A stretch of 64,000 nt of DNA from IMG/VR virus record IMGVR_UViG_3300034418_012737, positions 15,955 through 79,954 of that record; one strand, 5' to 3'. Below are positions 1 to 64,000 of the stretch, piece by piece. This stretch comes from a virus. The position numbers and the translations under genes were made by a program. Below the pieces are notes generated by a model. The model saw only the letters and a list, made by a program, of their open reading frames with translations, made no database searches and was not told where the DNA came from. How positions within the stretch are numbered: position 1 is the first letter of the stretch; each line of letters begins with the position of its first letter.

Positions 1-1129
1 AAGTATTTAATCCTGTTAAAGTATTAGCAGGGATATTAGCCCCAACCCCTCCCCCAGTAAGGTATCTTACAGTTAAAGTAGTATTTGAAGGAGCAATACC
101 ATAAGTTTTAGTGTATAAAAAATTAGAAGGATCATAAGCTGTAGTAAGCTTATTTCTAGTAACAGGAAGTCCTATACCTACATTTTCAGGGTTAGGAGTA
201 ATTTCTTCATCAAAGTCTTGAGTAGTACCTGCTCCAAATTGAAGTTGGAGGGTAGCAGATCCACTATTTAGATTATTGTTACTTACAAATCTTGAAACAA
301 ATCTTCTAGGAACTTTTTCTAAACTTAAAATATAGGGAACTTCACTATAATCAGATTGAGCATTAATGTCATTAGGAAAAGGATTAGTATTTTTAATTGT
401 ATTAAAAATTGTTTCTTGAGCTAGATAATCTACCTCTTTCCATTCATTCCCATCTGAATCATACACATCCAGGATTCCTATAAGATTTTGGTCTTGAATT
501 TCAAAAGTAGAAAATCTTTCTGGTTCCCCCGCCGAGAAATTAATACTAGCTATAGTTGCAGAGTACGCCTCTACTGTTTTTTTAAGTAAAAAACTTTGAG
601 GTGTATCACCTTCAATGGCATACACAGATACAATTGTAGGATCTAAAGAACTAGATTGACTAAAATCAACTACATTTTGTGTAATAAAATTTATATTAGA
701 TTCACCATCTGTTGTGATGCTAGTATTCTCAGGTATTATTAAGGAATAACTAAAATCAGGAATATCCCTACCTAGGGTAGGATTATATATTGCTGGAACT
801 ATTTGGAATATTTCAACTTCTGTAGTTGAAGGAGTGCTAACACTGGGTTTATACCCCATCATATAAGCTAAAGCATATAAATTATTTAATTGTTTAGCAT
901 ACTGTGTAAAATTTTCTTGAATTTGGTTATCTGTATAGAAGGCCATAATGTCTCCTACATAAGAAGCCATTTCTATAAACATAGTGCTAGGAGAAGCAGG
1001 ACTAAAATCTGTTACAGTATTAGGGAAATAAGTTTTAGCAAATTCTATCAGATTTGCTCTTAATTCTGTAAAGTCTCTATTTACATACTTAATATCCCTA
1101 TTAATTTTATTTTGGTTATTGTATCTCAT
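1..1129 (-). CDS. Baseplate wedge subunit, T4 gp6-like (runs off the left edge)
   Basis: Manual translation from ATG at 1129: MRYNNQNKINRDIKYVNRDFTELRANLIEFAKTYFPNTVTDFSPASPSTMFIEMASYVGD, a typical gp6 N-terminus; TAATG overlap with the gp25-like gene. Confidence 0.85.
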   Translation of the reverse strand, partial: MRYNNQNKINRDIKYVNRDFTELRANLIEFAKTYFPNTVTDFSPASPSTMFIEMASYVGDIMAFYTDNQIQENFTQYAKQLNNLYALAYMMGYKPSVSTPSTTEVEIFQIVPAIYNPTLGRDIPDFSYSLIIPENTSITTDGESNINFITQNVVDFSQSSSLDPTIVSVYAIEGDTPQSFLLKKTVEAYSATIASINFSAGEPERFSTFEIQDQNLIGILDVYDSDGNEWKEVDYLAQETIFNTIKNTNPFPNDINAQSDYSEVPYILSLEKVPRRFVSRFVSNNNLNSGSATLQLQFGAGTTQDFDEEITPNPENVGIGLPVTRNKLTTAYDPSNFLYTKTYGIAPSNTTLTVRYLTGGGVGANIPANTLTGLNT

Positions 1130-1554
1130 TAAACAATAATATTAAATTCAACGAATTCATTTAAACTATTAAAAACCGAGTAAAATATTTGAATTGTAAC
1201 TGTATGATATTCAGTATCAGGGATTACATTTATAGAGGTAACTTTTATTTGGGGAAATATTAAACTTACTTCTTCTTGTATTTGTCCTTTTAAAGTAGAT
1301 ATATTAAAATCATCTATTTGTTCAAATACAAAATTATTTATTACACTCCCAAAATTAGGATTAAAAATTCTTTCTCCTTTCATATGTAAAAAATAATTAA
1401 TAAGATTATATTTAATCTGTTCAGCAGTAGTATAATTTACCTTAAATAAGGAATCAGAACCTGAAGTAGGGGAGGCTAGGAAAGGTAAAGCTAGTCCTAT
1501 CCCAGTACTTTCTTGAAAATCTAAAGCAGGTATGTTTCCTATTTTAATACTCAT
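1129..1554 (-). CDS. Baseplate wedge subunit, gp25/GPW family
   Basis: QIKYNLINY..KGERIFNPNFGS...FEQ motif; adjacent to gp6-like gene. Confidence 0.9.
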   Translation of the reverse strand: MSIKIGNIPALDFQESTGIGLALPFLASPTSGSDSLFKVNYTTAEQIKYNLINYFLHMKGERIFNPNFGSVINNFVFEQIDDFNISTLKGQIQEEVSLIFPQIKVTSINVIPDTEYHTVTIQIFYSVFNSLNEFVEFNIIV

Positions 1555-1892
1555 TTTTTACCCATTAAATTCATTATTTGATCCATAGAAACATTCCCGT
1601 CAGGAAGGCTTGATCCTTGAGAAGTTGTATCTACAGTTCTTATTTGTAGGGGCCTTTCAACATGTTGACTATTAAAAGCATTCCCCATATCTCCTAATAT
1701 GTTTTGGTATGCCGCTCTCTTTTCAGCGGAGCTCATAGAAGGCCCTTCAATTACTTGTTGTTTAGGTTGAACACTTTCAACTACAGCTTGTTTAGGAGCA
1801 CGAACTGCTTCAAGAAGGATGTCTTTTATTTCTTCTTGTATTGCTTCTTTAACTGCTTGTTTTATTATTTTTTTTAAAGCGTCTTGTTTCAT
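1551..1892 (-). CDS. Hypothetical protein, probably virion-associated
   Basis: LKKIIKQAVKEAIQEE amphipathic N-terminus; located in the structural cluster. Confidence 0.55.
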   Translation of the reverse strand: MKQDALKKIIKQAVKEAIQEEIKDILLEAVRAPKQAVVESVQPKQQVIEGPSMSSAEKRAAYQNILGDMGNAFNSQHVERPLQIRTVDTTSQGSSLPDGNVSMDQIMNLMGKK

Positions 1893-1908
1893 TAATTATA
1901 AATATTAT

Positions 1909-3111
1909 TTATTTTGCTTCTATATCTTCTATGTCAATTAAAAATTTTAATTCATTTATTAATACACTAGGGTCTGATGCAAAAGATGAATCACTAGTTA
2001 GTTGTACTTGCCCTTTAGTGTTTAAAGCAACTGCATATCTTAAGGGCCAAGGAGTAGTATTAGATTTATCAAATCTTATTTCAAATGTAAAACCTTTATA
2101 TTGATAAGAATTATTATTTACATCTTGTTCATTAATAGCTTCTAAAGTTTCTACCCCTAATTCATTTAAAAGATTATTAATATCTTGATAATTAGTACTT
2201 TCTTCCCCAGGTGAAAAGGTTCCTATAGGCAACCCCCCAGGGTTAAATGCTCCAGTACCAATACCTGTACCTGTACCTGTACCTGTACCTGTACCTGTAC
2301 CTGTACCTGTACCTGTACCTGTACCTGTACCTGTACCTGTACCTGTGCCTGTGCCTGTGCCTGTATTTATATCTATCCCAGTATTTCCCCCTATGCCTCC
2401 ATTTATATTTGCATTTGAAGCATTAGCACGTTCTTGTAGTACACTATTTTGGGCGCATACTAAAGTTAGTATATCTAAAAATTCTAGAGCATCTTGGATG
2501 TCCCCTATTATGTCACTTATAATATCCCCTACTTCTTTTATTCCACATCCTATCCTAGCAAATTGTTCTAGTAATTTTTTTAAATTCTCTAATATATCAC
2601 CTGCAAAATTTATAGCTCCTGTGGGGACAACAGCAGCAGGAATAGGGGCAAATTTAATAACTTTTAATACAACTTTTAAAGGAGGGGGAATTTTACTAAC
2701 AGTTTTACCTGTTTTAAGTAAGGTATTAACTTTATTTTCAATTTGTTCTAAACCCTTTGCAATATTATTTCTTTTTTTAATAATATTTTCCAACTCAGAT
2801 TTAGTAGGACATGATGTATTTAATTGGGTTAATATATCATCTCCATACTCTTGTCTAAGAGTATTTAATGTTATATTATTACCATATTTAGCTTTTAAAG
2901 CTTGGGGGTCTATGTTTTTTAAATTCCCAAAAGAATTTTTTAATCCTTCTATTTGATTTATAATCCTTTCTTTGATAACAAAAACTTGGGCAAGAATAGT
3001 TTGTACTAAAGTTGCTATGGGATTTGGGGCACAAGGATTGGTTAAAGCATCTAAAGCACCTGCTACTTCATCTCCTAATTTTTCTTTTATTTTATCCTTT
3101 AATTTACCCAT
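1909..3111 (-). CDS. Hypothetical baseplate-region protein with (Gly-Thr)n linker
   Basis: 400-aa ORF between baseplate genes; helical N-terminal half and a long TG repeat. Confidence 0.6.
   Translation of the reverse strand: MGKLKDKIKEKLGDEVAGALDALTNPCAPNPIATLVQTILAQVFVIKERIINQIEGLKNSFGNLKNIDPQALKAKYGNNITLNTLRQEYGDDILTQLNTSCPTKSELENIIKKRNNIAKGLEQIENKVNTLLKTGKTVSKIPPPLKVVLKVIKFAPIPAAVVPTGAINFAGDILENLKKLLEQFARIGCGIKEVGDIISDIIGDIQDALEFLDILTLVCAQNSVLQERANASNANINGGIGGNTGIDINTGTGTGTGTGTGTGTGTGTGTGTGTGTGTGTGTGIGTGAFNPGGLPIGTFSPGEESTNYQDINNLLNELGVETLEAINEQDVNNNSYQYKGFTFEIRFDKSNTTPWPLRYAVALNTKGQVQLTSDSSFASDPSVLINELKFLIDIEDIEAK
2263..2364. repeat. Hexamer tandem repeat (ACCTGT)14(GCCTGT)3 encoding poly(Thr-Gly)
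   Basis: Read directly from the sequence. Confidence 0.97.
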
Positions 3112-4364
3112 TATAAAGTTTTACAAATAGGAGATTTTATATATTCGTTTCTTAATTTAGTTACTTGGGTAGTTAAAGTTTGTTTAGCAGCAGTTGCAGA
3201 AGCATTTACAGGTATATTAGGAACCCCAGCAGGAAATCCTACAAGAGTTTCTAGGGTTCCTAATACTAAAATTAATTGATCTAAAACTGATACTAATACC
3301 TCGGTTGTTTTTCCCCCTAGTGCCACAGGTTCAGTTGCATTTTTACTTCCTAAGTAAATAGTGTGCAAACCTTGGGAATCCTTTTTAGCATTTAAATTAT
3401 TACAGTTTATAACAAATTTATCCTTAGAATCTATGTTAACTGTTCCTTGGGAATTTAAGTTTATAGATGTAGCAGAATTTATAAGAGTATGATCAGAATT
3501 AGAATTTAACACTAATCTACCAGAATTAATTACTACTTGTGAAGAATCAAATTCATTAATAAATTTAGGAGCGATATCATATGAACCATAACTAAAAGTA
3601 TTAGCTTCTAAGGGTACAGTTTGTTTAGTAGTTAAATATATAGAAGCACTATCACTCTGGATGTTTTCTTCTATAGTAATACCAGGATCTTGTGATTCTC
3701 CTTGTCCGCTTCTTATTATAACATTAGCGTATTCTCCTTTATTACTCCCAAGTTTTATAGAATTACCAAATCTTCCTTCTATCAAAACATCCCCTTCCTG
3801 AGGTTGGAGAGGATTAACCCCTGTAGTTTTTTTAAATGTTTTACCTAATGAAAATTCTGTAATTTTATTGGTAATTTTATTAGTGCTTCCTACTTCTGCT
3901 TGTTGTGGGGATTTTCCTAATTTTGAATAATAACTTTGAGGAACTAAATAGGGAGAACTATTTACATTAGTATTTTTCCATATGTTAATAGGGGGAAAAT
4001 AATAAAATATAGGAGAAATATTTTTTTGTTCCCAAGGATTAGCATTAGGGAGAATTATGGCAAATACTAGTTCTCCTATTAAAGGATAATGTTTTATGTT
4101 AGCAAAATAAGGATAAGCATATGAATAAAACTCTTCATTTTTAGCAGATGTTGTAATATTTTCGAATAAAATTGCCCCAATAGCATCCCACCCACCAGCA
4201 TTTTCAAAATCTTTATCTGATGGGGATAAAATTATGTCTTTAACCCTTAGTACTGCAAATCCTGAAGAGTTACTAAGGTTAGAAGGGTTTATGTTTTGTT
4301 TAGTAGAGGTACCAAATAAACTTCCCCCCATACTTGCAAATCCGTATTCCGCTTTCCCAGGCAT
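3111..4364 (-). CDS. Baseplate hub/spike protein, gp5-like
   Basis: YPLIGELV (OB-fold-like), EGDVLIEGRFGNSIKLGS and a beta-repeat C-terminal half; baseplate context. Confidence 0.6.
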   Translation of the reverse strand: MPGKAEYGFASMGGSLFGTSTKQNINPSNLSNSSGFAVLRVKDIILSPSDKDFENAGGWDAIGAILFENITTSAKNEEFYSYAYPYFANIKHYPLIGELVFAIILPNANPWEQKNISPIFYYFPPINIWKNTNVNSSPYLVPQSYYSKLGKSPQQAEVGSTNKITNKITEFSLGKTFKKTTGVNPLQPQEGDVLIEGRFGNSIKLGSNKGEYANVIIRSGQGESQDPGITIEENIQSDSASIYLTTKQTVPLEANTFSYGSYDIAPKFINEFDSSQVVINSGRLVLNSNSDHTLINSATSINLNSQGTVNIDSKDKFVINCNNLNAKKDSQGLHTIYLGSKNATEPVALGGKTTEVLVSVLDQLILVLGTLETLVGFPAGVPNIPVNASATAAKQTLTTQVTKLRNEYIKSPICKTL

Positions 4365-4702
4365 TATTTTTTATCTTTACCGAATTTTTTTATCTCTCCT
4401 AATAACTGCTCTTTTTCAGCATCTGTCATACCAAAACCCTCATCATCAGTATCATTTTGAACTGCTTTTTGGACAATATTTGCCATTTTAATAAGCTGTT
4501 CATCGTTCTTAACAGATATTTCGAGATATTCTTTAAGTAAAGGAACTACCAAGGTAGCATCCCCAATATCTTGAATAAGAGGTTTTAACTCAGAAATAAG
4601 AGTAGAAATTTGTTCTTCTTTTTTCTTTTGATTATTGTAAATTTCTTCAAGAAGATCAGAAAACTTTTTATTTCCAAATATACTTTTATCTAGCTGTCCC
4701 AT
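4364..4702 (-). CDS. Hypothetical helical protein
   Basis: Clean ORF preceded by ATATTTAT motif. Confidence 0.6.
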   Translation of the reverse strand: MGQLDKSIFGNKKFSDLLEEIYNNQKKKEEQISTLISELKPLIQDIGDATLVVPLLKEYLEISVKNDEQLIKMANIVQKAVQNDTDDEGFGMTDAEKEQLLGEIKKFGKDKK

Positions 4703-4719
4703 GACAATAAATATAAATA

Positions 4720-5445
4720 TTACTCAAAATTTGTGTATCCGTTTTCTAAATAAAAAATATAATGAGTTTTATAAATATCAAATAATTTATTAGCTATTTT
4801 AGTTATATGGGGAGTTTTAACATCTACCATTTCTCTAATGTAGATATAAAGAGCTTTTTTATTAAAAACATCTAAATTTTCCCTATGTTCAAAAATAGAA
4901 AGAATAGCATCTGCTACTTGAGCATCTCTTTGTTTAGGAAATAAATTTTCTAACTGAGAAGTACAATGTCCCACAAATTCATCAATAAAATCAGACAAAT
5001 GATCTTTTTCTAAGGGGTCATCTTCTAAGTCATATAAAAAATCTGAAGAGGGGACATTGTGGTATAATTCTTCAATTGGGGATTTATCTACTCTTTTTTT
5101 ATAGTTTTTAGTATTTTGTATAATTAAATACCGTTTAGCAATTGTCCCAAAGTATGAAAAAGCTTTAGCTCCCCGCTCAGGATTAAATAAATGAATTTTA
5201 TCTAATAAAAATGTAATAACCTCATGTTGAAGGTGTTCAATTTCATCTACCTCGGTATAATAAAATTTAAAAGTATGGATTATATTTTCCGTTAGTTTAA
5301 AAAAAGCGTAGTGGATCTCATCTCGATAGATCCTACTACGCTCTTCCGGGTCAATTGTATTATTATATTTTACTATAGCATCCTCTGTTGCTTGAGTAAA
5401 GTATTGATTTTTAGTTTTCTTTTTTCTTTTTCTTATTTCACTCAT
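4720..5445 (-). CDS. RNA polymerase sigma factor, T4 gp55-like
   Basis: Sigma region-2-like segment FKFYY...KIHLFNPERGAKAFSYFGTIAKRYLI, comparable to the gp55-family FDPEK..NPFAYFT motif. Confidence 0.7.
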   Translation of the reverse strand: MSEIRKRKKKTKNQYFTQATEDAIVKYNNTIDPEERSRIYRDEIHYAFFKLTENIIHTFKFYYTEVDEIEHLQHEVITFLLDKIHLFNPERGAKAFSYFGTIAKRYLIIQNTKNYKKRVDKSPIEELYHNVPSSDFLYDLEDDPLEKDHLSDFIDEFVGHCTSQLENLFPKQRDAQVADAILSIFEHRENLDVFNKKALYIYIREMVDVKTPHITKIANKLFDIYKTHYIFYLENGYTNFE

Positions 5446-5723
5446 AATTTATCTATCCTAAATTGGGATAGAATTCTCTGAAGTTCTTTTATTTGTTCAT
5501 ACATGAAGCCAATCTCGTCATCGCTTTTAAAGATTCCACGCTCGTCTATTTTTTTGAGCTTTTCATCAGAGATTTCTATAATTCGACTTAATTGATCCAA
5601 GTAAGTAATATACCCCGTAAGTATATCTTCTTGTTTTTCATTTTTACGTAAGAGGTTAAAGGTTGTGAATCCTAAGACCACAACCAAAACCCCTAATATA
5701 CTGATGACGATAGTTTCTATCAT
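5442..5723 (-). CDS. Small membrane protein with coiled coil
   Basis: N-terminal TM helix; FKSDDEIGF motif. Confidence 0.6.
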   Translation of the reverse strand: MIETIVISILGVLVVVLGFTTFNLLRKNEKQEDILTGYITYLDQLSRIIEISDEKLKKIDERGIFKSDDEIGFMYEQIKELQRILSQFRIDKL

Positions 5724-6490
5724 AATTTATCAAAGATATTTTTTAAATTCTCATTTTTAAGCTGAGAAAGTGCTTTATCTTTTGTTGATTTTTTGACTTC
5801 TTTCTGTAATGTAAAATTACCTTCCTGGGTAGGCACGGGATTTTTAAACTTAGGTAACCACTCACGCTCAAATTCAATACGGGCAGCCATCAGATCTGCT
5901 TGGTGTAGAATAAATGGAAGAGAAGTACGTGGCTTTTGTTCTGGTTGGAATGAGAATAGGTATTTTTTGTTGCCCTCATCATACAAACCATCATGTGTTT
6001 GAATAGCAACCATTTCATTAAAGCTATACCGAATCCCATGGGATTGGAGTAAAAACAAACCACGGTCTGGGACTGAAGCAAATGGAACTGCCTTGTTAAA
6101 CATGTAATCCTCTCCAAGTTTTTCCCGTCTCCACTTATCAGTTTGGGGGATGTATGATTCGTTTTCCTCATCACCCATTTTACCCAAATCATGGTTAATA
6201 GCGGAGAATACGAGTTCTTCTTCGGTAAAAGTAGACATGTCTGCCCCTTCATCAGCCCATAATCCCTGTTGTTTAATAGCACAACGAACAACTCGATTTA
6301 CGTGTTCAACATAACCACCTGGGAAAGCATTATGGTATTCTTTTTTATGAGCAGCAGGCATCATCATGATGCGGTCCTCATATTTCTCGTAAAACTCAAG
6401 AAGTTTTTCTCTGCGAGGTGATGAAATATAAGTTTCAATATTTTCGCAGAATTCATCCCAATTGGATTGAATCTGTTCAGCTGTAAGCAT
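5720..6490 (-). CDS. HD-domain phosphohydrolase (YhaM-like HD)
   Basis: HNAFPGGYVEH, HDLGK, HDG and LHQAD motifs. Confidence 0.85.
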   Translation of the reverse strand: MLTAEQIQSNWDEFCENIETYISSPRREKLLEFYEKYEDRIMMMPAAHKKEYHNAFPGGYVEHVNRVVRCAIKQQGLWADEGADMSTFTEEELVFSAINHDLGKMGDEENESYIPQTDKWRREKLGEDYMFNKAVPFASVPDRGLFLLQSHGIRYSFNEMVAIQTHDGLYDEGNKKYLFSFQPEQKPRTSLPFILHQADLMAARIEFEREWLPKFKNPVPTQEGNFTLQKEVKKSTKDKALSQLKNENLKNIFDKL

Positions 6491-6492
6491 AA

Positions 6493-6693
6493 TTAAACTT
6501 TGTTATATTCGTTAGGGGTACGAGGTTCTCTATCTACTACAGACTTTAAATCTTCAAGTATGTCATGGCATTCTTCTATAGCTCTGTACATTTCTTGAAT
6601 GTCACCTTGTCCTCTATTTACCCAAAATTTTAATTTTTTAAGACTAGCTTGCCCTGCTTCTAGTTTATTTTGAATGTGGTCTCTAAAATACAT
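6493..6693 (-). CDS. Hypothetical protein
   Basis: ORF in a tightly packed operon. Confidence 0.55.
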   Translation of the reverse strand: MYFRDHIQNKLEAGQASLKKLKFWVNRGQGDIQEMYRAIEECHDILEDLKSVVDREPRTPNEYNKV

Positions 6694-6716
6694 TTTTTTA
6701 ATATTTAATAACTAAG

Positions 6717-7175
6717 TTAAGTTAAAGATTTTACAAAATCAAGTTGTTTTTTAAGGAAAGCACACTTTTCATATTCTTCTTCATTTTCATAAAATTTAAT
6801 TGCAAGTGTATATGCTTCTTTTAATTTAGATGTGTTTTCTTCTTTAAGAAGTTTTTGATGGTATTTATCTTCTAAATCTATTTTTTTAATAAACCCATAA
6901 GCACGTGAATATAACATCCGTTCCCCTGCATACTCAATCTCATTAATTGCTAAGGAAGGGTCAGCTTGACTAAAAAAATCAACTAATTTTTTACCATAAG
7001 AAAGATGATTAATTATCAATTTCCAGAACATTTTAATAAAATACCTAGGATGGTTTTCATCTTCTATAGGAAGTGTTCTAGGGCTATAATAGTTATAGCT
7101 CCTCTGATTCCACCCCCAACTATTAGAAGAAGAATCTGGTGAGTCAAATGAGCCAAATATTTTATTTATATCCAA
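6717..7175 (-). CDS. Hypothetical protein with C-terminal UVR-like motif
   Basis: AIKFYENEEEYEKCAFLKKQL. Confidence 0.6.
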   Translation of the reverse strand: MDINKIFGSFDSPDSSSNSWGWNQRSYNYYSPRTLPIEDENHPRYFIKMFWKLIINHLSYGKKLVDFFSQADPSLAINEIEYAGERMLYSRAYGFIKKIDLEDKYHQKLLKEENTSKLKEAYTLAIKFYENEEEYEKCAFLKKQLDFVKSLT

Positions 7176-7374
7176 AATGTCTTTCTATAGTTTCAAGTAA
7201 ATCCTCAGCCTCCCCTAATTTGTTAATTGCTTTTTTAGCTTCTTCTAGGAAATGACCTGAAGTGTGTTCTCCTATACCTGCAGGGTTATCTAAAAGGGTC
7301 TCTAATGTAAGTAAAGCTTCCTGTTTATCCGCCTCCGCTTGTGTTTTTAAAGCCTTGATTAATCGTGGTTCCAT
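7162..7374 (-). CDS. Hypothetical protein
   Basis: NPAGIGEH motif in a helical hairpin, a pattern common in T4-like phage small proteins. Confidence 0.65.
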   Translation of the reverse strand: MEPRLIKALKTQAEADKQEALLTLETLLDNPAGIGEHTSGHFLEEAKKAINKLGEAEDLLETIERHFGYK

Positions 7375-7394
7375 GTTTATAAATATGTTATAGT

Positions 7395-7844
7395 TTATTT
7401 ACAATGATAATCTGCCGCTCTCGTGGCGATTTGTTTGTTGGGTTTGATATTAACTTTATAACCATATGATGTAGCCCACCCTTTAGCAGCTGAGACTAAT
7501 CTGTTACTCATGTAATATTCATCCTCATTGTAATCCATATCAATTTCAAATCTAAGGCCTGGGAATTCTTTAGATAATGGTTGTACTACTTGCATAGTAC
7601 GTTCTGTTTCTAACCATAAACGAGACCAATCATCTTTGATAGGAGGAAATATTTCTTTCCAATAAATGTAATGAACTCCTCTAAATGGATAACGATAAGC
7701 TATTGCTGTAACGTATATAATTTCTGATCCTACCCTTTGAGAATCGCTTCCAATATGGATTTCAACATGGGGTTCATTTTTCACCACATTTCTTGTATGA
7801 ATAATGGGGCTAACTTTTTTCCCATTTACTGTTCTAAAATTCAT
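7395..7844 (-). CDS. RNase H-like protein, YkuK/DUF458 family
   Basis: [22 protein letters not shown] and AAD motifs. Confidence 0.85.
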
Positions 7845-7845
7845 G

Positions 7846-7930
7846 CGGTGAGAGAGGGATTCGAACCCCCGTTACGTTTCCGTAAACTTGTTTTCAAGAC
7901 AAGCGCAATCGACCACTCTGCCATCTCACC
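7846..7930 (-). tRNA. tRNA-Ser(UGA)
   Basis: Cloverleaf GGTGAGA...TCTCACC-G; anticodon arm CTTGT-CTTGAAA-ACAAG; long variable arm; GGTTCGAATCC. Confidence 0.95.
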
Positions 7931-7942
7931 AAATTGCTACCC

Positions 7943-8161
7943 TTAACGGGCAGCAATTTCGGATTTGATCTGCTCCAAATCTCGAGCAAGATCACTATAG
8001 AGACTTTCAAAGTCACGATCAAGATCTCTATCTACTTCATCAAATGAGTCATCAACATCATCAATCGCTTCTTCAAGATCGCGAACACGATTGTAGAGGT
8101 TAAACATAACAGCGAACGTAGCAGCAAAAGCAGCTGCAATCAAATAAGGAATAAATTCCAT
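7943..8161 (-). CDS. Small membrane-anchored acidic protein
   Basis: N-terminal TM helix followed by an acidic coiled coil. Confidence 0.6.
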
Positions 8162-8188
8162 AATAAAAAAAATTAAAAGGTTAAAAAA

Positions 8189-8353
8189 TTAAAGGATATC
8201 CCATTCATAAGCCGCTTGTGTATAAGCGGATCCCATACCAAGATGGGGGTTGTCTTTAATAAAGGCCATTGCGGTAGACCTAACTTCGGACCTCAAACCG
8301 TAAATTTCGGCTTGTTCAAGAATCATTTCAACAGTCATGCTTCTTTCCATCAT
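8189..8353 (-). CDS. Hypothetical protein (54 aa, not in the ORF track)
   Basis: MMERSMTVEMILEQAEIYGLRSEVRSTAMAF...AAYEWDIL, directly after a TTCGTATATTTA promoter core. Confidence 0.6.
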   Translation of the reverse strand: MMERSMTVEMILEQAEIYGLRSEVRSTAMAFIKDNPHLGMGSAYTQAAYEWDIL

Positions 8354-8440
8354 TTTCTAAATATACGAAAATTTTTTTAAAATTCAAAATTTTGTGATCC
8401 GGGGGAGGCAATTCCTCCCCCTTCACACAAACAACATGGC

Positions 8441-9274
8441 TTACGCTGCAAACTCCTTTGCAACGTCGTAAAGTTCTTGGTTAATCTTCAAGTCTTGCTT
8501 GAAGTTCTTGATTTGGCGAGCTTTGCGGAGCTTAACACCACTCACATACTCAAAATCACCTTCAATAACCTTCTCTTGAACGACATTAAACACGTTCCAA
8601 AGGTCATCACCCGCATCCTCTTTACGGACAGGGGCCAAGATTGCATCAAGATCAATCTTGTAAACATCTTCGATTTTTTGTCCTTCTTGGACTTTAAATC
8701 GAGTCGCAAGCGCCTTACGAGCAAGATCATACTTTTGCTCATTAGTAAGTTTGGTTTGCTTGAACTTATTCATGCTCTCAACAGTCAAGGGCAACTGCTC
8801 AACCATTTCGGTCATGGTTTCACGGAGGGTTTCAAAATCATAACCCATGTGGCGAATTTTCATTCGACCAAACTCTTGGTCGGCAATAACCAAACCATTA
8901 GAGCAAACCAAGCGGTACATACCTGCTTGGAAAGTAAATGAATTCTTACCATCGTGAGAATTCGTAAGGATGATTTGGGGATAAACCGTATCACCATCAT
9001 TACCTTCAACAACAATATCTGTGTTGCGGAAAGTAATCATATGCTTTTGAGTACCCTTGGTATGGGACTTACGAGCATTAACTTGTTGGGCACTAACAAC
9101 ACCCCATCCAAGTTTTTCCATATCTTCAATCACTCGGAAAGTGGGAATATGAGTGTAATGTGCTGAAACCTCCTTGCTGGGTTTCTCGGTAAATGCCGTA
9201 GGGCAATTTTTGCGAATTTGCTCTTGGCTCAGGAACTCCATGTTCTCTTCGTAGGTGGTCATCAAATCTTCCAT
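8441..9274 (-). CDS. DUF932/DUF945-family protein
   Basis: KHMITFR, IILTNSHDG..SF...AG.YRLVCSNGL and LWNVFNVVQE motifs. Confidence 0.85.
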   Translation of the reverse strand: MEDLMTTYEENMEFLSQEQIRKNCPTAFTEKPSKEVSAHYTHIPTFRVIEDMEKLGWGVVSAQQVNARKSHTKGTQKHMITFRNTDIVVEGNDGDTVYPQIILTNSHDGKNSFTFQAGMYRLVCSNGLVIADQEFGRMKIRHMGYDFETLRETMTEMVEQLPLTVESMNKFKQTKLTNEQKYDLARKALATRFKVQEGQKIEDVYKIDLDAILAPVRKEDAGDDLWNVFNVVQEKVIEGDFEYVSGVKLRKARQIKNFKQDLKINQELYDVAKEFAA

Positions 9275-9320
9275 GTTTAAAAAATTAATTTGTTTTTTCG
9301 CGTTTTTCTCGATGCCCGGA

Positions 9321-9382
9321 AGATACGAAAGGGATCCGGCGCCGCCAAATTTACTGCAAAGGAAGAATGACTTTTATATGAC
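9321..9382 (-). promoter_or_regulatory. Promoter cassette copy (boxes about 10 nt further upstream than in other copies)
   Basis: + strand ATGAC at 9367 and 9378, CCAAA and AGATACGAA; drives the DUF932 gene. Confidence 0.7.
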
Positions 9383-9383
9383 T

Positions 9384-9406
9384 AAAAAAGGGCCGAAGCC
9401 CTTTTT
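9384..9406 (-). terminator. Rho-independent terminator, possibly bidirectional
   Basis: Minus strand AAAAAGGGC-TTCG-GCCCTTTTTT with a UUCG tetraloop, after the sulfotransferase stop. Confidence 0.85.
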
Positions 9407-9409
9407 AAA

Positions 9410-10225
9410 TTAGATATATTTAAAATAATCATAATACCATTTATAATTATTTTTTATCCAATCACACGCACCTTTCCCCAGTATTTGTTTAGCATCACTT
9501 ACTATAGGTTCTAATTTAGGTCTTATATTATGGTCTCCATAAATACCATAAATTTTATCGTCTTCTTCTGTAAGTTGTTCTATGTTATTAAAATCATGCT
9601 CAAAATAAGGAAGTTCTAAATAGTTATATATTTTTTCCATTTCTTTTTGAGGGCTTTTACTAAAAGTCTCAAATTTAACAAAATGGATATGTTTATCATT
9701 ACCTTCTTTTATTATTTGATATAAACGTTCTATAGCCATTCCTACTGGGGGGTTAGCAGCCCATATGTCTATTCTTTTTTCTGTGGTAGTCCCTTGCATT
9801 TGAGCATGATTTATTATCTCAGGATGCTTTTCTGGGTGTTTCCTAAAGTTTTTTTCCATAGAAGAATATATATCTCTTAGGTCCCTAACCATACAAATAA
9901 TTTTAGGATTTGGGTAAAAAGTATTTAAAAGACCATAATGATACCCCCATCCTCTACTTTTATCTAGAACATAAGGTTTATCAGTAACAGCATCAAAAAA
10001 ACCTAACATTCCTTGTCTACAAAAATTTAAAAACCCTTCTCTCATTAATTGGGGGTCTTGAGCTGTAAATTCGGGGGAATTAGTATAATTTAATCTAGCT
10101 CCAAATACTAATTCTAATACACCTGAAGTAGGGGTTACGTAAAAGTTTGGGTTTTGACCCATTATATTTTGGAATAAAGTTGAACCCGCTCTGGGAAGAG
10201 AGGCTTGGAAAAATAATTGTTTCAT
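9410..10225 (-). CDS. Sulfotransferase (PAPS-dependent)
   Basis: 5'-PSB loop SLPRAGSTL, DKSRGW and 3'-PB motif MVRDLRDIYSS. Confidence 0.85.
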   Translation of the reverse strand: MKQLFFQASLPRAGSTLFQNIMGQNPNFYVTPTSGVLELVFGARLNYTNSPEFTAQDPQLMREGFLNFCRQGMLGFFDAVTDKPYVLDKSRGWGYHYGLLNTFYPNPKIICMVRDLRDIYSSMEKNFRKHPEKHPEIINHAQMQGTTTEKRIDIWAANPPVGMAIERLYQIIKEGNDKHIHFVKFETFSKSPQKEMEKIYNYLELPYFEHDFNNIEQLTEEDDKIYGIYGDHNIRPKLEPIVSDAKQILGKGACDWIKNNYKWYYDYFKYI

Positions 10226-10228
10226 TTT

Positions 10229-11128
10229 TTAGTTATTAAAAGTATCTCCTTCTATAGAAGAAAAAATTTCGTTTATATCTATAACGCTAGTATCTATAAT
10301 AGGACATTCATGGGGGGTACCTGTAAAATTATAATCAAACAAATAACTATCAGGGAGATTAAAATCTTCAGGAAGGGAAGCTACTATATTATCATGCATA
10401 GTATAACCAAATATTTTAGGAGAAGTACCAAACCAAATTACTGTTGATTTCTTTTCTAAAGCAGCCGCGGCATGTTGTAAACAAGAATCTATTAGTACTT
10501 GTTTAGTAGAAAATAATAATAAAGAAAATAACTCCATATTACTCATGTTATTTGAAATAACTTCTACTCCTGGAAGGGCTTGTTCTGGTTTTCTACATAT
10601 TTGAATAATATGGTATTGTTCTTTATATCTTTCAACTAAAGCTAATCCCAACTCATAAGGCATATCTCTAGTCCATGAATAATTATAAGGTTGTTCTTGG
10701 AAAGGACCTCCATTAGTTTGGATTACCATTATAGGTTTGTTTCTAACCCACATTCTGTGTCCTTGTCCTGTTTGGACTGTATTAAAGACTATTTCAGGGG
10801 TCTCTCCTGTATAGTTTAAGTTGTATAATTTACACCAGTTTTCAATTAATTTTAACTTTTTATGGACATGATCCGTGGTAAAATAAGGTTCATGTTTAAA
10901 AATTAAACTATCTTGGTTTTTTATGTAATCTTGATAAAAATAGGGTGTATTGCCTACGCGATACACCCTATCTACATATTTTAAATTTATAAACACTTCA
11001 GGCCAAGCACATACAACTATTAATTCTCTCTCAGGATGATTTTTTTTAATACATTTAGCAACGGCTGTAGCTGCTACATGTTTCCCAAGTCCACCTTCAA
11101 TGTGAAATACTGAATAACTTTTTTCCAT
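10229..11128 (-). CDS. Glycosyltransferase family 9-like
   Basis: GGLGK..AAT N-terminal motif and IDSCLQHAAAAL...W C-terminal motif. Confidence 0.75.
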   Translation of the reverse strand: MEKSYSVFHIEGGLGKHVAATAVAKCIKKNHPERELIVVCAWPEVFINLKYVDRVYRVGNTPYFYQDYIKNQDSLIFKHEPYFTTDHVHKKLKLIENWCKLYNLNYTGETPEIVFNTVQTGQGHRMWVRNKPIMVIQTNGGPFQEQPYNYSWTRDMPYELGLALVERYKEQYHIIQICRKPEQALPGVEVISNNMSNMELFSLLLFSTKQVLIDSCLQHAAAALEKKSTVIWFGTSPKIFGYTMHDNIVASLPEDFNLPDSYLFDYNFTGTPHECPIIDTSVIDINEIFSSIEGDTFNN

Positions 11129-11170
11129 AAGACTAATTATAATAACAATTTAACTATAAGCCAAATTAGC

Positions 11171-11437
11171 TTATAGTCCCAACTCAGCTTTTAAAGCATT
11201 CCAAGTAGTTAAGTCGGTTAAATCTTCCCAATCTAATACTTCTTTTCCATCTGTTCCTATATATACTACTTTACCTTCATCTACTACTCTACATTTCTTA
11301 CATTGTGTAGTATCTCCATTTACTAAAGTTTCAACATAAGTTTTAAACGCTTCAAAGGTAGTTAATCCACTTAAAGGACTGTTAGTTACTTGAGGACCTC
11401 TAACTTCATTGTTTTGAACATCAAAATTTACTATCAT
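11171..11437 (-). CDS. Hypothetical protein, possible fibre chaperone
   Basis: Lies directly downstream of a fibre gene. Confidence 0.5.
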   Translation of the reverse strand: MIVNFDVQNNEVRGPQVTNSPLSGLTTFEAFKTYVETLVNGDTTQCKKCRVVDEGKVVYIGTDGKEVLDWEDLTDLTTWNALKAELGL

Positions 11438-11473
11438 GTTATTTGTTTTTAATATTGTTTATTTATTTTTTAA

Positions 11474-14281
11474 TTATCCTAAAGAAATTTTTATATCTGT
11501 TCCACTTCTATATAACATGCCTACTATACCAGGATCAGCAGTTGGAAGAGAGCCTGTCTCTAATAATATATTAGGCATATGGACTGAAGATGTTGCTCTA
11601 GTGCATATGTTAAATCCTCCAAGAATAATAGCTCGTTCGTGATTTACACAAGCTAATTGAGAAGCTATAACTGATCCAAAACAAACTCCACAAATATATC
11701 CTCCTGCAGAAGCAATAACTGAACTTTGGGTAGCTCCTGATCCTGTTATACATGACGCACTACCTCCAATGACAGTATTAGTATTTCCTTGGCAACACAT
11801 ATTATGGCTATTTCCACCTATAATTGTATTAAAATTTGATGCAGCGCCTGTTGTTGCAGATTGTATTGTACTACTGTAAGAGGCAATAATGTTTCCACTT
11901 CCTCCTACCTGCATTCCGTAAATCCTATTTTGATATCCTATCACTGTACTACATTGTACATCCTGAATAGTATTATTTCTTATTCCTAAGATAGCATTAG
12001 AAGAAACGTTATCGTTATAGTGAGATAAAATTTTATTATTATATCCCCCAGCAATAAAATTCATCCCAACACTACCACCAATAGTAGAATTACTTGCATT
12101 ACCAATAGTATTACACAAACCACCTACTATATTATTAAGATAGTTATAAGAACCTGAATTAGTACCTGCTATTTGGCATATTGTGTTTATACTTCCTCCC
12201 CCTATAAAATTACTTCCTAATGGGTAATTTCCTGAGCAGCTACTTCCTGTTATTTTATTATTTGTTCCTCCTACAATGACATTACCTCCTGTATAGGTCC
12301 AATAAGCACTACATGTGTTTGTAGCTTCACTTCTTATTTCATTATCTATACCACCTCCAATAAAGTTAGGAGCTAAACTATAATCATTATTGTAAACACT
12401 AGCGGAGTTCATGAAAATAGTATTTCGAGCACCCCCCATTATAGCACTAAATGAACCACTAGCACCTGTAAGGGCAGGAACACTATAATTATTTACCCCT
12501 AATGATAAAGCTATATTACAATCTGCTGCAGTATTACACATACCAGAGAAAATACCTATACCCGAATAATTTGAACCATGTGCACAGTTTCGATATCCTC
12601 CCCCTATTATAGAGCAATTAGTGTATGCTATACAATTATCACATCCACCTCCTATAAATCCAAATGCACTATAAGTGGAACTGTTAGAACATCCTCCCAC
12701 TACAACAGCATGCGTTCTTCCCCCAACTGAATTCACACTTCCACCCCCAATAAAACCACAACTTGCACCTATTGAGATGACATTAAGAGTACCACCACTA
12801 ATAGTAGCTTTATTGACACTAGATCCGTCTACACGATTGGCGCATCCACCCCCAATAGTGTTCATTCCTAGACCTGGAGCATTACATATTTTATTTGTGA
12901 GACCTCCTGCAATTGTATTATTTCTACCTGCATTGCAAATGCAATGAGCACTACCTCCTCCAATAGCATTCCATCCATCCTGACCACCAATGGATGCCGA
13001 AATAATGTTATTTGCTCCACCATTAATTGAAGCTCCTGGGCTTCTAAATATTCTATTGCAACAACCCCCCGCTATGACACTTGTATATGAGTCCGTAGTA
13101 TTACTACATCCACCTACAATTGTAGTAAAAATATTAGGTTGAATTCCACTACCTTTTCCATCATTATAGTTAAATCCAAATGATATAGTGTTGTTACTAC
13201 CATTTAATATGGCAGTATCACTACCACTAATATAATTTCCACTTCCAGATACAGGAACTATACCACGCACAACACTACCAGAGTATATTAAAGCAGTATC
13301 TACACTACTTCCACCACCACCGGTTGCTGTTATAGTAACATTACCTGTACCTTGATCAATTGATATTCCACTACCCGCTATAATAGATGTAACACCTCCA
13401 CCACTACCAGTACTAGCTTCTAGTAAACCGTTGGTTCCTACGGTAACAGTACATCCATTACATGCACTAAAAGTACTTATAATTAAATCATTAACATGTG
13501 TTGTACAATCTCTACTAGAAGTTAAATCGCTACCTACTATAAATGATTTTGGATGGGTTACAGAATTCCTAGTACCTCCTAAAATACCACTAAAACTACT
13601 AGAAACATTATTATTATCTCCACCCCCAATAAATGTATAGCTGGATGCAGATATTATACAGTTATTACTTCCACCTCCAATAGCACTATAATATCCACTA
13701 TCGCTTAAAGTAGAGTTTTTGGATACACAATTTCGAAATCCACCTCCAATAAAACTTCCACCTCCACATGCTACGTTATCTGAACCTCCTGCAATAGTGC
13801 TATAAAATTGACATATTCTATTTTGATATCCACCTCCAATAGTAGCATCATAAGCACATTCTCCTATTGAATTATAACATCCTGATATAGTAGTACCTCC
13901 ATCTACTGCAGAGGAAGTGTTACTTACACCAAAAACAGTTACACCAGAAGTAGATGTACTGTTGTTCATTGTTGCGCAGTTATTTCTACCACCAACAATT
14001 GTACCGGTTCCTCCTACAACAGTATTATTACATCCTCCTACTATAGCACTAAAAGAGCCGGTTGAAAGAGAGTTACTACCAGATTGAGGGACAATACCAT
14101 TGGTACTGCCTGAATATATTAGAGCAGTGTCTACACTACTTCCTCCACCCCCTACTACTGTGGTTAAATCAGTTATTGAAAGTTGTTTAGTATCACCACC
14201 AGCTACTACAGCTACTACACTGTTTCCAGTTGTTTCTGCAGCACTTCCTGTTGATAATCCTGATATTTTTACGTTTGCCAT
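11474..14281 (-). CDS. Gly/Cys/Asn-rich repeat fibre protein (beta-roll-like)
   Basis: MANVKISGL N-terminus, many IGGGxxN repeats, C-terminal LPTADPGIVGMLYRSGTDIKISLG. Confidence 0.75.
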   Translation of the reverse strand: MANVKISGLSTGSAAETTGNSVVAVVAGGDTKQLSITDLTTVVGGGGSSVDTALIYSGSTNGIVPQSGSNSLSTGSFSAIVGGCNNTVVGGTGTIVGGRNNCATMNNSTSTSGVTVFGVSNTSSAVDGGTTISGCYNSIGECAYDATIGGGYQNRICQFYSTIAGGSDNVACGGGSFIGGGFRNCVSKNSTLSDSGYYSAIGGGSNNCIISASSYTFIGGGDNNNVSSSFSGILGGTRNSVTHPKSFIVGSDLTSSRDCTTHVNDLIISTFSACNGCTVTVGTNGLLEASTGSGGGVTSIIAGSGISIDQGTGNVTITATGGGGSSVDTALIYSGSVVRGIVPVSGSGNYISGSDTAILNGSNNTISFGFNYNDGKGSGIQPNIFTTIVGGCSNTTDSYTSVIAGGCCNRIFRSPGASINGGANNIISASIGGQDGWNAIGGGSAHCICNAGRNNTIAGGLTNKICNAPGLGMNTIGGGCANRVDGSSVNKATISGGTLNVISIGASCGFIGGGSVNSVGGRTHAVVVGGCSNSSTYSAFGFIGGGCDNCIAYTNCSIIGGGYRNCAHGSNYSGIGIFSGMCNTAADCNIALSLGVNNYSVPALTGASGSFSAIMGGARNTIFMNSASVYNNDYSLAPNFIGGGIDNEIRSEATNTCSAYWTYTGGNVIVGGTNNKITGSSCSGNYPLGSNFIGGGSINTICQIAGTNSGSYNYLNNIVGGLCNTIGNASNSTIGGSVGMNFIAGGYNNKILSHYNDNVSSNAILGIRNNTIQDVQCSTVIGYQNRIYGMQVGGSGNIIASYSSTIQSATTGAASNFNTIIGGNSHNMCCQGNTNTVIGGSASCITGSGATQSSVIASAGGYICGVCFGSVIASQLACVNHERAIILGGFNICTRATSSVHMPNILLETGSLPTADPGIVGMLYRSGTDIKISLG

Positions 14282-14297
14282 GTTTTAGTGTTGTTTT

Positions 14298-14615
14298 TTA
14301 TGCTATTATAAAGTATTCTTCTGTTGGTGAAAAACCTCTTTCTGCTATTATATTATCGCCTCCTTCTGTAGTTAAAAGTCTTGTTTCTCTTCCGGGATCA
14401 TCCCCACCACCACTTCCCGATGGAAGAGGCCCTCCAGCACCGGCTGCTGCTGATAAAACGTTTAAAGCACTTATGGTATTTAAAGCACTTATATAATTTT
14501 CAAATAAAAGTTGTTCTTGTAAATATCTATTTCTTGCTTCCATTATAGGAAGATTTTTTATATCTTCTCTAAGAAGAAATATATTCCAAGGCCCGGGTCC
14601 CATTATATTGTTCAT
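14298..14615 (-). CDS. Putative virion adaptor/decoration protein
   Basis: Paralog of 31238..31549; C-terminal LLTTEGGDNIIAE; lies between the two fibre genes. Confidence 0.55.
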   Translation of the reverse strand: MNNIMGPGPWNIFLLREDIKNLPIMEARNRYLQEQLLFENYISALNTISALNVLSAAAGAGGPLPSGSGGGDDPGRETRLLTTEGGDNIIAERGFSPTEEYFIIA

Positions 14616-14652
14616 TGTGGATAAATATTATAATAAATTAAAAAACATTAAT

Positions 14653-16680
14653 TTAACCTAAAGAAATTTTTATATCTGTCCCACTTCTATACAACATACC
14701 TACTATGCCAGGATCCGATGTAGGGAGTGAACCCGTTTCTAGAAGGAGATTATTTACGTGTAATGATGAAGTAGTTCTAGCTATAATGTTATGTCCTGCT
14801 ATAAATGAGCAATCACATTCTCCACAGTTTCCTTCACCTCCTATTACTACGGATCCAACACCTGTAGCAGTGTTATTCCTACCTCCACCTACTATAGCAT
14901 GGTTTCCTGAGGCAACGTTGTTACAACCCCCCCCTACTATAGCACAACAACCTGAAACCGTATTGTCCCTTCCCCCACCTATTGTGGAATAAAAACCTGA
15001 AACAGTATTACATTTTCCTCCACTTATTGTAGATGAGTTACAGAAAGTAGCATTACAAGAACCCCCACTTATTACGCTGCAGTTACCTGATCCAGTGTTA
15101 TAACGACCCCCACCTATTACAGAGCTAACTCCTCCAGCAGTGTTTATAGTTCCCCCACCTATTGTAGATTGAGCAGCTAAAGCATTGTTTTGATATCCCC
15201 CACCTATTGTAGCCCAAATACTTGAACCAGAGTTAAGACTTCCCCCACTTATTGTAGCACAATTACCTGAAGCATCATTTCTATATCCCCCACTTATTGT
15301 GGCAAATCTACCTGAAATATTATTTTCTTGACCCCCACCTATTGTAGCCATACAATTTGAAATTATGTTAGAAATGCCTCCAACTATTATGGAATAATTA
15401 CCTGGGGAGCAGACAATGTTGTCACAACCCCCAACTACTATAGATAAAGAAGTGCTGGTAGTGTTATTTCTACCCCCACCTATTATGGAACAAGCACCTG
15501 AGGCAACGTTGTTACAACCCCCAACTACTATAGATCTTGTACCTGAGGCGGTGTTACAATTTCCTCCACCTACTAAAGAATAAGGACCTGAGGCAGTATT
15601 ATTATATCCCCCACTTACTGTAGATGCATTACCTGAAGCTGTGTTTTGCTTTCCTCCAGCTACTGTAGTGCAAGAAAGCGATGCAGTATTACTTAAACCT
15701 CCACCTATTGTAGAAAATGGGCATGAGGCGGTGTTACAAAAACCCCCACCTATTGTAGCTCCTGAATTTGAGGCAGTGTTATCACTACCCCCACCTATTG
15801 TAGCCTTACAACCTGAAGCTATATTGGAACAGCCCCCACCTATTGTGGAAAAAATACCTGAGGAAGTATTGCTTTCACCCCCACCTATTGTGGATAAAGT
15901 ACCTGAGGAAGTATTGCTTTTACCCCCACCTATTGTAGTGCAAGCGCCTGAAGCAACATTACATACACCTCCATCTACTACAGAGGAATTTGCTGAAACA
16001 ACATTACATAAACCTCCACCTACTACAGAGGAATAACTTGAGACCGTATTATTACTTCCCCCACCTATTACAGAACAATTGCTCAATCCTACCGCACTAT
16101 TTTTATATCCCCCACTTATTGTGGATACCCTGGCTGAAGAAGTGTTACACGCTCCCCCACCTATTGTAGAGCAATGACAAGATGCAGTATTAAGAATGCC
16201 CCCACCTATTATGGATGAATTGCCTGAAGCATTGTTACTAATACCCCCACCTACTGTAGCCCCAGTATTTGAGGCAGTGTTATTACGACCCCCACCTACT
16301 GTAGATACAACACCTGAGGCAGTGCTGTCACAACCTCCACTTACTACAGCTCCAGTCTGTGAAGTGGTATTACAAATACCCCCTGCTATGGTTGAAAATA
16401 TACTACTAACAGTATTTTCACATCCTCCTCCTATTGTAGAAAAACTATCTGCTTCTACCCACATCCTATTACTTCCTGATTGGGGGGTTATATTACCACT
16501 TGAGCCTGTGTATACTAAAGCAATACTTCCTGTTTCTCCTACTATAGAAGTAGTACTTAATAAGTCTGCTACTGTTATTTTCTTGTTACCCCCATCATTT
16601 ATTATAGGTAAGACATCTGTAGAGGCAGATATTTCTGATGCTCCTATTTGTGTAAATTGTGTTATTTTTTTATCAGCCAT
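14653..16680 (-). CDS. Gly/Cys/Asn-rich repeat fibre protein
   Basis: MADKKITQF N-terminus; regular 14-aa (42-nt) xSTIGGGxxNTASG repeats; same C-terminus as 11474..14281. Confidence 0.8.
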   Translation of the reverse strand: MADKKITQFTQIGASEISASTDVLPIINDGGNKKITVADLLSTTSIVGETGSIALVYTGSSGNITPQSGSNRMWVEADSFSTIGGGCENTVSSIFSTIAGGICNTTSQTGAVVSGGCDSTASGVVSTVGGGRNNTASNTGATVGGGISNNASGNSSIIGGGILNTASCHCSTIGGGACNTSSARVSTISGGYKNSAVGLSNCSVIGGGSNNTVSSYSSVVGGGLCNVVSANSSVVDGGVCNVASGACTTIGGGKSNTSSGTLSTIGGGESNTSSGIFSTIGGGCSNIASGCKATIGGGSDNTASNSGATIGGGFCNTASCPFSTIGGGLSNTASLSCTTVAGGKQNTASGNASTVSGGYNNTASGPYSLVGGGNCNTASGTRSIVVGGCNNVASGACSIIGGGRNNTTSTSLSIVVGGCDNIVCSPGNYSIIVGGISNIISNCMATIGGGQENNISGRFATISGGYRNDASGNCATISGGSLNSGSSIWATIGGGYQNNALAAQSTIGGGTINTAGGVSSVIGGGRYNTGSGNCSVISGGSCNATFCNSSTISGGKCNTVSGFYSTIGGGRDNTVSGCCAIVGGGCNNVASGNHAIVGGGRNNTATGVGSVVIGGEGNCGECDCSFIAGHNIIARTTSSLHVNNLLLETGSLPTSDPGIVGMLYRSGTDIKISLG

Positions 16681-16692
16681 GTTGTCAAGTTA

Positions 16693-17100
16693 TTAATAAT
16701 CTAATTGTACCCCATATAATAAATCCACAGAACCACTTGGGGTAGAACCACTTCTTACTAAACCGTTAGAAGCCATAAAAGTAACATTTTCTTGAGGAAC
16801 AGTAGTTGTAGTAGCCCAATTAAATGTAGCAACAGCCCCAGGATCTACTACAAATCCTGCTTGAAGTGATCCTGTTATTACTGAGCAATTTACTAATGTA
16901 TCTAGAGAAGCGGTGTTAAAAATATCATAATGTTTATACCCATCAAATACTCCTGATTCGCTTATGTAATAACGTGAACCTTCTATGTTAAAATAAACAG
17001 ATTTGCTTACATTATTTGTTAAAGTAAACGTAGTACCATTAGTAAGATCGGTAGAAGCAGTGTGGCGAGTTCTTAGCTGTTTTCTAGTTAATGTAGGCAT
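16693..17100 (-). CDS. Hypothetical structural protein
   Basis: Thr/Ser-rich, beta-type composition; first gene of the fibre unit; ATATTTAT motif upstream. Confidence 0.55.
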   Translation of the reverse strand: MPTLTRKQLRTRHTASTDLTNGTTFTLTNNVSKSVYFNIEGSRYYISESGVFDGYKHYDIFNTASLDTLVNCSVITGSLQAGFVVDPGAVATFNWATTTTVPQENVTFMASNGLVRSGSTPSGSVDLLYGVQLDY

Positions 17101-17111
17101 GCTAATAAATA

Positions 17112-17780
17112 TTAATTATCTACATCTATTACTCCCCCTCCTCTCCATTTCCCTCGTTTAATAGATACACCCCCATCTCCATACATTTTCATTACAGACC
17201 AATCACCAGGTAAAGTTTTTACTTGTTTTTGTATGTAAGCTAAGTAAAATCTACCACGTCGGTTATCCATTCCCTTTTCTTCACCTTCACCAGCTTTTGG
17301 TACTATATCAAGTTGCTTAACAGGGATAGGGGTTTTATCTGCTTGTTCAATAAAATCACGAACACATTGTACTACGGTAGCTAATACTCTATATTGTTCT
17401 TGAAAATTAGTTTCTTCTTCTTGTCCAAACTCTACATCAAATGATACATTATAAGAACTATCAAATGTTACTTCTTTTGGACCAGCATTTTTTTCTCCTC
17501 CAAGTGCCCTTCTTAGACCTCGACTGTAGTACTCATCACTAACTTTAACCCACCCCATAAAGTTTACTTTATATTTATAGCCCTTATCATTTTCAAAATT
17601 ATAAAAAAACGATAAATCGGCTATCCACGGTTTATTATCATCACCAGGGTGTTTTTTACCAATGTTAGCTAAACGGCTAAGCTCGATAGTAACGGTAGGT
17701 TTTGAACTTATGGGGAATGGTTTGGCAGTCCCCTCACCAACCTCACTTAGTATCTCCGTATATACCTCGTATAGCTTCAA
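17112..17780 (-). CDS. Hypothetical protein with possible capsid-targeting N-terminus
   Basis: MKLYEVYTEILSE. Confidence 0.55.
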   Translation of the reverse strand: MKLYEVYTEILSEVGEGTAKPFPISSKPTVTIELSRLANIGKKHPGDDNKPWIADLSFFYNFENDKGYKYKVNFMGWVKVSDEYYSRGLRRALGGEKNAGPKEVTFDSSYNVSFDVEFGQEEETNFQEQYRVLATVVQCVRDFIEQADKTPIPVKQLDIVPKAGEGEEKGMDNRRGRFYLAYIQKQVKTLPGDWSVMKMYGDGGVSIKRGKWRGGGVIDVDN

Positions 17781-18160
17781 TCTTTAGTACTTCTAGTATT
17801 GTTATTTTGCGGCTTTGGAGATCTTTCGCGGTATTGGCCTAACTGCTCGGGGCGTGGTGTATTAGACAATGTAGGACCGTTATTTACGGGAGGAGCCGTC
17901 CAATTTTCAACAGGAACATAATAAACTGTTTGTGTATTTGGGTAATATGGATGAACATTTAAAGGTGGAGTCCAAGTACGGTAAACCCATTTTTTATATT
18001 CCCTAGAATAATAACCATACCTGGGCCCAGTAGGACAATTTTCAAATGGGTAAAACTCGTCACACTGACGGTTTTCTTCCCCTTCACAACATTCAATTTC
18101 CTTTTGGACAGAACACCCCATGAGGAGGAGGGCTGGGATTATTAGGGTGAGTTTTTTCAT
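17777..18160 (-). CDS. Putative lipoprotein
   Basis: MKKLTLIIPALLLMG-C lipobox. Confidence 0.65.
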   Translation of the reverse strand: MKKLTLIIPALLLMGCSVQKEIECCEGEENRQCDEFYPFENCPTGPRYGYYSREYKKWVYRTWTPPLNVHPYYPNTQTVYYVPVENWTAPPVNNGPTLSNTPRPEQLGQYRERSPKPQNNNTRSTKD

Positions 18161-18245
18161 TTTTAAAATCCGGTTTGGCCTCCACTATGAACCAATGCTT
18201 CCATCATATGGTCTCCTAGTGTTTTTAGGTAGTTATAAATTTGTT

Positions 18246-20330
18246 TCATTTAGTAGCTAAAATATCTGCAACTTTTTGCTTCATACTACTAACAGCAGTA
18301 GACCATGACTCTTCCTGATTATCTACGTTTTGAGGTTGACGACCTATACTAGAAGAATTTAGCCATTTGCGGATAGCAATAATACGTTCGGCTTCCTCAT
18401 CTTCAAATTGATTTGCTTGTGCATTTTTGATGTAATCGGATTTAGCACCCATATACCAAGCATCGTGTGTCCACCTTAATACTTCAACTTGACCTCCTAA
18501 TTGTCCTTCGGTATTACCCGTAGTGTAATAAAGGTTTACATTGACTCCAATGGTTTCGGGTAAACTAATAAAATATTCGGCTTGTTTTACCGCTTCATTA
18601 AAAGTCATATCTTCTTCAATTTCATAACGAGAATCATGTACAAACTTACCACCTTGCTTATCCGTGCTCATAGTACGTACTTTGAAAACAAAAACGTGAG
18701 GATATTTAGTATATTTATCAAGTCCTTGAGTAAAAGTTTGGATTGATCCTTCTTCTAAATTTTCTTTAACATCCTTTGATACAACAGCTTTGAATTTGAC
18801 ACCGGGGCGGTCCATAAATCCTCCATTTATTTTTTTAGCTTGAGCATCGGCAGCTTCTTTAGTGTTATGTATGTTCTGTTCGGTTGTTGTACCGTTTTTC
18901 GATATAGTAACCATGTACTTTTCTTCATTAAGATTTTCTTTAACCAAGTCACTAGCAGCATACATTCCTTTACCACCTGGACCACCTTTAACAGGGAACA
19001 CTATTTCTTTACCACCAGCACCTAATCTGTTAGATTTCATAAATTTACCGGGGCCAGTAATGGTCATAGGAAGTTTTTTACCACCTTTTACATTTTTAAA
19101 ATAAACAGTATCACCTTTTTTAAACTTGAGTTGATCATCAGCATACTTTTGTTTTTCATTAAGTGACTCTTCTCTAAGACCATAATCTTTAGGAACTCTA
19201 ATTTCATTTCCTTTACTACCATATATAGGATGTCCTTGAACATAATTGTAGGTGTGTAATTGTTCTTTACTGTTAAAAATAACACAATAATATTCAATTC
19301 CCATATTTACATAAGCAGACCCATTCCATTCTCCGACAAATTTAGCTTTGCTTAAATAATCTTCTTTAGGCACCCATGCTATAGGTTTACTGCTTTTAAA
19401 ATCTACACCTTTATTATCTAAATGTCTAAAGTCTTCTCTAAGATCATACTCATTAGCAGCAGCAGAAATTGCATTATAAGCATCAAGAACGTTAGTGCTA
19501 GGATTAATATTAACCCCAAACTTATTTGCTTGACTTAAAAGATCCTTATATTTCTCATACTTGTCAGGATACTCGGTAAAAAATTGGATAACATTCCAAT
19601 CCCCTTTAATACCAGTAGCTTTAGCATAGCCTAGAGAACCTAATGTGCTAGTATCAAGTTTAAGAGGAATAATAGCTTGGAACATATTTTTAATACCACG
19701 CAATGGGTTTCTCTCAGCGTTTGATTCTCCCAAGAAGGCTTCTAAAATAACATCATTCTCATGTAGATCCGTATATCCTTCTATCTCATTCTCTAACCTA
19801 CTACGTACCTCCCTTATCTTACCAAAGAGGTCATCTTGTTCGTCTCTCCAATCCTGTTCGTATTCAATCTCGTCGGCATAATCAAGTTCTTTATCGGTTG
19901 GATCGTAGTACCCTTCCTCAAAATTACGATCGGAGCTACCACCGGGCTCGCTAGCTTTAAAACCAGCATCCTTGATTTTAGCCATGTGCATGTCCATGTA
20001 TTCTTTGGCTTTTTTACGCACACCTAACTTTTCGGCAATGTTGAGGATTTCGGTATATAACCGTGTTACATCGTCATTATATTCATCAACCGTGATTCCC
20101 ATAGAACCCAGTGCTTTGCGCTCTAAATTGAAAAATTTACGGTGTTTTATAGCGAAGTTCAATACGGTAGGGGCAGTGTTGCTAAATCCCTGGTGGACAA
20201 TAGCTTGGTTTTGAACCAATTTATGAGCGCTGGGACATATATCGGAGAAGTTAAATGTTTCACCCATGATGGTGAAATCGGGCATAGTATTCTCGGATAA
20301 AAATTTTCTAAAGTTATTTAATTCTTTCAT
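18246..20330 (-). CDS. Putative internal head protein or polyprotein
   Basis: MKELNNFRKFLSE leader; several internal LxE-type sites. Confidence 0.6.
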   Translation of the reverse strand: MKELNNFRKFLSENTMPDFTIMGETFNFSDICPSAHKLVQNQAIVHQGFSNTAPTVLNFAIKHRKFFNLERKALGSMGITVDEYNDDVTRLYTEILNIAEKLGVRKKAKEYMDMHMAKIKDAGFKASEPGGSSDRNFEEGYYDPTDKELDYADEIEYEQDWRDEQDDLFGKIREVRSRLENEIEGYTDLHENDVILEAFLGESNAERNPLRGIKNMFQAIIPLKLDTSTLGSLGYAKATGIKGDWNVIQFFTEYPDKYEKYKDLLSQANKFGVNINPSTNVLDAYNAISAAANEYDLREDFRHLDNKGVDFKSSKPIAWVPKEDYLSKAKFVGEWNGSAYVNMGIEYYCVIFNSKEQLHTYNYVQGHPIYGSKGNEIRVPKDYGLREESLNEKQKYADDQLKFKKGDTVYFKNVKGGKKLPMTITGPGKFMKSNRLGAGGKEIVFPVKGGPGGKGMYAASDLVKENLNEEKYMVTISKNGTTTEQNIHNTKEAADAQAKKINGGFMDRPGVKFKAVVSKDVKENLEEGSIQTFTQGLDKYTKYPHVFVFKVRTMSTDKQGGKFVHDSRYEIEEDMTFNEAVKQAEYFISLPETIGVNVNLYYTTGNTEGQLGGQVEVLRWTHDAWYMGAKSDYIKNAQANQFEDEEAERIIAIRKWLNSSSIGRQPQNVDNQEESWSTAVSSMKQKVADILATK

Positions 20331-20339
20331 TCTAAATCG

Positions 20340-20594
20340 TCAATTTAATTTATTATCTGCTACTATATATCTAAGTGCCCTAGCAATCTCTGCTTTTCCT
20401 CCTGGACAGTGTTCGGTCCTGAGGAGGAGATCAAACTCGGCTACTAGCTTTTCTAAAGCTTCTTGAGTACTCATATGAGCAGCAATGAGTTTCACATTGT
20501 TATCAATATCATCATCCGCTGCTTCTTCAATTACTTCATCAAGTGCTTTATCGTTTTCCTGTAGAAATTTTCTAAATGTGTTTAGTTCTTCCAT
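20340..20594 (-). CDS. Putative internal head protein
   Basis: MEELNTFRKFLQE leader. Confidence 0.6.
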   Translation of the reverse strand: MEELNTFRKFLQENDKALDEVIEEAADDDIDNNVKLIAAHMSTQEALEKLVAEFDLLLRTEHCPGGKAEIARALRYIVADNKLN

Positions 20595-20610
20595 GTTGTT
20601 TTATGTGTTC

Positions 20611-21111
20611 TTATTTTATATATGTAAATAAATTCCCATTTTTAATTTCATAAGTATAGGTTTTATTATTTTCTTCATATGAAACTAAACCACCCATTTC
20701 TTCAACGGCTTTTTTTATAACTTCTTCTACAATACGGGCGTTACCTGCAGCTATTAAACCTACTGTAATAGGGTCATTAGGGGTTTTCCCTCTTTGTTTC
20801 CTTTTAGTGTCTTTTTTTAAAGCTACCTCCCAATCATTTAATACCATTTTTGTTACATTAAAGGGAGTGGGGGTGACCATCCATATATTATGTTTTATAG
20901 TATCTATAAGTTCACGCCATGTTTCTTTATTAGCACCTGCCCAATTCATTGAGTGGCTTAGGTTTTTTGCTATAGATAGGAGTTCTTGTTTTTTAGAGTT
21001 TTTTTTAAAAGGCCCAAAAAATTCTTGAATTGATTCCCTAGCAACTGATCTATTCCTAGTAAACGCTGGGGATTCATTAAGGAATTTTCTAAATGCTTTT
21101 AGCTCTTTCAT
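20611..21111 (-). CDS. Putative internal head protein
   Basis: MKELKAFRKFLNE leader. Confidence 0.6.
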   Translation of the reverse strand: MKELKAFRKFLNESPAFTRNRSVARESIQEFFGPFKKNSKKQELLSIAKNLSHSMNWAGANKETWRELIDTIKHNIWMVTPTPFNVTKMVLNDWEVALKKDTKRKQRGKTPNDPITVGLIAAGNARIVEEVIKKAVEEMGGLVSYEENNKTYTYEIKNGNLFTYIK

Positions 21112-21116
21112 GTTGT

Positions 21117-21413
21117 TTAATAGTTGTCTATTCCAAAGTCGGCAATGTTGCCTTTAAATAACTCTTGTTCTTCGGGGTCTAACTTTTCAAATGGAACGCT
21201 TAACTCCATTGAGTTGTAGTACTCATATGAGTCTACATAATTGTCTTTCATATACTGGTCGGCCATTGTTTCTGCTTCCTCATTGCTGTTTGCTGCAACG
21301 TAAAGAGTTACCTCTAGTCCTTCCATTTCGTCTTGGTATTTGACGCTATAAATGGTTTGGTCCGGAGCAATGTTTTCGGCTAAGAACTTTCTAAAGACGT
21401 TTAATTCTTTCAT
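21117..21413 (-). CDS. Putative internal head protein (start corrected to MKELNVF)
   Basis: MKELNVFRKFLAE leader; ATG at 21413 follows the upstream stop. Confidence 0.6.
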   Translation of the reverse strand: MKELNVFRKFLAENIAPDQTIYSVKYQDEMEGLEVTLYVAANSNEEAETMADQYMKDNYVDSYEYYNSMELSVPFEKLDPEEQELFKGNIADFGIDNY

Positions 21414-21414
21414 A

Positions 21415-21822
21415 TTAGATAGCTTGTCCAATCAAATCTCCTTGCCCGTTTACTGAGTAAACAAAAGTAAGGTCTGGTACACCGTCACCTTTACTTACGT
21501 ATGATACTTCACCCCCTAAGCTTTTAACAGCGGCTGCAATTTCTTTTGCTGCTTCTAAATCTCTCATAAGGTCGTCGTAGTCATCACTATCTTTATCTTC
21601 TTCTGTTTCAAAGTATGAAAGCTCCTCTTCGAGTTCATCCATTACGTTTACTGGTGGGGATACATCATCTCCACTTCCAAATTGTGCTACGCGGGTAAAT
21701 TCACCACTTGCAATAACATCTTTGGCGTGTTCCCCTTTTACGGCCTTCTCTAAATCATCAAGTGAGGCTTCGTTGATTTGTCCTTCTGCGAGGAATTTTC
21801 TAAATGCGTGTAATTCTTTCAT
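21415..21822 (-). CDS. Putative internal head protein
   Basis: MKELHAFRKFLAE leader. Confidence 0.6.
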   Translation of the reverse strand: MKELHAFRKFLAEGQINEASLDDLEKAVKGEHAKDVIASGEFTRVAQFGSGDDVSPPVNVMDELEEELSYFETEEDKDSDDYDDLMRDLEAAKEIAAAVKSLGGEVSYVSKGDGVPDLTFVYSVNGQGDLIGQAI

Positions 21823-21843
21823 TTTATTAGTAATTTCATTTTA

Positions 21844-22428
21844 TTAGTAACTTTGAGGGTATTCACCACTAGTAACCCAAAGTTGAAGTGCTAAGAGTCC
21901 ATATTTGTCTGCAATACGGTCAAGTTCTGCCATAGCTTTTGAGTCGTTATTTAAGTCGTAAAGGGGGTTGCCTGGCTTACTAATGTCCATATACTCGTTT
22001 ACCTCTTCACCTTCGTTGGTTGGTACTTCAAATGTTTCTCTGGATTGGGTAAACAAATCATCTCCTTTAACGTAGTAGTTATATGATTGCCCCATTTCCC
22101 CGTAAGAAACTGGTCCTATTTTCTTAACGGCATTTTTAATGATGATTATAGCATCAAGGTCCAATTGTGCTTCTTCTATTTCTTCCTCATCATCTGTACT
22201 GTTTCTAACGGCGTTGAGCTCCTCAACGGCCTCTTGAGTTTGGTTAGTTGCGGGATATGTTCCTTCTTCTGGGAAGAAAGCACCATCCTCCATCATGTCC
22301 ATTGCTTTTTGATGTGCTGGGCTGCTGCCCATAGCTTCAACGGTATCGAAGAGCTTATCGAGTGACTCTTGACCAAATTCTCCTCTATCTTCTGCGAGGA
22401 ATTTTCTGAATGCGTTTAATTCTTTCAT
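21844..22428 (-). CDS. Putative internal head protein
   Basis: MKELNAFRKFLAE leader. Confidence 0.6.
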   Translation of the reverse strand: MKELNAFRKFLAEDRGEFGQESLDKLFDTVEAMGSSPAHQKAMDMMEDGAFFPEEGTYPATNQTQEAVEELNAVRNSTDDEEEIEEAQLDLDAIIIIKNAVKKIGPVSYGEMGQSYNYYVKGDDLFTQSRETFEVPTNEGEEVNEYMDISKPGNPLYDLNNDSKAMAELDRIADKYGLLALQLWVTSGEYPQSY

Positions 22429-22565
22429 TTTTTACAAATTTTGTTTGATGTGTAGTTTTCTAATACGTTTGGAAGCCAAGCGTGAATTAAAAGCGCTACA
22501 CCACATGTTGTTGCGTGCCACCAATGCTGAAAATAATTCATTTTAGCTTCTTGCAAATGCTTCAT
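22425..22565 (-). CDS. Small protein, DUF6356-like (46 aa, not in the ORF track)
   Basis: MKHLQEAKMNYFQHWWHA...LLIHAWLP; ATGA overlap with the next gene; TTTG-N20-TATATTTA upstream. Confidence 0.6.
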   Translation of the reverse strand: MKHLQEAKMNYFQHWWHATTCGVALLIHAWLPNVLENYTSNKICKK

Positions 22566-22694
22566 GATGATAAATATAATGAGGAGAGTGAAGGTATCCA
22601 AAGAAAATGGCGCGGGTCATGGTAGGGTCATGGTGGAGAGGTATGAGATATTTGTATATACTTTTGCTCTGGGCCTATAGTTATTTACGCTCTA

Positions 22695-22830
22695 AAAATC
22701 ACCCTACACTACTATACCGGTATATGGCCCGTCGATGGACATCAGCGCCGGTGGGGTACGTGGCCGGTACGTACGGCGTACGCCCGCCCGGGTAGGGCAC
22801 CCGGCCATAGCCGGGCACCCACCCATTGAT
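22695..22830. other. GC-rich non-coding palindrome island
   Basis: TATACCGGTATA, GTACGTAC, GGCGTACGCC, CCCGGC-CATA-GCCGGG, two GGGCACCC and six CCGG. Confidence 0.7.
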
Positions 22831-22864
22831 AACCCTCACCACAAAGGTCATCACCCAAACTTTT

Positions 22865-23605
22865 TTAAGCGTTCATTGGAGCCTCATAGAGGTAATTCAC
22901 ACGGTTGTGGAGGTTGAGGTTAAAGAACAACTTGTTCATGTTACCACCACGACGGTTCTTGCTAAAGTACAAATACCGACCACCGGTTTCGCTATCATGC
23001 TTCAAGTGACCCATGGCAGTGGCCATGTGCTTGATCCGGTTTGAACCAGCAAACGAACCACTCTTAGTGACTTGATTAATCATCATGAAACACGTATTCA
23101 CCTTACCCTTATTACGACCAAGGTTATGGTCCTCAAGCAGGTTGAGGATCTTCGTTGTCGCACCCTTAAACGTGCCACCGAACTTATCCTGAACCGCAAC
23201 TGCAACCTCCTGAAGGCTGTCAATCAACACACAATCATAACCATCCGCAAGGACCGTCTCGAGCACCTCCATCGGACACTCATCAGCGTAATCACCCATA
23301 AACAGGATCGGCAAATCACCGAACTTGGGGAAACGCTTCACGTAACCGACCATGTCGATTGCGTTCATCTCACCTGAAATGAACAGACACTTCTTGCCTG
23401 CCTTATTCAAGTCACCGAGCACATCAAGCAACACGGTGGTTTTTCCAACACCGGGATCACCGGTAATAACAACATTAGTTCCAGGCATGAGACCATTGTC
23501 TCCGCTGAAAAACTCATCGACCTTCCGACCCGTCTTCAACGGATTGAACAGGTTAGCCTCGAAATTCAGGCTATTCATCTTGGTGGTGGTGACTTTAATT
23601 GCCAT
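22865..23605 (-). CDS. RadA/Sms-like RecA-fold ATPase (ATPase core only)
   Basis: Walker A GDPGVGKTT, ISGE, Walker B LIDSLQ, QVTKSGSFAG and KNRRG (cf. RadA KNRFG). Confidence 0.8.
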   Translation of the reverse strand: MAIKVTTTKMNSLNFEANLFNPLKTGRKVDEFFSGDNGLMPGTNVVITGDPGVGKTTVLLDVLGDLNKAGKKCLFISGEMNAIDMVGYVKRFPKFGDLPILFMGDYADECPMEVLETVLADGYDCVLIDSLQEVAVAVQDKFGGTFKGATTKILNLLEDHNLGRNKGKVNTCFMMINQVTKSGSFAGSNRIKHMATAMGHLKHDSETGGRYLYFSKNRRGGNMNKLFFNLNLHNRVNYLYEAPMNA

Positions 23606-23649
23606 TTTGGGTTTGGGTTTTTGGGTTTTTTACTTTTCTCGTTTCGGCC

Positions 23650-23718
23650 GTAACCTTACTCCATGAATATACGAACGATTGTCCGCAAATCCACAATTTC
23701 AGATGACGTCAAAATGAC
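23650..23718 (-). promoter_or_regulatory. Promoter cassette copy
   Basis: + strand TGAATATACGAA-N27-ATGAC-N6-ATGAC. Confidence 0.85.
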
Positions 23719-23969
23719 GCCATCTCGAAGGTCTCGTACTTGTCGATCTTTCCATCCAGCTGGAAATCCAGTGCATTAAGCATAACTGCATTTTCCCTCA
23801 TGATGCACTGCTCCACCTCCCACTTCAACATCACAGCATCAAGTTGGGTAAAACGACCATGATCACGCTTATGGGTTTCAATCCACATTTCAAATGCTTT
23901 AAAATCACCTTTGTGGTAATTGAATGCTGCTTCCTTAATCGTGATGGGGGATTGAACGTTGTTTTCCAT
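23709..23969 (-). CDS. Hypothetical protein
   Basis: Single ORF bracketed by two promoter cassettes. Confidence 0.6.
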   Translation of the reverse strand: MENNVQSPITIKEAAFNYHKGDFKAFEMWIETHKRDHGRFTQLDAVMLKWEVEQCIMRENAVMLNALDFQLDGKIDKYETFEMASF

Positions 23970-24044
23970 GTCGCTGTAACTTTACCCCATGAATATACGA
24001 AATGGGGCCCGGGCCCCCAAATTTTCGTATGACTTTGAAATGAC
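23970..24044 (-). promoter_or_regulatory. Promoter cassette copy with palindromic spacer GGGGCCCGGGCCCC
   Basis: Minus strand GTCAT-N6-GTCAT..TTTG-N20-TATATTCA. Confidence 0.85.
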
Positions 24045-24166
24045 GAAAAAAAGATATATCCTTCGACCTATTTAGGTTGGGGCCCCGGGGGAGGGGGTTT
24101 TACATCAAAACACTCCGTGTTAGATAACACTCCCCCGGTCTGTCACATACCACACATAACCCTTAT

Positions 24167-24424
24167 TCACCCAACATCCTCACTCACCCTTGTGTCACCC
24201 TTTACCCTTGACATGTCACCCTTGAAATACTCATTTAAAAACTCCACAGGATACAGATGAACGTTCCCATGATACGCAGGATTGGAGATAAACCGTTGTT
24301 GAAATTCAATTTTTTTCTCCACGGCGGATTTATTTACCTCCGCTCCCAATTGTTGTCCAGCTGCTCTACCGAGGTAATCATACAGCGACATGTAGATAGT
24401 ATCTTGTTCCATTGTGATATTCAT
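24167..24424 (-). CDS. Hypothetical protein
   Basis: SLYDYLGRAAG...V.LYP..FL.EYF. Confidence 0.6.
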   Translation of the reverse strand: MNITMEQDTIYMSLYDYLGRAAGQQLGAEVNKSAVEKKIEFQQRFISNPAYHGNVHLYPVEFLNEYFKGDMSRVKGDTRVSEDVG

Positions 24425-24726
24425 TTACTATTAATTATTTTATCCCCCCACGCTTCATTCTTCCACGGATCATACCGATCTGGATTCATCACCTCATCCA
24501 CCTTATCCATCATTTCATTCATCCGCTGTTGAAATTTACAGCTCCATTTCAGTTCAATGAGGGTTTCCAGCTGTTGGTTACAGTTTTCAGTCATTTCCTC
24601 CAAGCGTTTGATATTAGTAGTGTTTTGCTCTCTAGTATCCTTAACACGTTGAATTTGCTTCTCCAACTCAACGATCTGTTCCTCAAGACTCATCGCCTTG
24701 ACTTCTTCAATATTAAATTTACTCAT
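24421..24726 (-). CDS. Hypothetical coiled-coil protein
   Basis: ORF in operon. Confidence 0.55.
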   Translation of the reverse strand: MSKFNIEEVKAMSLEEQIVELEKQIQRVKDTREQNTTNIKRLEEMTENCNQQLETLIELKWSCKFQQRMNEMMDKVDEVMNPDRYDPWKNEAWGDKIINSK

Positions 24727-25098
24727 TATTAAAAGCTTTGAGCGTATGACACAATATCACCCTCCCAATCCTCACCAACTTCAGTAAACAGTTGAATCAT
24801 TTTCTGCCTATACTGTTCATCTCTTTCATTACTAGCACCAACGTGAATGTTCTCCAAACAATCAATGAGATCTTGATAGGTGTTCTCAAACCTGCAATAG
24901 CACATATTAGGCATCTTTAACAATATTTTCAAGTGTATCGTGTACTCCCTTCAGTGCACCAAGTGCCTGTCCAAACAAACTATGGAGCAGGAAGTCATCT
25001 TCTCTATTATCGTAAGCACTATCCAATTCGGCAACTACCTCCTCGATGTACTTAATCTGGTTTTCAATTCTATTTCTATCCATTTTTCCTATATTTTC

Positions 25099-25665
25099 TT
25101 ATTTACATTCAACAACCCAATTCACTCGGCGGTACAACCCCCAATACTTTTCCTGAGTATTTCCATATAACACACCATCAACAACTGCAACTGCGTGCCT
25201 TTCTACAATCACAAAAAACCGTCCTTTAGGATGTGTTTCCATAAATGACTTCAACGTGTAACCTACTTTTTTGTTCTTGTAACGTGGGTTAGTGATCGTT
25301 TTGAATCCTCTAGGTCCCATAATCCACTTCTTATCGGGATGACAACCATAAGCACTCAGCTTATAACCATTTTTCACCTTACCCAACACATTCACAATAT
25401 TAACAGCAGTGTAAGTACCGCGCTTAAATTTTCGATTCATATGCTTCTTCACCCACCCATGAGCAACATCATAACTAACATCTAGTACAGCCATAAACGC
25501 TCTAACTACGCAATCATTGTCCTCTCTTGTGGCCAAGTTGCTTTGACTCACTGCAATCTTATGGGAGTCTTGGAACTTATTATCCAAAATCATCTCCCGC
25601 TCTGCCCACCTAGCTCTCAGGCCCTTACCAACCAACGTTTGGGTTTTGTGTGTGACTTTCTCCAT
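25099..25665 (-). CDS. Hypothetical protein, possible Cys-His peptidase fold (start uncertain)
   Basis: NDCVVRA...HAVAVVDG. Confidence 0.45.
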   Translation of the reverse strand: MEKVTHKTQTLVGKGLRARWAEREMILDNKFQDSHKIAVSQSNLATREDNDCVVRAFMAVLDVSYDVAHGWVKKHMNRKFKRGTYTAVNIVNVLGKVKNGYKLSAYGCHPDKKWIMGPRGFKTITNPRYKNKKVGYTLKSFMETHPKGRFFVIVERHAVAVVDGVLYGNTQEKYWGLYRRVNWVVECK

Positions 25666-25676
25666 GATTCCTCTAA

Positions 25677-25934
25677 TTAAAGATTAACCGTTGCCATATA
25701 CTCATTGAGCTTTTCCTTCAAAATGTCGGCAAACTCCAAAACATGCTCACTCTCACACCCAAAAGTATCTACTTCAAACTTCCGAGTCACTTGGAACATC
25801 GTAGTGCTGAAACCATTGTTCTTAGGATGAACATACCAATAACCGTGTCCCTCATCATGAGCAATAAATCCTTTGCTGTCAATAAACTCGTGGAACATCC
25901 GAGTCACTTCTTGTTTTTTCTGCGTTTTTGTCAT
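25677..25934 (-). CDS. Hypothetical protein
   Basis: First gene after a promoter cassette. Confidence 0.6.
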   Translation of the reverse strand: MTKTQKKQEVTRMFHEFIDSKGFIAHDEGHGYWYVHPKNNGFSTTMFQVTRKFEVDTFGCESEHVLEFADILKEKLNEYMATVNL

Positions 25935-26009
25935 GTCGCTGTAACTTTACTCCGTGAATATACGAAAGGATTCTGGGTTCCACAAATTTTCAGATGACTT
26001 TAAGATGAC
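25935..26009 (-). promoter_or_regulatory. Promoter cassette copy
   Basis: TGAATATACGAA-N27-ATGAC-N6-ATGAC; leader GTCGCTGTAACTTTAC identical to the copy at 23970. Confidence 0.85.
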
Positions 26010-26300
26010 TTTAAATTAAAACTCACCCGTAAAATCACTCGCTGACAACACCCCATCACACAACAACCTGCCTGCAAATTGCTCAGGGGTCAAACACTCC
26101 CACGAGTTATACTCTTCAGCACTCATATGACCTTTATCCAAATCGTACTTCCAATAATCAAGGTGGGCTGTCTTTTCTTCCTCCAGATGCTCTTGGCTCA
26201 CTCCAGAAAGTTGTACTTTAGCTGTCACTTCGTACTCGGCGATTTGCTCTTTACTCATAATATTGGGGTTTTTGTTTTTTTGTTCTTGCTGCTGCTGCAA

Positions 26301-26365
26301 CCTTACTCCATGAATATACGAAAGGTTCTCCGCAATCCCAAAATTTAAGATGACGTCAACATGAC
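26301..26365 (-). promoter_or_regulatory. Promoter cassette copy
   Basis: TGAATATACGAA-N27-ATGAC-N6-ATGAC. Confidence 0.85.
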
Positions 26366-26809
26366 TAAAGATTTTTGTTTACTTAGTTTTCTGGCTTGCT
26401 TTAGTGTTTTATAAAAAGGGTGCTTAGTATTATTCTTTAAATTTAAAGGGAGGTTATGGGATTTTATCAATTGGAGTTCTTTTTCTTTATAGTTTGAGTA
26501 TAATTCATATTCCACCCTCATTTCTTCCCTTATAAATTTATCAACTATTGTTTTAGCAGTAACCATTTCTCCTACTAACAAAGCAGATAAAGTTTGTCTT
26601 AAAGTAGATACAAATCCCGATTTAATAGAAGAAGGAGCATGTTTATCATTATAGTGCCAATCTAATCTTTCGTTTAAATTCTTAGCTAACCCTATATAAA
26701 CAAGGTATTTGTGATCTTTCTCTAAACACTCACTTATATCAACCCCCATTTGTTTTGCCCCCCTTTCAGTTATGTACCAATAATATACCCCACTTTGTTT
26801 AGGAAACAT
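26345..26809 (-). CDS. GIY-YIG family nuclease
   Basis: SGVYYW...YIGLAKNLNERL..H, STLR and a conserved E and N. Confidence 0.75.
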   Translation of the reverse strand: MFPKQSGVYYWYITERGAKQMGVDISECLEKDHKYLVYIGLAKNLNERLDWHYNDKHAPSSIKSGFVSTLRQTLSALLVGEMVTAKTIVDKFIREEMRVEYELYSNYKEKELQLIKSHNLPLNLKNNTKHPFYKTLKQARKLSKQKSLVMLTSS

Positions 26810-27113
26810 AAATTCTATACTTTAAATTAAATGTTGCAAGTAGAAAACCTGCCACCATTAGAATAGGTAAAGCTCCATCAATGGGTATTGATGAATCATA
26901 ACAGGGATCACTAGGGTTAAAACACCAATTGGGTGGATTATTAGTTTGACAAGCAGCACACCCTAAATTAGGATCCATAGCTTGTACTGAGTACCCTTCC
27001 CTATCAATATAGTACTCATCTAATTGGGTGTTGAAGGCATTTCCATCAACACCTTTATACATTATTGAGTTTTCCTGTAGGAACTTATCGAGGGGACCTT
27101 GTTGGTTATCCAT
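26799..27113 (-). CDS. Small protein with PID-CTERM-like C-terminal anchor
   Basis: IPIDGALPILMVAGFLLATFNLKYR; ATG at 27113 preferred over the TTG start in the track. Confidence 0.55.
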   Translation of the reverse strand: MDNQQGPLDKFLQENSIMYKGVDGNAFNTQLDEYYIDREGYSVQAMDPNLGCAACQTNNPPNWCFNPSDPCYDSSIPIDGALPILMVAGFLLATFNLKYRIYVS

Positions 27114-27226
27114 ATTAAAACAATTTACGCAAGTAATCAACTAAACAATACAGGGCAAATCCACATGCTGCAGCCACACCCACAAAATAAAGGATGTTTA
27201 CAATAAAATAAATATTCTCGTGCATA

Positions 27227-27643
27227 TTACTTGTTTTTAAGTGCTTCTCGTTCTAATACTTCACTGAGCTCTTCCCAGTCGTTTTCAAAATCCATCATTG
27301 GGTGATTAGCTAAACACTCAAGTGTAGCACCCCCACTATGAGCGCATACTCTATACAACCAATCTTCACCCAACTCACCAAAATTTGATGGTGTTTCTAA
27401 GTAAACCATACCTGGAGCATCACCTTTAAGATGCACAATAAGTTGTGTTGCAAAGTCCTCAATACCATTAAACTGGGTACCCAACTTTGCTTCTGCTTTT
27501 AGTCCATTAACAAACTTACCACCTTCAAGGAACTCCTTAATGGTTACTCCCAAACAATCTGGGTTACCATCATAGTGGTGGTAAATACATGCTACTGGTT
27601 CGTCCATCATATTAGTGATGGCTATGCTTGCTCGTGTTGCCAT
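27227..27643 (-). CDS. Hypothetical phage protein (TR..I / YxHxDGxP family)
   Basis: MATRASI...IYHHYDGNP..LG. Confidence 0.6.
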   Translation of the reverse strand: MATRASIAITNMMDEPVACIYHHYDGNPDCLGVTIKEFLEGGKFVNGLKAEAKLGTQFNGIEDFATQLIVHLKGDAPGMVYLETPSNFGELGEDWLYRVCAHSGGATLECLANHPMMDFENDWEELSEVLEREALKNK

Positions 27644-27928
27644 AATTATTAAAACTTATTTAGATTACTGATTCTTAAACTTGCGGGCGGTATCCATCAT
27701 CCGCTTGTACTCCTCATAACTCTCATCTCCATAAAGCAACTCGTGGGTCCTCCGATCATAGTACTCAGGGTCGAAAAACTTAACAATTGCTCTATCAAGG
27801 CCATAATAAGTAACCACAAGAAAAATACCCATAAAAAACGAGGCAATTGTGCTTGCAATACAAACAATGGCAACCAATCCTGTAAATACATCAAAAATAG
27901 TCATGTGTTTCCTTTTTGCTTTACAATG

Positions 27929-27983
27929 TGAATATACGAAAGAGGATCCGAAGATCCTCATTTTCGTATGACTTTGAAATGAC
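27929..27983 (-). promoter_or_regulatory. Promoter cassette copy with UUCG hairpin in the spacer
   Basis: Minus strand GTCAT-N6-GTCAT..GAGGATC-TTCG-GATCCTC-TTTCGTATATTCA. Confidence 0.85.
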
Positions 27984-28319
27984 TTACTTAATTTTTCTGT
28001 AATAATAACGCTTAAGATTCAAAATCTCTGCTTTAAGATTTTCATCTACTACTTGCACTTGTTGCTTATAACTTTTAAAATCATTAATTGATTTAATATA
28101 ACGAGCATATCTGTAGACATAAACTTTATGAACGTCATCAATGAAGTCTTCTCGAACTTCATACATCATATCATTAAGTAGAGTAAACGACAAGTATGTC
28201 TTATGATTAGGATTCCAAACTATGAACGGCTTAGCTTCATCAAATTGCTCAACGTCGTAAGCGTAATAGCTAGCACTCATTCTGTACTCATCGAACTTTG
28301 AAACGTAATTAATACTCAT
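27984..28319 (-). CDS. Hypothetical protein
   Basis: Single ORF bracketed by two cassettes. Confidence 0.6.
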   Translation of the reverse strand: MSINYVSKFDEYRMSASYYAYDVEQFDEAKPFIVWNPNHKTYLSFTLLNDMMYEVREDFIDDVHKVYVYRYARYIKSINDFKSYKQQVQVVDENLKAEILNLKRYYYRKIK

Positions 28320-28340
28320 GTTGCTTTTTTTTCTTCGCGT

Positions 28341-28396
28341 TAAATATACGCTGTGAGATTAGCGATCTCACATTTTTCGTATGACTTTAATATGAC
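28341..28396 (-). promoter_or_regulatory. Promoter cassette copy with hairpin spacer
   Basis: TAAATATACG, TGTGAGAT/ATCTCACA inverted repeat, ATGAC at 28381 and 28392. Confidence 0.75.
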
Positions 28397-28594
28397 TTTA
28401 AAGCCAATTTACTTTATTTTTAGGTATCAATTTGTTACCTACTCTAGCGTAATTTTCTAGTTGACTTGTTTCTAAAGTTAATTGCTCACCTTCTGGTGTT
28501 TCTACTAACACGCCTGTACCTTCTTCTCCTAATAATTTTAACTCCCAGGTTGGATTTACGTACATGATAATTTGGTTTTACTGTAGTCATTCCT

Positions 28595-28945
28595 TTATTT
28601 CCATAGTATTTGAATTAATACAATTGCAATAGCTAAAATTAAAGTAACACCGGTTTTAAGTGTTATACCTTGGTTTAAATGTAACCAGGTAAGAAAAGCA
28701 AATGCTATCATACCCATTGCGAATCCTATTAGTCGTTGGGGCCACATTTCCCCGTCGAATGCCTCCACCAAATACTGTGTGGCATAAATATAGACAAAAG
28801 ATATAGGAACGCCCATTAAAGACATAACTAAGGGACGTTCCTTAATCCAATCACTAATAAATTGTCCGTTTATCTGGTACCAAACTAATGTTTGTCCTAA
28901 TAGGAATAATAAAGTTCCTTGTATTAACCTAGAAATATTTTGCAT
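28595..28945 (-). CDS. Four-TM membrane protein (SMR/EamA-like size)
   Basis: Four hydrophobic segments in 116 aa. Confidence 0.55.
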   Translation of the reverse strand: MQNISRLIQGTLLFLLGQTLVWYQINGQFISDWIKERPLVMSLMGVPISFVYIYATQYLVEAFDGEMWPQRLIGFAMGMIAFAFLTWLHLNQGITLKTGVTLILAIAIVLIQILWK

Positions 28946-29017
28946 AGTATTGTTATCAATATTCCTATAAGTCCTAAACTTACAAATTTAGCACTATCTG
29001 TGTATCGCCTACCCATT

Positions 29018-29290
29018 TTAAATAAGTTTTAACTGTTTAGCTCTACCATAACCCACCCATTTCTGATTTTCAGGGTTAAAGTATTTGCGTTGGGTTTTAG
29101 GTAATTTAGCGTTTTTTTCCTCGAAACTTTCTTGGATCACCGCCTCCTCTACATCAACCTTCCATGGCCCGTTAGCAAACTTATCTACATCATAGTACCA
29201 GGTAATCACGCTACCATCGGTATCTATAAACTCCCTAGTGTACTTAGTAAGTGGTTTAGGGTCTTCAATTGGAGGTCGTCCCCTATTCAT
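29018..29290 (-). CDS. Hypothetical protein
   Basis: RGRP N-terminus; WYYD..K..NGP. Confidence 0.55.
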   Translation of the reverse strand: MNRGRPPIEDPKPLTKYTREFIDTDGSVITWYYDVDKFANGPWKVDVEEAVIQESFEEKNAKLPKTQRKYFNPENQKWVGYGRAKQLKLI

Positions 29291-29916
29291 TCCCTACCTA
29301 CAATAAAGAGTTCAAAAAATATAGCAACTGCTATAACTCCTGCAATAATAATATATCCCATTATCCTTCGTAATTTTCAGCAAATTTTTTCCCAAGATCA
29401 GTTAGGCGATAAGTTAATTCACCATCCTCATTAATCCCAGCTATTTCAACAAATCCTTTTTCAATTAGTCCATATAGAGCATCACTTAGCTCATTAATAT
29501 CTTCAAACATCGTAATTAGCGTTAGGGTATAAATAATTTAAAATTTCATTCATTTTTTTATTAACTAATACATTACCCCCATCAACAGTATCAATAACTG
29601 TTTTTTCGGGGTCAATTGGACATTCACGTATTGATACGATCTTGTCACAATAAATAATTCCGGGCTTTTTATGAGGGCCCATCTCATCAAATTTGAGGTA
29701 AATTACCATTAATCAACGATTTTAATGTACTCACTAATACCCTCAGTCAGCGGGTAAAGATTACCTTTGGTGGGGTGAACCACCATTTCGGTCTTATCAA
29801 ACTGCTTAACCAGTCCACGCTTGTTAAACACAACGCTCAGAGCGTTAACAGGCACATAACAACGGCCGTAGGCCTTAAACGTTTCTCCCTTGCGGATCGT
29901 AACTTTCATCATGCCA

Positions 29917-29971
29917 TGAATATACGAAGGGAGGGTGGCATTGCCACTCTCTCACATGACGTCAAAATGAC
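29917..29971 (-). promoter_or_regulatory. Promoter cassette copy with hairpin spacer
   Basis: TGAATATACGAA-N27-ATGAC-N6-ATGAC; GTGGCA/TGCCAC inverted repeat. Confidence 0.8.
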
Positions 29972-29972
29972 T

Positions 29973-31241
29973 TTAACTAATATCCTCAGTTGTCCCTACT
30001 TGATAGTAGATTTTACCATTATATTCAAAAGAAGAAGCAGTAGTAAATTCCTCAGCATAAAATAATTCAATATTATCCAAATCCTCAAATTTAGGAGTGG
30101 ACCCATCCCACGCTCTTAAATCTAATTCCCTTGCTGCATTATCTATTCTACCTATATATGCCCTAGTTAAACTACCTGCAAATTCTATCCCTAATACTTT
30201 CCACACTCCATTTATTTGTACTAAAACCCATGATCCCGAATCCCCACCGGCAGAAGGTCTATCGCATTCAGGGTCTACTCTCTTTAAGGAGATTTGGTCT
30301 GTGAAAATACAATTTTGGTTTGTTGCAAAACTATCCCATCTTCTGTTCTGGCTTGTATAAGTCATCTCTATAGTAAGGCCTCCTGCTTCTACTGTTAATT
30401 CACAATACCCAGGGTATCTTGCCCCCAATCTACTTCCACACATTAATATAGGGTACGAAGAAGGATTTTCTATAACTTCATCAATTTCATCTGATGTAGC
30501 AAAAGGTGGGGGAGATGTTATGCCATCATAACCATACTGTTTCCAACTTTCATTTACATCTATTACACTTTGGGCTGAAGAGGTTATATAAAAAGTAGCT
30601 ACATCTACATAATTGTATACCTCTATTCCACCAGTACCAGCAGTATTTCCTTTTCTAAAAATAGGAACATAATTTCTAGTACCCCCTAATAAAGTTTTGG
30701 GATCAGCACTTCTAAGTGGGTTACTAGCCTCAATTTCTTCAAGTGTATTATACCTATGGGACTCAATTAAATCACTTGACATTTCTCCAGTGGAGTATAT
30801 TCTAAGAAGCCCTACGTGTGCATTTGTTACCCCTACTAAACACCCTGTATTTGCATCTACTGCAAAACCTCCTATAGTACCATAAGTTCCTTTACTACTT
30901 ACAAATTGTGCTGCTACTCCTCCTTTCATAGGACTACTGTAATCCGTAGGGGGGAAATTGGCCCCAGTATCTGTACAAGTAGCGCAATCGGACGTTGCTT
31001 CAATTACTCCTACTTCTACTACATCAGTTTTAAATACCTTGCCTTTTAAGTTAATAGTAGAGGGTAATATTTGATCACTTGATAGTGAACTAAGAGGAAG
31101 CTTTTTAGTAACTGTAAATATTATAGCTTTTTCTCCTGTAGGTTGTCCTTCTACTACTTTTTCCCCATATCCTACTCCCACTCCATCTGGGGTATTTTTA
31201 AATATATTAGGTAAATGGTGCTTTATATCTTTAAATTTCAT
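29973..31241 (-). CDS. Trypsin-like (S1/PA clan) serine protease with N-terminal prodomain
   Basis: Triad motifs TNAHV, VDVA and GGDSGS; prodomain GVGYGEK..G..TG...V.KK.P...TDVVEVG. Confidence 0.85.
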   Translation of the reverse strand: MKFKDIKHHLPNIFKNTPDGVGVGYGEKVVEGQPTGEKAIIFTVTKKLPLSSLSSDQILPSTINLKGKVFKTDVVEVGVIEATSDCATCTDTGANFPPTDYSSPMKGGVAAQFVSSKGTYGTIGGFAVDANTGCLVGVTNAHVGLLRIYSTGEMSSDLIESHRYNTLEEIEASNPLRSADPKTLLGGTRNYVPIFRKGNTAGTGGIEVYNYVDVATFYITSSAQSVIDVNESWKQYGYDGITSPPPFATSDEIDEVIENPSSYPILMCGSRLGARYPGYCELTVEAGGLTIEMTYTSQNRRWDSFATNQNCIFTDQISLKRVDPECDRPSAGGDSGSWVLVQINGVWKVLGIEFAGSLTRAYIGRIDNAARELDLRAWDGSTPKFEDLDNIELFYAEEFTTASSFEYNGKIYYQVGTTEDIS

Positions 31242-31549
31242 GTTGATGCAGGGAAATGGGCAAATAATGTTTTGGATCCTGAGAAATTAGTAAAAGATCC
31301 CTCAGGGGGAGAAGAGAGACGAGCATTATAATATATAGTAGGGTTATAAGGATCAGTAGATGGTGAAGGACCCCCAGAAGCCGCTGAGGAGGCTACAGCA
31401 AAGTTATTTAAAGTAGTAGTAATAAATGTTTCGTAGTTTAACTTCTCAGTAAGATATTTTTTCTTTACTTCAGATATAGGCAAATTTTTATTATCATGCC
31501 TTTTTAAAAAACTTGCCCAATCTCCAGGGGATTCACATGGTATTATCAT
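31238..31549 (-). CDS. Paralog of the putative fibre adaptor 14298..14615
   Basis: PGxWxxFLxRxDxKNLPIxE...YLxExL..E shared. Confidence 0.6.
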   Translation of the reverse strand: MIIPCESPGDWASFLKRHDNKNLPISEVKKKYLTEKLNYETFITTTLNNFAVASSAASGGPSPSTDPYNPTIYYNARLSSPPEGSFTNFSGSKTLFAHFPAST

Positions 31550-31564
31550 GTAAATAAATACAAT

Positions 31565-31601
31565 AAAAAAGGTAGAGACCCAAAAAAAGCCTCTACCTTT
31601 T
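31565..31601 (-). terminator. Rho-independent terminator
   Basis: AAAAGGTAGAG/CTCTACCTTTT inverted repeat with T-run. Confidence 0.7.
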
Positions 31602-31625
31602 GTAAAGTGATGGGAACCCCCTCGT

Positions 31626-33149
31626 TTATTTATTTCTTACTTCTTTATCCATAAAGTCCTGTCTTAGGTCTTCTAAAGAGGAAAGTAGCTCATCTGACAT
31701 TTCATCAGCGTGCATATCAATTATTTTGTCTAAAACTGTAGTATTAATTACTTCGTCTAGTACTTTATCGTTTTCCTCTAACTCAATCATTTCTCTCATT
31801 TTAATACCTTCTTTTTCGAAGTATTTTGCAATAGCGTCCTTATACTGCCCACGTAAATTTCTAGGTATTTTAAAATCAAAGTCTGCACCAAAATCCCCCA
31901 TGCTTTTCCCGTTACGACCTTGTACACTAAATGATGGTTCAAATTGTTTAAATGGAGAACCTGTAGTAAGCACTCCAAGAACACGGAAAAACTCTTTAAA
32001 ATCTTTACCCATATCCTTGGCATCGTTTGCCTCTTTCTGGGAAACATAAAGGGTAATGGAATGAAGAGGACCATCCTCAGGGGCTTCCTTCATTGGGTAA
32101 AAAGTTGTGGTTACTGCTCCGACTAGATCCTTAGGTACGTCGAACCCTTCACTTTTTCCTGATTTTTTGGCTGTTTTTACCGCTTTATTTAATGCTTTAT
32201 ATATAGGACTTTTCTTGAAAGTTTCAAGACCGGGGGCGTAATTAGGATCACTTCCGAAGTTCATTTCACGCCAATCAACGGGTGAACCAAACCCAAATAT
32301 CTCATTAGTGGGTTCTTTATCGTTTTCCTTTAGCATATCTTCATACCCCATTATTTGCATAGCTGGTACAAAAGCATCATCAAATGCTACTTTATCATCC
32401 TCTTCCATAGCGTCTGTCATTTGTATGAAAAGAGGCTTAAGTTGCTCCTTCTTACCAGGAAATCTATATAATCTAGGGGCAATAAATTGGAATCTTGACT
32501 CGAGATCATTCCCGAAATCTTGGGGGTCCCCACCAAAATCCTCTTCACCACCATCATCCCTAAACTCTCTCATCATATCTCTACCTACTACTTCAGGATC
32601 ATCAGATACATTTTGGAACATACTTCTTCTTTCTGATCTGTCTCTATCATTTAAATAGGCTTCAATTTCACCTGCTAATTGGGGGTGTGATTTAGCAAAT
32701 ACATCTTTATAAGCATCTACTACTCTTGATTGAGCGTATGGAATATCATCTGTATCCCTAGTGGCTTCTTCAAAGTCCTCTTTAAACGAATCCATAATAG
32801 CTCTAAGGTCCCAACCTGGTTTATCGAATTTGTCTTCCTCTAAGCTATCAAAGTAATCAGCAGCAGCATCTAAATCTTCAGGGGAAATTTCTTCAGCTTC
32901 GGGGTTGATAAGGGATTTTTCCTCCATTATTTTTCCTCCTTTCCTAATAATAGCGCGGGCATTAGATAAATCAACTCCATCAATATCATCGCTTCCCTCT
33001 TCTCTAAATTTTCTATGTAGATAATGGGTTTCTTGTCCTGTCTTACCTAAAATATTAACAGCGGCATTAATAATTTCCCTATCTGTTTCTTTGTTACCTG
33101 AGGCTTCTTCAATTATGTATTGCCTCCATTTATTCCAGCTAAAGCTCAT
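31626..33149 (-). CDS. Acidic putative internal head protein or polyprotein (start corrected to MSFSWNKW)
   Basis: WRQYIIEE leader, multiple [LIM]xE sites, ATATTTAT motif upstream. Confidence 0.55.
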   Translation of the reverse strand: MSFSWNKWRQYIIEEASGNKETDREIINAAVNILGKTGQETHYLHRKFREEGSDDIDGVDLSNARAIIRKGGKIMEEKSLINPEAEEISPEDLDAAADYFDSLEEDKFDKPGWDLRAIMDSFKEDFEEATRDTDDIPYAQSRVVDAYKDVFAKSHPQLAGEIEAYLNDRDRSERRSMFQNVSDDPEVVGRDMMREFRDDGGEEDFGGDPQDFGNDLESRFQFIAPRLYRFPGKKEQLKPLFIQMTDAMEEDDKVAFDDAFVPAMQIMGYEDMLKENDKEPTNEIFGFGSPVDWREMNFGSDPNYAPGLETFKKSPIYKALNKAVKTAKKSGKSEGFDVPKDLVGAVTTTFYPMKEAPEDGPLHSITLYVSQKEANDAKDMGKDFKEFFRVLGVLTTGSPFKQFEPSFSVQGRNGKSMGDFGADFDFKIPRNLRGQYKDAIAKYFEKEGIKMREMIELEENDKVLDEVINTTVLDKIIDMHADEMSDELLSSLEDLRQDFMDKEVRNK

Positions 33150-33171
33150 GTTATTTTTATTATAAATATTA

Positions 33172-33738
33172 TTAAATATTTCCAATCATTGTTTTTAAAA
33201 CTTCTTTCCCTCCAATCTTACGTGAGTACCACCCGTTGCCAGGTTTTTTATTTTGGGGGTGGGCTCCATACCAAGTAATATCTTTACCGCCTAATATTGC
33301 CCTTACTTTCTCCTCATCATCAATTACAGGTACCCCACCTCTCTCGTGAAATACTCTATAAGCATCACCACTTACCTCAACATAGTTACCAGGAGATTTT
33401 AACTCACTAGTTTTTCTAGTTAAAACGTGCTTAATATGAGGTTTCTTACCATCGTGACCCATTCCAGTGTGCTTAACACCAAAAGATGTATTCTTACCAA
33501 AGTAAGTAACATCTAACTCAGGATCATCATCAATATCAGCAGCCATCCAAAAACTTATATCAGGAGCCATAACATCTTCAGGGGAATTAATATTTAAATG
33601 TCCCCCAATTGGAGCATAAGCGGTTTGTACTAAATCAAATAGCTCTCCTTTTGCCTGTTCAAGCTCCTCCCCACTTAAAGGAACATACTCTCCTTTAGGG
33701 TAGTCTCTCTCCAGGAGTAAATCTATTAGCTTAATCAT
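33172..33738 (-). CDS. Hypothetical protein with capsid-targeting-like leader
   Basis: MIKLIDLLLE; DLVQTAYAPIGG and GMGHDG. Confidence 0.6.
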   Translation of the reverse strand: MIKLIDLLLERDYPKGEYVPLSGEELEQAKGELFDLVQTAYAPIGGHLNINSPEDVMAPDISFWMAADIDDDPELDVTYFGKNTSFGVKHTGMGHDGKKPHIKHVLTRKTSELKSPGNYVEVSGDAYRVFHERGGVPVIDDEEKVRAILGGKDITWYGAHPQNKKPGNGWYSRKIGGKEVLKTMIGNI

Positions 33739-33749
33739 GCTAATAAATA

Positions 33750-34232
33750 TCAGTCCTCCACGAAACGTTCCATAATATCAACAAAAACATCAAGTGGGGT
33801 TCTGTGTCCCATTTTCTCAACAGGAATCACACTCAAACCATCGTAAAAGGCATCAGAAGCAACCATGTTATACGTTTCTGTAGGGTTGATAACATCATCC
33901 TCCAACCCAAGCACTACATGACCATTAACACTAAATTCACCATTCGTAACACCATAAGGTTCAAAACTACGAGAATGAACAGCTGGATTAAACAACATAA
34001 CTTCAGTGTCCTCAAAGTGAGTTGCCAACTGGTGGGCAAAATATCCACCCATACTAGAGCCAATAATCAAATCAAACTCCTCAGCAGCACACAAGTCAAT
34101 CATTTCCTCAAACAACTCATTGTTATCATAATCCATAGCAGGAGCATAACACATAAAACGATCGTTGAGGTACTTAACCTTAGAACCTCCGGGCTTGCTT
34201 TCCAAGCCATGCAAATATAATACTCTTTTCAT
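33750..34232 (-). CDS. YqiA/YcfP-like alpha/beta hydrolase (esterase)
   Basis: YLHGLES, GSSMGG nucleophile elbow, FNPA, DDVI and GH. Confidence 0.85.
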   Translation of the reverse strand: MKRVLYLHGLESKPGGSKVKYLNDRFMCYAPAMDYDNNELFEEMIDLCAAEEFDLIIGSSMGGYFAHQLATHFEDTEVMLFNPAVHSRSFEPYGVTNGEFSVNGHVVLGLEDDVINPTETYNMVASDAFYDGLSVIPVEKMGHRTPLDVFVDIMERFVED

Positions 34233-34920
34233 TTTTTAACTTTCTCCAGTAACCCACTGGTAAATTAGTGACACACAAATAAATAGAAAAAGATACATCA
34301 TCAGTTCAAAACACTTAAAATTTCCTCCTTTGATTGAACGAACGCCTCCGTAGGCATCAAACCAATCAACTCATCACCCTCAAGCAATCCGTATATTTCA
34401 CGTTCACTCTCACTCATTTCACTTAACTCACGTAACTCACGGAGCATTTCCACAGCTTGGTCAATATCAATCTCACAAACCAAATTAAACATTAACTTAT
34501 CCATTAGAACGGCAGGTTTTCGGTTTCAACTTCAGTTTCTTTTTCCTTCATGTTCTCAGGTACCCACTCATCCACATAGGTAACCTTCACACACTTCAAA
34601 TCCTCAAAATAGAGCGTTTTGGTAATCTTGGTACCAAAGAAATACGTTGTGGCAACCATTCCTTTACCATTCCTCATCAACTCAACATTTGCAACATACT
34701 GGTTCCAATCACTCAGAATACAATTTCCATACTTGCGAGTGTTCAAAATCAACGTGAACTTCTCATTATCCAAACCTCCACCACGTGGACGCTCAAACTG
34801 GATATGTGCTTCTTGAGGGTTACCTGCTTCCAACTGTTGGGCAAGACGTTCTTGGGCGTTTTTAACTGCTTGATCCATGTTCATTTGTTTTTTGGGTTTT
34901 TTCTCGCTGTTTCTCAACAC

Positions 34921-34977
34921 CCGAAATATACGAAATCCGGTTGCGGACCCCAAATCTGCAGATGACGTCAATATGAC
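34921..34977 (-). promoter_or_regulatory. Promoter cassette copy
   Basis: GAAATATACGAA-N27-ATGAC-N6-ATGAC. Confidence 0.85.
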
Positions 34978-35372
34978 TCAACCTCTCCCAAATAACTCCT
35001 TAATGAAGTGATACACTACAACCAGTACCATAATGGGCCAAAACACCCACAATACCAAACGTTCCCAGAAGTTAAAATTTAGGTCCATATATTTACCGAA
35101 GTGCTCCATTAGGAACCCAAAGCAAACACCAATTAATATGTATTCTAGTACGCCCATTGTATATACGGATTAGGGGAGGGGGGTGGGTAATTAAAAGCTT
35201 GCTTAATTAATACTCGTAGGAATCATCTCCATATTCATCCCAATTATCGTTTAGTTGACGTTCGGAGACAATATCAACAAAATCATCAAACTCATCACCA
35301 TACGAGTCATCGATCATATCGGGGTTAATACCTTCCTTACGGAGTTGTTCACGCAGTGCGTCTTCTTTTGGA

Positions 35373-35705
35373 TCAAAGTGCATTTCCTTTTCTTTTTTTA
35401 AATTCACGGGGGTCAATATCATCAACAAAGGCTAATTTTCCAACTTCTACATTTGACGAATTTATGACTTTATTCGTTCCATACATATAAACAGGTCCAT
35501 CGTAATCTTTGTATGTGCTTGTAACATTTTCGTTGTCCTTAATATCACCTTCCAAATGTAGGATTCTACGCTTGCCTACAAAACTTCTAAACTCATTTGG
35601 GGTAACTCGGTGCCACCTATCTAAACCCGGTGAGAACACCTCACAACACAGCTGTTCGGGGAATGGAAACTTAAGTTTTACAGTGTTACCTTTTTTCTCA
35701 GACAT
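35373..35705 (-). CDS. Hypothetical protein
   Basis: WHRVTPNEFRSF.G.RR, YDGPVY. Confidence 0.6.
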   Translation of the reverse strand: MSEKKGNTVKLKFPFPEQLCCEVFSPGLDRWHRVTPNEFRSFVGKRRILHLEGDIKDNENVTSTYKDYDGPVYMYGTNKVINSSNVEVGKLAFVDDIDPREFKKRKGNAL

Positions 35706-36169
35706 TCAATTGTTTCTTTTGCGGATGTGTGTAATATACCAATTCCTCCTTTGGATTCCCACTGTTCAATGTTATCTTTTCTATCATCAATCAAGATATG
35801 GGAAGGAGCAGCATACTTTTGCTTGTTATGGGAATAAGCCAAGTTAAGTTTAACTCCCAACTTATGATTTCTAACCCACAAACGCTTACCTAAACGTGAG
35901 TGTTCTGCTCGGGAAGGGGAAGAAAGCAACTCAACATAGAAGTTTTCAGTAATAAACTTAAATAGTTCCTTACCATCTTCCATCCAATCCATTCCTACCC
36001 AAAAACCTACACCTCTAGCATCAATAAGTTCCCAAAACTCATCTTTACCATTTTTTTCAGTAAACTTTTTGGGACCCCAAGGATGAATTTCGCTAAACTG
36101 CTTATCAAAGTCAGTAAGCACTCCATCCATGTCACAATAAATCCTCGGCCGAAACTCTTTCGATACCAT
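35678..36169 (-). CDS. HAD-family 5'(3')-deoxyribonucleotidase-like (start likely MVSKEF)
   Basis: IYCDMDGVLTDF, ILIDDR..N...W...GG.GI. Confidence 0.85.
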   Translation of the reverse strand: MVSKEFRPRIYCDMDGVLTDFDKQFSEIHPWGPKKFTEKNGKDEFWELIDARGVGFWVGMDWMEDGKELFKFITENFYVELLSSPSRAEHSRLGKRLWVRNHKLGVKLNLAYSHNKQKYAAPSHILIDDRKDNIEQWESKGGIGILHTSAKETIECLRKKVTL

Positions 36170-36870
36170 AAGTGCTTCCTCTTCGGATAGCTCCAAACTG
36201 TTCATTGTTGTAAATTGGTTTTGCTTCATTTATATCTTCACTAAAATATGGGTACCCTCTCCTCAACCCAGCAAACACCCTTGCATACTCATCTATTACG
36301 TAAAAGGGGCGTTTGCGTTCTTCTGCTATTTTAAGGTCGATCTCGTTCTCCCGGCGCCTCAGGTCGATGTACATAATTCTGGGATTTACGTTGGATTTCT
36401 TCTGCTATGAACCTTATTTGGAGGAGGTGGTTATATACTTCCTCTGGGATATCTTGGTAATGTCTAGCGTCTAGCTCATTAAGGTGGTTCAAGATATATT
36501 GCGCCTCCTTATAGATTTTATTCGTCTCCATCGAGCATCAGATTATTGTTTTCCAAAAAATACCAGAAACGTTCGAGCCATAGGGCAATTCGTACGTCAT
36601 CAATGGTGTCGTCAAATTTAGCACCTTCAGCACGAGCATCTGCTACTTTCATAATACCAAAGTCAGCTAGGTCACGTGCTTTGTCTTCATCACCACGTGC
36701 TAGCGCTTCACGTGCATTTGCGTAACAATCAGAGACTGTCATTTTCATTTTTATGTTTTGTTTTACGGGTATACTTACTTTTGTCAGTATGTACCTTATT
36801 AGAGGGTTGGCGGAAATATTTACCCTCAGGTACACTAGCGTTTATGTTTTTCCGCTTTTTCATCATGGGT

Positions 36871-36920
36871 AAAGATACGAAAGTTCCCGGCAAAAACCAC
36901 ATTTTCATATGACTTTAATA
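36871..36920 (-). promoter_or_regulatory. Promoter cassette copy (second box degenerate)
   Basis: AAAGATACGAA-N27-ATGAC. Confidence 0.7.
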
Positions 36921-37532
36921 TTACCAAGAATTGATAGCAGTTTTATATTTAATATCCTTAATAGTGGAAAGTTTCATATTGCTATATTCTAAAGCCCACT
37001 TAAAAAATATTTCACAAAACCATGAGGGGTCTATACCTGGGGGATTTCCGTTTTGGTAAAAGTGGAGATTTTTTTCTATACTACTTAAATAATCCTCAAT
37101 TTTAAAAGAAAAACAATTAGTAGCAAGCCCATTACTAGGTCCCCAACCATAAACTATAGGTTTACCTTCTTTTCCTTTTTCCATTAAATTGTTAAAGTCT
37201 TTTTCCTCAAATACTACATCATAATTTAAATGATGGATATAATCAAACCCCAAAGATTGACATAACTTAAAACCCTTGCCAATTTGGTGGAGGTGGGCAT
37301 AGCCATAATCTGGGGTACTTTTTCCATTAAAATATATTACTCTATTTGTTTTGGGGTTTTCCTTTATGTATAAAGTATAATCTACTTGAGATTGAATTTC
37401 AGTAGGCAGAGGAAAATTACCCACAAATACTATAGGTAATCCTTTATCTTGTAAAAAAGCTAAAAGATCAAGAGCTACTTTTATCTTATTTGGTGTGTTT
37501 AAATGAGAAGTAATTAATATACAAGTGTTCAT
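36921..37532 (-). CDS. Glycosyltransferase-like protein
   Basis: CILITSH N-terminal strand and HLNYD motif; AT-rich; paired with the next gene. Confidence 0.45.
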   Translation of the reverse strand: MNTCILITSHLNTPNKIKVALDLLAFLQDKGLPIVFVGNFPLPTEIQSQVDYTLYIKENPKTNRVIYFNGKSTPDYGYAHLHQIGKGFKLCQSLGFDYIHHLNYDVVFEEKDFNNLMEKGKEGKPIVYGWGPSNGLATNCFSFKIEDYLSSIEKNLHFYQNGNPPGIDPSWFCEIFFKWALEYSNMKLSTIKDIKYKTAINSW

Positions 37533-38323
37533 ACATACTGTTTTAATAGATCAATATTTTTACATCCATGATATACCATTATGTCTGAAGTATTCAAAAT
37601 TCTAACATCAGTCATGCCTGGGTTGTTGTACATATTCTCATATTTTTCGCCAAATTCCATTAAATGAAAATAATACTTATTATGGGTTACTACATTAGCA
37701 TGACATTGACCCAAATTTAATTTTCCATTTACCCTACACAAAATTGAATTATATACTATTTCATCTCCTGCAGGGTAATTAGTGAAGTTTAATTTTTCAG
37801 TATAAGGAGAAGTTAAACACAATTTAGCCCATTTCTCAATAAAAGATTTACTTTCCTGCCCAAAGAGAACTACATTAGTTTGAGTATAGGTAAAATCATA
37901 ATTAGTTCCTAAAACATAATTTATTTTATTTACTAATCCTTTTTTCCAATTAGGTTCTAAATTACACGTATGATATGATGCTAGGGGTGTGATTAAAGTA
38001 GAAGCCTTACTTAAAAGTAAATCAGGATTAAATCTTTTTCCTATAATATGGTCGGTATCAAGGTAAAGCATACTTTCATCTTGAAAATCCTTTAAAGCTT
38101 GTAAAAGTATAGAGGGCTTAATTCTTCTAGCATGTTCAGGTTCACTTAATATCTCTAAAGGAATATATTTGTAAGTAACTTGGGGATGAGGGCTAGATAC
38201 CTCAAAATCTACAGTGTAAAGGGTAAACTGGTGTTTCTCAGTAAACCCTAATTTTTCTGCGGATTTAATTAAATACTCATAAGGAGCATATGCTTGTTTA
38301 TTACAAAAGGATATTATTCTCAT
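37529..38323 (-). CDS. Nucleotide-diphospho-sugar transferase (GT-A)
   Basis: IKP..L..AL, LYLDTD and GDE...N. Confidence 0.65.
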   Translation of the reverse strand: MRIISFCNKQAYAPYEYLIKSAEKLGFTEKHQFTLYTVDFEVSSPHPQVTYKYIPLEILSEPEHARRIKPSILLQALKDFQDESMLYLDTDHIIGKRFNPDLLLSKASTLITPLASYHTCNLEPNWKKGLVNKINYVLGTNYDFTYTQTNVVLFGQESKSFIEKWAKLCLTSPYTEKLNFTNYPAGDEIVYNSILCRVNGKLNLGQCHANVVTHNKYYFHLMEFGEKYENMYNNPGMTDVRILNTSDIMVYHGCKNIDLLKQYV

Positions 38324-38551
38324 GTTAAAGTCATTACTTCGGAATGATGGTAAAATTTACCCCTCTTAAAATCTGCTTTTTTAATCCTACGGCCTTTACC
38401 AGCATCAGCCCTTTGTACAAAGTAATAAGGTCCTTCTCTATCATCATAGGCTACTTGGTTAATTTCAGCAGTAACAATATAATCATTACCCTTACGTGAG
38501 TCTGGGACTCGAACTTGTTCAAACATTTTCATTTTATAACTTATTTAGTTG

Positions 38552-38631
38552 TACCTAAGGTGGGACTCGAACCCACAAGCCGAAGCACTAGTTCCTAAGA
38601 CTAGCGTGTATACCAATTCCACCACTTAGGC
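38552..38631 (-). tRNA. tRNA-Leu(UAG)
   Basis: Anticodon arm CTAGT-CTTAGGA-ACTAG; GGTTCGAGTCC. Confidence 0.95.
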
Positions 38632-38640
38632 ATATGACCC

Positions 38641-38865
38641 TTAATGGGTCATCTTAGCCTCAGGCTTAACAGCTGCAAGACTATCAAGTAGATCACTTAC
38701 AGTTGTAATTGAGTCTGTATTAAAAGGTATTTCTACACCTGTAGTATCCCATTGAAGGCTATCAGTTGCACAGCTGTCAGTCATGGGTGTGGTACAGCAC
38801 TCGTCTTCGGTTCCTCCACAAGAGGTAAGAGCAACAATTGCTCCAATAAAAAATAGTTGTTTCAT
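38641..38865 (-). CDS. Putative lipoprotein
   Basis: MKQLFFIGAIVALTS-C. Confidence 0.7.
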   Translation of the reverse strand: MKQLFFIGAIVALTSCGGTEDECCTTPMTDSCATDSLQWDTTGVEIPFNTDSITTVSDLLDSLAAVKPEAKMTH

Positions 38866-38881
38866 CGTTTTATGTTTAAAA

Positions 38882-39085
38882 TTATTGAACAGGAGAAAGA
38901 GGAGTACCAGTTGTTAAATCATTTCCTGGGGTTCCGTCCATGTCTAAGGAATCCTTAGGGGGGATTGGGGGAGTAGAGTCTGCAGGGACAGCATTAGGAG
39001 GGGGTGCAGGGACTGTGTGGGGGTTATCAAATCCACAAGATGCAAGTAGGATTGTAAATCCTATAGTAAAAAATAGTTGTTTCAT
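38882..39085 (-). CDS. Putative Pro-rich lipoprotein (start corrected to MKQLFF)
   Basis: MKQLFFTIGFTILLAS-C; 25-nt repeat shared with the previous gene start. Confidence 0.7.
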   Translation of the reverse strand: MKQLFFTIGFTILLASCGFDNPHTVPAPPPNAVPADSTPPIPPKDSLDMDGTPGNDLTTGTPLSPVQ

Positions 39086-39287
39086 CGTTTTGTATTTTGG
39101 TTTGTTAAAATGTACCATGGTGGTACGTCTGATTTCTTTTTTGGTAGTTTTCTAAATGTTTGTACTTCGGGATAATTATACCCTTCATGTAGTAATCTAA
39201 CTGTTTTATCTTTGGTATTAATGTTAAGAACCTCTCCTTGGACCTCCTCGCCAAATAGAAAGAAATTTATAATATCTCCTACTTTCA

Positions 39288-39503
39288 TTACCAATCCCTT
39301 TGACATTGCTTACGGGGGACCCTAGCATATCTAGTACGAATCCCATTGTTATAGGAATTACCTCTTCCACTATACCTCATATGAGAAAATTTTCCATCAT
39401 TAGTAAAAACAGCAGATTGGGTTCTGCTATTGTAATAATAAGGAGAACAACTTGACAATCCAAGGGCAATAAATAACCCCAATAAGTAACTTAAATATTT
39501 CAT
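39288..39503 (-). CDS. Putative lipoprotein
   Basis: MKYLSYLLGLFIALGLSS-C. Confidence 0.6.
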   Translation of the reverse strand: MKYLSYLLGLFIALGLSSCSPYYYNSRTQSAVFTNDGKFSHMRYSGRGNSYNNGIRTRYARVPRKQCQRDW

Positions 39504-39520
39504 TTTTCAATAAATATTAG

Positions 39521-39594
39521 TAGGAGATACTGGATTCGAACCAGTGACCTTTCGGATGTAAACCGAATGCTCTAACCAACTGAGCTAATCTCCC
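39521..39594 (-). tRNA. tRNA-Val(UAC)
   Basis: Anticodon arm TTCGG-TTTACAT-CCGAA. Confidence 0.95.
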
Positions 39595-39599
39595 AATTG

Positions 39600-39834
39600 C
39601 CCCAGCCAGCGCTGAGGACTTGTCCGTCTGGTATCTCGTCGGACCACTGAGATTCTATATTCTAGGCTATAGAAAACCTAGTCTCCCATATTAGACTAAG
39701 GGTTATTATGGGGTGATGTCTGTTCCCCTCTCTGACCCCAAATGTAGGCCAACTGGGAATCGAACCCAGAGACATCGACTACTAGAATACTGCCATATCC
39801 GTTCGCACTTTTACCCCTTTCCCCCTGGCAGGGG
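39600..39834 (-). ncRNA. Circularly permuted tRNA-like (tmRNA-like) RNA with pseudoknots
   Basis: T-arm and acceptor 3' strand precede the acceptor 5' strand and a tmRNA-type D-loop; three potential H-type pseudoknots; terminal helix. Confidence 0.7.
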
Positions 39835-39840
39835 AGAAAT

Positions 39841-39917
39841 TGGAGCCACTAGCAGGATTCGAACCCGCGACCTGCTGATTACAAATCAGCTGCTCTAGCC
39901 AACTGAGCTATAGTGGC
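39841..39917 (-). tRNA. tRNA-Thr(UGU), CCA encoded
   Basis: Anticodon arm GCTGA-TTTGTAA-TCAGC. Confidence 0.95.
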
Positions 39918-39937
39918 TGCATTCGCCTCACACGCTG

Positions 39938-40010
39938 TGATCCCGGTCGGGCTTGAACCGACGACCCTTCCCTTAAAAGGGGAATGCTCTACCAGCTGAG
40001 CTACGGGATC
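39938..40010 (-). tRNA. tRNA-Lys(UUU)
   Basis: Anticodon arm TTCCC-CTTTTAA-GGGAA. Confidence 0.95.
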
Positions 40011-40013
40011 AAT

Positions 40014-40362
40014 AAATGAAGGAATGGGTAAAGAGTTATTCAGGCTCTTAAGCGCGACAAGCAGGCGGTTGTATTGGTAAATCATAATGGCACAAGAGGA
40101 GTGTTAAACCCGCATCCCATTAATTATTTCACTTCATGGCTGCTAACCCCAATTGAAGTTCACAATATCGCTTAGTAGAATTTAGTTCCACTATCACACA
40201 ACCACACACTAAATAAGCCCACCTCAACGGTTCTCACCTCTCACTAGCGCTTGCTAGTGAGTGAAGCTACTTATCAGCATGTGTACTTTATCCCCCTAAA
40301 CAAGGGACACATTCAGTCATACCCCCCCGTGCGTGATCAGCGCGGTGGGGTTTCCTTCATTT
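40014..40362 (-). ncRNA. Unidentified structured RNA (~349 nt)
   Basis: 11-bp terminal helix AAATGAAGGAA/TTCCTTCATTT plus at least six internal helices; fills the gap between two tRNAs. Confidence 0.7.
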
Positions 40363-40363
40363 G

Positions 40364-40437
40364 TAGGAACGGCAGGAATCGAACCTGCGACCTCCAAGAT
40401 ATAAGCTTGATGCTCTAACCAATTGAGCTACGTTCCC
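40364..40437 (-). tRNA. tRNA-Ile(UAU)
   Basis: Anticodon arm TCAAG-CTTATAT-CTTGG; discriminator A73. Confidence 0.9.
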
Positions 40438-40511
40438 ATATTGGTGCGTCATTTTATTACGCAGTGACGTCATCAGCGAATGCTATTTATTTCAGTATGT
40501 AAAGAACCTAG

Positions 40512-40585
40512 TACTCCCTACAGGAGTCGAACCTGTGACCCACAGCTTAGAAGGCTGTTGCTCTATCCAGCTGAGCTAAGGGAGC
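40512..40585 (-). tRNA. tRNA-Arg(UCU)
   Basis: Anticodon arm ACAGC-CTTCTAA-GCTGT; A20 in the D-loop. Confidence 0.95.
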
Positions 40586-40593
40586 ATATTTTG

Positions 40594-40678
40594 TAGCGCT
40601 GGGGGGACTCGAACCCCCACGGACCTACGGTCCAACAGATTTTAAGTCTGTCGTGTCTACCACTTCCACCACAGCGCC
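40594..40678 (-). tRNA. tRNA-Leu(UAA)
   Basis: Anticodon arm ACAGA-CTTAAAA-TCTGT; long variable arm. Confidence 0.95.
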
Positions 40679-40790
40679 ATATTTTTATTTTTTAATGTAC
40701 TTAAAGTAATTGTAAATATTGATAGGAATACAAACCCCAACCACAACTACATAAATAATAATCCAAACCTGATCTGTCATTTCTCTGCCT

Positions 40791-40858
40791 TAACTTTACC
40801 CCATGAATATACGAACCGAATTTTCAAATCCCACATTTTGGGATGACTTTAAGATGAC
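40791..40858 (-). promoter_or_regulatory. Promoter cassette copy upstream of the tRNA/ncRNA cluster
   Basis: TGAATATACGAA-N27-ATGAC-N6-ATGAC. Confidence 0.85.
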
Positions 40859-41163
40859 CTTCTTCTTCCTTTTTTAGGCTCAATACCCAACTGCCTTTCC
40901 AATTCACGCAACTCACGGTTCCGCTTGACTTTTTCCTTACCAACAGCAACCTGCTGTTTGCTAGGGACTCGGTCCTCCATCTCACCACGGAACTCCCTCA
41001 TGAACTCCTCGCAGTCACGGCGGTCCATTTTTCCGCCATAACGTACTGCCTCTTTATAATGCCTAGCAACAGCTTCAGCATTTCCAGTAATCATAGCATA
41101 GGCTAGTTCAGCCATTCTACCATGGTAGTTCCGCTTACGGCGGCGATTGTTGTGATCACGCAT
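40849..41163 (-). CDS. Basic hypothetical protein
   Basis: Arg-rich termini. Confidence 0.5.
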   Translation of the reverse strand: MRDHNNRRRKRNYHGRMAELAYAMITGNAEAVARHYKEAVRYGGKMDRRDCEEFMREFRGEMEDRVPSKQQVAVGKEKVKRNRELRELERQLGIEPKKGRRRSS

Positions 41164-41584
41164 TTTTCAGTTCTTTAATATGTTTACACTCTCTAGTTTT
41201 CGATCTCCATACTCCTGGGCAGTTACAACTAAATGTAATTTTTCCAGTGGGTAAAGTCACCTTACGTGCCTCATAGGTAATATCAGGATTACTCTTAGAA
41301 GTAAACTCCATAACTACCATATTTGGCTCTTTTAGCTTAACCTCAGGACGTTCCCATTTAATGTCACTCAATTTGGTTTCAGGATGTACCTCTGTCCAAG
41401 TGGGCATAATGTATTTTTTACCATCCATCACTATAAGTGAGGGGGGCATCCAATCATGTTCATGCTCATATGTTAAGCGTTGTACATTCACAAACTTGTG
41501 TCCTTTAGGTTTATACTTAAATTGTGAAGAATCTTGTACTACCTCTCGGTATTTACCATCTTCCCAAATTTGAAAAATCGCCAT
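41156..41584 (-). CDS. SWIM zinc-finger protein
   Basis: SCNCPG......CKHI. Confidence 0.75.
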   Translation of the reverse strand: MAIFQIWEDGKYREVVQDSSQFKYKPKGHKFVNVQRLTYEHEHDWMPPSLIVMDGKKYIMPTWTEVHPETKLSDIKWERPEVKLKEPNMVVMEFTSKSNPDITYEARKVTLPTGKITFSCNCPGVWRSKTRECKHIKELKNA

Positions 41585-41982
41585 TGCTTAAACTTATTCC
41601 ATAAATATAAGAATAAATTTTTAGGCTTCCCCGGTTTTGCTATGACGATTTTATGACTGACTTCTTTATCTTCCTTTTCTAATTGGTCTTCTAAAGTAAC
41701 CATCATACACATCCCATTAAGCATCATGGGGTAATAAGCCGCTACAAAGGCTAGATCTTCATCAGACATAGCCTCCATAGCCTGCTTAGCTGTCACTATT
41801 TGGGGGTCAACGCTTACCACGCTTACCACTGTAGTAATCTTCCAAGTCCTCTTCATCAGGAGGAAGGTAACCTGGTTTTTTGGGTTTTTTCTTCTTGCGC
41901 TCCTTATAAGCGGGAGACTCATGTTCCATAAAACGATCCCATTTTTGGAACGCATCTAACCTTTGGTGTGGGCTATTTTTGC

Positions 41983-42123
41983 TCATCGTCCTTGACCTTT
42001 ATAGGCTTTTTTATAGTTTTTAGAATTTTTACTTTTGCTGGTTTTTGTTTTAGCGTGAACACCAGGGCGGCTCACTTTGTTAATGCTAGGGGCAAAGTCT
42101 AATGCTCCAGTTTTTTTAGCCAT
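41983..42123 (-). CDS. Small basic protein (46 aa, not in the ORF track)
   Basis: MAKK...RPGVHAKTKTSK.K.SKNYKK.YKGQGR. Confidence 0.6.
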   Translation of the reverse strand: MAKKTGALDFAPSINKVSRPGVHAKTKTSKSKNSKNYKKAYKGQGR

Positions 42124-42442
42124 TTTTTAATTTTAAATAGTTTATCGCTTCAGTTATTTTAATACAATCTTCGTATTCTTCTTCACGCTCATAATGAGCT
42201 AAGTTTGTTTCTAAGATATCAATAAATTCATCGGTTTCCATTGATAATGTATAAATAGCTCCTTCTTCCTCTACTTCTACTTCAAAAACAGGAATTTGTT
42301 TTTTCTTAGTGTCTAAGTTATTTAATACTTTTTCTACAATTCCTTTAGCAAGCATAAAATCTTTAGTTTTAGCCATATTAAGGAATTCTTCATACGTTCC
42401 TACCTTTATGTGTTTCACGTACGGCATATCAAAATAGATCAA
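42116..42442 (-). CDS. Hypothetical protein with C-terminal UVR-like motif
   Basis: LAHYEREEEYEDCIKI. Confidence 0.6.
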   Translation of the reverse strand: MIYFDMPYVKHIKVGTYEEFLNMAKTKDFMLAKGIVEKVLNNLDTKKKQIPVFEVEVEEEGAIYTLSMETDEFIDILETNLAHYEREEEYEDCIKITEAINYLKLKNG

Positions 42443-42570
42443 GGTAATCTCCTTTTATTTGTTTTGACTTGAATTTAAGCATCTTTTCGTCATTCTCCAA
42501 ACTTTTTGTCGCAAGCTTTTCAAGATGTTTACGTTTTTGTCCATCGTAATCGTCTACTAATTTTTGATGC

Positions 42571-43278
42571 TTACGCTTTTTCATACTTAAAGTATTTTAT
42601 AGTAAAATTACTAAGTGGTATTTCTGAATAGGGCATATCTTGTGTGACATGGTTGTTTATTACAACATTCATTTTAGTATTATTTACCTGTTTCATTACA
42701 ACTGGGTCACTTACTACACGGACTAATCTGTCATTGTAATAAAACTTTAATGAGTCTAAGCTCCAATTTAATTTGTACTTTAAGAAGTGTTTTGTGGGAT
42801 CTTTAAAGCCCATAAAATGACTTTTAGGTCCCCACATTTTATTTTTACCCCCTTCAGAGTAGTGCACATTTGTATCTATATGCCTACAAGCCCAAGGTTT
42901 GTTCCAATTAAACCTATGATAATTTGGTTTTTTATGAGAATAACCTTCAAATATATCAATTTCAGGGGGCCAACTGTCCCAACTCCACATCCAAAAAGCA
43001 GGCCATAAGTTCTTACCATATGGTAATTTAGCTTTTATTTCAAATATGCCAGGACCAAATTCAGTAGCACATGATACCAAACCTACACCTACTTTAGGTC
43101 TAATTCCTAATTCTTTAAATTCCTTAGGATTATATTGGGTTTTTAAATTTAAGTAGTTTTTTAATGTAATTTCAACAGCACTAGGATCATACCAACAATA
43201 AGGCTTATCCTTGTGTACCTGTCCCCACCTTTCTTGGGTTAACCATTTATATCCTGACCATTCTATTATTTTACTCAT
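42571..43278 (-). CDS. Glycoside hydrolase family 16
   Basis: LWPAFWM...WPPEIDIFE catalytic motif. Confidence 0.88.
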   Translation of the reverse strand: MSKIIEWSGYKWLTQERWGQVHKDKPYCWYDPSAVEITLKNYLNLKTQYNPKEFKELGIRPKVGVGLVSCATEFGPGIFEIKAKLPYGKNLWPAFWMWSWDSWPPEIDIFEGYSHKKPNYHRFNWNKPWACRHIDTNVHYSEGGKNKMWGPKSHFMGFKDPTKHFLKYKLNWSLDSLKFYYNDRLVRVVSDPVVMKQVNNTKMNVVINNHVTQDMPYSEIPLSNFTIKYFKYEKA

Positions 43279-43901
43279 ATCCTTGATATCAAGTCTAGTT
43301 CATCTTTATCTTCTAAACCTAGTTCTTTTAAGCGTTGGAGGTGGTAATCATCAATTTCCCAATTTACTTGACCTTCATTAACTGGTTTGTATTCCTCCAT
43401 TGTTTGGATCTGTTTGTCACTAAATATGTCCCCAACTGTTAAAAAGTAACAATTATAACAAAGGAGTTCTACGTTATCTAATTTATAGTTTTTTTTATTA
43501 TCGTCTTTAAAGTTCATTATTAATGGAACTTTGTAATCTAATACCCTGCGTTCATTAAATGAGCAATTTGAACAACAATCCTCTAAATAACCCTCTCCTA
43601 TCATTCTCTCACGAATTTTAGCAGCAGAAAAATGAGAACTATCAACTCTACCTTCTATAATGTCTAATACAGCAGGTTGTTTTACACTACCATTTAAAAA
43701 CTTAGGTATACCTTTACCTGCTTGATTTTTATGTTGTTCAAATAGGTCTGGGTAGCCTTCTTCAGTGGCCTCATAGTTTTTAGCCCATTTTTTGTAGTGA
43801 ATGTAGGAAACACCTAAGTAACGAGCAGCTGCACGATTAGACATAGTCTTATTCATAGCTGCTTGTATCTGTTGTTTACTTAGGGGTTTTGCCTTGGGCA
43901 T
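43275..43901 (-). CDS. HTH plus HNH-like zinc-binding protein
   Basis: AAARYLGVSY..YKK HTH; CSNC...N..LDN...LCYNC. Confidence 0.65.
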   Translation of the reverse strand: MPKAKPLSKQQIQAAMNKTMSNRAAARYLGVSYIHYKKWAKNYEATEEGYPDLFEQHKNQAGKGIPKFLNGSVKQPAVLDIIEGRVDSSHFSAAKIRERMIGEGYLEDCCSNCSFNERRVLDYKVPLIMNFKDDNKKNYKLDNVELLCYNCYFLTVGDIFSDKQIQTMEEYKPVNEGQVNWEIDDYHLQRLKELGLEDKDELDLISRI

Positions 43902-44304
43902 TTTTATCTATTTTTATTTTTAGGTCTACTAAGTATTCCCACAATTCTTCTTTAGTATTAAACATATGTTCAACACCCTCATCATCTAAAAATGGTACTA
44001 CTCGTTTATTATCGTCAAATCTTGTGTATACATAAAACAATATTGCTTCAGCAGCAACAGGTTCAAAGCAAAAATGAACTAGGCTTTCTATAACTTGAAA
44101 GTAAATATCATCAATTGTTGATATATCTATTTTAAATTCGTCGTATAATTTGTGTTGACGTTGCCAAGCTTCTTCAAATAAATCTATTATACGACTAAAC
44201 TCGTTTTTTATTTTAGTTTCTGCATCCTCTTTATCACTAGTAAAGTGAATAGTAGTCCCTAAAATAGATTCAAGTATTTCCTTTATTTCTCTTTTCTGCC
44301 CCAT
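43876..44304 (-). CDS. Hypothetical protein
   Basis: ORF in operon. Confidence 0.55.
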   Translation of the reverse strand: MGQKREIKEILESILGTTIHFTSDKEDAETKIKNEFSRIIDLFEEAWQRQHKLYDEFKIDISTIDDIYFQVIESLVHFCFEPVAAEAILFYVYTRFDDNKRVVPFLDDEGVEHMFNTKEELWEYLVDLKIKIDKNAQGKTPK

Positions 44305-44617
44305 TAACCTTTTGTTTTAACCTAACCAATTCAGCACACTTATCATAATCTTCTTGTTTTTCGTAAAACTTAATAACTCCTTCAATAGCAGCTTTAAAAT
44401 TACGTCTATAAATAGTTACCGAACATTCTAAGTTAGGTATATAAATTATCTTAGCTGTGGTAGAACTAGATTCTAGTGCTTCCTCTATCCCACTTACAAC
44501 TTCATCAAATAATAGCTTGTGGAAATCCTCAGATTCAGTTAGTATATCTAAATCTTCTTTATCATCATAAAGTATTTCCACAGCAAGGATTTCACGTTTT
44601 TTTATTTCCTTATCCAT
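44270..44617 (-). CDS. Hypothetical protein with C-terminal UVR-like motif
   Basis: IKFYEKQEDYDKCAELVRL. Confidence 0.6.
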   Translation of the reverse strand: MDKEIKKREILAVEILYDDKEDLDILTESEDFHKLLFDEVVSGIEEALESSSTTAKIIYIPNLECSVTIYRRNFKAAIEGVIKFYEKQEDYDKCAELVRLKQKVNGAEKRNKGNT

Positions 44618-44628
44618 GATTATAAATA

Positions 44629-45540
44629 TTACAAATAAACTAACTCATTTTGATACTCTTGTAAGGAATTAACTGTAATTTTTAAGTTACCCAATTCAAA
44701 AGTACCTAATTGATTGTTATCTTTAATTATATCATTTAATTGTTGAATATAAGTGTAATCTTCTTGGGTAAAATTATTTCCATCTACCTCAACAACAATA
44801 TCTTCTCCCTCATTAAACCATATACCTAATGTATTTTTAAGTTGGGTGGTGAAATTATTTAAGATTAGTTTTTTCTTATACACTACATTATAGTGTGATT
44901 TTCTAAAACCCCACTTTTTAATAAAGTTAATATTAGATTCTTGTTCTACACTTTGATAGTTACCTACTCTAGAAGTTTTACTTACAAAATGGTATACTTG
45001 AGCAGGGGAAACTACTTTTTTAAACCCTCCTATTTTATACCTTAGATGTAAATCATCATCTTCACAAAACATTTTAAATGTATCACCATCTAATTTTATA
45101 TAATCTTCTTTTAAACACCCAAAAAATATTTGAGAGCCCCCTTCAGTTGTATTTTCAGATACAGGATAATCTAAAAACTTTTGGTGATTATAGGATTTTA
45201 AATCGGTTCCACAGTCTAAAATTTCTTTCCCAGGATAAGTGTCTAAGTATATAGGGGGTTCTACCCTTGTGTAAGATACAATAGTATTTTTTTGAATAGC
45301 TTTATCCATTAGTTCTACAAACCCAGGTTTAAGAACCATATCATTATGGAGAAGGATAATTTTATCTCCCTTAGCACGAGCTACAGCATTATTATAATTT
45401 TCACTTAATGTAACTTGATTATTTAGTTCTAAAATTATTTCTACTTCATTTTTATTAGGGTAAATTTCCCTAATATTATTTAGCAAGTACTTAGTATATT
45501 CAGAGTTTGTTTTATTAGTAGGTATAACAAGGGAAATCAT
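44629..45540 (-). CDS. Glycosyltransferase family 2
   Basis: ISLVIP, LHNDM, EDDDL..R and YHFVS. Confidence 0.85.
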   Translation of the reverse strand: MISLVIPTNKTNSEYTKYLLNNIREIYPNKNEVEIILELNNQVTLSENYNNAVARAKGDKIILLHNDMVLKPGFVELMDKAIQKNTIVSYTRVEPPIYLDTYPGKEILDCGTDLKSYNHQKFLDYPVSENTTEGGSQIFFGCLKEDYIKLDGDTFKMFCEDDDLHLRYKIGGFKKVVSPAQVYHFVSKTSRVGNYQSVEQESNINFIKKWGFRKSHYNVVYKKKLILNNFTTQLKNTLGIWFNEGEDIVVEVDGNNFTQEDYTYIQQLNDIIKDNNQLGTFELGNLKITVNSLQEYQNELVYL

Positions 45541-46334
45541 ATGTAATTTTCTTTAAATTTACTCCAAAAATCAGGCACAACATTTGTATAAGCTAATGTT
45601 GTGGACCCTAAGTGGAAAATAATTCCTTTATTAAGGAAATCAAAGGATTTATAATTATTTATAAAATCTTGATCAGTATTATATAAATAAGGAACTTGAC
45701 AATTAAAATCTTTTGGTAAAACCGTTAATTCTTCACCAAATAACTCTTGTATGGTTAAATTAATAGCAGTTTGGTCCATAGCATCTAATCTTATCCCTCC
45801 CTGTTTTCCTATACCTTCTACGTGACAATTTATATCTTTTTCTTGGTAATAAAACTCTTTATAAAATTTTATTTTGTCTTGGAGGAGAGTTAAATGTTTT
45901 GGTTTTAAAGTAACAAATCCTGCATTAAAATAAGTTTTTATATAAGGTACTACTTCTGGGAAGTAGGGAACCCACTGGTTTAGGTGGTAATTAGCTACGC
46001 TATTTCCTCCTTGGTCTGGGATAACTCCAACTTCAACATTGTGGTTTTCTAATACCTCTATAAAATTATAAGCATCCCATCTGATTATAGTATCACCATC
46101 AACAAAAGTAAGACGTTCATAATCTCCATAAGAAGGAACTTCAACCCACCTGTCAAAACACATAGCGGCATAATCATTTTCAACATTTTTATAAGATTTA
46201 TGTCCTGTTAAAATGATTAAATCTATATTATATTTTTTACAATAAAATTTCCAAGTTTCTAAACAAATCTCATAGTTAGGGTGACCAAATAATCCATTGT
46301 ATCCTGGGATTATTATGGCATTTTTGCTTTTCAT
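45537..46334 (-). CDS. Glycosyltransferase, GT8/GT34-like
   Basis: FVDGD, YFNAG, DQT.IN and FH. Confidence 0.75.
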   Translation of the reverse strand: MKSKNAIIIPGYNGLFGHPNYEICLETWKFYCKKYNIDLIILTGHKSYKNVENDYAAMCFDRWVEVPSYGDYERLTFVDGDTIIRWDAYNFIEVLENHNVEVGVIPDQGGNSVANYHLNQWVPYFPEVVPYIKTYFNAGFVTLKPKHLTLLQDKIKFYKEFYYQEKDINCHVEGIGKQGGIRLDAMDQTAINLTIQELFGEELTVLPKDFNCQVPYLYNTDQDFINNYKSFDFLNKGIIFHLGSTTLAYTNVVPDFWSKFKENYI

Positions 46335-47257
46335 GTTATAATATTTTTAGATTTTAGGGTGTTAAGATGAGTTTCAATATAGCTACGCATATTAGATTCA
46401 AAATGATGTCTTTGATTAGGAATATTATTTAACACTAAAAAATCTTTATAGTACTTATTAAAACCATCTACCTCAGATGTAGCTAGGGGGCCAGAAGGAT
46501 ACATCCATATTGTTTCTCCTCTAAGAAGATATTGTTGAAAATCTACTCCTAAAGGTTTAACATTTTCTGTTATAATCATAGAATACCAATCCCAAGGTCC
46601 ATACCCTTTCCAATTTTCTTGAAAAGGACATAATTCTTCATAAAATTTTTTGCTATATAAATCAAACCACCCCGCCCATTTACTTTTTTTAGTAGGGTAT
46701 AATTTTATTTCTTCAGAAGAATGTTTATTACTATACCAAACATCGAAAGTATCAACTTTTAGGTAATCATTATAAGATATATCTACAAACTTAGGATCTG
46801 TTATTTCATCCCAAGCACTATCTCCTACTTTTGATATTTGGGGAGTAAGGACAAAATATTCATTTTTAATTTCCTTAGCAGATTCTATTAAATAGTATAA
46901 AAGATGTTCACTAAACAGCATATCAGGGCATACTGACATGTAATAATCTACTTCAGAGGAAATGCATTCCCTTTGTAAATTTAAATGCCCATACAACTCA
47001 TCTCCTTCATATATTTTTTTGATATGGTTGTATTTTTCTAATAAAAGAGATATTTGATTATATTTTTCAATAAAAAATTCTTTAGGTAGCTTACTTTTTT
47101 CCCAATTAATAATATAAGAGGATAAATTAAGACAAGTTTCTATTGTTATATTATCTTCATCTGAAAGATAATAGTGGGATTTTTTAAGTTGGGAAAAAGC
47201 TAATAAGGCATAATCCATTTCCCATGGCATTAAATGACATATAATTTTTATATTCAT
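46331..47257 (-). CDS. Glycosyltransferase, GT-A-like
   Basis: CPDM and WKGYGPWD. Confidence 0.6.
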   Translation of the reverse strand: MNIKIICHLMPWEMDYALLAFSQLKKSHYYLSDEDNITIETCLNLSSYIINWEKSKLPKEFFIEKYNQISLLLEKYNHIKKIYEGDELYGHLNLQRECISSEVDYYMSVCPDMLFSEHLLYYLIESAKEIKNEYFVLTPQISKVGDSAWDEITDPKFVDISYNDYLKVDTFDVWYSNKHSSEEIKLYPTKKSKWAGWFDLYSKKFYEELCPFQENWKGYGPWDWYSMIITENVKPLGVDFQQYLLRGETIWMYPSGPLATSEVDGFNKYYKDFLVLNNIPNQRHHFESNMRSYIETHLNTLKSKNIIT

Positions 47258-48024
47258 TTTAATTTACTATAAACTTCTTTAATGCCTTGTTCTAATCCTA
47301 TGTAATCTATTCCTAAATTAGTAAATGTACCTGAATATGAAGGAAAATCTCCTATCCATTCTTGTCTTATTCTCCGTCTAGAGCCTCCTTGGTCACTAAT
47401 TAAAGAGGCTATTTGGGTTAAAAATAAAGACTTATTATAAGTGCAATCAATAATTTTAGGGGGATTATCATTTTTTATGTAAAAGTTAACTAATTTAATT
47501 AAATCTTTCATATAAAAAAAATCCATTTTCTTTTCGGCAAACACATATAAATCTTCTCCATTTAAATAACGTTTTATATTAGATTTAATAAACCTAGTAT
47601 CTAACTCATTTTCATCAAAAACGGCAAATATTCTAATATTATAGAAATTATCCTCAATATTACAAATATCTTTTATAATTTTTTTACTTAAACCATAAGG
47701 AGTAGTAGGTTGTCCTAACTCAGCACCAGATCCAAATTGGATTAATTTACTAAAATGGAATTTATTATAATATAAATTATAAAACATTTGAAGATTTTGA
47801 TAAAAAACCTCCCCAGTATCAGGTTTAAGACGGCTCCCTCCTTTAATAGCCGTATGGATAACTACATCAAAATATTTATCAGTAAACCACTTATCAGTAG
47901 CTTCTTTATCTGTAAGGTCAAAATCCTCTCTTGTAACACAAGTTATATCATAAGGAAATAAGCTCAGGCCTTTTTCAAGGCTCTGAGCTATGTATCCATT
48001 TCCTCCTGTAATGAGAATTTTCAT
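47254..48024 (-). CDS. NAD-dependent epimerase/reductase (extended SDR)
   Basis: ILITGGNGYIA, GSGAE and YGLSK. Confidence 0.85.
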   Translation of the reverse strand: MKILITGGNGYIAQSLEKGLSLFPYDITCVTREDFDLTDKEATDKWFTDKYFDVVIHTAIKGGSRLKPDTGEVFYQNLQMFYNLYYNKFHFSKLIQFGSGAELGQPTTPYGLSKKIIKDICNIEDNFYNIRIFAVFDENELDTRFIKSNIKRYLNGEDLYVFAEKKMDFFYMKDLIKLVNFYIKNDNPPKIIDCTYNKSLFLTQIASLISDQGGSRRRIRQEWIGDFPSYSGTFTNLGIDYIGLEQGIKEVYSKLK

Positions 48025-48959
48025 TATCTTTTAATAGGACTGTCTGTTTTAGTAATAGGGGTTACACTATGGTTTTGATTATTATAATAATCAGTATCTT
48101 TTTCGTACTTCCATTTGTTATCTCCTAATAGTTTTTCTAATTCATCATCTTTAATTTCATAAAAATTTTCTGGGGTGGGGAATTGTCCTCCTCTAACTTC
48201 AGAAGCATATTGTTTAAGTGAATCTTGAATAAGTTGTCCTGCTTCACAGTATCTTTTTACAAATTTAGATTTAAATTCCCAAAATAGACCTGTTAAATCA
48301 TGGAAAATAACTAACTGACCATCAACTTTATCGCCCGCTCCAATTCCATAAACTGGGATGTCAAGTTCTTTAGCGATCATTTCAGCGGGTTCTTTAGGCA
48401 TTGCTTCTAAAAGAAGAGCTGAACATCCTGCTTCTTGGAGGGCTAAAGCTTGTTTAAGTACAACTTCAGCTTGTGCCGCTGTTTTTCCTTGTACCCTATA
48501 ACCTCCTAATTTGGCTCTAGTATGAGGGGTTAAACCTAAATGACTCATAACCATAATTCCAGAATCACATATAGCTTTAATTCTTTCAATCATAGCTCCC
48601 TCTACTTTTACCATATCCATCCCCGCTTTAATAAAACGGCCTGCGTTTTCTACGGCACTTTCATTAGAAATTTGATATGACATATAGGGCATATCTCCAA
48701 TTAAAAGAGCATTACTTGCCCCCCTTGAAACAGCTTCACATGAACGAATCATGTCATCCATAGTAACAGGAATAGTCGTTTTGTGACCTAAAGTAGTCAT
48801 ACCTAAAGAATCTCCTACTAAAATACAATCTACACCCGCCCCATCAGCAATATGGGCTTGAGGGTAATCATAAGCAGTTACAAGTACAGTTTTAGTACCT
48901 TCTCTTTTTTGTTTTCTTAGTTTAAGAATAGTTGTTTTTGTTTTGCTATCTGCAGCCAT
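48024..48959 (-). CDS. panB: 3-methyl-2-oxobutanoate hydroxymethyltransferase family protein
   Basis: TAYD, LVGDSLG, GDMP..SY, VKVEG, HLGLTP, GIGAG..DGQ..V.HD and KFVKRY. Confidence 0.92.
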   Translation of the reverse strand: MAADSKTKTTILKLRKQKREGTKTVLVTAYDYPQAHIADGAGVDCILVGDSLGMTTLGHKTTIPVTMDDMIRSCEAVSRGASNALLIGDMPYMSYQISNESAVENAGRFIKAGMDMVKVEGAMIERIKAICDSGIMVMSHLGLTPHTRAKLGGYRVQGKTAAQAEVVLKQALALQEAGCSALLLEAMPKEPAEMIAKELDIPVYGIGAGDKVDGQLVIFHDLTGLFWEFKSKFVKRYCEAGQLIQDSLKQYASEVRGGQFPTPENFYEIKDDELEKLLGDNKWKYEKDTDYYNNQNHSVTPITKTDSPIKR

Positions 48960-48978
48960 TTTTTATAAATTTTAATTT

Positions 48979-50766
48979 TTATTTTTTTAATGTTACCCAC
49001 CCTTGTGAGTTATCCCTTCTAGGGATCATATCAATAATCATGTTTTTTTTAATTTGTTCATCCGTGAGATAGGGAGACATATCTTCTAAAGGGTTACCAA
49101 ATTCTAACTTAGGGGTTAATTTTTGTTCTCTATCAATTATAACGTTTACTAATATACTACCAGGTTCTTGGAGAGCCAACCTAATTATTTCTTTATAATT
49201 AGCTTTTGTAGCGTGTACTGCTTTAATCCCATAAACCTTAGCTAACTCAACAAAATCTGGGGTCGAATAGTCTTGGGTTTCTGTTGCTATATATCTTGAA
49301 TTAAAATATGAATCTTGAAATTGTTTAATTATCCCATAACAATCATTATTCATTATAAAAATTTTAAGGGGTAAGTTATAATGTTTTACAGTTTGTAGTT
49401 CCTGTAAATTCATTTGGAAACCTCCATCACCATCTATACAAATAACGGGATCATTGCTTCCTATTGTAGCTCCAATTGCTGATGGGAGTCCATAACCCAT
49501 AGAGGAATTACCAAAATTAGAAAACATTCTTTGGTTTTCTTTAGGAGTTATAGATTGCATAGACCACACTAAGTGTCCCCCCTCATCAGGAATAACAGTA
49601 CAAGTTTCAGGGAGTTGATTATTAAGTTCTTCTAAAAATTCATAAGAAGTAAGAATATCTGACTTTAAAGGTCTGTTTTCTAGGTTTACAGATTTATACT
49701 TATTAGCCCAATTTGTAAATTGAGAATTAGGGCTAGAATCAATCCATAAATTTAAAAATCTTTTAGCATCACAAATAATAGGTAAATCAATCTGTAGTCC
49801 TCTGTCTTTGCTTACTTCATTACCATCAATATCTACCATAACTTTATAAGATTCCCTAGAGAATGTTTTTAAATCCCCTCCAGTTTGTCTAGTATCTAAT
49901 CTAGACCCTATAGAAATAAGCAAATCACAATTTTGTATAGCAAAATTACCTTTTCTACTACCATACACACCTATATCTCCTATAAATTGAGGATGATCAT
50001 GTGACATTATATCAAATCCACCCCAAGACACTACAAAAGGTAGTTTAGTATTTTCTACTAAAGTCTTTACTTCATCTATTGCCCCCCCTAATCTAATACC
50101 ATGTCCCAATAGTAATAAAGGACGTTTGCTATCTTTTATCTTTTCATTAAGAAGAATTATTTGATCTTGAATAAACTTATCACTAACTATATTAAAATCC
50201 TTTTTTTCCCATTTATCTGTAGTTTTTTCTATTAGTGAGTTTTGTATATCTACAGGGAAATCCAATAAAACCGGACCAGGTCTACCTGTGGTTGCTGCTA
50301 CATAAGCTTGTTCTATTTTAGATTTAATACTTTTTAAATCATTTAAAATGGTAGCATACTTAGTAAAATGTTTAAAAGATTCCACTACAGGAGTTTCTTG
50401 GAATCCAACTTGTCTAGGAGTTGTAGAGACTGAGTTGATTGTTTCATAAGTACTAACTTGGCCTGTTATAAAAATACAAGGAATGGATTCATACCAACAT
50501 CCACAAATCCCATTTAATAAATTTTGAGCACCAGGGCCACTAGTACTTAAAACTGCTGCTATTTTCCCAGAAGTTCTATAATAACCTTCAGCAGCCATAG
50601 CAGCGGATTGTTCATGTTGGAAACAATAGTACTTTACATTAGGTTTCCTTCCTATATAATCTACAGTTGGAACTATAGCCCCTCCTGTAACAAGGAAAAA
50701 GGTATCAACCCCATTATCTACCAAAGTATCTATTAAATATTCTAATACTTTTACTTTCATCACCAA
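48979..50766 (-). CDS. ThDP-dependent acetolactate-synthase-like enzyme (YerE-type context)
   Basis: HEQSAAMAAEGY, TSGPG..N, GRPGPV, SMGYGLP and GDGGFQMN.QEL...NN. Confidence 0.88.
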   Translation of the reverse strand: MVMKVKVLEYLIDTLVDNGVDTFFLVTGGAIVPTVDYIGRKPNVKYYCFQHEQSAAMAAEGYYRTSGKIAAVLSTSGPGAQNLLNGICGCWYESIPCIFITGQVSTYETINSVSTTPRQVGFQETPVVESFKHFTKYATILNDLKSIKSKIEQAYVAATTGRPGPVLLDFPVDIQNSLIEKTTDKWEKKDFNIVSDKFIQDQIILLNEKIKDSKRPLLLLGHGIRLGGAIDEVKTLVENTKLPFVVSWGGFDIMSHDHPQFIGDIGVYGSRKGNFAIQNCDLLISIGSRLDTRQTGGDLKTFSRESYKVMVDIDGNEVSKDRGLQIDLPIICDAKRFLNLWIDSSPNSQFTNWANKYKSVNLENRPLKSDILTSYEFLEELNNQLPETCTVIPDEGGHLVWSMQSITPKENQRMFSNFGNSSMGYGLPSAIGATIGSNDPVICIDGDGGFQMNLQELQTVKHYNLPLKIFIMNNDCYGIIKQFQDSYFNSRYIATETQDYSTPDFVELAKVYGIKAVHATKANYKEIIRLALQEPGSILVNVIIDREQKLTPKLEFGNPLEDMSPYLTDEQIKKNMIIDMIPRRDNSQGWVTLKK

Positions 50767-51707
50767 ATAAATCTATTTTTATAATATCTTATTATATTAG
50801 GAAGTTCATTGTCAAATTGTTTTTGAGGTTCCCATCCTAATTTTCTTAGTTTTGAGTCATCTAAAGCATACCTAACATCTTGACCTTTCCTACTAAAAGA
50901 TACATCAATGTATGAAGAATAATTTACTTCTTCAAGATATTCTTTAATTATTTTTTTAACAGTTACAATATTTTCTTGCTCAAACCCACCTGCTATGTTA
51001 TAGATTTCATTAGTAATACCCGATTCAATTATAGTAATAATAGCATTAGCTGTGTCTTGAGCATGCAGCCAATTTCTAATAGGTGTTCCGTTATTATGTA
51101 AAGGAATTTGTTTACCTAAGTGTAGATATTTACATGATTTAGGTATAAGTTTTTCAACATATTGTCCTATTCCGTAATTGTTAGTAGGTCTAACAACAAC
51201 ATAAGGTAAATTATATGTTCTAGCCCAAGCTAATACTAACTGGTCAGCTGCTGCTTTAGTAGCTGAGTAGGGATTACTAGGGTGGAGTAAATCTGTTTCA
51301 GTGTGGGCACCCTTCTCTATATCCCCATATACTTCATCAGTGCTAAAGTGTAAGAATATAGGTTTACCAGAATTTTCTCCTCTGTGATTTCTAATAAGTT
51401 CTAAAAGGTTATGAACTCCATTAATATTAGAGTGAACAAAATCATCACTATTAGCTATACTATTTCCAACATGGGTTTCAGCTGCTGTGTTAATTACATA
51501 ATCACAATCATATAAAAACTTTAAATCATTTATATCACAATGAACAAATGAAAAATTAGGGTATTGTTTAAATTCGTTTAAAAGATGTTTATTGGCGGCA
51601 TAGGTTATTTTATCTACACCTTTAACATACCAACCCTTATCTAAACAAGTTCGGGTTACATAAGAACCTATAAAGCCTAAACAACCTGTTACGTATACTA
51701 CTTTCAT
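50760..51707 (-). CDS. rmlB: dTDP/NDP-glucose 4,6-dehydratase (RmlB-like)
   Basis: TG..GFIGS, AAETHV, STDEVYGD, PSNPYSATKA, NNYG..Q..EKLIP and GQD.RY. Confidence 0.85.
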   Translation of the reverse strand: MKVVYVTGCLGFIGSYVTRTCLDKGWYVKGVDKITYAANKHLLNEFKQYPNFSFVHCDINDLKFLYDCDYVINTAAETHVGNSIANSDDFVHSNINGVHNLLELIRNHRGENSGKPIFLHFSTDEVYGDIEKGAHTETDLLHPSNPYSATKAAADQLVLAWARTYNLPYVVVRPTNNYGIGQYVEKLIPKSCKYLHLGKQIPLHNNGTPIRNWLHAQDTANAIITIIESGITNEIYNIAGGFEQENIVTVKKIIKEYLEEVNYSSYIDVSFSRKGQDVRYALDDSKLRKLGWEPQKQFDNELPNIIRYYKNRFIW

Positions 51708-52631
51708 TTAAAATTTACAATTACATTTTTCTGTAAGAAACTGTTTAGTTTCATTATTAAACCACATGGTTTTTATTTCATTTAAAGTTTCATTATACTC
51801 TTCTTTAGTTTTTACTCCAAGGGCTTCGGCATAGTGAAAAACTTTAATTTGTTTGTTATCTTTTGTAAAAAGTTTATTATCTTTTACATAATATTCCGAA
51901 GTAGGGTAAACATCTCCTATTGGGGTACTGTTAGGATCTTTATAATTACCACTGTATAACTTTCCTTTGTGCATTTGGTTTCCTCCACTTGCGGAACCTT
52001 TAGACCTAACATTGTATAATGTTTGAGTTTTTATATAAGGAAAATCTACTATACTTACTTTAATGTTTAATTCCTTCTGGTTGATGTAACAATAGTTTAG
52101 GCCCCCCTGTTCAGCATGATCTGTCCAATATTTTATAGAGTTTTCATACACAGTTTCTGCTCCTTTTAAACTATTAAAGCAAGTTACATCAGCATTAATA
52201 AAAGAAACATCCCTGTAGGTGTTTCCTTGAAATGAAAACTCTTCTATTAAAGGGGACCAATATTTAGTTTTCATAAAAGCATAAGGGGGACCAGCTGAGC
52301 ATATCACATCATCAGTGGTGTTATTTATAAATTCATTTAAATAACCACAAGTAAAAGTATCTGCACCAAGCATTATTATTTTATCATAATGCTTTTTTTT
52401 CATAAACTCTTTTATTAAGTGAACTCTAAATATACCTAAATGGTCATAATATTCCTTAATATCTAATTCTTTTAAGTAGTCATCAAGCGTATTATTATTT
52501 ACATATAGCAAATCTACATCAGGATGGTGTACCTTAAAACTATTTATAGCATTGGGAGTAAAAAAAGTATCCCCTTTAAAGTTTTTATCTTTATTGTTAG
52601 AAATACTAAGTATTAAACAACCTACTTTCAT
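51708..52631 (-). CDS. Glycosyltransferase-like protein
   Basis: LGAD, INAD, EQ..LN and FHYA; sugar cluster context. Confidence 0.55.
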   Translation of the reverse strand: MKVGCLILSISNNKDKNFKGDTFFTPNAINSFKVHHPDVDLLYVNNNTLDDYLKELDIKEYYDHLGIFRVHLIKEFMKKKHYDKIIMLGADTFTCGYLNEFINNTTDDVICSAGPPYAFMKTKYWSPLIEEFSFQGNTYRDVSFINADVTCFNSLKGAETVYENSIKYWTDHAEQGGLNYCYINQKELNIKVSIVDFPYIKTQTLYNVRSKGSASGGNQMHKGKLYSGNYKDPNSTPIGDVYPTSEYYVKDNKLFTKDNKQIKVFHYAEALGVKTKEEYNETLNEIKTMWFNNETKQFLTEKCNCKF

Positions 52632-53770
52632 TTATTAAAAAACTCTTTTATTTTATTACAAACATAATCTACATCTTCAAGAGTCATCCCGTGGTGTGCC
52701 CCTAATAAAAACCCATTTTTCATAATAAGATCAGAATTAGTAAAAGGTTGAAGATATTCTCTATACACAGGGTGACGTGTAACATTCCCTGCAAATGTTA
52801 CTCTGGTTTGGATGTTGTTGTCTTCTAGAAAATGAAGAAGTTCAAATCTTTTTTCAGATTGTAGAGGAATAGCTAACCAATTAGGCTTAATACTATCATC
52901 TGGGAGGATTAAGTCTCCTACCCCTTGTAGATTTTCTATATAACGTTCAATATTATTTCGTCGAATTTTAAAGAATTTTTTAAACCTTTCAAGTTGAACT
53001 AAACCAAATGCTGCTTGCATTTCAGTAGATTTCATATTGTATCCTAAAACTCCATATAAAAATTTATAATCATAAGGAATACCATCAACATTATAATTAA
53101 ATCTATCTGACATATCTTCTGAGTTGTCACCTATCCTACCCCAATCTCTAAATTGTAGACAAATATTACGAAGTTTTTCATCATTAAACATTACCATCCC
53201 CCCGGCACCACCAGCTGTGATCACATGAGAAGCATAAAAACTAGTAGTAGCTATATCAGTTTCGGGGGTGTAAGTTACAGTATCAGCAGAATCTTCTATT
53301 AAAATAATATCTTCTCTATTTATTTCAGCTAAACCCTTTTTAAGAGCTTCCCAATTTGGTTTATTACCAATAAGATTGGGAATCATAAAAGCTTTAACAT
53401 CATCATCTACAACAGATAACACCTCTTCTACGTTAGCACAGTAGGTTGTCAAATCTACATCAACAAACACAGGAATTAATCCCAACTGGATAATTGGGGC
53501 TAAAGTTGTAGAAAAAGTACAAGCGGGGGTAACTACTTTTGTTCCTTTTGGTAATTGAAGGCTGGCAAGCGCTAACAAACATGCAGCAGAACCTGAGTTC
53601 ACAAACACCCCATATTTTTTACCAAATTGTTTTGCTATTTTTTCTTCAAATTCTACAGTACGAGGGCCAAATCCTGCAAGCCACCCGTCTTTTAAACATT
53701 CTTCTACAGCTTTAATTTCTTCTTCCCCATATGCTTCAAATTTATTGGGGGCATACCATACTTTTTTCAT
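52628..53770 (-). CDS. RfbH/DdhC-like NDP-4-keto-6-deoxyhexose 3-dehydratase (DegT family)
   Basis: VNSGS.A, PNLIGN, IEDSAD, SFYASH.IT (His at the usual Lys position), RDWGR and GYN.K. Confidence 0.8.
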   Translation of the reverse strand: MKKVWYAPNKFEAYGEEEIKAVEECLKDGWLAGFGPRTVEFEEKIAKQFGKKYGVFVNSGSAACLLALASLQLPKGTKVVTPACTFSTTLAPIIQLGLIPVFVDVDLTTYCANVEEVLSVVDDDVKAFMIPNLIGNKPNWEALKKGLAEINREDIILIEDSADTVTYTPETDIATTSFYASHVITAGGAGGMVMFNDEKLRNICLQFRDWGRIGDNSEDMSDRFNYNVDGIPYDYKFLYGVLGYNMKSTEMQAAFGLVQLERFKKFFKIRRNNIERYIENLQGVGDLILPDDSIKPNWLAIPLQSEKRFELLHFLEDNNIQTRVTFAGNVTRHPVYREYLQPFTNSDLIMKNGFLLGAHHGMTLEDVDYVCNKIKEFFNK

Positions 53771-53791
53771 GTCTTTGAGTATATTAAAAAT

Positions 53792-54856
53792 TTAGTAAGA
53801 TTCCAAGCTAAGTAGTACTTCAATTACACTATCTATATCTTGTAATTTCCAAGGTAAATTATTTTTATCAACTAAATTAGGATCTAATTCTCCTACACAT
53901 TCCCCCCCTCCATTTAAAGCAAATAAAGGGGCCCCAGAATACGAAGAAAAAGTTTTTAATTTTTGATTAAACCAATTTTCCATTTTAGGATGAGAAAGAA
54001 TTATATTATTATTTTCTTTTCCTGAAAAAATAATTCCTACAGCTGATGCGCTACTTTGTTGGATTATATTTGAATAAGATTTAAATATTTGTATTTTTTG
54101 GATTATATCATAATCCATTAATTCTATTATATCATATTTTAACTTATTTTGTATTTGTTCAATAAGTTCAATTTCATTAAGTAATTCCCTTTTATGATGC
54201 CATCCCCTTTTTATAGTGTCTTGCCTAGATATATAACACCCTTTAGAAGAGGTTTTTATAGGGGGAACTTTACTGGCTATTTCTTGTATTTTGCTTAAAA
54301 CTAAATCATCCCCTATAGGTTCAGGAAAACAATACTGAACATTAGGTATAATTAAATTGCTTATCTTATATCTAAGATGTTTTTTAAATACTATAACATC
54401 TATATTTTTGTCTTTAAGGTAAAGATCTAACCACTGTTTTATAAAGCTACTATTTCCTTTGTCTTGATAAAAATCTTCGGGTATACCTAAAACTATATCA
54501 GGGATATTTAGTTGTTCAAAATATAAAATCTTACTAAATAAGTTGAAAAAAAAATGGGCGTAGTTTAATCCTGCAGAATCATAGAACAAAAATATATTTT
54601 TATCAATAATTTCATCGTACGAAGTATCACTATTAGATACTTTACTATAAATTAAACTATGATCCCCCTTCCTTTGGGCGTCTGTATTGTCAATATCTAA
54701 TTCTAAGTTATTGTGGTAGATTTCTAACCATCCTCTACCTATTCCTTTTACCATTTCAAAGTCCTTATGTTTTAAATAAGCATCTTTAAAAGATAAACAA
54801 TAATGTCTATGGGGAAAAATTTTACTAGAAAGGGGAGTTGGGAGTACTTTGTACAT
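53792..54856 (-). CDS. Glycosyltransferase family 61-like
   Basis: NYAHFF, YISR...R.L.NE and QKIQIF. Confidence 0.7.
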   Translation of the reverse strand: MYKVLPTPLSSKIFPHRHYCLSFKDAYLKHKDFEMVKGIGRGWLEIYHNNLELDIDNTDAQRKGDHSLIYSKVSNSDTSYDEIIDKNIFLFYDSAGLNYAHFFFNLFSKILYFEQLNIPDIVLGIPEDFYQDKGNSSFIKQWLDLYLKDKNIDVIVFKKHLRYKISNLIIPNVQYCFPEPIGDDLVLSKIQEIASKVPPIKTSSKGCYISRQDTIKRGWHHKRELLNEIELIEQIQNKLKYDIIELMDYDIIQKIQIFKSYSNIIQQSSASAVGIIFSGKENNNIILSHPKMENWFNQKLKTFSSYSGAPLFALNGGGECVGELDPNLVDKNNLPWKLQDIDSVIEVLLSLESY

Positions 54857-56709
54857 TATATTAAATTTTCTATTAGTTTAAAGTATTTAGTAAATTTAGC
54901 AGAAGATTCTTCATGTAAAGGAAGTAAAGAAAATAATAAGCTAGCAGTAATAAGTTTTATATATTTGTTTTCTTCAGGGGTAAATTGGTTTTCAAAACAT
55001 TGTATAAAATCCCTAGTATACACATTATCTATTTCTATATCATTAAGAATAAAATCATATCCAATTAAAGACTGATAGATTTTAGCATAATCATAAAATA
55101 TATCTCCTTTTAAGCTAGGGGTTTCTCCTAACATCCCCCTCATATCTACAAATTTAATACTGTTTTTAGTTTTTATAATGTTAGTAAAAACAGGATCACC
55201 ATGAATTATACCAGGAACAGCAGTAGTGTAATTACTAAGTTTATCTTTTAAAACATCAAAAATAAGTTTTGATCCTAAAAATTTATTATATAATTCTATA
55301 TTATTATTGTATCTAGATATTAATTTAGGTACATAATTAGAATATATATCTCCTTGTTCCTCTACATGGGTCTTGCTTGTATGAATTTGGGCCATACTAT
55401 CTAATAGTGTATAAAAGGAATTCAGGGTTAAAGTTTTAGTAGTATACAAATATGAAAAACTTACCCCTTCTATATTCTCCATAGAAACAACATTATTTTT
55501 AATACTATTTACTTTGGGAAAATGAGGTTTTATTACTTCAGGAATATTTTTATACCAGTATAATTCCCCTGGGTTAGAAGTGGTTTTAACTACTGTATCT
55601 CCTTTATATTGGACTTCATTAAAGCTTCTAGAAGGGGTTAAAGTGTCAAAAATACCTATTCTTTGTTGGGGATTAATATAGGGATTAACTGCTAAATCAT
55701 CTATGTAAAAATTAGCATAGGGTTTACCAAAATAAATTTCATCGTAGGGTATACCAAATTTATCTAAAGTCTCAAATGTAACTTTAGATATATCTGCTAC
55801 TACCTTACCTACATTACCATGATGGGTTCTCATTCTTCGGGCAGTATAAATAATAATAGTATGCCCTAAATCCTTTAAAAATTTAAGTAATTTAATATTA
55901 CTTACTAAAGGTTCTACACTAGAATAATCCCCTTTTATTTTAGGATAACTAACTAAAGTATTATCTAAATCAAAACAAATTCTAAATTTTTCTGCAAGGG
56001 TTTTATTCCTAGTACAAAATATTTGGAGTTGGAGGGGGGTTCCCACACAATGAAAATCCTTAATACATTGCCCCACAATTTTAATATTATCTTTGAGCAT
56101 TTCTTTATAAACGTAAGAAGTATACAATTCACTACGTAAAGATAATATTTTTTCTATATAATTTTTTAATAAAGTCCCCGACTCAAAACCATAAGCTCCG
56201 GTGTTAGCATAATCCGATATTTTATTTTTTTCTTCTATACAAGTAACTGTGTTATTTTCTAGTCCTATATATGAAAATAAAGGTTCAGGTGAAGTATCTT
56301 TAAAATAAAAAATACAATTTTTATTTTTAGACTGTCTGTAATTTGATATTATATCTTCTTTGTAGAAAGTATCACAATCTAAAAGAAGAAACTCATTATC
56401 TAATTCTTTAATAGAAAGTTCATTTAGCCCTTTTAGTACAGTTTCAGCAGCACCTTTAGTTACTGAGGATAAGGGAATAAAGTTAATGTTTTTATCAGGG
56501 AAGTAAAAGTTTAGAAGGGATTTAAAGTTAAACTCTTCTAATTGGTTATTGTATACAATATGAAGAGTATCATCTTCATTAAGAGTTAGATTTTCAATAA
56601 CCCTACAAATCATAGGTTTTCCTAAAACATTAATTAAAGGTTTAGGATATAAAAATCCTTCATCTTTAAATCGTTGCCCGACCCCTCCTATTGGAATTAT
56701 TATATTCAT
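54856..56709 (-). CDS. Fusion: NTP transferase + HAD phosphatase (EcbF/BcbF-like) + APH/choline-kinase-like domain
   Basis: IIPIGG.GQRF...PKPLI; FDLDNTL..YTAR..FGKP..YIDD; HGDP..N..D.RG..YD.AK. Confidence 0.8.
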   Translation of the reverse strand: MNIIIPIGGVGQRFKDEGFLYPKPLINVLGKPMICRVIENLTLNEDDTLHIVYNNQLEEFNFKSLLNFYFPDKNINFIPLSSVTKGAAETVLKGLNELSIKELDNEFLLLDCDTFYKEDIISNYRQSKNKNCIFYFKDTSPEPLFSYIGLENNTVTCIEEKNKISDYANTGAYGFESGTLLKNYIEKILSLRSELYTSYVYKEMLKDNIKIVGQCIKDFHCVGTPLQLQIFCTRNKTLAEKFRICFDLDNTLVSYPKIKGDYSSVEPLVSNIKLLKFLKDLGHTIIIYTARRMRTHHGNVGKVVADISKVTFETLDKFGIPYDEIYFGKPYANFYIDDLAVNPYINPQQRIGIFDTLTPSRSFNEVQYKGDTVVKTTSNPGELYWYKNIPEVIKPHFPKVNSIKNNVVSMENIEGVSFSYLYTTKTLTLNSFYTLLDSMAQIHTSKTHVEEQGDIYSNYVPKLISRYNNNIELYNKFLGSKLIFDVLKDKLSNYTTAVPGIIHGDPVFTNIIKTKNSIKFVDMRGMLGETPSLKGDIFYDYAKIYQSLIGYDFILNDIEIDNVYTRDFIQCFENQFTPEENKYIKLITASLLFSLLPLHEESSAKFTKYFKLIENLI

Positions 56710-57332
56710 AATGTTTCATATAAAGCATTTTGTGCCTCTTGTCTTTCAATAGTTTTTGGGTGATGAAGGCAAAATTCATCATTAGCAGGAAGATGAGCAT
56801 AATCTTTATGACCTGTTAATACTTCATGTACTTTATTTTTCCATTTAATTCTTTTAACATTTTTAAGAATACGACATTGATAGTCAGGAAAATTAACTCT
56901 ATTTTTATTATTCATAACCCACCCCCATCTCTTAATATGTTCACTAGTTAGGCCTTCTACTAAATTAATACGAGGAACCCAAATAATATCTACTTTATTA
57001 TTACCTTCTATAATAGTAGGTAACATACTCATTAAATACTCTTCAGGATACTCATCAGCATCAATTTGAAAAATATAATCTCCTGTGCAATGGTTTTTTA
57101 GATTATTTTTAAAAGCGGCAAAATTACCATTTAAAGGGAATTCAACATGTGTGTAGGGCATGTTAAATTCAGCATATCCCTTTAATACTTCATAAACTGC
57201 CTGAGTGGTATTACCTTTATCACATTGTACTACAATTTCGTCTTCAGGTCTTTTGTGTTTAAATAAATAATCTAAAAGGCGTTTTAACTCTTCATGCTCA
57301 TTATGTACAGGTATAGCGTAACTTATTTTCAT
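56706..57332 (-). CDS. Glycosyltransferase family 2 (start likely MKISYAI)
   Basis: ISYAIPVHNE, QIDADE, PDYQ.R and VHE. Confidence 0.85.
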   Translation of the reverse strand: MKISYAIPVHNEHEELKRLLDYLFKHKRPEDEIVVQCDKGNTTQAVYEVLKGYAEFNMPYTHVEFPLNGNFAAFKNNLKNHCTGDYIFQIDADEYPEEYLMSMLPTIIEGNNKVDIIWVPRINLVEGLTSEHIKRWGWVMNNKNRVNFPDYQCRILKNVKRIKWKNKVHEVLTGHKDYAHLPANDEFCLHHPKTIERQEAQNALYETL

Positions 57333-57333
57333 T

Positions 57334-57798
57334 TTATTCTTTTTCAAACATCCCAATATAATCAAGAGCTTCTATAAAATCCCGTTCTTCAAAATGTTTT
57401 AAACTTTTCATATCCATCTTATTTTCATAAAATTCTCCAGAAGAACCTGGGATTGGGAAATTTTTTCTTTCTTCTTCAAGGATAGAAACAGATTTTATAG
57501 CAGCCCATTTCCAATCTTTTGTGCTAGTTCCATCTATATAAACCATACCTTTACTATTTAAATTTAATGTAGAGGGAATCCAATAATTTTTTTGATCATC
57601 CTGGTATGCTAAATCTTTATATAATTCTGGAAGTACTTCTAGTTGTTCTTCTAAGAATTCACTATCTTGTTTCATTAAAGTGTTTGTAGTAAATCCACAT
57701 CCATAACACATATAAACTTTATAGTCTGCTCCTAAATTATTTACATAACAAGCATCACTTTGACATCTATTACATATTGTTAACTCATCATTATTCAT
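57334..57798 (-). CDS. Zinc-ribbon hypothetical protein
   Basis: CxxC..C and CYGCG. Confidence 0.6.
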   Translation of the reverse strand: MNNDELTICNRCQSDACYVNNLGADYKVYMCYGCGFTTNTLMKQDSEFLEEQLEVLPELYKDLAYQDDQKNYWIPSTLNLNSKGMVYIDGTSTKDWKWAAIKSVSILEEERKNFPIPGSSGEFYENKMDMKSLKHFEERDFIEALDYIGMFEKE

Positions 57799-59102
57799 TG
57801 TGTTACTTTTTTAAGTTTAGGTAATTTAGGAGTATCAATTTTTTTAACTTTAGATAAATCTAATTCTACTTGTTTAGGAAAATTAGGAACATATTTACTT
57901 AAATAAGAATTAAGCTGTTCTACCATTTTAGCATAACTAAACTCAGTTTTTGATTTATTAGCTTGTTTAACAGCTTTTTCCTTATAATTTTTATAATTTA
58001 CATATACATCTTTCATAGCTACAGAAGCAGCCTCAGCATCTACACCAAACCATTGAAATTCCTCCATAATAATATTGGTAGACATTGCACTTTTATCAAC
58101 TTTATGTAATTCACCAGGTAATAATACAGAGTATTCTGATGAAAGGAAATCGGTATGTCCTGACCAATTTGTAGTAATAACTGGTTTTTTGGTAAGACTA
58201 AATTCAAGCATAGGTCTTCCAAAACCTTCACCTTTTGTTAAGCTAATTAAAGCTTTTACTTTTTTATGAGTATAAAGATGACTTATTTCTTCATCAGTAT
58301 AATCTCCATGTATTAAATATATATTAGGTAAAGTTTTAGCATTAGGGATACTATTACGGATAATATCTATTTTTTCTAAAATAGTTTGCCTATCTATTGC
58401 AGAGGCCCCACCTCCACTAGTTTTTAATATTAAAGCAGGAGTTTGTTTTTTATTTTTAAATGTTTCTAAGAAAATTTGAATCATATACCCAACATTTTTT
58501 CTATCATGACCTATATTCCCTTGCATCCAGTGTCCCATAAACAAATAAGCAAAATCTTCTTTTACTAAATCTAAATTAAAGTTAGAGACTTTAGGCTGGT
58601 ATAGAGAGGTATCAGCTCCTTCTATTAATACTTCTACAGGTTTTTTAATTTTAAGAGTTCCAGTTGGGGCATTAGTAGCTTTATCTACTTGTTGGAATTC
58701 TATTGCTTTAAGCACATTTGCACTATGTGTAGAAGAAGTTAATACTAAGTCCATTTTATTACATCCTTGAATCCAAGTGTGATGAACTCCAGTTGTTTCT
58801 ATTCCTGCAGTTAATCCTATATTAAATTTACCTACATTTTGGAATTCATTAGGAATTGTAATTTGGCACCACAATTCAGGTTGACGAGGGAGTTTATTAC
58901 CCATAGGTAATAAATGGGGAGTTAAAAACTGCCATTTTTTATGATCTCTTATAAATCCCCAAGGAGTTTCACCCCATCTTTGTGGGAGGATTTTTACATC
59001 ATATTTATCTGTTTCAATTAGGGCTTTAACAAAGTCCCTAGATCTAGCTCCATACCCACTATAAGTGTCTATGGGACAGCTTACTATAAATAAAGGTTTC
59101 AT
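57795..59102 (-). CDS. Glycosyltransferase family 4 (GT-B)
   Basis: SGYG..SR, RKNV and GEGFGRP.LEF...PVI.T.WSG. Confidence 0.85.
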   Translation of the reverse strand: MKPLFIVSCPIDTYSGYGARSRDFVKALIETDKYDVKILPQRWGETPWGFIRDHKKWQFLTPHLLPMGNKLPRQPELWCQITIPNEFQNVGKFNIGLTAGIETTGVHHTWIQGCNKMDLVLTSSTHSANVLKAIEFQQVDKATNAPTGTLKIKKPVEVLIEGADTSLYQPKVSNFNLDLVKEDFAYLFMGHWMQGNIGHDRKNVGYMIQIFLETFKNKKQTPALILKTSGGGASAIDRQTILEKIDIIRNSIPNAKTLPNIYLIHGDYTDEEISHLYTHKKVKALISLTKGEGFGRPMLEFSLTKKPVITTNWSGHTDFLSSEYSVLLPGELHKVDKSAMSTNIIMEEFQWFGVDAEAASVAMKDVYVNYKNYKEKAVKQANKSKTEFSYAKMVEQLNSYLSKYVPNFPKQVELDLSKVKKIDTPKLPKLKKVTQ

Positions 59103-60553
59103 TAGTAAATAAGTTTATGTTGTGTAACTTTTTTCTTTAAAGGTGTAATTTTTATTACGTGTTGTTGCGTTTGGGGTTTCCATGTATCGAACAATAAATC
59201 AAAATTTTCTATTACTCTTTCTGCTTGTTTTTTAGAAGTAAATCCTGCTTCTTCACCAATAGCCCATTCTCTTCCTATCTTTCCTTTAGCACGTCTTGCT
59301 TCTTCTCCCATTCCCCAAACTTGATACAACTGATTAGCGGCATCGCTAGGGTCACATCTATCGTCAAAAATGTAAGGGGTAGGAGGAGAACCTTGAATAG
59401 ATCTGCTTACAGGGAATACTGGGAAAGCCCATTCTCCACATTTAGTTAATTTTTTAGTGTGATTAGAAGGAAGCTCTCGGGAAGGTGTAAACCATTTTCC
59501 TTTTTTATCTTCAAAACGCATTTGATCTTGCATTCCCCCAGTAACATTAGCTACAATAGGATTACCTACAAGCATAGCTTCTGTTAAACTTAAACCCCAC
59601 CCCTCATTAGAGGTTAATAATATTTGCACATCAGTAGAATTATACAATAAATTCATTTCCTCTGTGCTATATTTTTTAGGGGTAAAAATAACATTATATT
59701 TTTCATCATCCCCACATAGCATTTCTACTACTTTTAATAAATCAGTACCATTAGGATCTACTTGTTGAGTGTGTAAAACTAAAGCACACTTTTTAGCTTG
59801 TTTAGTATCTAACTTATCTACAAATTGTTTATAGGCCCAAATAGTATCGGGGGCTTGTTTTCTTCTAATATTTCTAGAATTAAATAAAACTGCAAATTCT
59901 ATTTCTTTATCTCCATAAAGGGATTTTTTAAAAGTTTGTAATTCTATGTCTGTTTTATCTAAGGGTTTAAATATTTCGTGATTTAAACCATGGGGGACAT
60001 ATGAAATAATTTTATTTTTTGCTTTTTCTCCTAATACTAGTTTATTAATATTAACAGTTTGTTTAGAAATACCCATTAATAAATCACAGGATTCATAAAA
60101 AGCTTCATTATATCTAGGAGCAGGATAATCATCCCAAATATTTAGATAAGCTATAGGAATATTTCTTCTAATTTCATTTTCAATTTGAAACAACCAAACC
60201 CAGTATCTAGGATCAGTTATAATAAAAATAGCATCGGGTTTTTCTTCTTGCATTATTTGTCTAACCATAGTAGGATTTCCATATCCCGAACTAGGATATA
60301 TTTTAACTGAAGCATCTTCTATTCCTACTATTTTTTGAGTATCGGCACTAATATCTAATCTTTGCCCCGCCTCTGGGTGTTGTATGGCTGCTCCTATTTG
60401 TACCCAATTAAAGTGGTGGCAAGTGTGGATAACTATTTCTTTAGCAACTGTTGCAATCCCCGAATGTGTTCTAATATCATCGCACATCAACAGAATTTTT
60501 TTCCGTTGGTCTTTTGGAATATAACCTTTTTTCATTTTTGTTTTTTTATACAA
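59102..60553 (-). CDS. Glycosyltransferase family 4 (GT-B)
   Basis: VPHG, RNIRRK and NEGWGLS..EA...G.P......GG. Confidence 0.85.
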   Translation of the reverse strand: MYKKTKMKKGYIPKDQRKKILLMCDDIRTHSGIATVAKEIVIHTCHHFNWVQIGAAIQHPEAGQRLDISADTQKIVGIEDASVKIYPSSGYGNPTMVRQIMQEEKPDAIFIITDPRYWVWLFQIENEIRRNIPIAYLNIWDDYPAPRYNEAFYESCDLLMGISKQTVNINKLVLGEKAKNKIISYVPHGLNHEIFKPLDKTDIELQTFKKSLYGDKEIEFAVLFNSRNIRRKQAPDTIWAYKQFVDKLDTKQAKKCALVLHTQQVDPNGTDLLKVVEMLCGDDEKYNVIFTPKKYSTEEMNLLYNSTDVQILLTSNEGWGLSLTEAMLVGNPIVANVTGGMQDQMRFEDKKGKWFTPSRELPSNHTKKLTKCGEWAFPVFPVSRSIQGSPPTPYIFDDRCDPSDAANQLYQVWGMGEEARRAKGKIGREWAIGEEAGFTSKKQAERVIENFDLLFDTWKPQTQQHVIKITPLKKKVTQHKLIY

Positions 60554-60564
60554 AGTTTATGTCA

Positions 60565-61194
60565 TTATTTAACAGGAATTGGCGTACCCACAGGATATGG
60601 GAAACCTTCTTTGGCTGCGGTAACAGAAGTCATACCTGTTTTTACTGGAATAGCTGTACGTAGTGGTACTGCAGCCTCGTTTAATGGACCATAGCACTTG
60701 GATAAAATAATACCGTTGTCAAGGGTATCAATGATGTCACAAGGCATTGCAAACATATTACTCATACTTGTGTTTGGTGAATTAGTATTTACAATAAACT
60801 TACGATTAATGGGTGGCAACCACTCCCATCCATTAGTTTCAGGATTAAATTGTGGTACAGTATCATTTGTCCCAAAGAACCAAAAGAAGGACCATGTGGT
60901 TCCATCAGTTCCGTCAGGAGTTTGTTGGTTTTCGGTGACGTTAAATTCACCCCAAGTTCCACCTGAACCTTCCATAGCTAAGTTAGAGATTGATAGTCCG
61001 TCCATAACAGGACAAATTGCGCAACCTTCATCAAATTCAGTTCCTTGTACAGTTATTTTTTTACCTGTAGGTACCGCACCCGATGCACCACAGAAAGAGA
61101 ATGAACCTTCATGTATAACTAATACTTCTTCAGGTTCGGGGCAACATCCAAATAAGAATGTAATTGGCAATAGGGATAATAATAGTTTTTTCAT
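60565..61194 (-). CDS. Putative Cys-containing lipoprotein
   Basis: MKKLLLSLLPITFLFG-C. Confidence 0.6.
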   Translation of the reverse strand: MKKLLLSLLPITFLFGCCPEPEEVLVIHEGSFSFCGASGAVPTGKKITVQGTEFDEGCAICPVMDGLSISNLAMEGSGGTWGEFNVTENQQTPDGTDGTTWSFFWFFGTNDTVPQFNPETNGWEWLPPINRKFIVNTNSPNTSMSNMFAMPCDIIDTLDNGIILSKCYGPLNEAAVPLRTAIPVKTGMTSVTAAKEGFPYPVGTPIPVK

Positions 61195-61197
61195 TTT

Positions 61198-61383
61198 TTA
61201 TAAATCTAAATTGTTGTGATTGTGGATTTGACGTTTAAAATCTTCATCAGTAAGATATAAATGAACACAGCGGTCAGCAAGTTTTTGAAACGAAAACTTA
61301 TGTCTAACACATGCTACTTTAAATTCTTCAAATAAATCACTTTGGATTTTTACGCTTGTTAATGTTAAATCTTTTTTACTCAT
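61198..61383 (-). CDS. Ribbon-helix-helix DNA-binding protein (start corrected to MSKK)
   Basis: LTSVKI..DLFEEFK..C......QKL..R...LY. Confidence 0.65.
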   Translation of the reverse strand: MSKKDLTLTSVKIQSDLFEEFKVACVRHKFSFQKLADRCVHLYLTDEDFKRQIHNHNNLDL

Positions 61384-61412
61384 AATATATTTTGATATAA
61401 ATATTCGCAAAA

Positions 61413-62348
61413 TTAGGGAGATACATGTTTATTACATAGTTCTTTATTATCATTAAAAGGACACCATTCACATAGTTTTGATACTATTTTAGGGTGTTCT
61501 TTGTCTTGGTGTTTACCTTTAGGGGTAAAACATTCAGTAATAAATTCCTCTAGTATGCGATCTGCTTTTTTAAGTTTGTTTCTACCTGCAGCAGGTCTAT
61601 GTTGTTGTACTCTATAGATTGGGTAATCACTATTTTCCCATATTTTTCTACGTACAATAAAAAATTCCACTTCTATGTTTTCAAGTGGAATTCCATATTG
61701 TTCATTAAAGAATTTTTTGTAAAGTACAAGCTGCATTTGCTTGTTTTCGTCTTTTTTAGCGGTATCATTCCATCCCCTAGTAGACGTTTTTATATCGTAT
61801 ACATAAAATTTGTTTGTGGGTTCATGATATAATACGAGATCAATAAAACCCTTGTACACTAAATTTCTACCAACGTTCATTACAATTGGTAACTCAATAC
61901 CTGCAAGATGCCAACCACGGTTACCAAAGTATTGTTTACGTTTTTTTTTAAGAAATTCAAGTATAGCTACACCATCTTCAAAAAACTCTCGTAATTCCTC
62001 TGGGGATGAGTAGTGAGTATCTTTATTTTGTTTGTATCCTTCTTTGTATAGGCCTATAAATTTTTCTTGGAATAATTCCTCTAAATTCATAGCATCTGCT
62101 TTTACTCCTGATTGTTCATACAATACCGTAAGCCAATCTTGGATCACTTCATGCATAGCAGTACCAAAGGTAAAATGAATGGATTGTTCATTTTGGTAGT
62201 GTCCGTCTTTATACTGGAGTGCCCACTTGTGTGGGCAACTCCTATACATGGACATTTGGGAGTAAGAAATTGTCTTTTGGTAAGCGTAATTTACCTCAGG
62301 TAATTCCTTATTTTGTATCTCCTTAAGTATTTGGGGCTTCTTTGCCAT
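61413..62348 (-). CDS. PD-(D/E)XK (RecB/Cas4-like) exonuclease
   Basis: SYSQ.....CP, FGTAMHE, GFIDL...DIKTS, Q...Y and C.WC.....C. Confidence 0.85.
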   Translation of the reverse strand: MAKKPQILKEIQNKELPEVNYAYQKTISYSQMSMYRSCPHKWALQYKDGHYQNEQSIHFTFGTAMHEVIQDWLTVLYEQSGVKADAMNLEELFQEKFIGLYKEGYKQNKDTHYSSPEELREFFEDGVAILEFLKKKRKQYFGNRGWHLAGIELPIVMNVGRNLVYKGFIDLVLYHEPTNKFYVYDIKTSTRGWNDTAKKDENKQMQLVLYKKFFNEQYGIPLENIEVEFFIVRRKIWENSDYPIYRVQQHRPAAGRNKLKKADRILEEFITECFTPKGKHQDKEHPKIVSKLCEWCPFNDNKELCNKHVSP

Positions 62349-62523
62349 ATATTTTTTCTAATTTTTCTAAATAAAGTATGGCATCCATTAACTCTTCTTT
62401 CATATGAGTAATCCATTCTGGGAATTGTAGGTCCTCTCGGTCCATATTAACTCCATATTTTTGCTCACCCATTTTGGAACGGGTTTCAAATTGTTTAATT
62501 ACTGAAGTGACTATGCTGTCCAT
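62323..62523 (-). CDS. Small all-alpha NTP-pyrophosphatase-like protein
   Basis: G..KYG...DR.DL...W..H..EELMDAILY. Confidence 0.55.
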   Translation of the reverse strand: MDSIVTSVIKQFETRSKMGEQKYGVNMDREDLQFPEWITHMKEELMDAILYLEKLEKIYGKEAPNT

Positions 62524-62933
62524 TATTTAAATAATTCTTTGATTTCGTCTTTTTGTAAGCCCTGTTGTTGGAGTGCTTCCTTAATATATTTTTTATCAAG
62601 TATGTCTACCCAATCAGCTGCTTGTTTGGTAGAAACCTCATATAAAGAAGCAATTGTATCTAATAATTTTTTACTAGGTTGTTTCATTTTAGGTTTAATA
62701 TATTTTAACCAAACATTTTGTTTAGGGAGTAAACCACAATACACTGTATAATATTTCTTCTTATCAGTATAAGGTATGGTTTGGACATAATTTACCAACT
62801 CAACAAAGGGTTGGTGCATAGATAAAAAACGATTAACCATATAGGGATTAAAGGACTCCCTCTCTTTGTCCGAGAAGGAGTCCCAATCTCGTTTTTTACC
62901 TGTTAACTCTTTGAGCCAATCAAAAAGTGTCAT
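62523..62933 (-). CDS. Clamp loader small subunit, T4 gp62-like
   Basis: FDWLK.....K...FNPYMVNRFLS. Confidence 0.7.
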   Translation of the reverse strand: MTLFDWLKELTGKKRDWDSFSDKERESFNPYMVNRFLSMHQPFVELVNYVQTIPYTDKKKYYTVYCGLLPKQNVWLKYIKPKMKQPSKKLLDTIASLYEVSTKQAADWVDILDKKYIKEALQQQGLQKDEIKELFK

Positions 62934-63147
62934 ACTCGTCTCTCAATTCAGGTGGGAGAGTTTCCGAGTAAATTTTTCCTGTAGCCCCGTCATAAAATAC
63001 TGGGATAGGGAGGACAGCATCCTCACCACCTGTAATGAAACGGGATACTTTACGCAAGATAAATCCTTGCTTAAATATTTGATCCCCAGATTCAGTGGTG
63101 ATTGAGGTAGTTTTGCTCAAATCAAGTTGTGGTTGTTGAGCTGTCAT
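62920..63147 (-). CDS. Hypothetical protein
   Basis: F.QG..LRKVSRF..G..D...PIPVF. Confidence 0.6.
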   Translation of the reverse strand: MTAQQPQLDLSKTTSITTESGDQIFKQGFILRKVSRFITGGEDAVLPIPVFYDGATGKIYSETLPPELRDEYDTF

Positions 63148-63323
63148 TTCTGATTTCTTCATAATTTATTGTTTTAATTTCGTTACAAAAGTAATATAAT
63201 TCTTCTTTTTTAAGCACAGTATCACAGTGCCAATATTTTTTTAATAAGTTGGGATCTAATTTATCAGTAACCTTAGCGGTACGATACAATAGAAACATTC
63301 GTTCTCCAAATTCAAATATGTTT

Positions 63324-63956
63324 TTATATAACATTTAATAAGTATTTACCTACTTCAATATTTACTAAATGAAGAGCTTCGGTACGATTTTGTTCTAACC
63401 ATTCGTAAGTTAACTTATTGGGGAATTTAAATGTAGGGCCTTTAGGAAGATTTGAATTTATTACTCCTAGCCCACAATCTGTATTGATGGTAATGCATCC
63501 TATATCAAAATTGTTTCGAAATTTTACAATACTTTTCCACACATCACCATGCCAATATGATTGTATTCTAGGTACAATTTGGGATTCTTTACTTAAAGGA
63601 TTACAATCGTGTAGTATGATACTTCCTTCTTTATTTAAATATTTTAAAGAATTTTGTATATCTTTATCAACTTGGTCTGAGTGGTGAAGCCCATCTATGA
63701 AAATAATATCATATTTTTCTAATGAAGGTGCGTATTTTTTAAAAAAATTATCTGAGGTTATGGGGTAGGTTACTTCTACTTTAAAACTATTATTTCCCCC
63801 ATGACTTGTAGCATTATCATCAGATCCAGGATCTACTCCATCTTTGTGGGCACATTGGATTTGATTAAAACACCACCCATTATCTACTCCTATTTCTAAA
63901 TACCTTTGGTAATTGTGTTTTTGTATAAGTTTATTAATTAATTCTACTCGGTTCAT
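63324..63956 (-). CDS. Class I SAM-dependent methyltransferase (Methyltransf_24-like)
   Basis: YLEIGV..G, GVDP, DIIFIDGLH and ILHDC. Confidence 0.85.
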   Translation of the reverse strand: MNRVELINKLIQKHNYQRYLEIGVDNGWCFNQIQCAHKDGVDPGSDDNATSHGGNNSFKVEVTYPITSDNFFKKYAPSLEKYDIIFIDGLHHSDQVDKDIQNSLKYLNKEGSIILHDCNPLSKESQIVPRIQSYWHGDVWKSIVKFRNNFDIGCITINTDCGLGVINSNLPKGPTFKFPNKLTYEWLEQNRTEALHLVNIEVGKYLLNVI

Positions 63957-64000
63957 TTTAAAATAATTTTACCAGAGATTTCAAGTAGTTTAGAAATACA

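What the first reader, a model, noticed from the sequence alone, without database searches (positions are those of the whole stretch)
39600..39834. Circularly permuted tmRNA-like RNA with pseudoknots between tRNA-Thr and tRNA-Val
Seen, in minus-strand order: (1) a T-arm CTGGG-TTCGATT-CCCAG (39753-39769); (2) an acceptor 3' strand TTGGCCT-A (39745-39752); (3) a 6-nt linker; (4) the matching acceptor 5' strand GGGTCAG (39732-39738, three G-U pairs); (5) a stemless 14-nt segment AGAGGGGAACAGAC, with the same length, GG position and GAC ending as the E. coli tmRNA D-loop segment AUUCUGGAUUCGAC. AGACATC (39715-39721) pairs with GATGTCT (39770-39776) where the anticodon arm would be. Three potential H-type pseudoknots follow: CCCATA/TATGGG + TTAGTCT/AGACTAG; CTAGG/CCTAG + TTCTATA/TATAGAA (partly overlapping the first); ATCTC/GAGAT + GTCCG/CGGAC. 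The ends can pair (39600-39609 with 39825-39834). Upstream of the T-arm, a tmRNA-style UA-NNN-G resume context opens GTG CGA ACG GAT ATG GCA GTA TTC TAG TAG (VRTDMAVF, 39779-39808). Known: two-piece tmRNAs and YrlA Y RNAs both have permuted tRNA-like domains. Unlike known two-piece tmRNAs, this one lacks the G3-U70 alanylation determinant and the putative tag sits on the acceptor piece. Inference: a new ribosome-rescue variant, an SmpB or anticodon-nuclease decoy, or a Y-like RNA released by tRNA processing.
Basis: partly seen in the sequence, partly recalled or inferred. Interest (0 to 1): 0.88.

Follow-up and report, generated by a model that had tools for sequence, protein, structure and literature searches.

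The report
Two modular RNAs in phage tRNA array
The 246-base gap between two tRNA genes of this uncultured marine phage holds two separate, conserved, folded non-coding RNAs, a rearranged tRNA look-alike with a sealed acceptor end and an unrelated double-pseudoknot RNA; it is not a tmRNA, and what the two RNAs do is unknown.

Summary
Most of the proposed pairings hold up in relatives.

The stretch is not one RNA. It is two modules that occur independently in other phages.

- **Module A (39705-39840, minus strand)** is a circularly permuted tRNA mimic. A closing helix encloses a canonical T-arm, an acceptor-like hairpin closed by a loop, and a stemless GG-containing strand. A 5' hairpin and a further hairpin complete it. 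Three diverged lineages keep all six helices through compensatory changes. A normal cloverleaf (decayed tRNA) fits worse.
- **Module B (39595-39704)** is a hairpin, two H-type pseudoknots and a 7-bp hairpin. Eleven pairs covary. Its core is letter-identical in unrelated phages.

A occurs without B (L156, L037) and B without A (L043, L122, L124, L126).

ARAGORN and Rfam find no tmRNA, YrlA or other family. The proposed tag frame is broken in relatives, there is no G3-U70, and no SmpB or Ro gene was found in these partial contigs.

Most likely both are small stable RNAs cut out of the tRNA transcript by tRNA-processing enzymes. That step is inferred, and their function is unknown.

Earlier follow-ups in this scan reached the same two-module reading on related phage DNA.

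The parts
39841..39917 (-). tRNA-Thr (UGU) with encoded CCA. It forms the upstream boundary of the spacer.
   Evidence: ARAGORN; Rfam tRNA 72.6 bits
39818..39839 (-). Module A, 5' hairpin: UUUCUCCC / GGGGGAAA with loop CUGCCA.
   Evidence: 6 of 8 pairs change on both sides across W, L137, L156 and L037
39710..39817 (-). Module A body, enclosed by helix P0: GGGGU (39817-39813) with ACCCC (39714-39710).
   Evidence: P0 covaries to GAGGU/ACCUC in L156 and L037. CM R2/R3 scores 162-171 bits
39785..39800 (-). Module A hairpin Pa: GGAUAU-GGCA-GUAUUC. It is followed by the single strand UAGUAGUC (39784-39777), invariant in the W group and L156 and CAGUAAUC in L037.
   Evidence: Three compensatory pairs in L156 (AAACGU-GGCA-GCGUUU). 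The L123 insertion and the L137 C>U change keep the pairing
39715..39776 (-). Module A permuted tRNA-like domain: P1 GAUGUCU/AGACAUC; T-arm 39769-39753; acceptor-like closed hairpin UUGGCCU (39752-39746) / GGGUCAG (39738-39732); stemless D-like strand AGAGGGGAAC (39731-39722).
   Evidence: P1, the T-stem and the acceptor-like hairpin each have compensatory changes in L037 or L156. The cloverleaf alternative is 68-83% paired with no compensatory change
39595..39704 (-). Module B: H1 hairpin (39697-39693 / 39684-39680); inserted pseudoknot Sa (39679-39677 / 39666-39664) + Sb (39674-39668 / 39659-39653); core pseudoknot S1 UCUC/GAGA (39652-39649 / 39637-39634) + S2 GUCCG/CGGAC (39644-39640 / 39626-39622); H3 CCUCAGC-GCUG-GCUGGGG (39617-39600); tail CAAUU.
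   Evidence: 98.8% of cells paired, 11 pairs with changes on both sides, 0 of 500 shuffles reach this. 25 CM hits at 54-142 bits. Homologs listed
39520..39594 (-). tRNA-Val (UAC). Its 5' end (RNase P site) abuts the tail of module B.
   Evidence: ARAGORN; Rfam 73.5 bits

Best explanation
The spacer encodes two independent, portable, structured non-coding RNAs inside a phage tRNA operon.

Module A (about 135 nt) is a circularly permuted tRNA mimic. The RNA enters and leaves through helices P0 and P1, which sit where an anticodon stem would be. P1 is followed directly by a canonical T-arm. Next comes an acceptor-like 6-7-bp helix whose two strands are joined by a short loop, so there is no free 3' end to charge. 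Then comes a stemless strand with a GG that could contact the T-loop the way a D-loop does.

Module B (about 110 nt here, about 75 nt in minimal forms) is a hairpin, an H-type pseudoknot with an almost invariant 38-nt core, and a 7-bp terminal hairpin with a conserved U.G pair. The long form carries a second, inserted pseudoknot.

Shown: both folds, their conservation, their independence from each other, and their placement flush against tRNAs or tRNA-like elements.

Inferred: both are transcribed with the tRNAs and released as small stable RNAs by the tRNA-maturation nucleases (RNase P at the 5' end of the downstream tRNA, 3' trimming behind the upstream one). They then act in trans. A would occupy a factor that recognises the tRNA elbow/minihelix without being aminoacylated. 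B would bind a conserved partner through its invariant pseudoknot.
For: - A and B are separable. L043 has tRNA-Thr followed directly by B. L156 has A alone between tRNA-Asn and tRNA-Pro. L037, L059 and L077 have A alone, ending at the 5' end of tRNA-Thr.
- B also occurs in four other contexts.
- A fold: 97.8% paired, 17 pairs with double changes, and every helix covaries.
- B fold: 98.8% paired, 11 pairs with double changes.
- B is followed within 2-5 nt by tRNA-Val, tRNA-Pro or tRNA-Cys, or by a mini tRNA-like element (acceptor + T-arm) in L126.
- B is preceded directly by a tRNA or a tRNA-like ...CCA in L043, L126, L140 and L141.
- RNA-library contigs of an L120-like relative span 39596-39979.
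- There is precedent for tRNA-like domains with a loop-closed acceptor stem in YrlA (PMC4201824).
- T4 rnaC and rnaD are annotated small stable RNAs in the T4 tRNA cluster.
Against: - No RNA ends were observed. The metatranscriptome data are contigs and may include DNA.
- In this window no tRNA separates A from B, so they may be released as one 246-nt RNA.
- No partner protein is known. TROVE, SmpB and CCA-adding enzyme genes are absent from the own and related contigs, all of which are partial.
- No protein gene is consistently adjacent to B.
- The A alignment that includes L037 was fitted to the model, and rests on only three lineages.
Confidence: 0.6

Rival explanations
1. Cis-acting elements only: A and B are structured spacers that guide or protect processing of the polycistronic tRNA precursor (nuclease barriers, folding insulators, RNase P/E entry points). 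They would have no function after release.
For: They are always embedded in tRNA arrays or ncRNA arrays and lie flush with tRNA ends. The cassette-like swapping of flanking tRNAs suggests modular operon building blocks.
Against: The 38-nt core of B is identical in sequence, not only in structure, in phages of very different base composition. The T-loop, P1 and most of the single-stranded junction in A are equally invariant (one junction position differs in L037). An insulator would need structure only. L043 does without A, and L156 does without B.
Confidence: 0.22
2. A is a Y RNA of the YrlA type that recruits host Ro60/Rsr (and PNPase). B, which carries GGUCCGA, might supply the Ro-binding site.
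For: The order of elements is the same as in the YrlA tRNA-like domain: T stem-loop, closed acceptor-like stem-loop, D region. PMC4201824 also reports YrlA in phages. B contains GGUCCGA, the motif contacted by Xenopus Ro60 according to that paper.
Against: - Rfam YrlA gives no hit on A or B.
- The GNCGAAN0-1G motif is not conserved. W has GCGAACG, L123 has GUGAACG, and L156 and L037 have none.
- There is no TROVE gene in six contigs, whereas YrlA lies within 4 kb of rsr.
- A has no D stem.
- GGUCCGA in B is inside helix S2 and changes to GGUUCGA with a compensatory change in L124.
- A and B occur separately.
Confidence: 0.08
3. One reading: a circularly permuted (two-piece-like) tmRNA variant with tag VRTDMAVF that rescues ribosomes or decoys SmpB.
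For: It has a permuted tRNA-like domain with a stemless D-loop analogue, as in the tmRNA tRNA-like domain, with pseudoknots nearby. M. smegmatis YrlA shows that a 7-bp closed acceptor stem can be opened by RNase P and receive CCA.
Against: - There is no ARAGORN or Rfam tmRNA hit.
- Position 3-70 is G-C.
- The acceptor loop shrinks to 3 nt with a 6-bp stem in L156.
- The tag frame is destroyed in L123 and is not conserved in L156 or L037.
- The pseudoknots belong to a separate module.
- No SmpB gene was found in the own contig or the four related contigs searched, all of them partial.
Confidence: 0.03
4. A is a decayed tRNA gene (pseudogene) and the rest is spacer.
For: There is a weak Rfam tRNA hit at 39745-39816: 15.8 bits, E about 1-3, with 6 of 7 acceptor pairs and a GG in a D-like loop.
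Against: The cloverleaf-specific helices are only 68-83% paired, show no compensatory change, and break in L156 (A7xC66, D stem lost) and in L037. The competing helices P0, Pa and the acceptor-like hairpin do covary. The sequence 3' of the 'tRNA' (AGAGGGGAACAGACAUCACC) is invariant across the W group and L156.
Confidence: 0.04

Closest known systems
YrlA / bacterial Y RNA tRNA-like domain (Rfam RF02553; Chen et al. 2014, PMC4201824)
   Same: The order of elements in the tRNA-like module is the same as in A: entry helix, T stem-loop, acceptor-like stem closed by a loop, D region, exit helix. Like Yrn1 of D. radiodurans, A has no full D arm. YrlA is also found in some phages.
   Different: There is no Rfam hit. 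The Ro-binding motif GNCGAAN0-1G is not conserved. No rsr/TROVE gene is nearby. A lies in a tRNA operon and has extra 5' hairpins (H5, Pa) and a mostly invariant UAGUAGUC junction. Function as a Ro partner was not tested.
Phage T4 small stable RNAs, species 1 (rnaC) and species 2 (rnaD)
   Same: They are non-tRNA stable RNAs encoded inside a phage tRNA cluster, adjacent to tRNA-Arg. rnaC carries a T-arm (CCGGGTTCGAATCCCGG) near its 3' end. Their function is also unknown (my own knowledge).
   Different: There is no detectable homology. CMs R1 and R3 give no significant hit on the T4 region, and blastn against the phage collection finds nothing. The rnaC T-arm is near the 3' end and is not visibly enclosed as in A; its fold was not examined.
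tmRNA, including two-piece permuted forms (Rfam RF00023, RF01849-51)
   Same: It has a T-arm, an acceptor-type helix and a stemless D-loop analogue. The permuted gene order is known in two-piece tmRNAs. Pseudoknots are present nearby.
   Different: No G3-U70, no free or encoded CCA end, no conserved tag frame, and no hit by ARAGORN or Rfam. The pseudoknots are a separate module.
HDV-like theta ribozymes next to phage tRNAs (Kienbeck et al. 2024, PMC10879173)
   Same: A pseudoknotted RNA placed directly 3' of phage tRNAs, as B is in L043 and L126.
   Different: B has two successive H-type pseudoknots and terminal hairpins, not the nested double pseudoknot (P1/P2/P3/P1.1). No Rfam ribozyme family matches. 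Self-cleavage was not tested.

Membership tests
tmRNA (one-piece or permuted two-piece) | Recognised by ARAGORN or by the Rfam tmRNA covariance models | tested here: not met
   ARAGORN finds 8 tRNAs and no tmRNA. No tmRNA family appears at E<=10
tmRNA (one-piece or permuted two-piece) | G3-U70 alanine identity pair in the acceptor helix | tested here: not met
   In GGGUCAG/UUGGCCU, position 3-70 is G-C. L037 has CAGGGG/UCCUUG
tmRNA (one-piece or permuted two-piece) | Conserved tag reading frame with a resume codon | tested here: not met
   L123 has GTG TGA plus a 1-nt insertion. L156 encodes DKQTWQRF. The changes are compensatory in hairpin Pa
tmRNA (one-piece or permuted two-piece) | Free acceptor ends with 3' CCA (excised intervening segment) | not testable with these tools
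   The loop joining the strands is 3-8 nt and has no encoded CCA. RNA ends were not observable
YrlA / Y RNA | tRNA-like module in the order T stem-loop, closed acceptor-like stem-loop, D arm | tested here: inconclusive
   The T-arm and the closed acceptor-like hairpin are present and covary. The D region has no stem, so it resembles Yrn1 rather than YrlA
YrlA / Y RNA | Ro-binding motif GNCGAAN0-1G near the 5' end | tested here: not met
   W has GCGAACG (no N), L123 has GUGAACG, and the motif is absent in L156 and L037
YrlA / Y RNA | Encoded within about 4 kb of an rsr (TROVE) gene on the same strand | tested here: not met
   PF05731 is absent from the own contig and five related contigs, all of them partial
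YrlA / Y RNA | Match to Rfam RF02553 | tested here: not met
   The only match is a 14-bit chance hit that overlaps tRNA-Thr and tRNA-Lys. There is none in 39592-39842
tRNA (RF00005) | Cloverleaf with a score above gathering, kept in relatives | tested here: not met
   15.8 bits against a gathering score of 29. ARAGORN finds none. Cloverleaf helices are 68-83% paired with 0 compensatory changes
T4 rnaC/rnaD stable RNAs | Sequence or structure homology to T4 species 1 or 2 RNA | tested here: not met
   R1 gives at most 14 bits, and not on rnaC or rnaD. R3 gives no hit on L176. Only the genomic setting is shared
HDV-like / theta ribozyme | Nested double pseudoknot P1-P2-P3-P1.1 with a catalytic C in J4/2 | tested here: not met
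   The covariation-supported helices of B are H1, Sa/Sb, S1/S2 and H3, in a non-nested serial order. There is no Rfam ribozyme hit

The most novel reading that the evidence does not exclude
A represents a phage-only family of circularly permuted tRNA mimics with a sealed acceptor end that work without Ro. They would titrate or redirect a host factor that recognises the tRNA elbow/minihelix, for example a tRNA-targeting defence nuclease, a modification enzyme or a ribosomal site. B would be an independent second effector RNA whose invariant pseudoknot binds another conserved host component. An extreme sub-case is not excluded: RNase P opens the 7-bp hairpin of the W-type copies, as it does in M. 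smegmatis YrlA, and CCA is added.
Probability: 0.3. Interest if true: 0.78.

Novelty: new variant of a known kind. Interest (0 to 1): 0.6.

Why it matters
Phage tRNA clusters are usually annotated as tRNAs plus empty spacers. Here the spacer holds two RNA families with clear covariation that are absent from Rfam 15. They were not found in one genome each of about 185,000 prokaryote species by pattern scan.

A extends the YrlA-type permuted tRNA mimic to phages that carry no Ro gene. That raises the question of which tRNA-binding factor such mimics address during infection.

B has a 38-nt core that is identical in phages of very different composition. That points to a conserved, still unknown binding partner.

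Both are short, well defined and directly testable by expression, pull-down, RNase P assay and deletion.

Tried and rejected
- **Decayed-tRNA reading.** This was my first guess, from the 15.8-bit Rfam hit. I rejected it after L156 and L037 showed compensatory changes in the competing helices.
- **HDV-like/theta, hammerhead, twister, pistol and hatchet ribozymes.** The helix order does not fit and there are no Rfam hits.
- **Guanidine-III riboswitch.** I noticed a resemblance by eye and from memory (CCGACGAG...ACC...GGACAAG). Rfam reports nothing at E<=10.
- **Wider searches that found no further family members.**
  - blastn of the spacer against 50,697 phage records: no match.
  - blastn against E. 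coli genomes: no match.
  - A looser B pattern with both pseudoknot stems free: only chance hits without complementarity.
  - A mis-specified pattern for A wasted one scan.
  - Prokaryote genome scan for B: 0 hits. For A: only ordinary tRNAs followed by terminators.
- **Complementarity or identity of A or B to E. coli 16S, 23S or 5S rRNA.** Not above shuffles.
- **A protein gene shared next to B across lineages.** None. The cross-matches were translations of the RNA itself.
- **Literature.** A full-text search for the B core sequence gave 0 papers. The supplement of PMC10690425 is not held.
- **Thermodynamics.** Folding of A alone is not distinctive (z = -0.84).
- **Metatranscriptome contigs.** They cover the region but cannot show ends or prove transcription.
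- **Host or taxonomy.** The large ORFs gave no assignment.

Full report
**Setting.** The window is part of a 79,954-bp IMG/VR viral contig that CheckV rates about 47% complete. Its large proteins have few recognisable families. On the minus strand lies a tRNA array: Leu(UAA), Arg, Ile, a 350-nt gap, Lys, Thr(UGU) at 39841-39917, a 246-nt gap (the finding), Val(UAC) at 39520-39594, and Leu(UAG) further on.

**Check of the observation.** ARAGORN calls no tRNA or tmRNA in the gap. Rfam 15 gives nothing above gathering. At E<=10 the gap gives only three weak hits:
- tRNA at 39745-39816, 15.8 bits (gathering score 29)
- the T-arm against mascRNA, 13.4 bits
- TLS-PK4, 13 bits

There is no tmRNA, YrlA, ribozyme or riboswitch family.

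**The gap is two modules.**
- An exact-pattern scan for the tRNA-Thr anticodon arm brought in 117 phage tRNA-cluster loci. One of them, L043, is syntenic with the window. There tRNA-Thr is followed directly by a 110-nt homolog of 39595-39704 and then by tRNA-Pro. Window 39705-39840 has no counterpart in L043.
- Scans with the conserved core of that 110-nt part found it in 7 viral and 17 metagenome contigs.
- A gapped pattern built on the T-loop and the D-like strand found L156. There a homolog of 39705-39840 stands alone between tRNA-Asn and tRNA-Pro.
- A covariance model of that part found a third, more diverged lineage (L037, L059, L077). It also stands alone and ends at the 5' end of tRNA-Thr.

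I call 39705-39840 module A and 39595-39704 module B.

**Module B.** An alignment of eight long forms was scored against this structure: H1 hairpin, inserted pseudoknot Sa+Sb, core pseudoknot S1+S2, and terminal hairpin H3. The result is 98.8% of cells paired, 11 pairs changed on both sides, and 0 of 500 shuffles reaching this. Sliding the 3' partners drops pairing to 19-42%.

Examples of covariation:
- Sb: UUCUAUA/UAUAGAA becomes CCCUAUA/UAUAGGG in L043 and GUCUGC/GCAGAC in L124.
- S2: GUCCG/CGGAC becomes GUUCG/CGAAC in L124.
- H3: CCUCAGC/GCUGGGG becomes CCUCACU/AGUGGGG in L043 and CGUAGCU/AGCUGCG in L124. A U.G pair is kept at the third position in all of them.

S1 (UCUC/GAGA) never varies, so it rests on complementarity only. 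Minimal forms of about 75 nt (L122, L132, L134, L126, L140, L141, L128) lack the inserted pseudoknot. In the L126 group H1 has a different sequence, CUCCUAU/AUAGGGG.

The 38 nt UCUCAGUGGUCCGACGAGAUACCAGACGGACAAGUC are identical in all copies except for the compensated pair in L124. Part of this identity was forced by the search pattern, but the free positions are identical too. A looser pattern returned only chance hits.

The model R1 finds one copy per locus and no second copy in the window.

**Context of B.**
- On its 3' side B is followed within 2-5 nt by tRNA-Val (W, L123), tRNA-Pro (L043) or tRNA-Cys (L120; Rfam 48 bits, missed by ARAGORN). In L126 it is followed by a mini tRNA-like element made of a 7-bp acceptor stem, a small hairpin and a T-arm.
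- On its 5' side it follows tRNA-Thr directly (L043) or a tRNA-like ...UGUGUCU-CCA (L126, L140, L141).
- In L122, L124, L127 and L134 it lies within long gene-free arrays, together with other recurrent structured modules.
- No protein gene is shared next to B across lineages.

**Module A.** My first reading was a decayed tRNA, because 39816-39745 can be drawn as a cloverleaf with 6 of 7 acceptor pairs. The relatives argue against it.

On the MAFFT alignment of W, L120, L123, L137 and L156, the permuted fold is 99.5% paired with 7 pairs changed on both sides. That fold consists of the 5' hairpin, P0, Pa, P1, the T-arm and the closed acceptor-like hairpin. The helices specific to the cloverleaf are 83% (acceptor), 68% (D) and 80% (anticodon) paired, with no compensatory change.

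Decisive cases in L156:
- P0: GGGGU/ACCCC becomes GAGGU/ACCUC.
- Pa: GGAUAU/GUAUUC becomes AAACGU/GCGUUU.
- The U66>C change turns U.G into C-G in the closed hairpin, but would break A7-U66 of a cloverleaf.

Adding L037, in an alignment fitted to the model, gives 97.8% paired and 17 pairs changed on both sides. Every one of the six helices covaries, including P1 (A-U to G-C), the T-stem, and a completely different acceptor-like hairpin, CAGGGG/UCCUUG.

The thermodynamic fold of A alone is unremarkable (z = -0.84), so the evidence for it is comparative.

**Why it is not a tmRNA.**
- The detectors find nothing.
- The acceptor-like helix has G3-C70.
- Its strands are joined by a loop of 7 nt (W), 8 nt (L120), 4 nt (L123), 3 nt (L156) or 5 nt (L037), with no CCA.
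- The proposed tag lies in hairpin Pa. L123 reads GTG TGA and has a 1-nt insertion. L156 reads DKQTWQRF. These differences are the compensatory RNA changes.
- The pseudoknots belong to module B.
- SmpB, TROVE and CCA-adding enzyme genes were not found in the own contig or in four or five related contigs. All of these are incomplete.

**Comparison with known RNAs.**
- *YrlA.* The order of elements in A matches the tRNA-like domain of YrlA described in PMC4201824: T stem-loop, acceptor-like stem closed by a loop, then the D region. That paper also shows that M. smegmatis YrlA, which has a 7-bp acceptor stem, is cut by RNase P and receives CCA. It is not excluded for the W-type copy but is unlikely for L156. 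A nevertheless fails the YrlA membership tests: no CM hit, no conserved Ro-binding motif, no rsr nearby, no D stem.
- *GGUCCGA in B.* B contains GGUCCGA, the Ro60 contact motif quoted in that paper. Here it is part of helix S2 and it covaries. I treat this as a lead only.
- *T4 rnaC and rnaD.* These share the setting, as stable RNAs in a tRNA cluster, and rnaC has a T-arm. They are not detectably homologous to A or B.

**Expression.** Contigs from three salt-marsh metatranscriptome runs of an L120-like relative span B, A, tRNA-Thr and part of tRNA-Lys (39596-39979). One of them is 5.2 kb long. This shows presence in RNA libraries. It does not show RNA ends, and DNA carry-over cannot be excluded.

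**Distribution.** A and B were found only in viral and metagenome contigs from aquatic samples. Pattern scans of one genome per prokaryote species found no B, and only chance matches for A.

**Relation to earlier notes of this scan.** Two follow-ups on related genomes (e1-6038290, e1-6040131) described the same pair: a tRNA look-alike plus a separate pseudoknot module, with YrlA as the closest known RNA. I re-derived both points independently here. I add the lone-A lineages L156 and L037, which supply the covariation that decides between the cloverleaf and the permuted fold.

**Verdict.** The gap holds two real, uncatalogued, modular phage RNAs. Their release by tRNA-processing enzymes and their action in trans are inferred, and their functions remain unknown.

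Noticed in passing
window 40011-40362 (minus strand): The 350-nt gap between tRNA-Ile and tRNA-Lys is conserved at 91-92% in L123 and L120, and is present in L043. It is likely a third structured RNA in the same array. Another first-reader note covers it.
   Followed up: no
L126:734-953: Two mini tRNA-like elements bracket module B. Both use the acceptor stem AGACACA/UGUGUCU and the T-arm GGAGGUUCGAUUCCUCC. The second has only a small hairpin in place of the D and anticodon arms. Neither is called by ARAGORN or Rfam. They look like punctuation for tRNA-processing enzymes.
   Followed up: partly
L122:5981-6449, L124:7053-7816, L127, L134: Long gene-free arrays in which B is strung together with other recurrent modules. 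Examples are GAGUUAGUCACUCCCUAUGCUG...GGGGUGCA and the pseudoknot-like CUGUGGUAUUGGUCGUAAUUCCACAG...ACACGAC. Several modules end in GCA(A/G). No Rfam family matches.
   Followed up: partly
L137:3126-3310 (minus strand): Between A and B this relative carries a partial duplicate of hairpin H1 of B, plus an inserted copy of the 'GAGUUAGUCAC' module. This shows that the modules are shuffled as units.
   Followed up: no
window 39520-39594 and 39841-39917 compared with L120: The tRNAs flanking the conserved A+B unit are swapped between close relatives. tRNA-Val is replaced by tRNA-Cys, and tRNA-Thr is only 71% identical, while A and B stay 95-99% identical. This suggests cassette-like turnover of tRNA genes.
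   Followed up: partly
L176:1409-1547 (T4 rnaC, minus strand): T4 species 1 RNA carries a canonical T-arm (CCGGGTTCGAATCCCGG) near its 3' end. It also shares short words with module A (GAACG..GGATATGG, GAGTAG). No significant alignment or CM hit was found.
   Followed up: partly
window 39646-39640: Module B contains GGUCCGA, identical to the Ro60 contact motif of vertebrate Y RNAs as quoted in PMC4201824. Here it is the 5' strand of helix S2.
   Followed up: partly
L120:2186-2255: A tRNA-Cys (GCA) that Rfam scores at 48 bits but ARAGORN does not call. It lies directly 3' of module B.
   Followed up: no

What the first reader, a model, noticed from the sequence alone, without database searches (positions are those of the whole stretch)
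40014..40362. Second unannotated ~349-nt structured RNA flanked closely by tRNAs
Seen: the gap between tRNA-Ile (3' end 40364) and tRNA-Lys (5' end 40010) is closed by a perfect 11-bp helix AAATGAAGGAA/TTCCTTCATTT whose ends lie 1-3 nt from the tRNAs. Internal minus-strand helices include CTCACTAGC/GCTAGTGAG (40240-40261), ATGTGT/ACACAT enclosing CCCT/AGGG, CCCC-CCG/CGG-GGGG, TAGTGGAA/TTCTACTA, ACTTCA/TGAAGT and AAGAG/CTCTT. It is GC-richer than the coding DNA and has no credible ORF. Known: large RNAs of unclear function (GOLLD, ROOL) occur beside phage tRNAs but are longer. Inference: tRNA processing would release this RNA as a discrete species, co-expressed with the permuted RNA.
Basis: partly seen in the sequence, partly recalled or inferred. 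Interest (0 to 1): 0.78.

Follow-up and report, generated by a model that had tools for sequence, protein, structure and literature searches.

The report
Enlarged manA-type RNA among phage tRNAs
The 352-base gap between two tRNA genes of this uncultured phage is a real, conserved, folded non-coding RNA: its front half is a distant, enlarged relative of the phage 'manA' RNA, which a 2026 preprint reports to build RNA-only cages, its back half is new, and it looks like a stand-alone RNA cut out by tRNA-trimming enzymes, not a gene switch.

Summary
Window 40011-40362 (minus strand) lies between tRNA-Ile(UAU) and tRNA-Lys(UUU) and is closed by a perfect 11-bp helix. It has no ORF and folds better than shuffles (z -3.6). 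I found about 45 full-length homologues (29 distinct) in IMG/VR and freshwater, estuarine and marine metagenomes. All sit in the same tRNA slot, one copy per genome.

On the 29-sequence alignment 99.4% of cells pair. Twelve pairs in seven helices change on both sides, against 0-3 in slid controls.

No Rfam family reaches threshold. However, manA (RF01745) gives repeated full-length sub-threshold hits on nt ~17-197. A model of that part finds genuine cyanophage manA RNAs in return, and chance loci carrying the shared motif score nothing. The 3' ~150 nt and the closing helix match nothing known.

Contigs from four metatranscriptome studies tile the RNA. In three of them the flanking ORFs are not covered.

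Best reading: a stand-alone, enlarged manA-type RNA excised by tRNA processing and acting in trans, possibly by self-assembly, as a 2026 preprint reports for manA. Its function is unproven.

This scan noted the same family before in another genome, and noted other enlarged manA-like RNAs in other phage tRNA arrays.

The parts
40011..40362 (-). Whole RNA gene, 352 nt (RNA position p = 40363 - p). It fills the gap between tRNA-Ile(UAU) and tRNA-Lys(UUU).
   Evidence: About 45 full-length homologues, 29 distinct. Covariation.
40352..40362 (-). P1 5' strand, AAAUGAAGGAA (RNA 1-11). The inner 8 bp are conserved.
   Evidence: Pair A6-U changes to G-C in 10 of 29 sequences.
40014..40024 (-). P1 3' strand, UUCCUUCAUUU (RNA 339-349). 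It ends 3 nt before tRNA-Lys.
40166..40346 (-). manA-like core (RNA ~17-197). In order: a hairpin with loop UGAUCAC, a G-run, UAUGACUGAAUGUG, a hairpin, UAAAGU, a long stem enclosing two hairpins, GGUUGUGUGAU, a hairpin with loop CUAAA, and AGCGAUA.
   Evidence: Rfam manA sub-threshold full-length hits. Model R2 built from this part hits genuine manA RNAs. Negative control.
40321..40351 (-). H2 hairpin (RNA 12-42), ACCCC-A-CCG-C-GC / loop UGAUCAC / GC-A-CGG-G-GGGGU. The inner part corresponds to manA P1.
   Evidence: invariant; only C-to-U changes that keep G-U pairs.
40308..40321 (-). Invariant single-stranded block UAUGACUGAAUGUG (RNA 42-55). It matches the manA consensus UGaCUGAAUAA.
40289..40309 (-). 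H3 hairpin (RNA 54-74), UGUCCCU/AGGGGGA.
   Evidence: The C-G pair changes to U-A in the homologues (CG in 7, UA in 21 of 29). It aligns to the manA hairpin after CUGAAUAA.
40203..40283 (-). H4 long stem (RNA 80-97 with 141-160). It encloses H5 and the GNRA hairpin.
   Evidence: Two pairs change on both sides and six on one side.
40240..40261 (-). H5 hairpin CUCACUAGC-AAGC-GCUAGUGAG (RNA 102-123).
   Evidence: Four pairs change on both sides.
40229..40238 (-). Small GNRA-capped hairpin GGU-GAGA-ACC (RNA 125-134). The loop is GAAA, GAGA, GUAA or GGAA in homologues. The hairpin is deleted in 9 of 29.
   Evidence: 12-nt gap in 9 sequences.
40193..40199 (-). Long-range helix P5, 5' strand GUGUGAU (RNA 164-170).
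   Evidence: It pairs with 40052-40058. A-U changes to G-C in 8 of 29 and U-G to C-G in 1.
40052..40058 (-). Long-range helix P5, 3' strand GUCGCGC (RNA 305-311).
40173..40193 (-). H6 hairpin UAGUGGAA-CUAAA-UUCUACUA (RNA 170-190).
   Evidence: It remains a hairpin with the same loop in all variants, although the 5' strand differs.
40025..40165 (-). New 3' domain (RNA 198-338): H7 (40124-40165), H8 (40085-40122), a conserved 26-nt single-stranded stretch (40059-40084) and H9 (40031-40049, loop CCUGAAUAA).
   Evidence: Model R1 of this part finds one copy in each RNA-bearing phage record. It finds nothing in 86 manA loci, in five more distant relatives, or in the loci (GTDB genome contigs and IMG/VR loci). 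H8 and H9 have covarying pairs.
40363..40437 (-). Upstream tRNA-Ile(UAU), with no encoded CCA. Its 3' processing would set the RNA's 5' end.
39937..40010 (-). Downstream tRNA-Lys(UUU). RNase P cleavage at its 5' end would set the RNA's 3' end.
   Evidence: A tRNA-Lys follows within 1-9 nt in every locus with enough flank.

Best explanation
This is a stand-alone structured non-coding RNA gene of an uncultured aquatic phage, probably T4-like. It is an enlarged member of the manA type.

How it most likely works:
1. It is transcribed inside the tRNA operon (inferred).
2. It is cut out by the host's tRNA-processing enzymes (inferred from geometry). 3' trimming of the CCA-less tRNA-Ile sets its 5' end 0-1 nt before helix P1. 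RNase P cleavage at tRNA-Lys sets its 3' end 3 nt after P1.
3. The covarying P1 helix clamps the two ends (pairing and covariation shown; the clamping role inferred).
4. Nucleotides ~17-197 fold like a manA RNA: a hairpin, a G-run, the invariant UGACUGAAU internal-loop module, and a multi-stem domain with a GNRA hairpin (shown at the level of sequence and secondary structure).
5. A new ~140-nt domain replaces manA's short 3' end. It comprises the long-range helix GUGUGAU/GUCGCGC, three hairpins and a conserved single strand (shown).
6. The released RNA acts in trans during infection. By analogy with manA, which a 2026 preprint reports to assemble in vitro into 8-, 10- and 60-subunit RNA-only shells through kissing loops and a GNRA-receptor contact, its most likely mode is self-association. 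The extra domain would add interfaces or a binding site (inferred, not shown).

My odds: real structured RNA 0.95; homology of the 5' part with manA 0.75; release as a discrete RNA 0.7; self-assembly 0.3.
For: - Structure: 29 distinct homologues. 99.4% of cells pair. Twelve pairs in seven helices change on both sides, against 0-3 when the partners are slid. 0 of 500 shuffles reach the observed score.
- Strand: 14 of 86 pairs are mainly G-U and would be A-C mismatches on the other strand.
- Non-coding.
- Fixed slot: tRNA-Ile(UAU), or an Ile-like element, lies upstream and tRNA-Lys(UUU) lies 1-9 nt downstream in more than 40 loci. One copy per genome.
- manA link, forward: manA is the only notable Rfam hit. 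It is full-length on three family members: 13.6, 18 and 21.2 bits, with E = 0.0016 in a 347-nt search of 4227 families.
- manA link, reverse: model R2 of our 5' part puts its best hit on the genuine manA of 5 of 6 cyanophage loci. It scores 28.6, 28.3 and 21.4 bits on IMG/VR manA loci.
- Control: 10 loci that carry TGACTGAATGTG...AAAGTA by chance score nothing.
- Precedent in genuine manA: the S-SSM7 copy is followed at once by tRNA-Gly. In 4 of 71 IMG/VR manA loci a tRNA-Asn or tRNA-Gly starts right at the manA 3' end.
- Expression: six metatranscriptome runs from different studies hold the RNA. Contigs of four studies tile 40014-40336. In three of them nothing covers the flanking ORFs. In the fourth, a 323-nt contig has depth 22.9 against 2-7 for ORF contigs.
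- Self-assembly of manA: Ren et al., bioRxiv 10.64898/2026.07.01.735769.
Against: - All manA scores lie far below Rfam's gathering score of 55.2 bits.
- Much of the reverse score rests on one short shared block, and the manA test loci were chosen through that block.
- manA's closing helix (GGGAG with CUCCC at the 3' end) has no partner at the equivalent place here.
- The multi-stem domain has two inner hairpins, not three. The third hairpin, if it is the L7 kissing partner of the preprint (my own reading of the helix numbering), is missing.
- The GNRA hairpin is deleted in 9 of 29 sequences, so it cannot be essential.
- The palindromic UGAUCA loop occurs in only 5 of 63 canonical manA P1 loops, so it is not a family-wide dimerisation signal.
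- Expression data are assembled contigs picked because they hold this RNA. They show no ends, no strand and no level, and one contig bridges into tRNA-Lys.
- No host or cultured phage is known.
- The cage result is an in vitro preprint and says nothing about biological function.
Confidence: 0.55

Rival explanations
1. A new RNA family unrelated to manA. The shared UGACUGAAU block and the hairpin order would be convergence or chance, and the function would be something else: a protein-binding scaffold or decoy (for instance against host defences that target tRNAs), or a ribozyme.
For: manA scores are 13.6-21.2 bits against a cut-off of 55.2. The closing-helix partner and one inner hairpin of manA are missing. 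Half of the RNA matches nothing. The RNA sits next to tRNA-Lys(UUU). From my own knowledge, not tested here, that tRNA is a classic target of anticodon nucleases.
Against: Six sequence blocks are shared in the same order, with hairpins in the same places. The hits are reciprocal. Chance carriers of the shared motif do not score. manA was the top family of 4227 for this RNA.
Confidence: 0.2
2. A cis-acting element, such as a riboswitch or processing regulator, as first proposed for manA. It would control transcription into, or RNase P processing of, tRNA-Lys and the genes behind it.
For: manA is filed as a cis-regulatory riboswitch candidate and mostly lies upstream of genes (PMC2864571). The invariant internal-loop module looks like a ligand pocket. 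The G-run has two candidate partners, the 5' CCCC and the 3' UACCC, so it could switch between them (my reading).
Against: Only 3 nt separate P1 from tRNA-Lys, so there is no room for an expression platform. The element is closed on itself by a covarying end-to-end helix. It has a tRNA on both sides. RNA contigs cover the element but not the downstream ORFs in three studies.
Confidence: 0.1
3. Non-functional spacer, a decayed tRNA or tmRNA, or a remnant of a mobile element.
For: Phage tRNA arrays do hold decayed tRNAs. An aberrant tRNA-Ile-like element lies upstream of this RNA in L072 and L046.
Against: 91% mean column identity with long invariant blocks. Compensatory changes in seven helices. 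The hairpin tips alone vary. No tRNA, tmRNA or intron model matches at E<=10.
Confidence: 0.02

Closest known systems
manA RNA motif (Rfam RF01745; Weinberg et al. 2010, PMC2864571; cryo-EM preprint Ren et al. 2026, bioRxiv 10.64898/2026.07.01.735769)
   Same: An aquatic phage RNA. The order of elements is the same: a 5' hairpin (loop GAYS), a G-run, UGACUGAAU, a hairpin with a GAUUUAGG-like loop, UAAnGUA, a multi-stem domain with a GNRA hairpin, GUUGU, and ACUAAAUU..AGCGAU. Some genuine manA RNAs also end exactly at a tRNA 5' end.
   Different: Ours is about 350 nt, not about 190. All scores are below Rfam's threshold. An end-to-end helix P1 is added. manA's P5 hairpin and its 3' closing strand are replaced by a ~140-nt domain with a long-range helix. 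It has two inner hairpins, not three. It lies between two tRNAs, not at the 5' end of a promoter-proximal transcript upstream of a gene (one search shows -10-like boxes just before canonical manA). The host phage is not a known cyanophage.
GOLLD and ROOL (large ornate RNAs of phages and prophages; cryo-EM in bioRxiv 10.1101/2024.12.08.627333)
   Same: Large, intricately folded RNAs of unknown function, carried by phages. By my own recollection they are often next to tRNA genes. They are reported to form RNA-only multimers.
   Different: No sequence or structure match to either Rfam model even at E<=10. Ours is roughly half their size. It is found in freshwater, estuarine and marine phages.
Phage T4 stable RNAs, species 1 and 2 (rnaC, rnaD) in the T4 tRNA cluster (my own knowledge; not tested here)
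   Same: Small stable RNAs of unknown function, encoded within a T4-type phage tRNA cluster and matured with the tRNAs.
   Different: The T4 RNAs are about 120-140 nt. No similarity was tested or seen. The blastn search of GenBank phages with our RNA found nothing.
queA RNA motif (Rfam RF03093)
   Same: A weak local resemblance: AUGAAG, a hairpin, then ACUGAAUGUG..UAU.
   Different: 12 bits, E = 9.4, and truncated. This is not significant. I treat it as a lead only.

Membership tests
manA RNA motif (RF01745) | Score at or above Rfam's gathering threshold (55.2 bits) | tested here: not met
   13.6 bits (window), 18 and 21.2 bits (L101 and L055). Nothing at gathering level or in the whole-record search.
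manA RNA motif (RF01745) | 5' hairpin P1 followed by a G-rich strand and the conserved UGaCUGAAUAA block | tested here: met
   CCGCGC-UGAUCAC-GCACGG, then GGGGGUAUGACUGAAUGUG. These are invariant in 29 sequences and align to the model.
manA RNA motif (RF01745) | Hairpin after CUGAAUAA, closed by UAAgGu (the internal-loop module) | tested here: met
   H3 UGUCCCU/AGGGGGA followed by UAAAGU. One pair covaries.
manA RNA motif (RF01745) | Multi-stem domain with three hairpins, the middle one GNRA-capped | tested here: inconclusive
   H4 encloses only two hairpins: H5 (loop AAGC) and a GNRA hairpin (GAAA, GAGA, GUAA or GGAA). The GNRA hairpin is absent in 9 of 29 sequences.
manA RNA motif (RF01745) | Closing helix GGGaG with CuCCC at the 3' end of the element | tested here: not met
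   The model's 3' strand aligns to UAAAC, with mismatches. Possible partners of the G-run (CCCC at RNA 13-16, UACCC at 333-337) are invariant, so pairing cannot be tested.
manA RNA motif (RF01745) | Reciprocal detection: a model of the candidate finds genuine members | tested here: met
   R2 hits genuine manA in 5 of 6 cyanophage loci and in L176, L147 and L146 at 28.6, 28.3 and 21.4 bits. The chance-motif control is negative. E-values are rough, and the test loci were chosen through the shared motif.
manA RNA motif (RF01745) | Position in the 5' UTR of a protein-coding gene (cis-regulatory reading) | tested here: not met
   tRNAs lie on both sides in all loci. About 6% of genuine manA loci also precede a tRNA.
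manA RNA motif (RF01745) | Self-assembly into closed RNA-only oligomers (preprint) | not testable with these tools
   This needs in vitro transcription and native gel, SEC or cryo-EM. The preprint was read.
GOLLD / ROOL | Match to the Rfam covariance models | tested here: not met
   No hit at the gathering threshold or at E<=10.
tmRNA / RNase P RNA / group I intron | Match to the Rfam or ARAGORN models | tested here: not met
   None reported at E<=10. ARAGORN finds no tmRNA.

The most novel reading that the evidence does not exclude
After excision from the tRNA precursor, this RNA self-assembles in infected cells into an RNA-only multimer or shell built on the manA core. The phage-specific 3' domain would supply new inter-subunit contacts or a docking site for cargo, such as the co-transcribed tRNAs or a host factor. 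The manA type as a whole would then be a class of phage-made RNA compartments and not riboswitches.
Probability: 0.2. Interest if true: 0.85.

Novelty: new variant of a known kind. Interest (0 to 1): 0.6.

Why it matters
manA has been an orphan 'riboswitch candidate' since 2010. In 2026 it was reported to form RNA-only cages in vitro, with no known biology.

This natural version differs in ways that bear on that question. It is twice as long and closed by its own end-to-end helix. It sits wall-to-wall between two tRNAs, and it turns up in environmental RNA data from several studies. Together these points argue that manA-type RNAs are stand-alone products released by tRNA processing, not switches for a downstream gene.

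It also provides concrete material for experiments:
- a defined construct (tRNA-Ile, RNA, tRNA-Lys) for RNase P and RNase Z processing assays;
- a defined RNA for assembly and cryo-EM work;
- a new ~140-nt domain whose role can be tested by deletion.

The family is missing from Rfam, so phage annotation pipelines currently leave this gene blank.

Tried and rejected
- blastn of the RNA against 50,697 GenBank phage records found nothing. tblastn of the neighbouring protein also found nothing, so there is no cultured relative.
- Rfam at the gathering threshold returned only tRNAs.
- tmRNA, RNase P RNA, group I intron, HEARO, GOLLD and ROOL were considered and rejected: no model hit at E<=10.
- The 3'-domain model R1 found nothing in five more distant relatives, three of them near-complete ~150-kb genomes. 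It found nothing in the 22 loci (six GTDB genome contigs that matched a loop pattern by chance, plus IMG/VR loci) or in 86 manA loci.
- A second manA-like core in the 3' domain or in the neighbouring 39595-39840 gap: none.
- Two further IMG/VR pattern scans added no new family members.
- The palindromic UGAUCA loop as a family-wide kissing-dimer signal was rejected. Only 5 of 63 canonical manA P1 loops have it; most are GACG.
- 'The RNA is more conserved than its neighbours' holds only in part. RNA identity to the window is about 92% in L002, L005 and L007, while the adjacent gene ranges from 78 to 97%. Conservation is mosaic.
- Circular or joined ends: the joints reported by read laying link tRNAs to each other, not the two RNA ends.
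- Parts of the window without RNA contigs are not evidence of silence (tool caveat).
- The supplements of PMC10690425 are not held, so I could not check whether that IMG/VR survey already lists this RNA.
- One preprint from the search list could not be opened.
- Consensus promoter and terminator scans near the array gave nothing above chance.

Full report
**The observation**

ARAGORN and Rfam place tRNA-Ile(UAU) at 40363-40437 and tRNA-Lys(UUU) at 39937-40010, both on the minus strand. They belong to an array that also holds Leu(UAA), Arg(UCU), Thr(UGU), Val(UAC) and Leu(UAG).

The 352 nt between them (40011-40362) begin with AAAUGAAGGAA and end with UUCCUUCAUUU followed by AUU. The repeat finder confirms an 11-nt, 100% complementary pair of arms at 40014-40024 and 40352-40362. 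It also confirms the 9-bp hairpin at 40240-40261.

As RNA, the stretch folds at -114.1 kcal/mol against -94.8 ± 5.3 for dinucleotide shuffles. That is z = -3.62, and none of 100 shuffles folded as well. It is GC-richer than most of the flanking coding DNA. No ORF is conserved, variable columns show no 3-base periodicity, and indels are of 1, 2 and 12 nt.

**Homologues and context**

The window is a fragment of an IMG/VR virus record: 79,954 bp, about 47% complete. The RNA has no match in GenBank phages.

I found homologues in two ways:
- through the neighbouring 142-aa protein;
- through exact 16- to 18-mers of the RNA, searched in IMG/VR and JGI metagenome contigs.

nhmmer then found about 45 full-length copies, 29 of them distinct.

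In every locus with enough flank the RNA sits in the same slot:
- Upstream is tRNA-Ile(UAU), 0-8 nt away.
- In three loci the upstream neighbour called by ARAGORN is tRNA-Met(CAU), 88-90 nt away. In the two I inspected (L072, L046) the gap holds an aberrant tRNA-Ile(UAU)-like element that ARAGORN does not call.
- In one locus an extra 96-nt hairpin-closed element lies in between.
- Downstream is tRNA-Lys(UUU), 1-9 nt away.

There is one copy per phage record.

A more distant relative that shares the neighbouring protein but lacks the RNA encodes a T4-type major capsid protein and portal. The carriers are therefore probably T4-like phages of about 150 kb.

Sequencing runs that hold the RNA come from freshwater, estuary, salt-marsh and marine samples.

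**Structure**

The 29-sequence alignment (A3) has long invariant blocks, with variation concentrated in hairpin tips. RNAalifold gives 86 pairs in ten helices.

Counting those pairs:

| Measure | Observed | Control |
|---|---|---|
| Cells forming standard pairs | 99.4% | 43-52% when the 3' partners are slid by 1-3 columns |
| Pairs with changes on both sides | 12 | 0-3 in the slid versions |
| Shuffles reaching the covariation score | 0 of 500 | - |

The covarying pairs lie in:
- P1 (A-U changes to G-C in 10 sequences);
- H3;
- the long stem H4;
- H5 (four pairs);
- the long-range helix GUGUGAU/GUCGCGC (A-U changes to G-C in 8 sequences);
- H8;
- H9 (two pairs).

Fourteen pairs are mainly G-U, which fixes the minus strand as the RNA strand.

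A small hairpin keeps a GNRA loop while its sequence changes (GAAA, GAGA, GUAA, GGAA). It is deleted in nine sequences.

There, ACACAU pairs with GUGUGU as the base of H4.

H2 and H7 never vary, so they are only compatible with pairing. The same holds for two candidate tertiary pairings: AGCAG of the H7 loop with CUGCU, and the G-run with either CCCC or UACCC.

**What it is**

No Rfam family reaches its threshold. With permissive settings the only match inside the RNA is manA (RF01745, gathering score 55.2 bits):

| Sequence | manA score |
|---|---|
| Window | 13.6 bits |
| L101 | 18 bits |
| L055 | 21.2 bits |

Each hit spans the full model and falls on RNA nt ~17-197. In a search of L055's 347 nt against all 4227 families, manA is the top hit at E = 0.0016.

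The alignment shows the same order of elements: a hairpin, a G-run, UGACUGAAU, a hairpin, UAAnGU, a multi-stem domain with a GNRA hairpin, and a hairpin with an AAAU-containing loop.

I tested the reverse direction with a covariance model of our 5' part (R2):
- With filters off, its best hit in five of six cyanophage loci lies exactly on the genuine manA (E 0.001-0.15 in 24 kb).
- Among 80 IMG/VR manA loci it scores 28.6, 28.3 and 21.4 bits on three, and all five hits with E<1 are at the manA site.
- Those alignments add two further shared blocks, GUUGU and AGCGAU.

These loci were chosen through a 16-mer that shares UGACUGAAU with our RNA, so I ran a control. Ten IMG/VR loci that carry TGACTGAATGTG...AAAGTA by chance score nothing with R2.

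I therefore hold the 5' part to be a distant manA homologue, with odds of about 0.75.

It fails membership by Rfam's score. It also lacks manA's 3' closing strand at the equivalent place and has one inner hairpin fewer.

The 3' ~140 nt match nothing. Model R1 finds only the family itself, and there is no second manA core.

**What manA is known to be**

Weinberg et al. 2010 described manA in marine metagenomes, T4-like cyanophages and two gamma-proteobacteria. It lies mostly upstream of genes, and they filed it as a riboswitch candidate (PMC2864571).

A preprint of July 2026 (bioRxiv 10.64898/2026.07.01.735769) reports by cryo-EM that manA RNAs assemble in vitro into RNA-only octamers, decamers and a 60-subunit icosahedral shell. 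The assemblies are built from pentamers held by kissing loops and a GNRA-receptor contact. The preprint shows no biological function.

I learned of this preprint from earlier notes of this scan and then read it myself.

Genuine manA is not always a 5' UTR element:
- In Synechococcus phage S-SSM7 it is followed at once by tRNA-Gly.
- In 4 of 71 IMG/VR loci a tRNA-Asn or tRNA-Gly starts 176-188 nt after the motif, which is right at the manA 3' end.
- Elsewhere it precedes ORFs.

**Expression**

Twenty public runs hold the sequence. Six are metatranscriptomes from different studies.

I laid the contigs of four of them on 38400-42000:
- RNA-library contigs tile 40014-40336.
- In three runs no contig covers the flanking ORFs.
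- In the fourth, a 323-nt contig lying wholly within the RNA has depth 22.9, against 2-7 for ORF contigs.

These are assembled contigs chosen because they hold this RNA. They give no ends, strand or level. One contig bridges into tRNA-Lys, and no joint links the two RNA ends. I count this as a weak hint of accumulation.

**Mechanism**

Shown: a conserved multi-helix fold, a fixed position wall-to-wall between two tRNAs, ends clamped by a covarying helix, and a manA-like core joined to a new domain.

Inferred: the RNA is co-transcribed with the tRNAs. RNase P at tRNA-Lys and 3' processing of the CCA-less tRNA-Ile release it with nearly flush, base-paired ends. It then acts in trans.

Speculative: it self-associates as manA does in vitro.

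Against a cis-regulatory role, only 3 nt lie between P1 and tRNA-Lys, which leaves no room for an expression platform.

**Novelty and prior notes**

The family is absent from Rfam 15 and I did not find it in the literature I could search. It is a new, enlarged variant of a known kind.

Notes of this scan show that the same family was examined earlier in another genome, as a 348-nt version. There it was called unmatched or possibly manA-like. Other enlarged manA-like RNAs have been seen in other phage tRNA arrays.

I reached the manA link from Rfam before reading those notes. I add the reciprocal-model test and its negative control.

Noticed in passing
window 39595-39840 (-): The 246-nt gap between tRNA-Thr and tRNA-Val holds a perfect T-arm-like element and a weak tRNA hit (39745-39816, 15.8 bits, E = 5.8). 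As a whole it folds no better than shuffles (z -0.38). ARAGORN finds no tmRNA, and model R2 finds no manA-like core there.
   Followed up: partly
L072 ~10474-10561 (-) and L046 ~1117-1204 (+): Between tRNA-Met(CAU) and the RNA lies an 88-nt tRNA-Ile(UAU)-like element. It has an acceptor stem, an anticodon arm with UAU and a T-arm, but an aberrant middle. ARAGORN does not call it. It may be a non-canonical or decaying tRNA-Ile.
   Followed up: partly
L092 5518-5613 (+): An extra 96-nt element lies between tRNA-Ile and the RNA. It is closed by its own terminal helix, AAAUGAGAGU/ACUCUCAUU, which resembles P1 of the main RNA. It may be a second small processed RNA.
   Followed up: no
L121 1460-1780 (Synechococcus phage S-SSM7, GU071098.1 ~151320-151640): A genuine manA RNA (123.6 bits) has a sigma-70-like promoter just upstream and tRNA-Gly(UCC) starting 1-2 nt after its 3' end. 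The GenBank record annotates a hypothetical protein over it. In addition, 4 of 71 IMG/VR manA loci (L131, L148, L159, L174) have a tRNA-Asn or tRNA-Gly at the same distance.
   Followed up: partly
window 40036-40043 (-), loop of H9: The loop CCUGAAUAA contains CUGAAUAA, the exact 8-mer of the manA consensus core. This is a second copy of the CUGAAU block found at RNA 47-52. Its meaning is unknown.
   Followed up: no
window 40438-40510 (-): The 73-nt spacer between tRNA-Arg and tRNA-Ile is 92-100% identical in L002, L005 and L007. That is as conserved as the tRNAs themselves, so it may hold another small element.
   Followed up: no
window 40685-40780 (-): A 31-codon ORF with a hydrophobic core (MTDQVWIIIYVVVVGVCIPINIYNYFKYIKK) ends just upstream of the first tRNA of the array.
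   Followed up: no
L127-L206 (IMG/VR manA loci), 30 nt upstream of GGGAGTGACTGAATAA: Most canonical manA RNAs are preceded by a -10-like TATAAT or TATACT box a few bases before the P1 hairpin, so they seem to start at the very 5' end of their transcripts. The P1 loop is mostly GACG.
   Followed up: partly

Follow-up and report, generated by a model that had tools for sequence, protein, structure and literature searches.

The window, a 64,000-nucleotide stretch of DNA, derives from an Immutovirus-like T4-type marine phage. It carries a packed glycan island that occupies the minus strand as a single block (44629-60553). The gene array is tight, its junctions lying between an overlap of 4 nt and a gap of 21 nt. 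An earlier sequence-only reading had described six contiguous genes between 47254 and 53770 with glycosyltransferases around them. All six are intact, co-directional and packed on the minus strand at these positions, and glycosyltransferases are present on both flanks. However, the island is larger than that segment, and the reading had omitted the nucleotidyltransferase/HAD-phosphatase/kinase fusion at 54856-56709. In order along the minus strand, the genes are:

59102-60553, minus: glycosyltransferase, GT1/GT4-type, 483 aa, backbone gene 1 (PF00534 at 8e-9)
57795-59102, minus: glycosyltransferase, GT1-type, 435 aa, backbone (PF00534; in 30 related loci; syntenic in the immuto phage)
57334-57798, minus: small conserved protein, 154 aa, backbone (syntenic hypothetical gene in the immuto phage)
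56706-57365, minus: GT2 glycosyltransferase, 219 aa, last backbone gene (PF00535 at 1.6e-12; immuto-phage synteny)
54856-56709, minus: fusion of a sugar-1-phosphate nucleotidyltransferase, a HAD-IIIA phosphatase and a kinase-like C-terminus, 617 aa (PF00483, TIGR01689)
53792-54856, minus: GT61-like glycosyltransferase, 354 aa (PF04577 at 2e-8)
52628-53770, minus: PMP/PLP-dependent NDP-4-keto-6-deoxysugar 3-dehydratase, E1/RfbH-like, 380 aa (PF01041 at 4e-72)
51708-52631, minus: possible GT-A-type glycosyltransferase, 307 aa (language-model lead only)
50760-51707, minus: RmlB-like NDP-hexose 4,6-dehydratase, 315 aa (TIGR01181, 306.7 bits; PF16363 and PF01370)
48979-50760, minus (ORF to 50766): YerE/AHAS-like ThDP-dependent carboligase, 593 aa (PF02776, PF00205, PF02775)
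48024-48959, minus: PanB, ketopantoate hydroxymethyltransferase family, 311 aa (PF02548 at 6e-100; TIGR00222, 286 bits)
47254-48024, minus: extended short-chain dehydrogenase/reductase (SDR), 256 aa (PF01370 at 2e-18)
46331-47257, minus: conserved viral protein, possibly a distant glycosyltransferase, 308 aa (weak GT2 lead)
45537-46334, minus: 265-aa protein overlapping each neighbour by 4 nt
44629-45540, minus: GT2 glycosyltransferase, 303 aa, last gene of the island (PF00535 at 2.7e-6)

The backbone consists of four conserved genes in a glycosyltransferase region (56706-60553), after which the sugar genes follow. Homologues of the first glycosyltransferase come after the exonuclease in 28 related loci, an arrangement shared by Flavobacterium phage immuto. 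The small backbone protein gave no Pfam match at 0.001, with a weak Lar-like zinc ribbon at 0.0017. The protein at 51708-52631, previously called GT-like, gave no match in Pfam and NCBIfam searches. Its assignment comes solely from language-model neighbours, which include GT8 and Nucleotid_trans viral clusters, and its AF2 model is unusable (pLDDT 37). The protein at 46331-47257, whose homologues directly follow the SDR in 9 related loci, had no Pfam match and an AF2 pLDDT of 31. No match to the 265-aa protein was obtained in Pfam or NCBIfam.

The fusion protein, which presumably activates the sugar, matches PF00483 over residues 4-188 and the capsule phosphatase TIGR01689 over residues 243-343, and an HGDxxxxN kinase motif can be read directly in its sequence. 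The 4,6-dehydratase scores below the TIGR01181 cut-off of 365.1 bits; 36 related loci have a homologue 63-79% identical to it at the corresponding place. The 3-dehydratase exhibits the DegT fold, has RfbH as its best family (270 bits, under the cut-off of 423) and carries a histidine in place of the PLP lysine in the motif SFYASH. These features agree with the RfbH/DdhC-like enzyme proposed earlier, but the [2Fe-2S] cysteines of E1 are absent, the E1 stretch CyCapgCdntC aligning to IGDNSEDMSD. As no Fe-S cluster is expected, the enzyme probably follows a ColD-like mechanism that does not require a separate reductase; no Pfam match to an E3-type reductase was observed among the 20 island ORFs scanned. 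Nevertheless, its best PDB match is E1 (3bcx, 218 bits), followed by ColD (139-141 bits), which places it within the E1 lineage, in a separate branch that lacks the Fe-S cluster. Members of this subfamily were found at 8 loci in phages and 33 in giant viruses.

With regard to PanB, the score of the window protein exceeds the TIGR00222 equivalog cut-off (207.55), and alignment with 1m3u indicates that every E. coli active-site residue is kept. The sequence therefore bears no mark of a new role. In the phylogeny, the viral PanBs form a single clade apart from housekeeping PanBs (support 100/100, stem 0.83), as the proposal of a repurposed enzyme had anticipated, with the giant-virus PanBs as a sister group. 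Phage-specific substitutions (G135S, Q142H, E171Q, and Pro to Ser at window residue 231) affect sites that do not vary among 73 cellular sequences, and the window PanB extends at its C-terminus into a tail of about 45 residues. The genes panC, panD and panE, first noticed as missing from the window, were not found in the full 80-kb record either, nor in four records of related viruses, of which two are 90-100% complete; the searches of these records for ilvC and ilvD likewise gave nothing. KPHMT converts many 2-oxo acids to 3-substituted 4-hydroxy-2-oxo acids (PMC7611260), and the window PanB is presumed to make a gamma-hydroxy-2-oxo-acid donor.

The ThDP enzyme, with a likely ATG start at 50760, exhibits the three expected domains and a GDG...N motif. 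Its best NCBIfam matches are acetolactate synthases, yet it falls under every AHAS equivalog cut-off (388 vs 538 bits). Against solved structures, it scores best with JanthE (8rph, 312 bits) and PpYerE (5ahk, 281 bits), whereas plant AHAS reaches at most 264 bits; this is in line with the yersiniose-like role that had been proposed. JanthE and PpYerE are characterised YerE-like enzymes (PMC12188165, PMC12247030), and the nearest characterised relatives of the window enzyme are carboligases with ketone acceptors (PMC12247030). It is presumably the branching enzyme. The deep ThDP tree gives no clean split between viral enzymes and housekeeping acetolactate synthases. The SDR, whose start overlaps the stop of PanB, carries the motifs GGNGYIA (GxxGxxG) and YGLSK (YxxxK) and follows PanB in most related loci; it is presumed to be a YerF-like reductase of the branch carbonyl.

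We surveyed 81 loci carrying a PanB 71-85% identical to that of the window. A three-domain ThDP gene adjoins PanB in 79 of them, with a median gap of 2 nt; in the remaining two, one ThDP copy is cut and one locus stops at a contig edge. Four types of ThDP partner can be distinguished, with a mutual identity of only about 35%. As PanB subclades contain mixed partner types, the pairing has been kept through module swapping. JanthE is the top-scoring structure for types A, B and C, and PpYerE ranks second, above true AHAS, for types A and C. The best 150 representatives included no fusion of PanB with a ThDP enzyme. In the controls, no ThDP gene was found within 8 kb of housekeeping PanB (0/75 loci) and no PanB within 8 kb of bacterial JanthE/YerE-like genes (0/25 loci). 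The pair is joined by a His-type 3-dehydratase in 14/15 type-A and 44/46 type-B loci, whereas the flanks of 11/16 type-C loci contain none; a 3,6-dideoxysugar is therefore not the acceptor in every case. Two bacterial sequences, a Chloroflexi contig and an Oligoflexia chromosome, also have the pair amid sugar genes. Altogether, the PanB-ThDP-dehydratase-reductase neighbourhood, whose recurrence the sequence-only reading had proposed to check, is found in about 80 phage, about 24 giant-virus and two bacterial loci.

The giant-virus loci are on prasinovirus-like contigs with 5-8 NCLDV capsid paralogs, which carry the same module and also encode an SDR and a 4,6-dehydratase. Identity to the window proteins is 64-66% for the dehydratase, 46-50% for the ThDP enzyme and 51-57% for PanB, and the dehydratases share the motif SFYASHV with the window enzyme. 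About one third of these module contigs have no PanB. Their ThDP enzymes are nearly the same as, and intermixed with, those of PanB-bearing loci, which indicates that PanB is an optional add-on and that the branching enzyme needs no viral PanB. Three residue differences track the loss of PanB, but may reflect a single event (AU p = 0.38).

From the identities and packing of the genes, the conserved pairing of PanB with the ThDP enzyme and its restriction to sugar islands, we infer a route by which an acyl-branched deoxysugar would be made and transferred, including the donor, acceptor, nucleotide and glycan target. The fusion protein would provide an NDP-sugar, which the RmlB-like enzyme would convert to a 4-keto-6-deoxy intermediate, and the His-type dehydratase would remove the C3 hydroxyl. 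In parallel, PanB would hydroxymethylate a host 2-oxo acid, most likely 3-methyl-2-oxobutanoate, giving ketopantoate, a gamma-hydroxy-2-oxo acid. The YerE-like enzyme would decarboxylate this donor and transfer the acyl anion to the 4-keto group of the sugar, the SDR would reduce the side-chain carbonyl, and the adjacent glycosyltransferases would place the sugar into a glycan. The 2-oxo acid used by PanB, the order of its reaction relative to branching, the C4 position, the 3,6-dideoxy acceptor and the glycan target are conjectural. To our knowledge, a branch derived from ketopantoate has not been described in any natural sugar. We regard this route, with the PanB product (probably ketopantoate) as ThDP donor and the SDR as reductase, as having about an even chance of being correct. 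The pairing, the PanB clade, the YerE-like ThDP scores and a published donor scheme favour the original proposal of a repurposed PanB, while its canonical catalytic residues and its optional presence in giant viruses weigh against it.

Alternatively, PanB and the ThDP enzyme could make a small hydroxy-aldehyde or hydroxy-acid, such as 3-hydroxy-2,2-dimethylpropanal by plain decarboxylation of ketopantoate, for use as a non-carbon-linked glycan substituent (acetal, ester or amide) or outside the glycan. The persistence of the pairing in type-C loci without a 3-dehydratase, often beside a B12-radical SAM enzyme, would fit, as would the varied uses suggested by metagenome ThDP relatives fused to GNAT, HAD, SASA, cupin or radical-SAM domains. 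We nevertheless consider this unlikely: the window island has no acyl-activating enzyme or acyltransferase, the pair is flanked by a 4,6-dehydratase, a 3-dehydratase and an extended SDR as in yersiniose-type clusters, and the closest characterised relatives are ketone-directed. It is also rather improbable that the ThDP enzyme adds an acetyl unit from pyruvate, like YerE, with PanB hydroxymethylating the alpha-hydroxy-ketone side chain of the NDP-sugar and the SDR reducing it. The gene set and the pairing fit this equally well, and ThDP enzymes nearly unchanged in PanB-less giant-virus loci would be expected if pyruvate were the donor throughout and PanB a decorating enzyme. However, PanB keeps all residues for 2-oxo-acid chemistry, and we know of no precedent for PanB acting on a nucleotide sugar; every PanB reaction known to us needs a 2-oxo acid, whose carboxylate and keto oxygens chelate the metal (E. 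coli structure 1m3u). In the published scheme, moreover, donor synthesis comes first (PMC9306805).

The prasinovirus literature files the 'acetolactate synthase', 'aminotransferase' and 'ketopantoate hydroxymethyltransferase' of OtV, OlV and MpV under amino-acid/vitamin synthesis (PMC5371798, PMC6851583). By this logic, the window genes would be auxiliary metabolic genes acting independently of glycans, the ThDP enzyme feeding valine/2-oxoisovalerate as an acetolactate synthase and PanB and the SDR raising pantoate/CoA in the infected cell. The equivalog-level PanB score, the NCBIfam matches of the ThDP enzyme and its poorly split deep tree are compatible with such a role. It is improbable, given the sub-cut-off AHAS scores beside higher YerE-like ones and the lack of a ThDP neighbour at housekeeping PanB loci. 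In addition, the small regulatory subunit, like the ilv and pan genes, was not found in the 80-kb record and the four related records; the pair always lies within NDP-sugar islands, usually beside 3-dehydratases; and the SDR belongs to the extended type known from sugar nucleotides and not to the PanE/ApbA type.

The module can be compared with several known systems. Housekeeping PanB/KPHMT (E. coli 1m3u, EC 2.1.2.11) shares the fold family, the above-cut-off score and the metal-binding and catalytic residues, but the viral enzyme belongs to its own clade, has the C-terminal tail, never lies beside panC/panD and has a ThDP neighbour in a sugar island. ColD, a GDP-4-keto-6-deoxymannose 3-dehydratase, resembles the window dehydratase in length (about 380-390 aa) and in being a DegT enzyme of the His type that has neither an Fe-S cluster nor a partner reductase, although it is less similar in sequence than E1. 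The yersiniose A pathway of Yersinia pseudotuberculosis (DdhA/B, E1/E3, YerE, YerF) likewise comprises 4,6-dehydration, His-type PMP-dependent C3 deoxygenation, ThDP-dependent branching at the keto carbon and, lastly, reduction of the branch. Its E1 has a [2Fe-2S] cluster and the partner E3, whereas the window has neither, and its 4,6-dehydratase is of the CDP-glucose type, a family that the RmlB-like window enzyme matches at only 70 bits (cut-off 278). The donor of YerE is pyruvate, and no donor-forming enzyme is needed. The prasinovirus genes belong to the same module, a likeness read from prasinovirus-like contigs, and differ in their literature label and in the PanB-less third of contigs.

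Besides a YerE-like enzyme and a reductase, the erwiniose, caryophyllose and gastriose clusters encode an enzyme producing a gamma-hydroxy-2-oxo acid, and ErwE accepts 4-hydroxy-2-oxobutanoate but rejects pyruvate (PMC9306805). A 'unifying scheme' for acyl-branched sugars was drawn from ErwE-ErwF-ErwI/J, MMAR_2331-2333 and MyGE-MygF-MygI (PMC9306805), and a PanB product would fit the donor role in this scheme. Both these clusters and the window island provide for an NDP-4-keto-deoxysugar and encode a YerE-like carboligase, a reductase using NAD(P)H and a metal-dependent, C-C-forming enzyme assigned to making the donor. In contrast, their donor enzyme is a pyruvate aldolase, whereas PanB, which takes its hydroxymethyl group from methylene-tetrahydrofolate, would occupy that place here beside a dehydratase without an Fe-S cluster. 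Their carriers are bacterial O-antigen/lipooligosaccharide loci, while the present module is carried by phages and giant algal viruses.

The glycan genes form an island (window 44629-60553, minus strand) in which every ORF is on the minus strand and neighbouring genes overlap by up to 4 nt or are separated by up to 21 nt. ORF calling and profile searches confirmed both the gene set and the position that an earlier sequence-only reading had proposed for it.

Genes of the island in transcription order, with identities from profile searches.
59102-60553 and 57795-59102, minus strand: two GT1-type glycosyltransferases (profile search)
57334-57798, minus strand: 154-aa protein
56706-57365, minus strand: GT2 glycosyltransferase (profile search)
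54856-56709, minus strand: 617-aa fusion joining a sugar-phosphate nucleotidyltransferase to a HAD-IIIA phosphatase ('capsule biosynthesis'), with the HGDxxxxN kinase motif in its C-terminal part
Between the 617-aa fusion and the DegT-fold gene, minus strand: GT61-like protein
52628-53770, minus strand: DegT-fold protein, 380 aa
Between the DegT-fold gene and the 4,6-dehydratase, minus strand: 307-aa protein, no family match
50760-51707, minus strand: RmlB-like 4,6-dehydratase
48979-50760, minus strand: ThDP enzyme, three domains
48024-48959, minus strand: PanB
47254-48024, minus strand: extended SDR, 256 aa
Between the SDR and the terminal GT2, minus strand: two uncharacterised proteins
44629-45540, minus strand: GT2 glycosyltransferase, end of the island

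Database copies of the ThDP protein comprise 593 aa, which makes the ATG at 50760 the probable start of its gene. The 307-aa protein had been read as GT-like, which stands as a language-model lead only. The AF2 models of this protein and of a 308-aa island protein reached pLDDT values of 37 and 31, respectively, too low for use, and a promoter and terminator scan yielded a number of sites not above that of shuffled sequence. The three activities of the 617-aa fusion, which is found in only one other of the related loci (L023), correspond to those required for NDP-heptose activation (kinase, phosphatase, and nucleotidyltransferase), so that the sugar being activated, otherwise a hexose, might be a heptose. 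A GH16 glycoside hydrolase of 235 aa (42571-43278, minus strand) is encoded shortly downstream of the island. It has no homologue among the 80 related loci and could serve the phage in degrading glucan or polysaccharides. The island edge carries a gene for a 208-aa protein (43275-43901, minus strand) with faint similarity to HTH and HNH domains; it recurs in 6 related loci and is possibly a homing-endonuclease-like gene at the cassette border.

The source record of the window (80 kb, IMG/VR) is estimated to be 47% complete, and the window showed no DNA-level matches to known phages. Three relatives that carry the island possess a T4-type Gp23 major capsid protein, which shares 60% identity with that of Flavobacterium phage vB_FspM_immuto, the closest cultured phage. 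A giant-virus origin of the window was rejected, as the record and five relatives yielded no NCLDV capsid, and so was a cyanophage reading, as no psbA was found. The exonuclease bordering the island is 43.5% identical to the immuto nuclease, and the run of exonuclease, GT1, GT1, small protein, and GT2 (window 56706-62348, minus strand; 14001-19022 in the related contig L223) is syntenic with immuto. After the same backbone, immuto exhibits another sugar cassette, comprising WecE-like transaminases, a methyltransferase, an acetyltransferase, and an epimerase, which indicates that the four-gene backbone is conserved whereas the sugar cassette is swappable. The window also contains eight tRNA genes (38551-40678 and 7845-7930, both minus strand), seven of which cluster within 2.1 kb (Leu-TAG, Val, Thr, Lys, Ile-TAT, Arg-TCT, and Leu-TAA); all eight fit A/T-ending codons, consistent with the low G+C of the phage.

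With regard to PanB, the window protein scores 286.4 bits against TIGR00222, for a cut-off of 207.55, and 334 bits against PF02548. In an alignment to the E. coli PanB structure (1m3u), D45, S46, D84, K112, E114, H136, and E181 of the E. coli enzyme are all identical in the window protein, and the D, K, H, and E columns that were checked show no variation across 85 phage and 23-24 giant-virus PanBs. In the pocket, I202 is kept and I212 is replaced by leucine in the same alignment. PanB belongs to the same superfamily as PEP mutase, and a PEP mutase/phosphonopyruvate decarboxylase pair was considered; it was rejected on the decisive profile scores of PanB and the three-domain structure of the ThDP enzyme. 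E. coli PanB converts other 2-oxo acids too, and its I202 can be engineered to widen the substrate range (PMC7611260). The sequence-only reading had noted the absence of panC, panD, and panE from the window, and PF02569, PF02261, and PF02558 indeed gave no match in the record or in four relatives, two of which are 90-100% complete, with positive controls.

A PanB phylogeny, one of the checks that the sequence-only reading had proposed, places the phage PanBs in a clade of their own (100/100 support, stem 0.83). With FastTree, the giant-virus PanBs are sister to them (support 0.93), and a Chloroflexi PanB and two other MAG sequences form the next branches. At sites invariant in 73 cellular sequences, phage PanBs exhibit G135S, Q142H, E171Q, and a proline-to-serine change at window residue 231. 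As the giant-virus and bacterial partner PanBs do not share these phage-specific changes, they are no signature of a sugar role, and a universal signature of sugar-linked PanBs was dismissed. There are two exceptions: a leucine-to-valine change at window residue 217, present in both partner groups, and a serine-to-threonine change at residue 147, in giant-virus PanBs only. Phage PanBs are also extended at the C-terminus by about 45 conserved residues past the canonical domain (48024-48160, minus strand; residues about 268-311), and their median length is 310 aa, versus 290 aa in the cellular set.

The ThDP enzyme comprises the domains PF02776, PF00205, and PF02775 and the cofactor motif IDGDGGFQMN (GDG...N). 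It falls below all acetolactate-synthase/AHAS cut-offs, and among solved structures it scores 312 bits with JanthE (8rph) and 281 bits with PpYerE (5ahk), two characterised YerE-like enzymes, versus at most 264 bits with AHAS. In a tree with four housekeeping synthases, the deep order was unresolved and the synthases formed no clean outgroup. The enzyme is likely a member of the YerE-like subclass, judging from these similarities. PanB-ThDP fusions were sought as a 'Rosetta stone', and nine longer relatives proved to be fused to other domains, none to PanB. In metagenomes, the partners are cupin, radical-SAM/SPASM, GNAT, HAD, or SASA domains, which points to sugar or small-molecule tailoring and not to valine synthesis. 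The fused relatives P0139, P0157, P0170, P0185, P0188, P0204, P0208, and P0230 are putative, unexplored multi-domain branching enzymes. Five fused relatives have an N-terminal region of 250 aa, which matches cupin in two of them, and the further fusions involve radical SAM plus SPASM, GNAT, HAD, and a sialate-esterase-like domain.

The DegT-fold protein (PF01041 at 4e-72) had been described as RfbH/DdhC-like, which holds in part. The histidine of its SFYASH motif aligns with that of E1, the [2Fe-2S] 3-dehydrase, and E1/RfbH are its closest relatives (218 bits to 3bcx). However, the cysteine-rich [2Fe-2S] stretch of E1 is replaced by IGDNSEDMSD, and it is likewise lost from every one of the 8 phage members and from those of giant viruses. 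Neither a ferredoxin-reductase family member nor a reductase like the E1 partner E3 was found among the 20 island ORFs scanned. The score against the RfbH model NF011936 is 270 bits, versus a cut-off of 423, and the 436-aa dehydratase type of 46 other phage loci retains the cysteine stretch. On the basis of these residues, the Fe-S-less 3-dehydratase would most likely work as ColD does. The best model for the 4,6-dehydratase is TIGR01181, at 306.7 bits, under the cut-off of 365.1, with far lower scores for CDP- and GDP-type models.

Searched with the window PanB, viral contigs gave 115 matches. The top 80 are 71-85% identical, and all ORFs within 9 kb of PanB were clustered in these 80 loci and the window (n = 81). 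In this neighbourhood survey, likewise proposed by the sequence-only reading, a ThDP gene adjoins PanB in 79 of the 81 loci: type A, that of the window, in 15, type B in 46, type C in 16, and a fourth type in 2. One further locus has a cut ThDP copy, and the last ends on the contig edge. PanB and the ThDP gene are separated by a median of 2 nt. Types A, B, and C share a mutual identity of only about 35%, and JanthE is also the best solved relative of types B and C. As the types are mixed across PanB subclades, the pairing has outlived repeated partner exchange.

In the window and in most related loci, the pair is adjoined by a 4,6-dehydratase, a 3-dehydratase, and an SDR, the last directly after PanB in most related loci. 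A His-type 3-dehydratase accompanies the pair in 14/15 type-A and 44/46 type-B loci, either in the Fe-S-less form (8 loci) or in the 436-aa form with the E1 cysteine motif. Type-C loci possess a ColD-like enzyme or no 3-dehydratase, usually together with a B12-radical SAM enzyme. This B12-binding enzyme adjoins PanB and the type-C ThDP gene in phage loci L022, L024, and L056, is also present in both bacterial examples (L092, 6014-7528; L275, 5057-6559), and might methylate the donor or the branch.

As a cellular control, the best 80 PanB matches in one-genome-per-species bacterial and archaeal contigs were inspected. None of the 75 PanBs of at most 58% identity has a ThDP gene within 8 kb, and all five matches of at least 59% identity have one nearby. 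Three of these five come from contigs (L088, L089, and L090) assigned to MAGs of Pelagibacter and of an uncultured bacterium and to a single cell of Prochlorococcus, on which a phage-clade PanB (73-80% identical) adjoins a ThDP gene. These contigs probably represent phage DNA, either binned with cells or captured within them, and constitute possible host hints. The fourth contig, from Chloroflexi, exhibits the order ThDP, PanB, ColD-like dehydratase, SDR, NUDIX, B12-radical SAM, and methyltransferase. The fifth, from Oligoflexia, exhibits B12-radical SAM, PanB, type-C ThDP, SDR, nucleotidyltransferase, and GHMP kinase, with plain chromosomal genes (GidB, RNase H, and SLT) around the pair. In the reverse control, JanthE-like queries against 401 Pseudomonadota and 401 Chloroflexota genomes returned 25 bacterial loci, many of which hold DegT and SDR genes and none of which has PanB within 8 kb. 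Taken together, both controls and the viral survey indicate that the PanB-ThDP pairing is specific, mostly viral, and rare in bacteria.

The same module is present in giant viruses. After the type-A phages, the scan with the window ThDP enzyme retrieved about 40 contigs at 46-50% identity, including GVMAG records and a 196-kb record. Among the records searched for capsid genes, three contain 5-8 NCLDV capsid paralogs each, as is the case in prasinoviruses. The giant-virus loci carry an SDR, a 4,6-dehydratase, and an Fe-S-less dehydratase with the motif SFYASHV that is 64-66% identical to that of the window, an unusually close identity for viruses infecting different domains of life. This short, E1-like, His-type 3-dehydratase devoid of the Fe-S cysteines is common to the phage lineage (52628-53770, minus strand) and to the prasinovirus-like giant-virus contigs (L176-L211). 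In 24 giant-virus loci, PanB (51-57% identical) directly adjoins the ThDP gene. The prasinovirus 'acetolactate synthase' and 'aminotransferase' have been filed as amino-acid synthesis genes, and the ketopantoate hydroxymethyltransferase has been read as CoA-boosting (PMC5371798, PMC5454428, PMC6851583). Among cultured prasinoviruses, OlV7 and OtV-2 are reported to carry PanB and OlV1 to lack it.

About one-third of the giant-virus loci have no PanB, and their ThDP enzymes are nested close to those of PanB-bearing loci, which argues that PanB is dispensable, with either the host supplying the donor or the donor changing. Three sites of the giant-virus ThDP enzymes change with PanB loss (A30S, Q395I, and S421A), of which the latter two fall within active-site loops (DxGxH and GxSSMG) of the pyrophosphate domain. 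These changes would fit a change of donor and are counted as a lead only. Their use as a marker of PanB presence was rejected: a single PanB-less clade was not rejected (AU p = 0.38), and the type-B phage enzymes break the rule.

Gene content and linkage were observed directly, and from them we infer every chemical step. The sugar would be activated and would undergo 4,6-dehydration and then C3 deoxygenation; since type-C loci often have no 3-dehydratase, the acceptor is not always a 3,6-dideoxysugar. The ThDP enzyme would then put the PanB product onto the 4-keto carbon, the SDR would reduce the branch, and the surrounding glycosyltransferases would transfer the sugar, with the virion, the host surface, or another site as candidate targets. 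Ketopantoate is 4-hydroxy-3,3-dimethyl-2-oxobutanoate, which belongs to the same compound class as the aldolase-made donors, and pyruvate-using YerE systems need no donor-making helper. As ketopantoate is a low-flux metabolite, a virus needing a bulk supply of it as a sugar building block would gain from its own PanB.

The proposal of the sequence-only reading that PanB serves a branched sugar is thus backed by comparative genomics, not by chemistry. It is plausible, although we stop short of calling it probable, that viruses of bacteria and algae make undescribed branched sugars, with a side chain from ketopantoate or another PanB product, by one module moved among T4-type marine phages, prasinovirus-like giant viruses, and a few bacteria. 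The long-cited 'branched-chain amino-acid' and 'vitamin B5' genes of prasinoviruses would then be glycan genes. If true, the reading predicts a natural sugar not described before and a biological role that is new for PanB, and genes very common in marine viral metagenomes, with more than 120 clusters (90% identity) now called 'acetolactate synthase', would be relabelled. The standard account of the prasinovirus 'amino-acid synthesis' genes would be revised, and one sugar module would be common to viruses of bacteria and of eukaryotes. It would also provide natural YerE-like enzymes with bulky, functionalised donors, a class sought for chiral tertiary alcohols, and suggest candidate physiological donors for enzymes such as JanthE.

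With regard to known systems, the literature search found no paper connecting panB to yerE, or viruses to yersiniose-type pathways. The gene neighbourhoods support a YerE-type branched-sugar pathway with PanB putatively in the place of the aldolase, spread through marine phages and giant algal viruses. Steitz and co-workers showed that, in clusters for longer acyl-branched sugars, the genes supplying CDP-4-keto-3,6-dideoxyglucose are accompanied by a YerE-like enzyme, by a reductase, and by an aldolase that forms a gamma-hydroxy-2-oxo-acid donor, four elements in all, and that ErwE takes 4-hydroxy-2-oxobutanoate and rejects pyruvate (PMC9306805). The acceptor employed with ErwE was dihydro-2H-pyran-3(4H)-one. 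With respect to the 'unifying scheme' cluster of that study, all four roles are filled here by adjacent genes. The new element is the donor-making role, which is assigned to PanB here and to an aldolase in the published scheme (PMC9306805).
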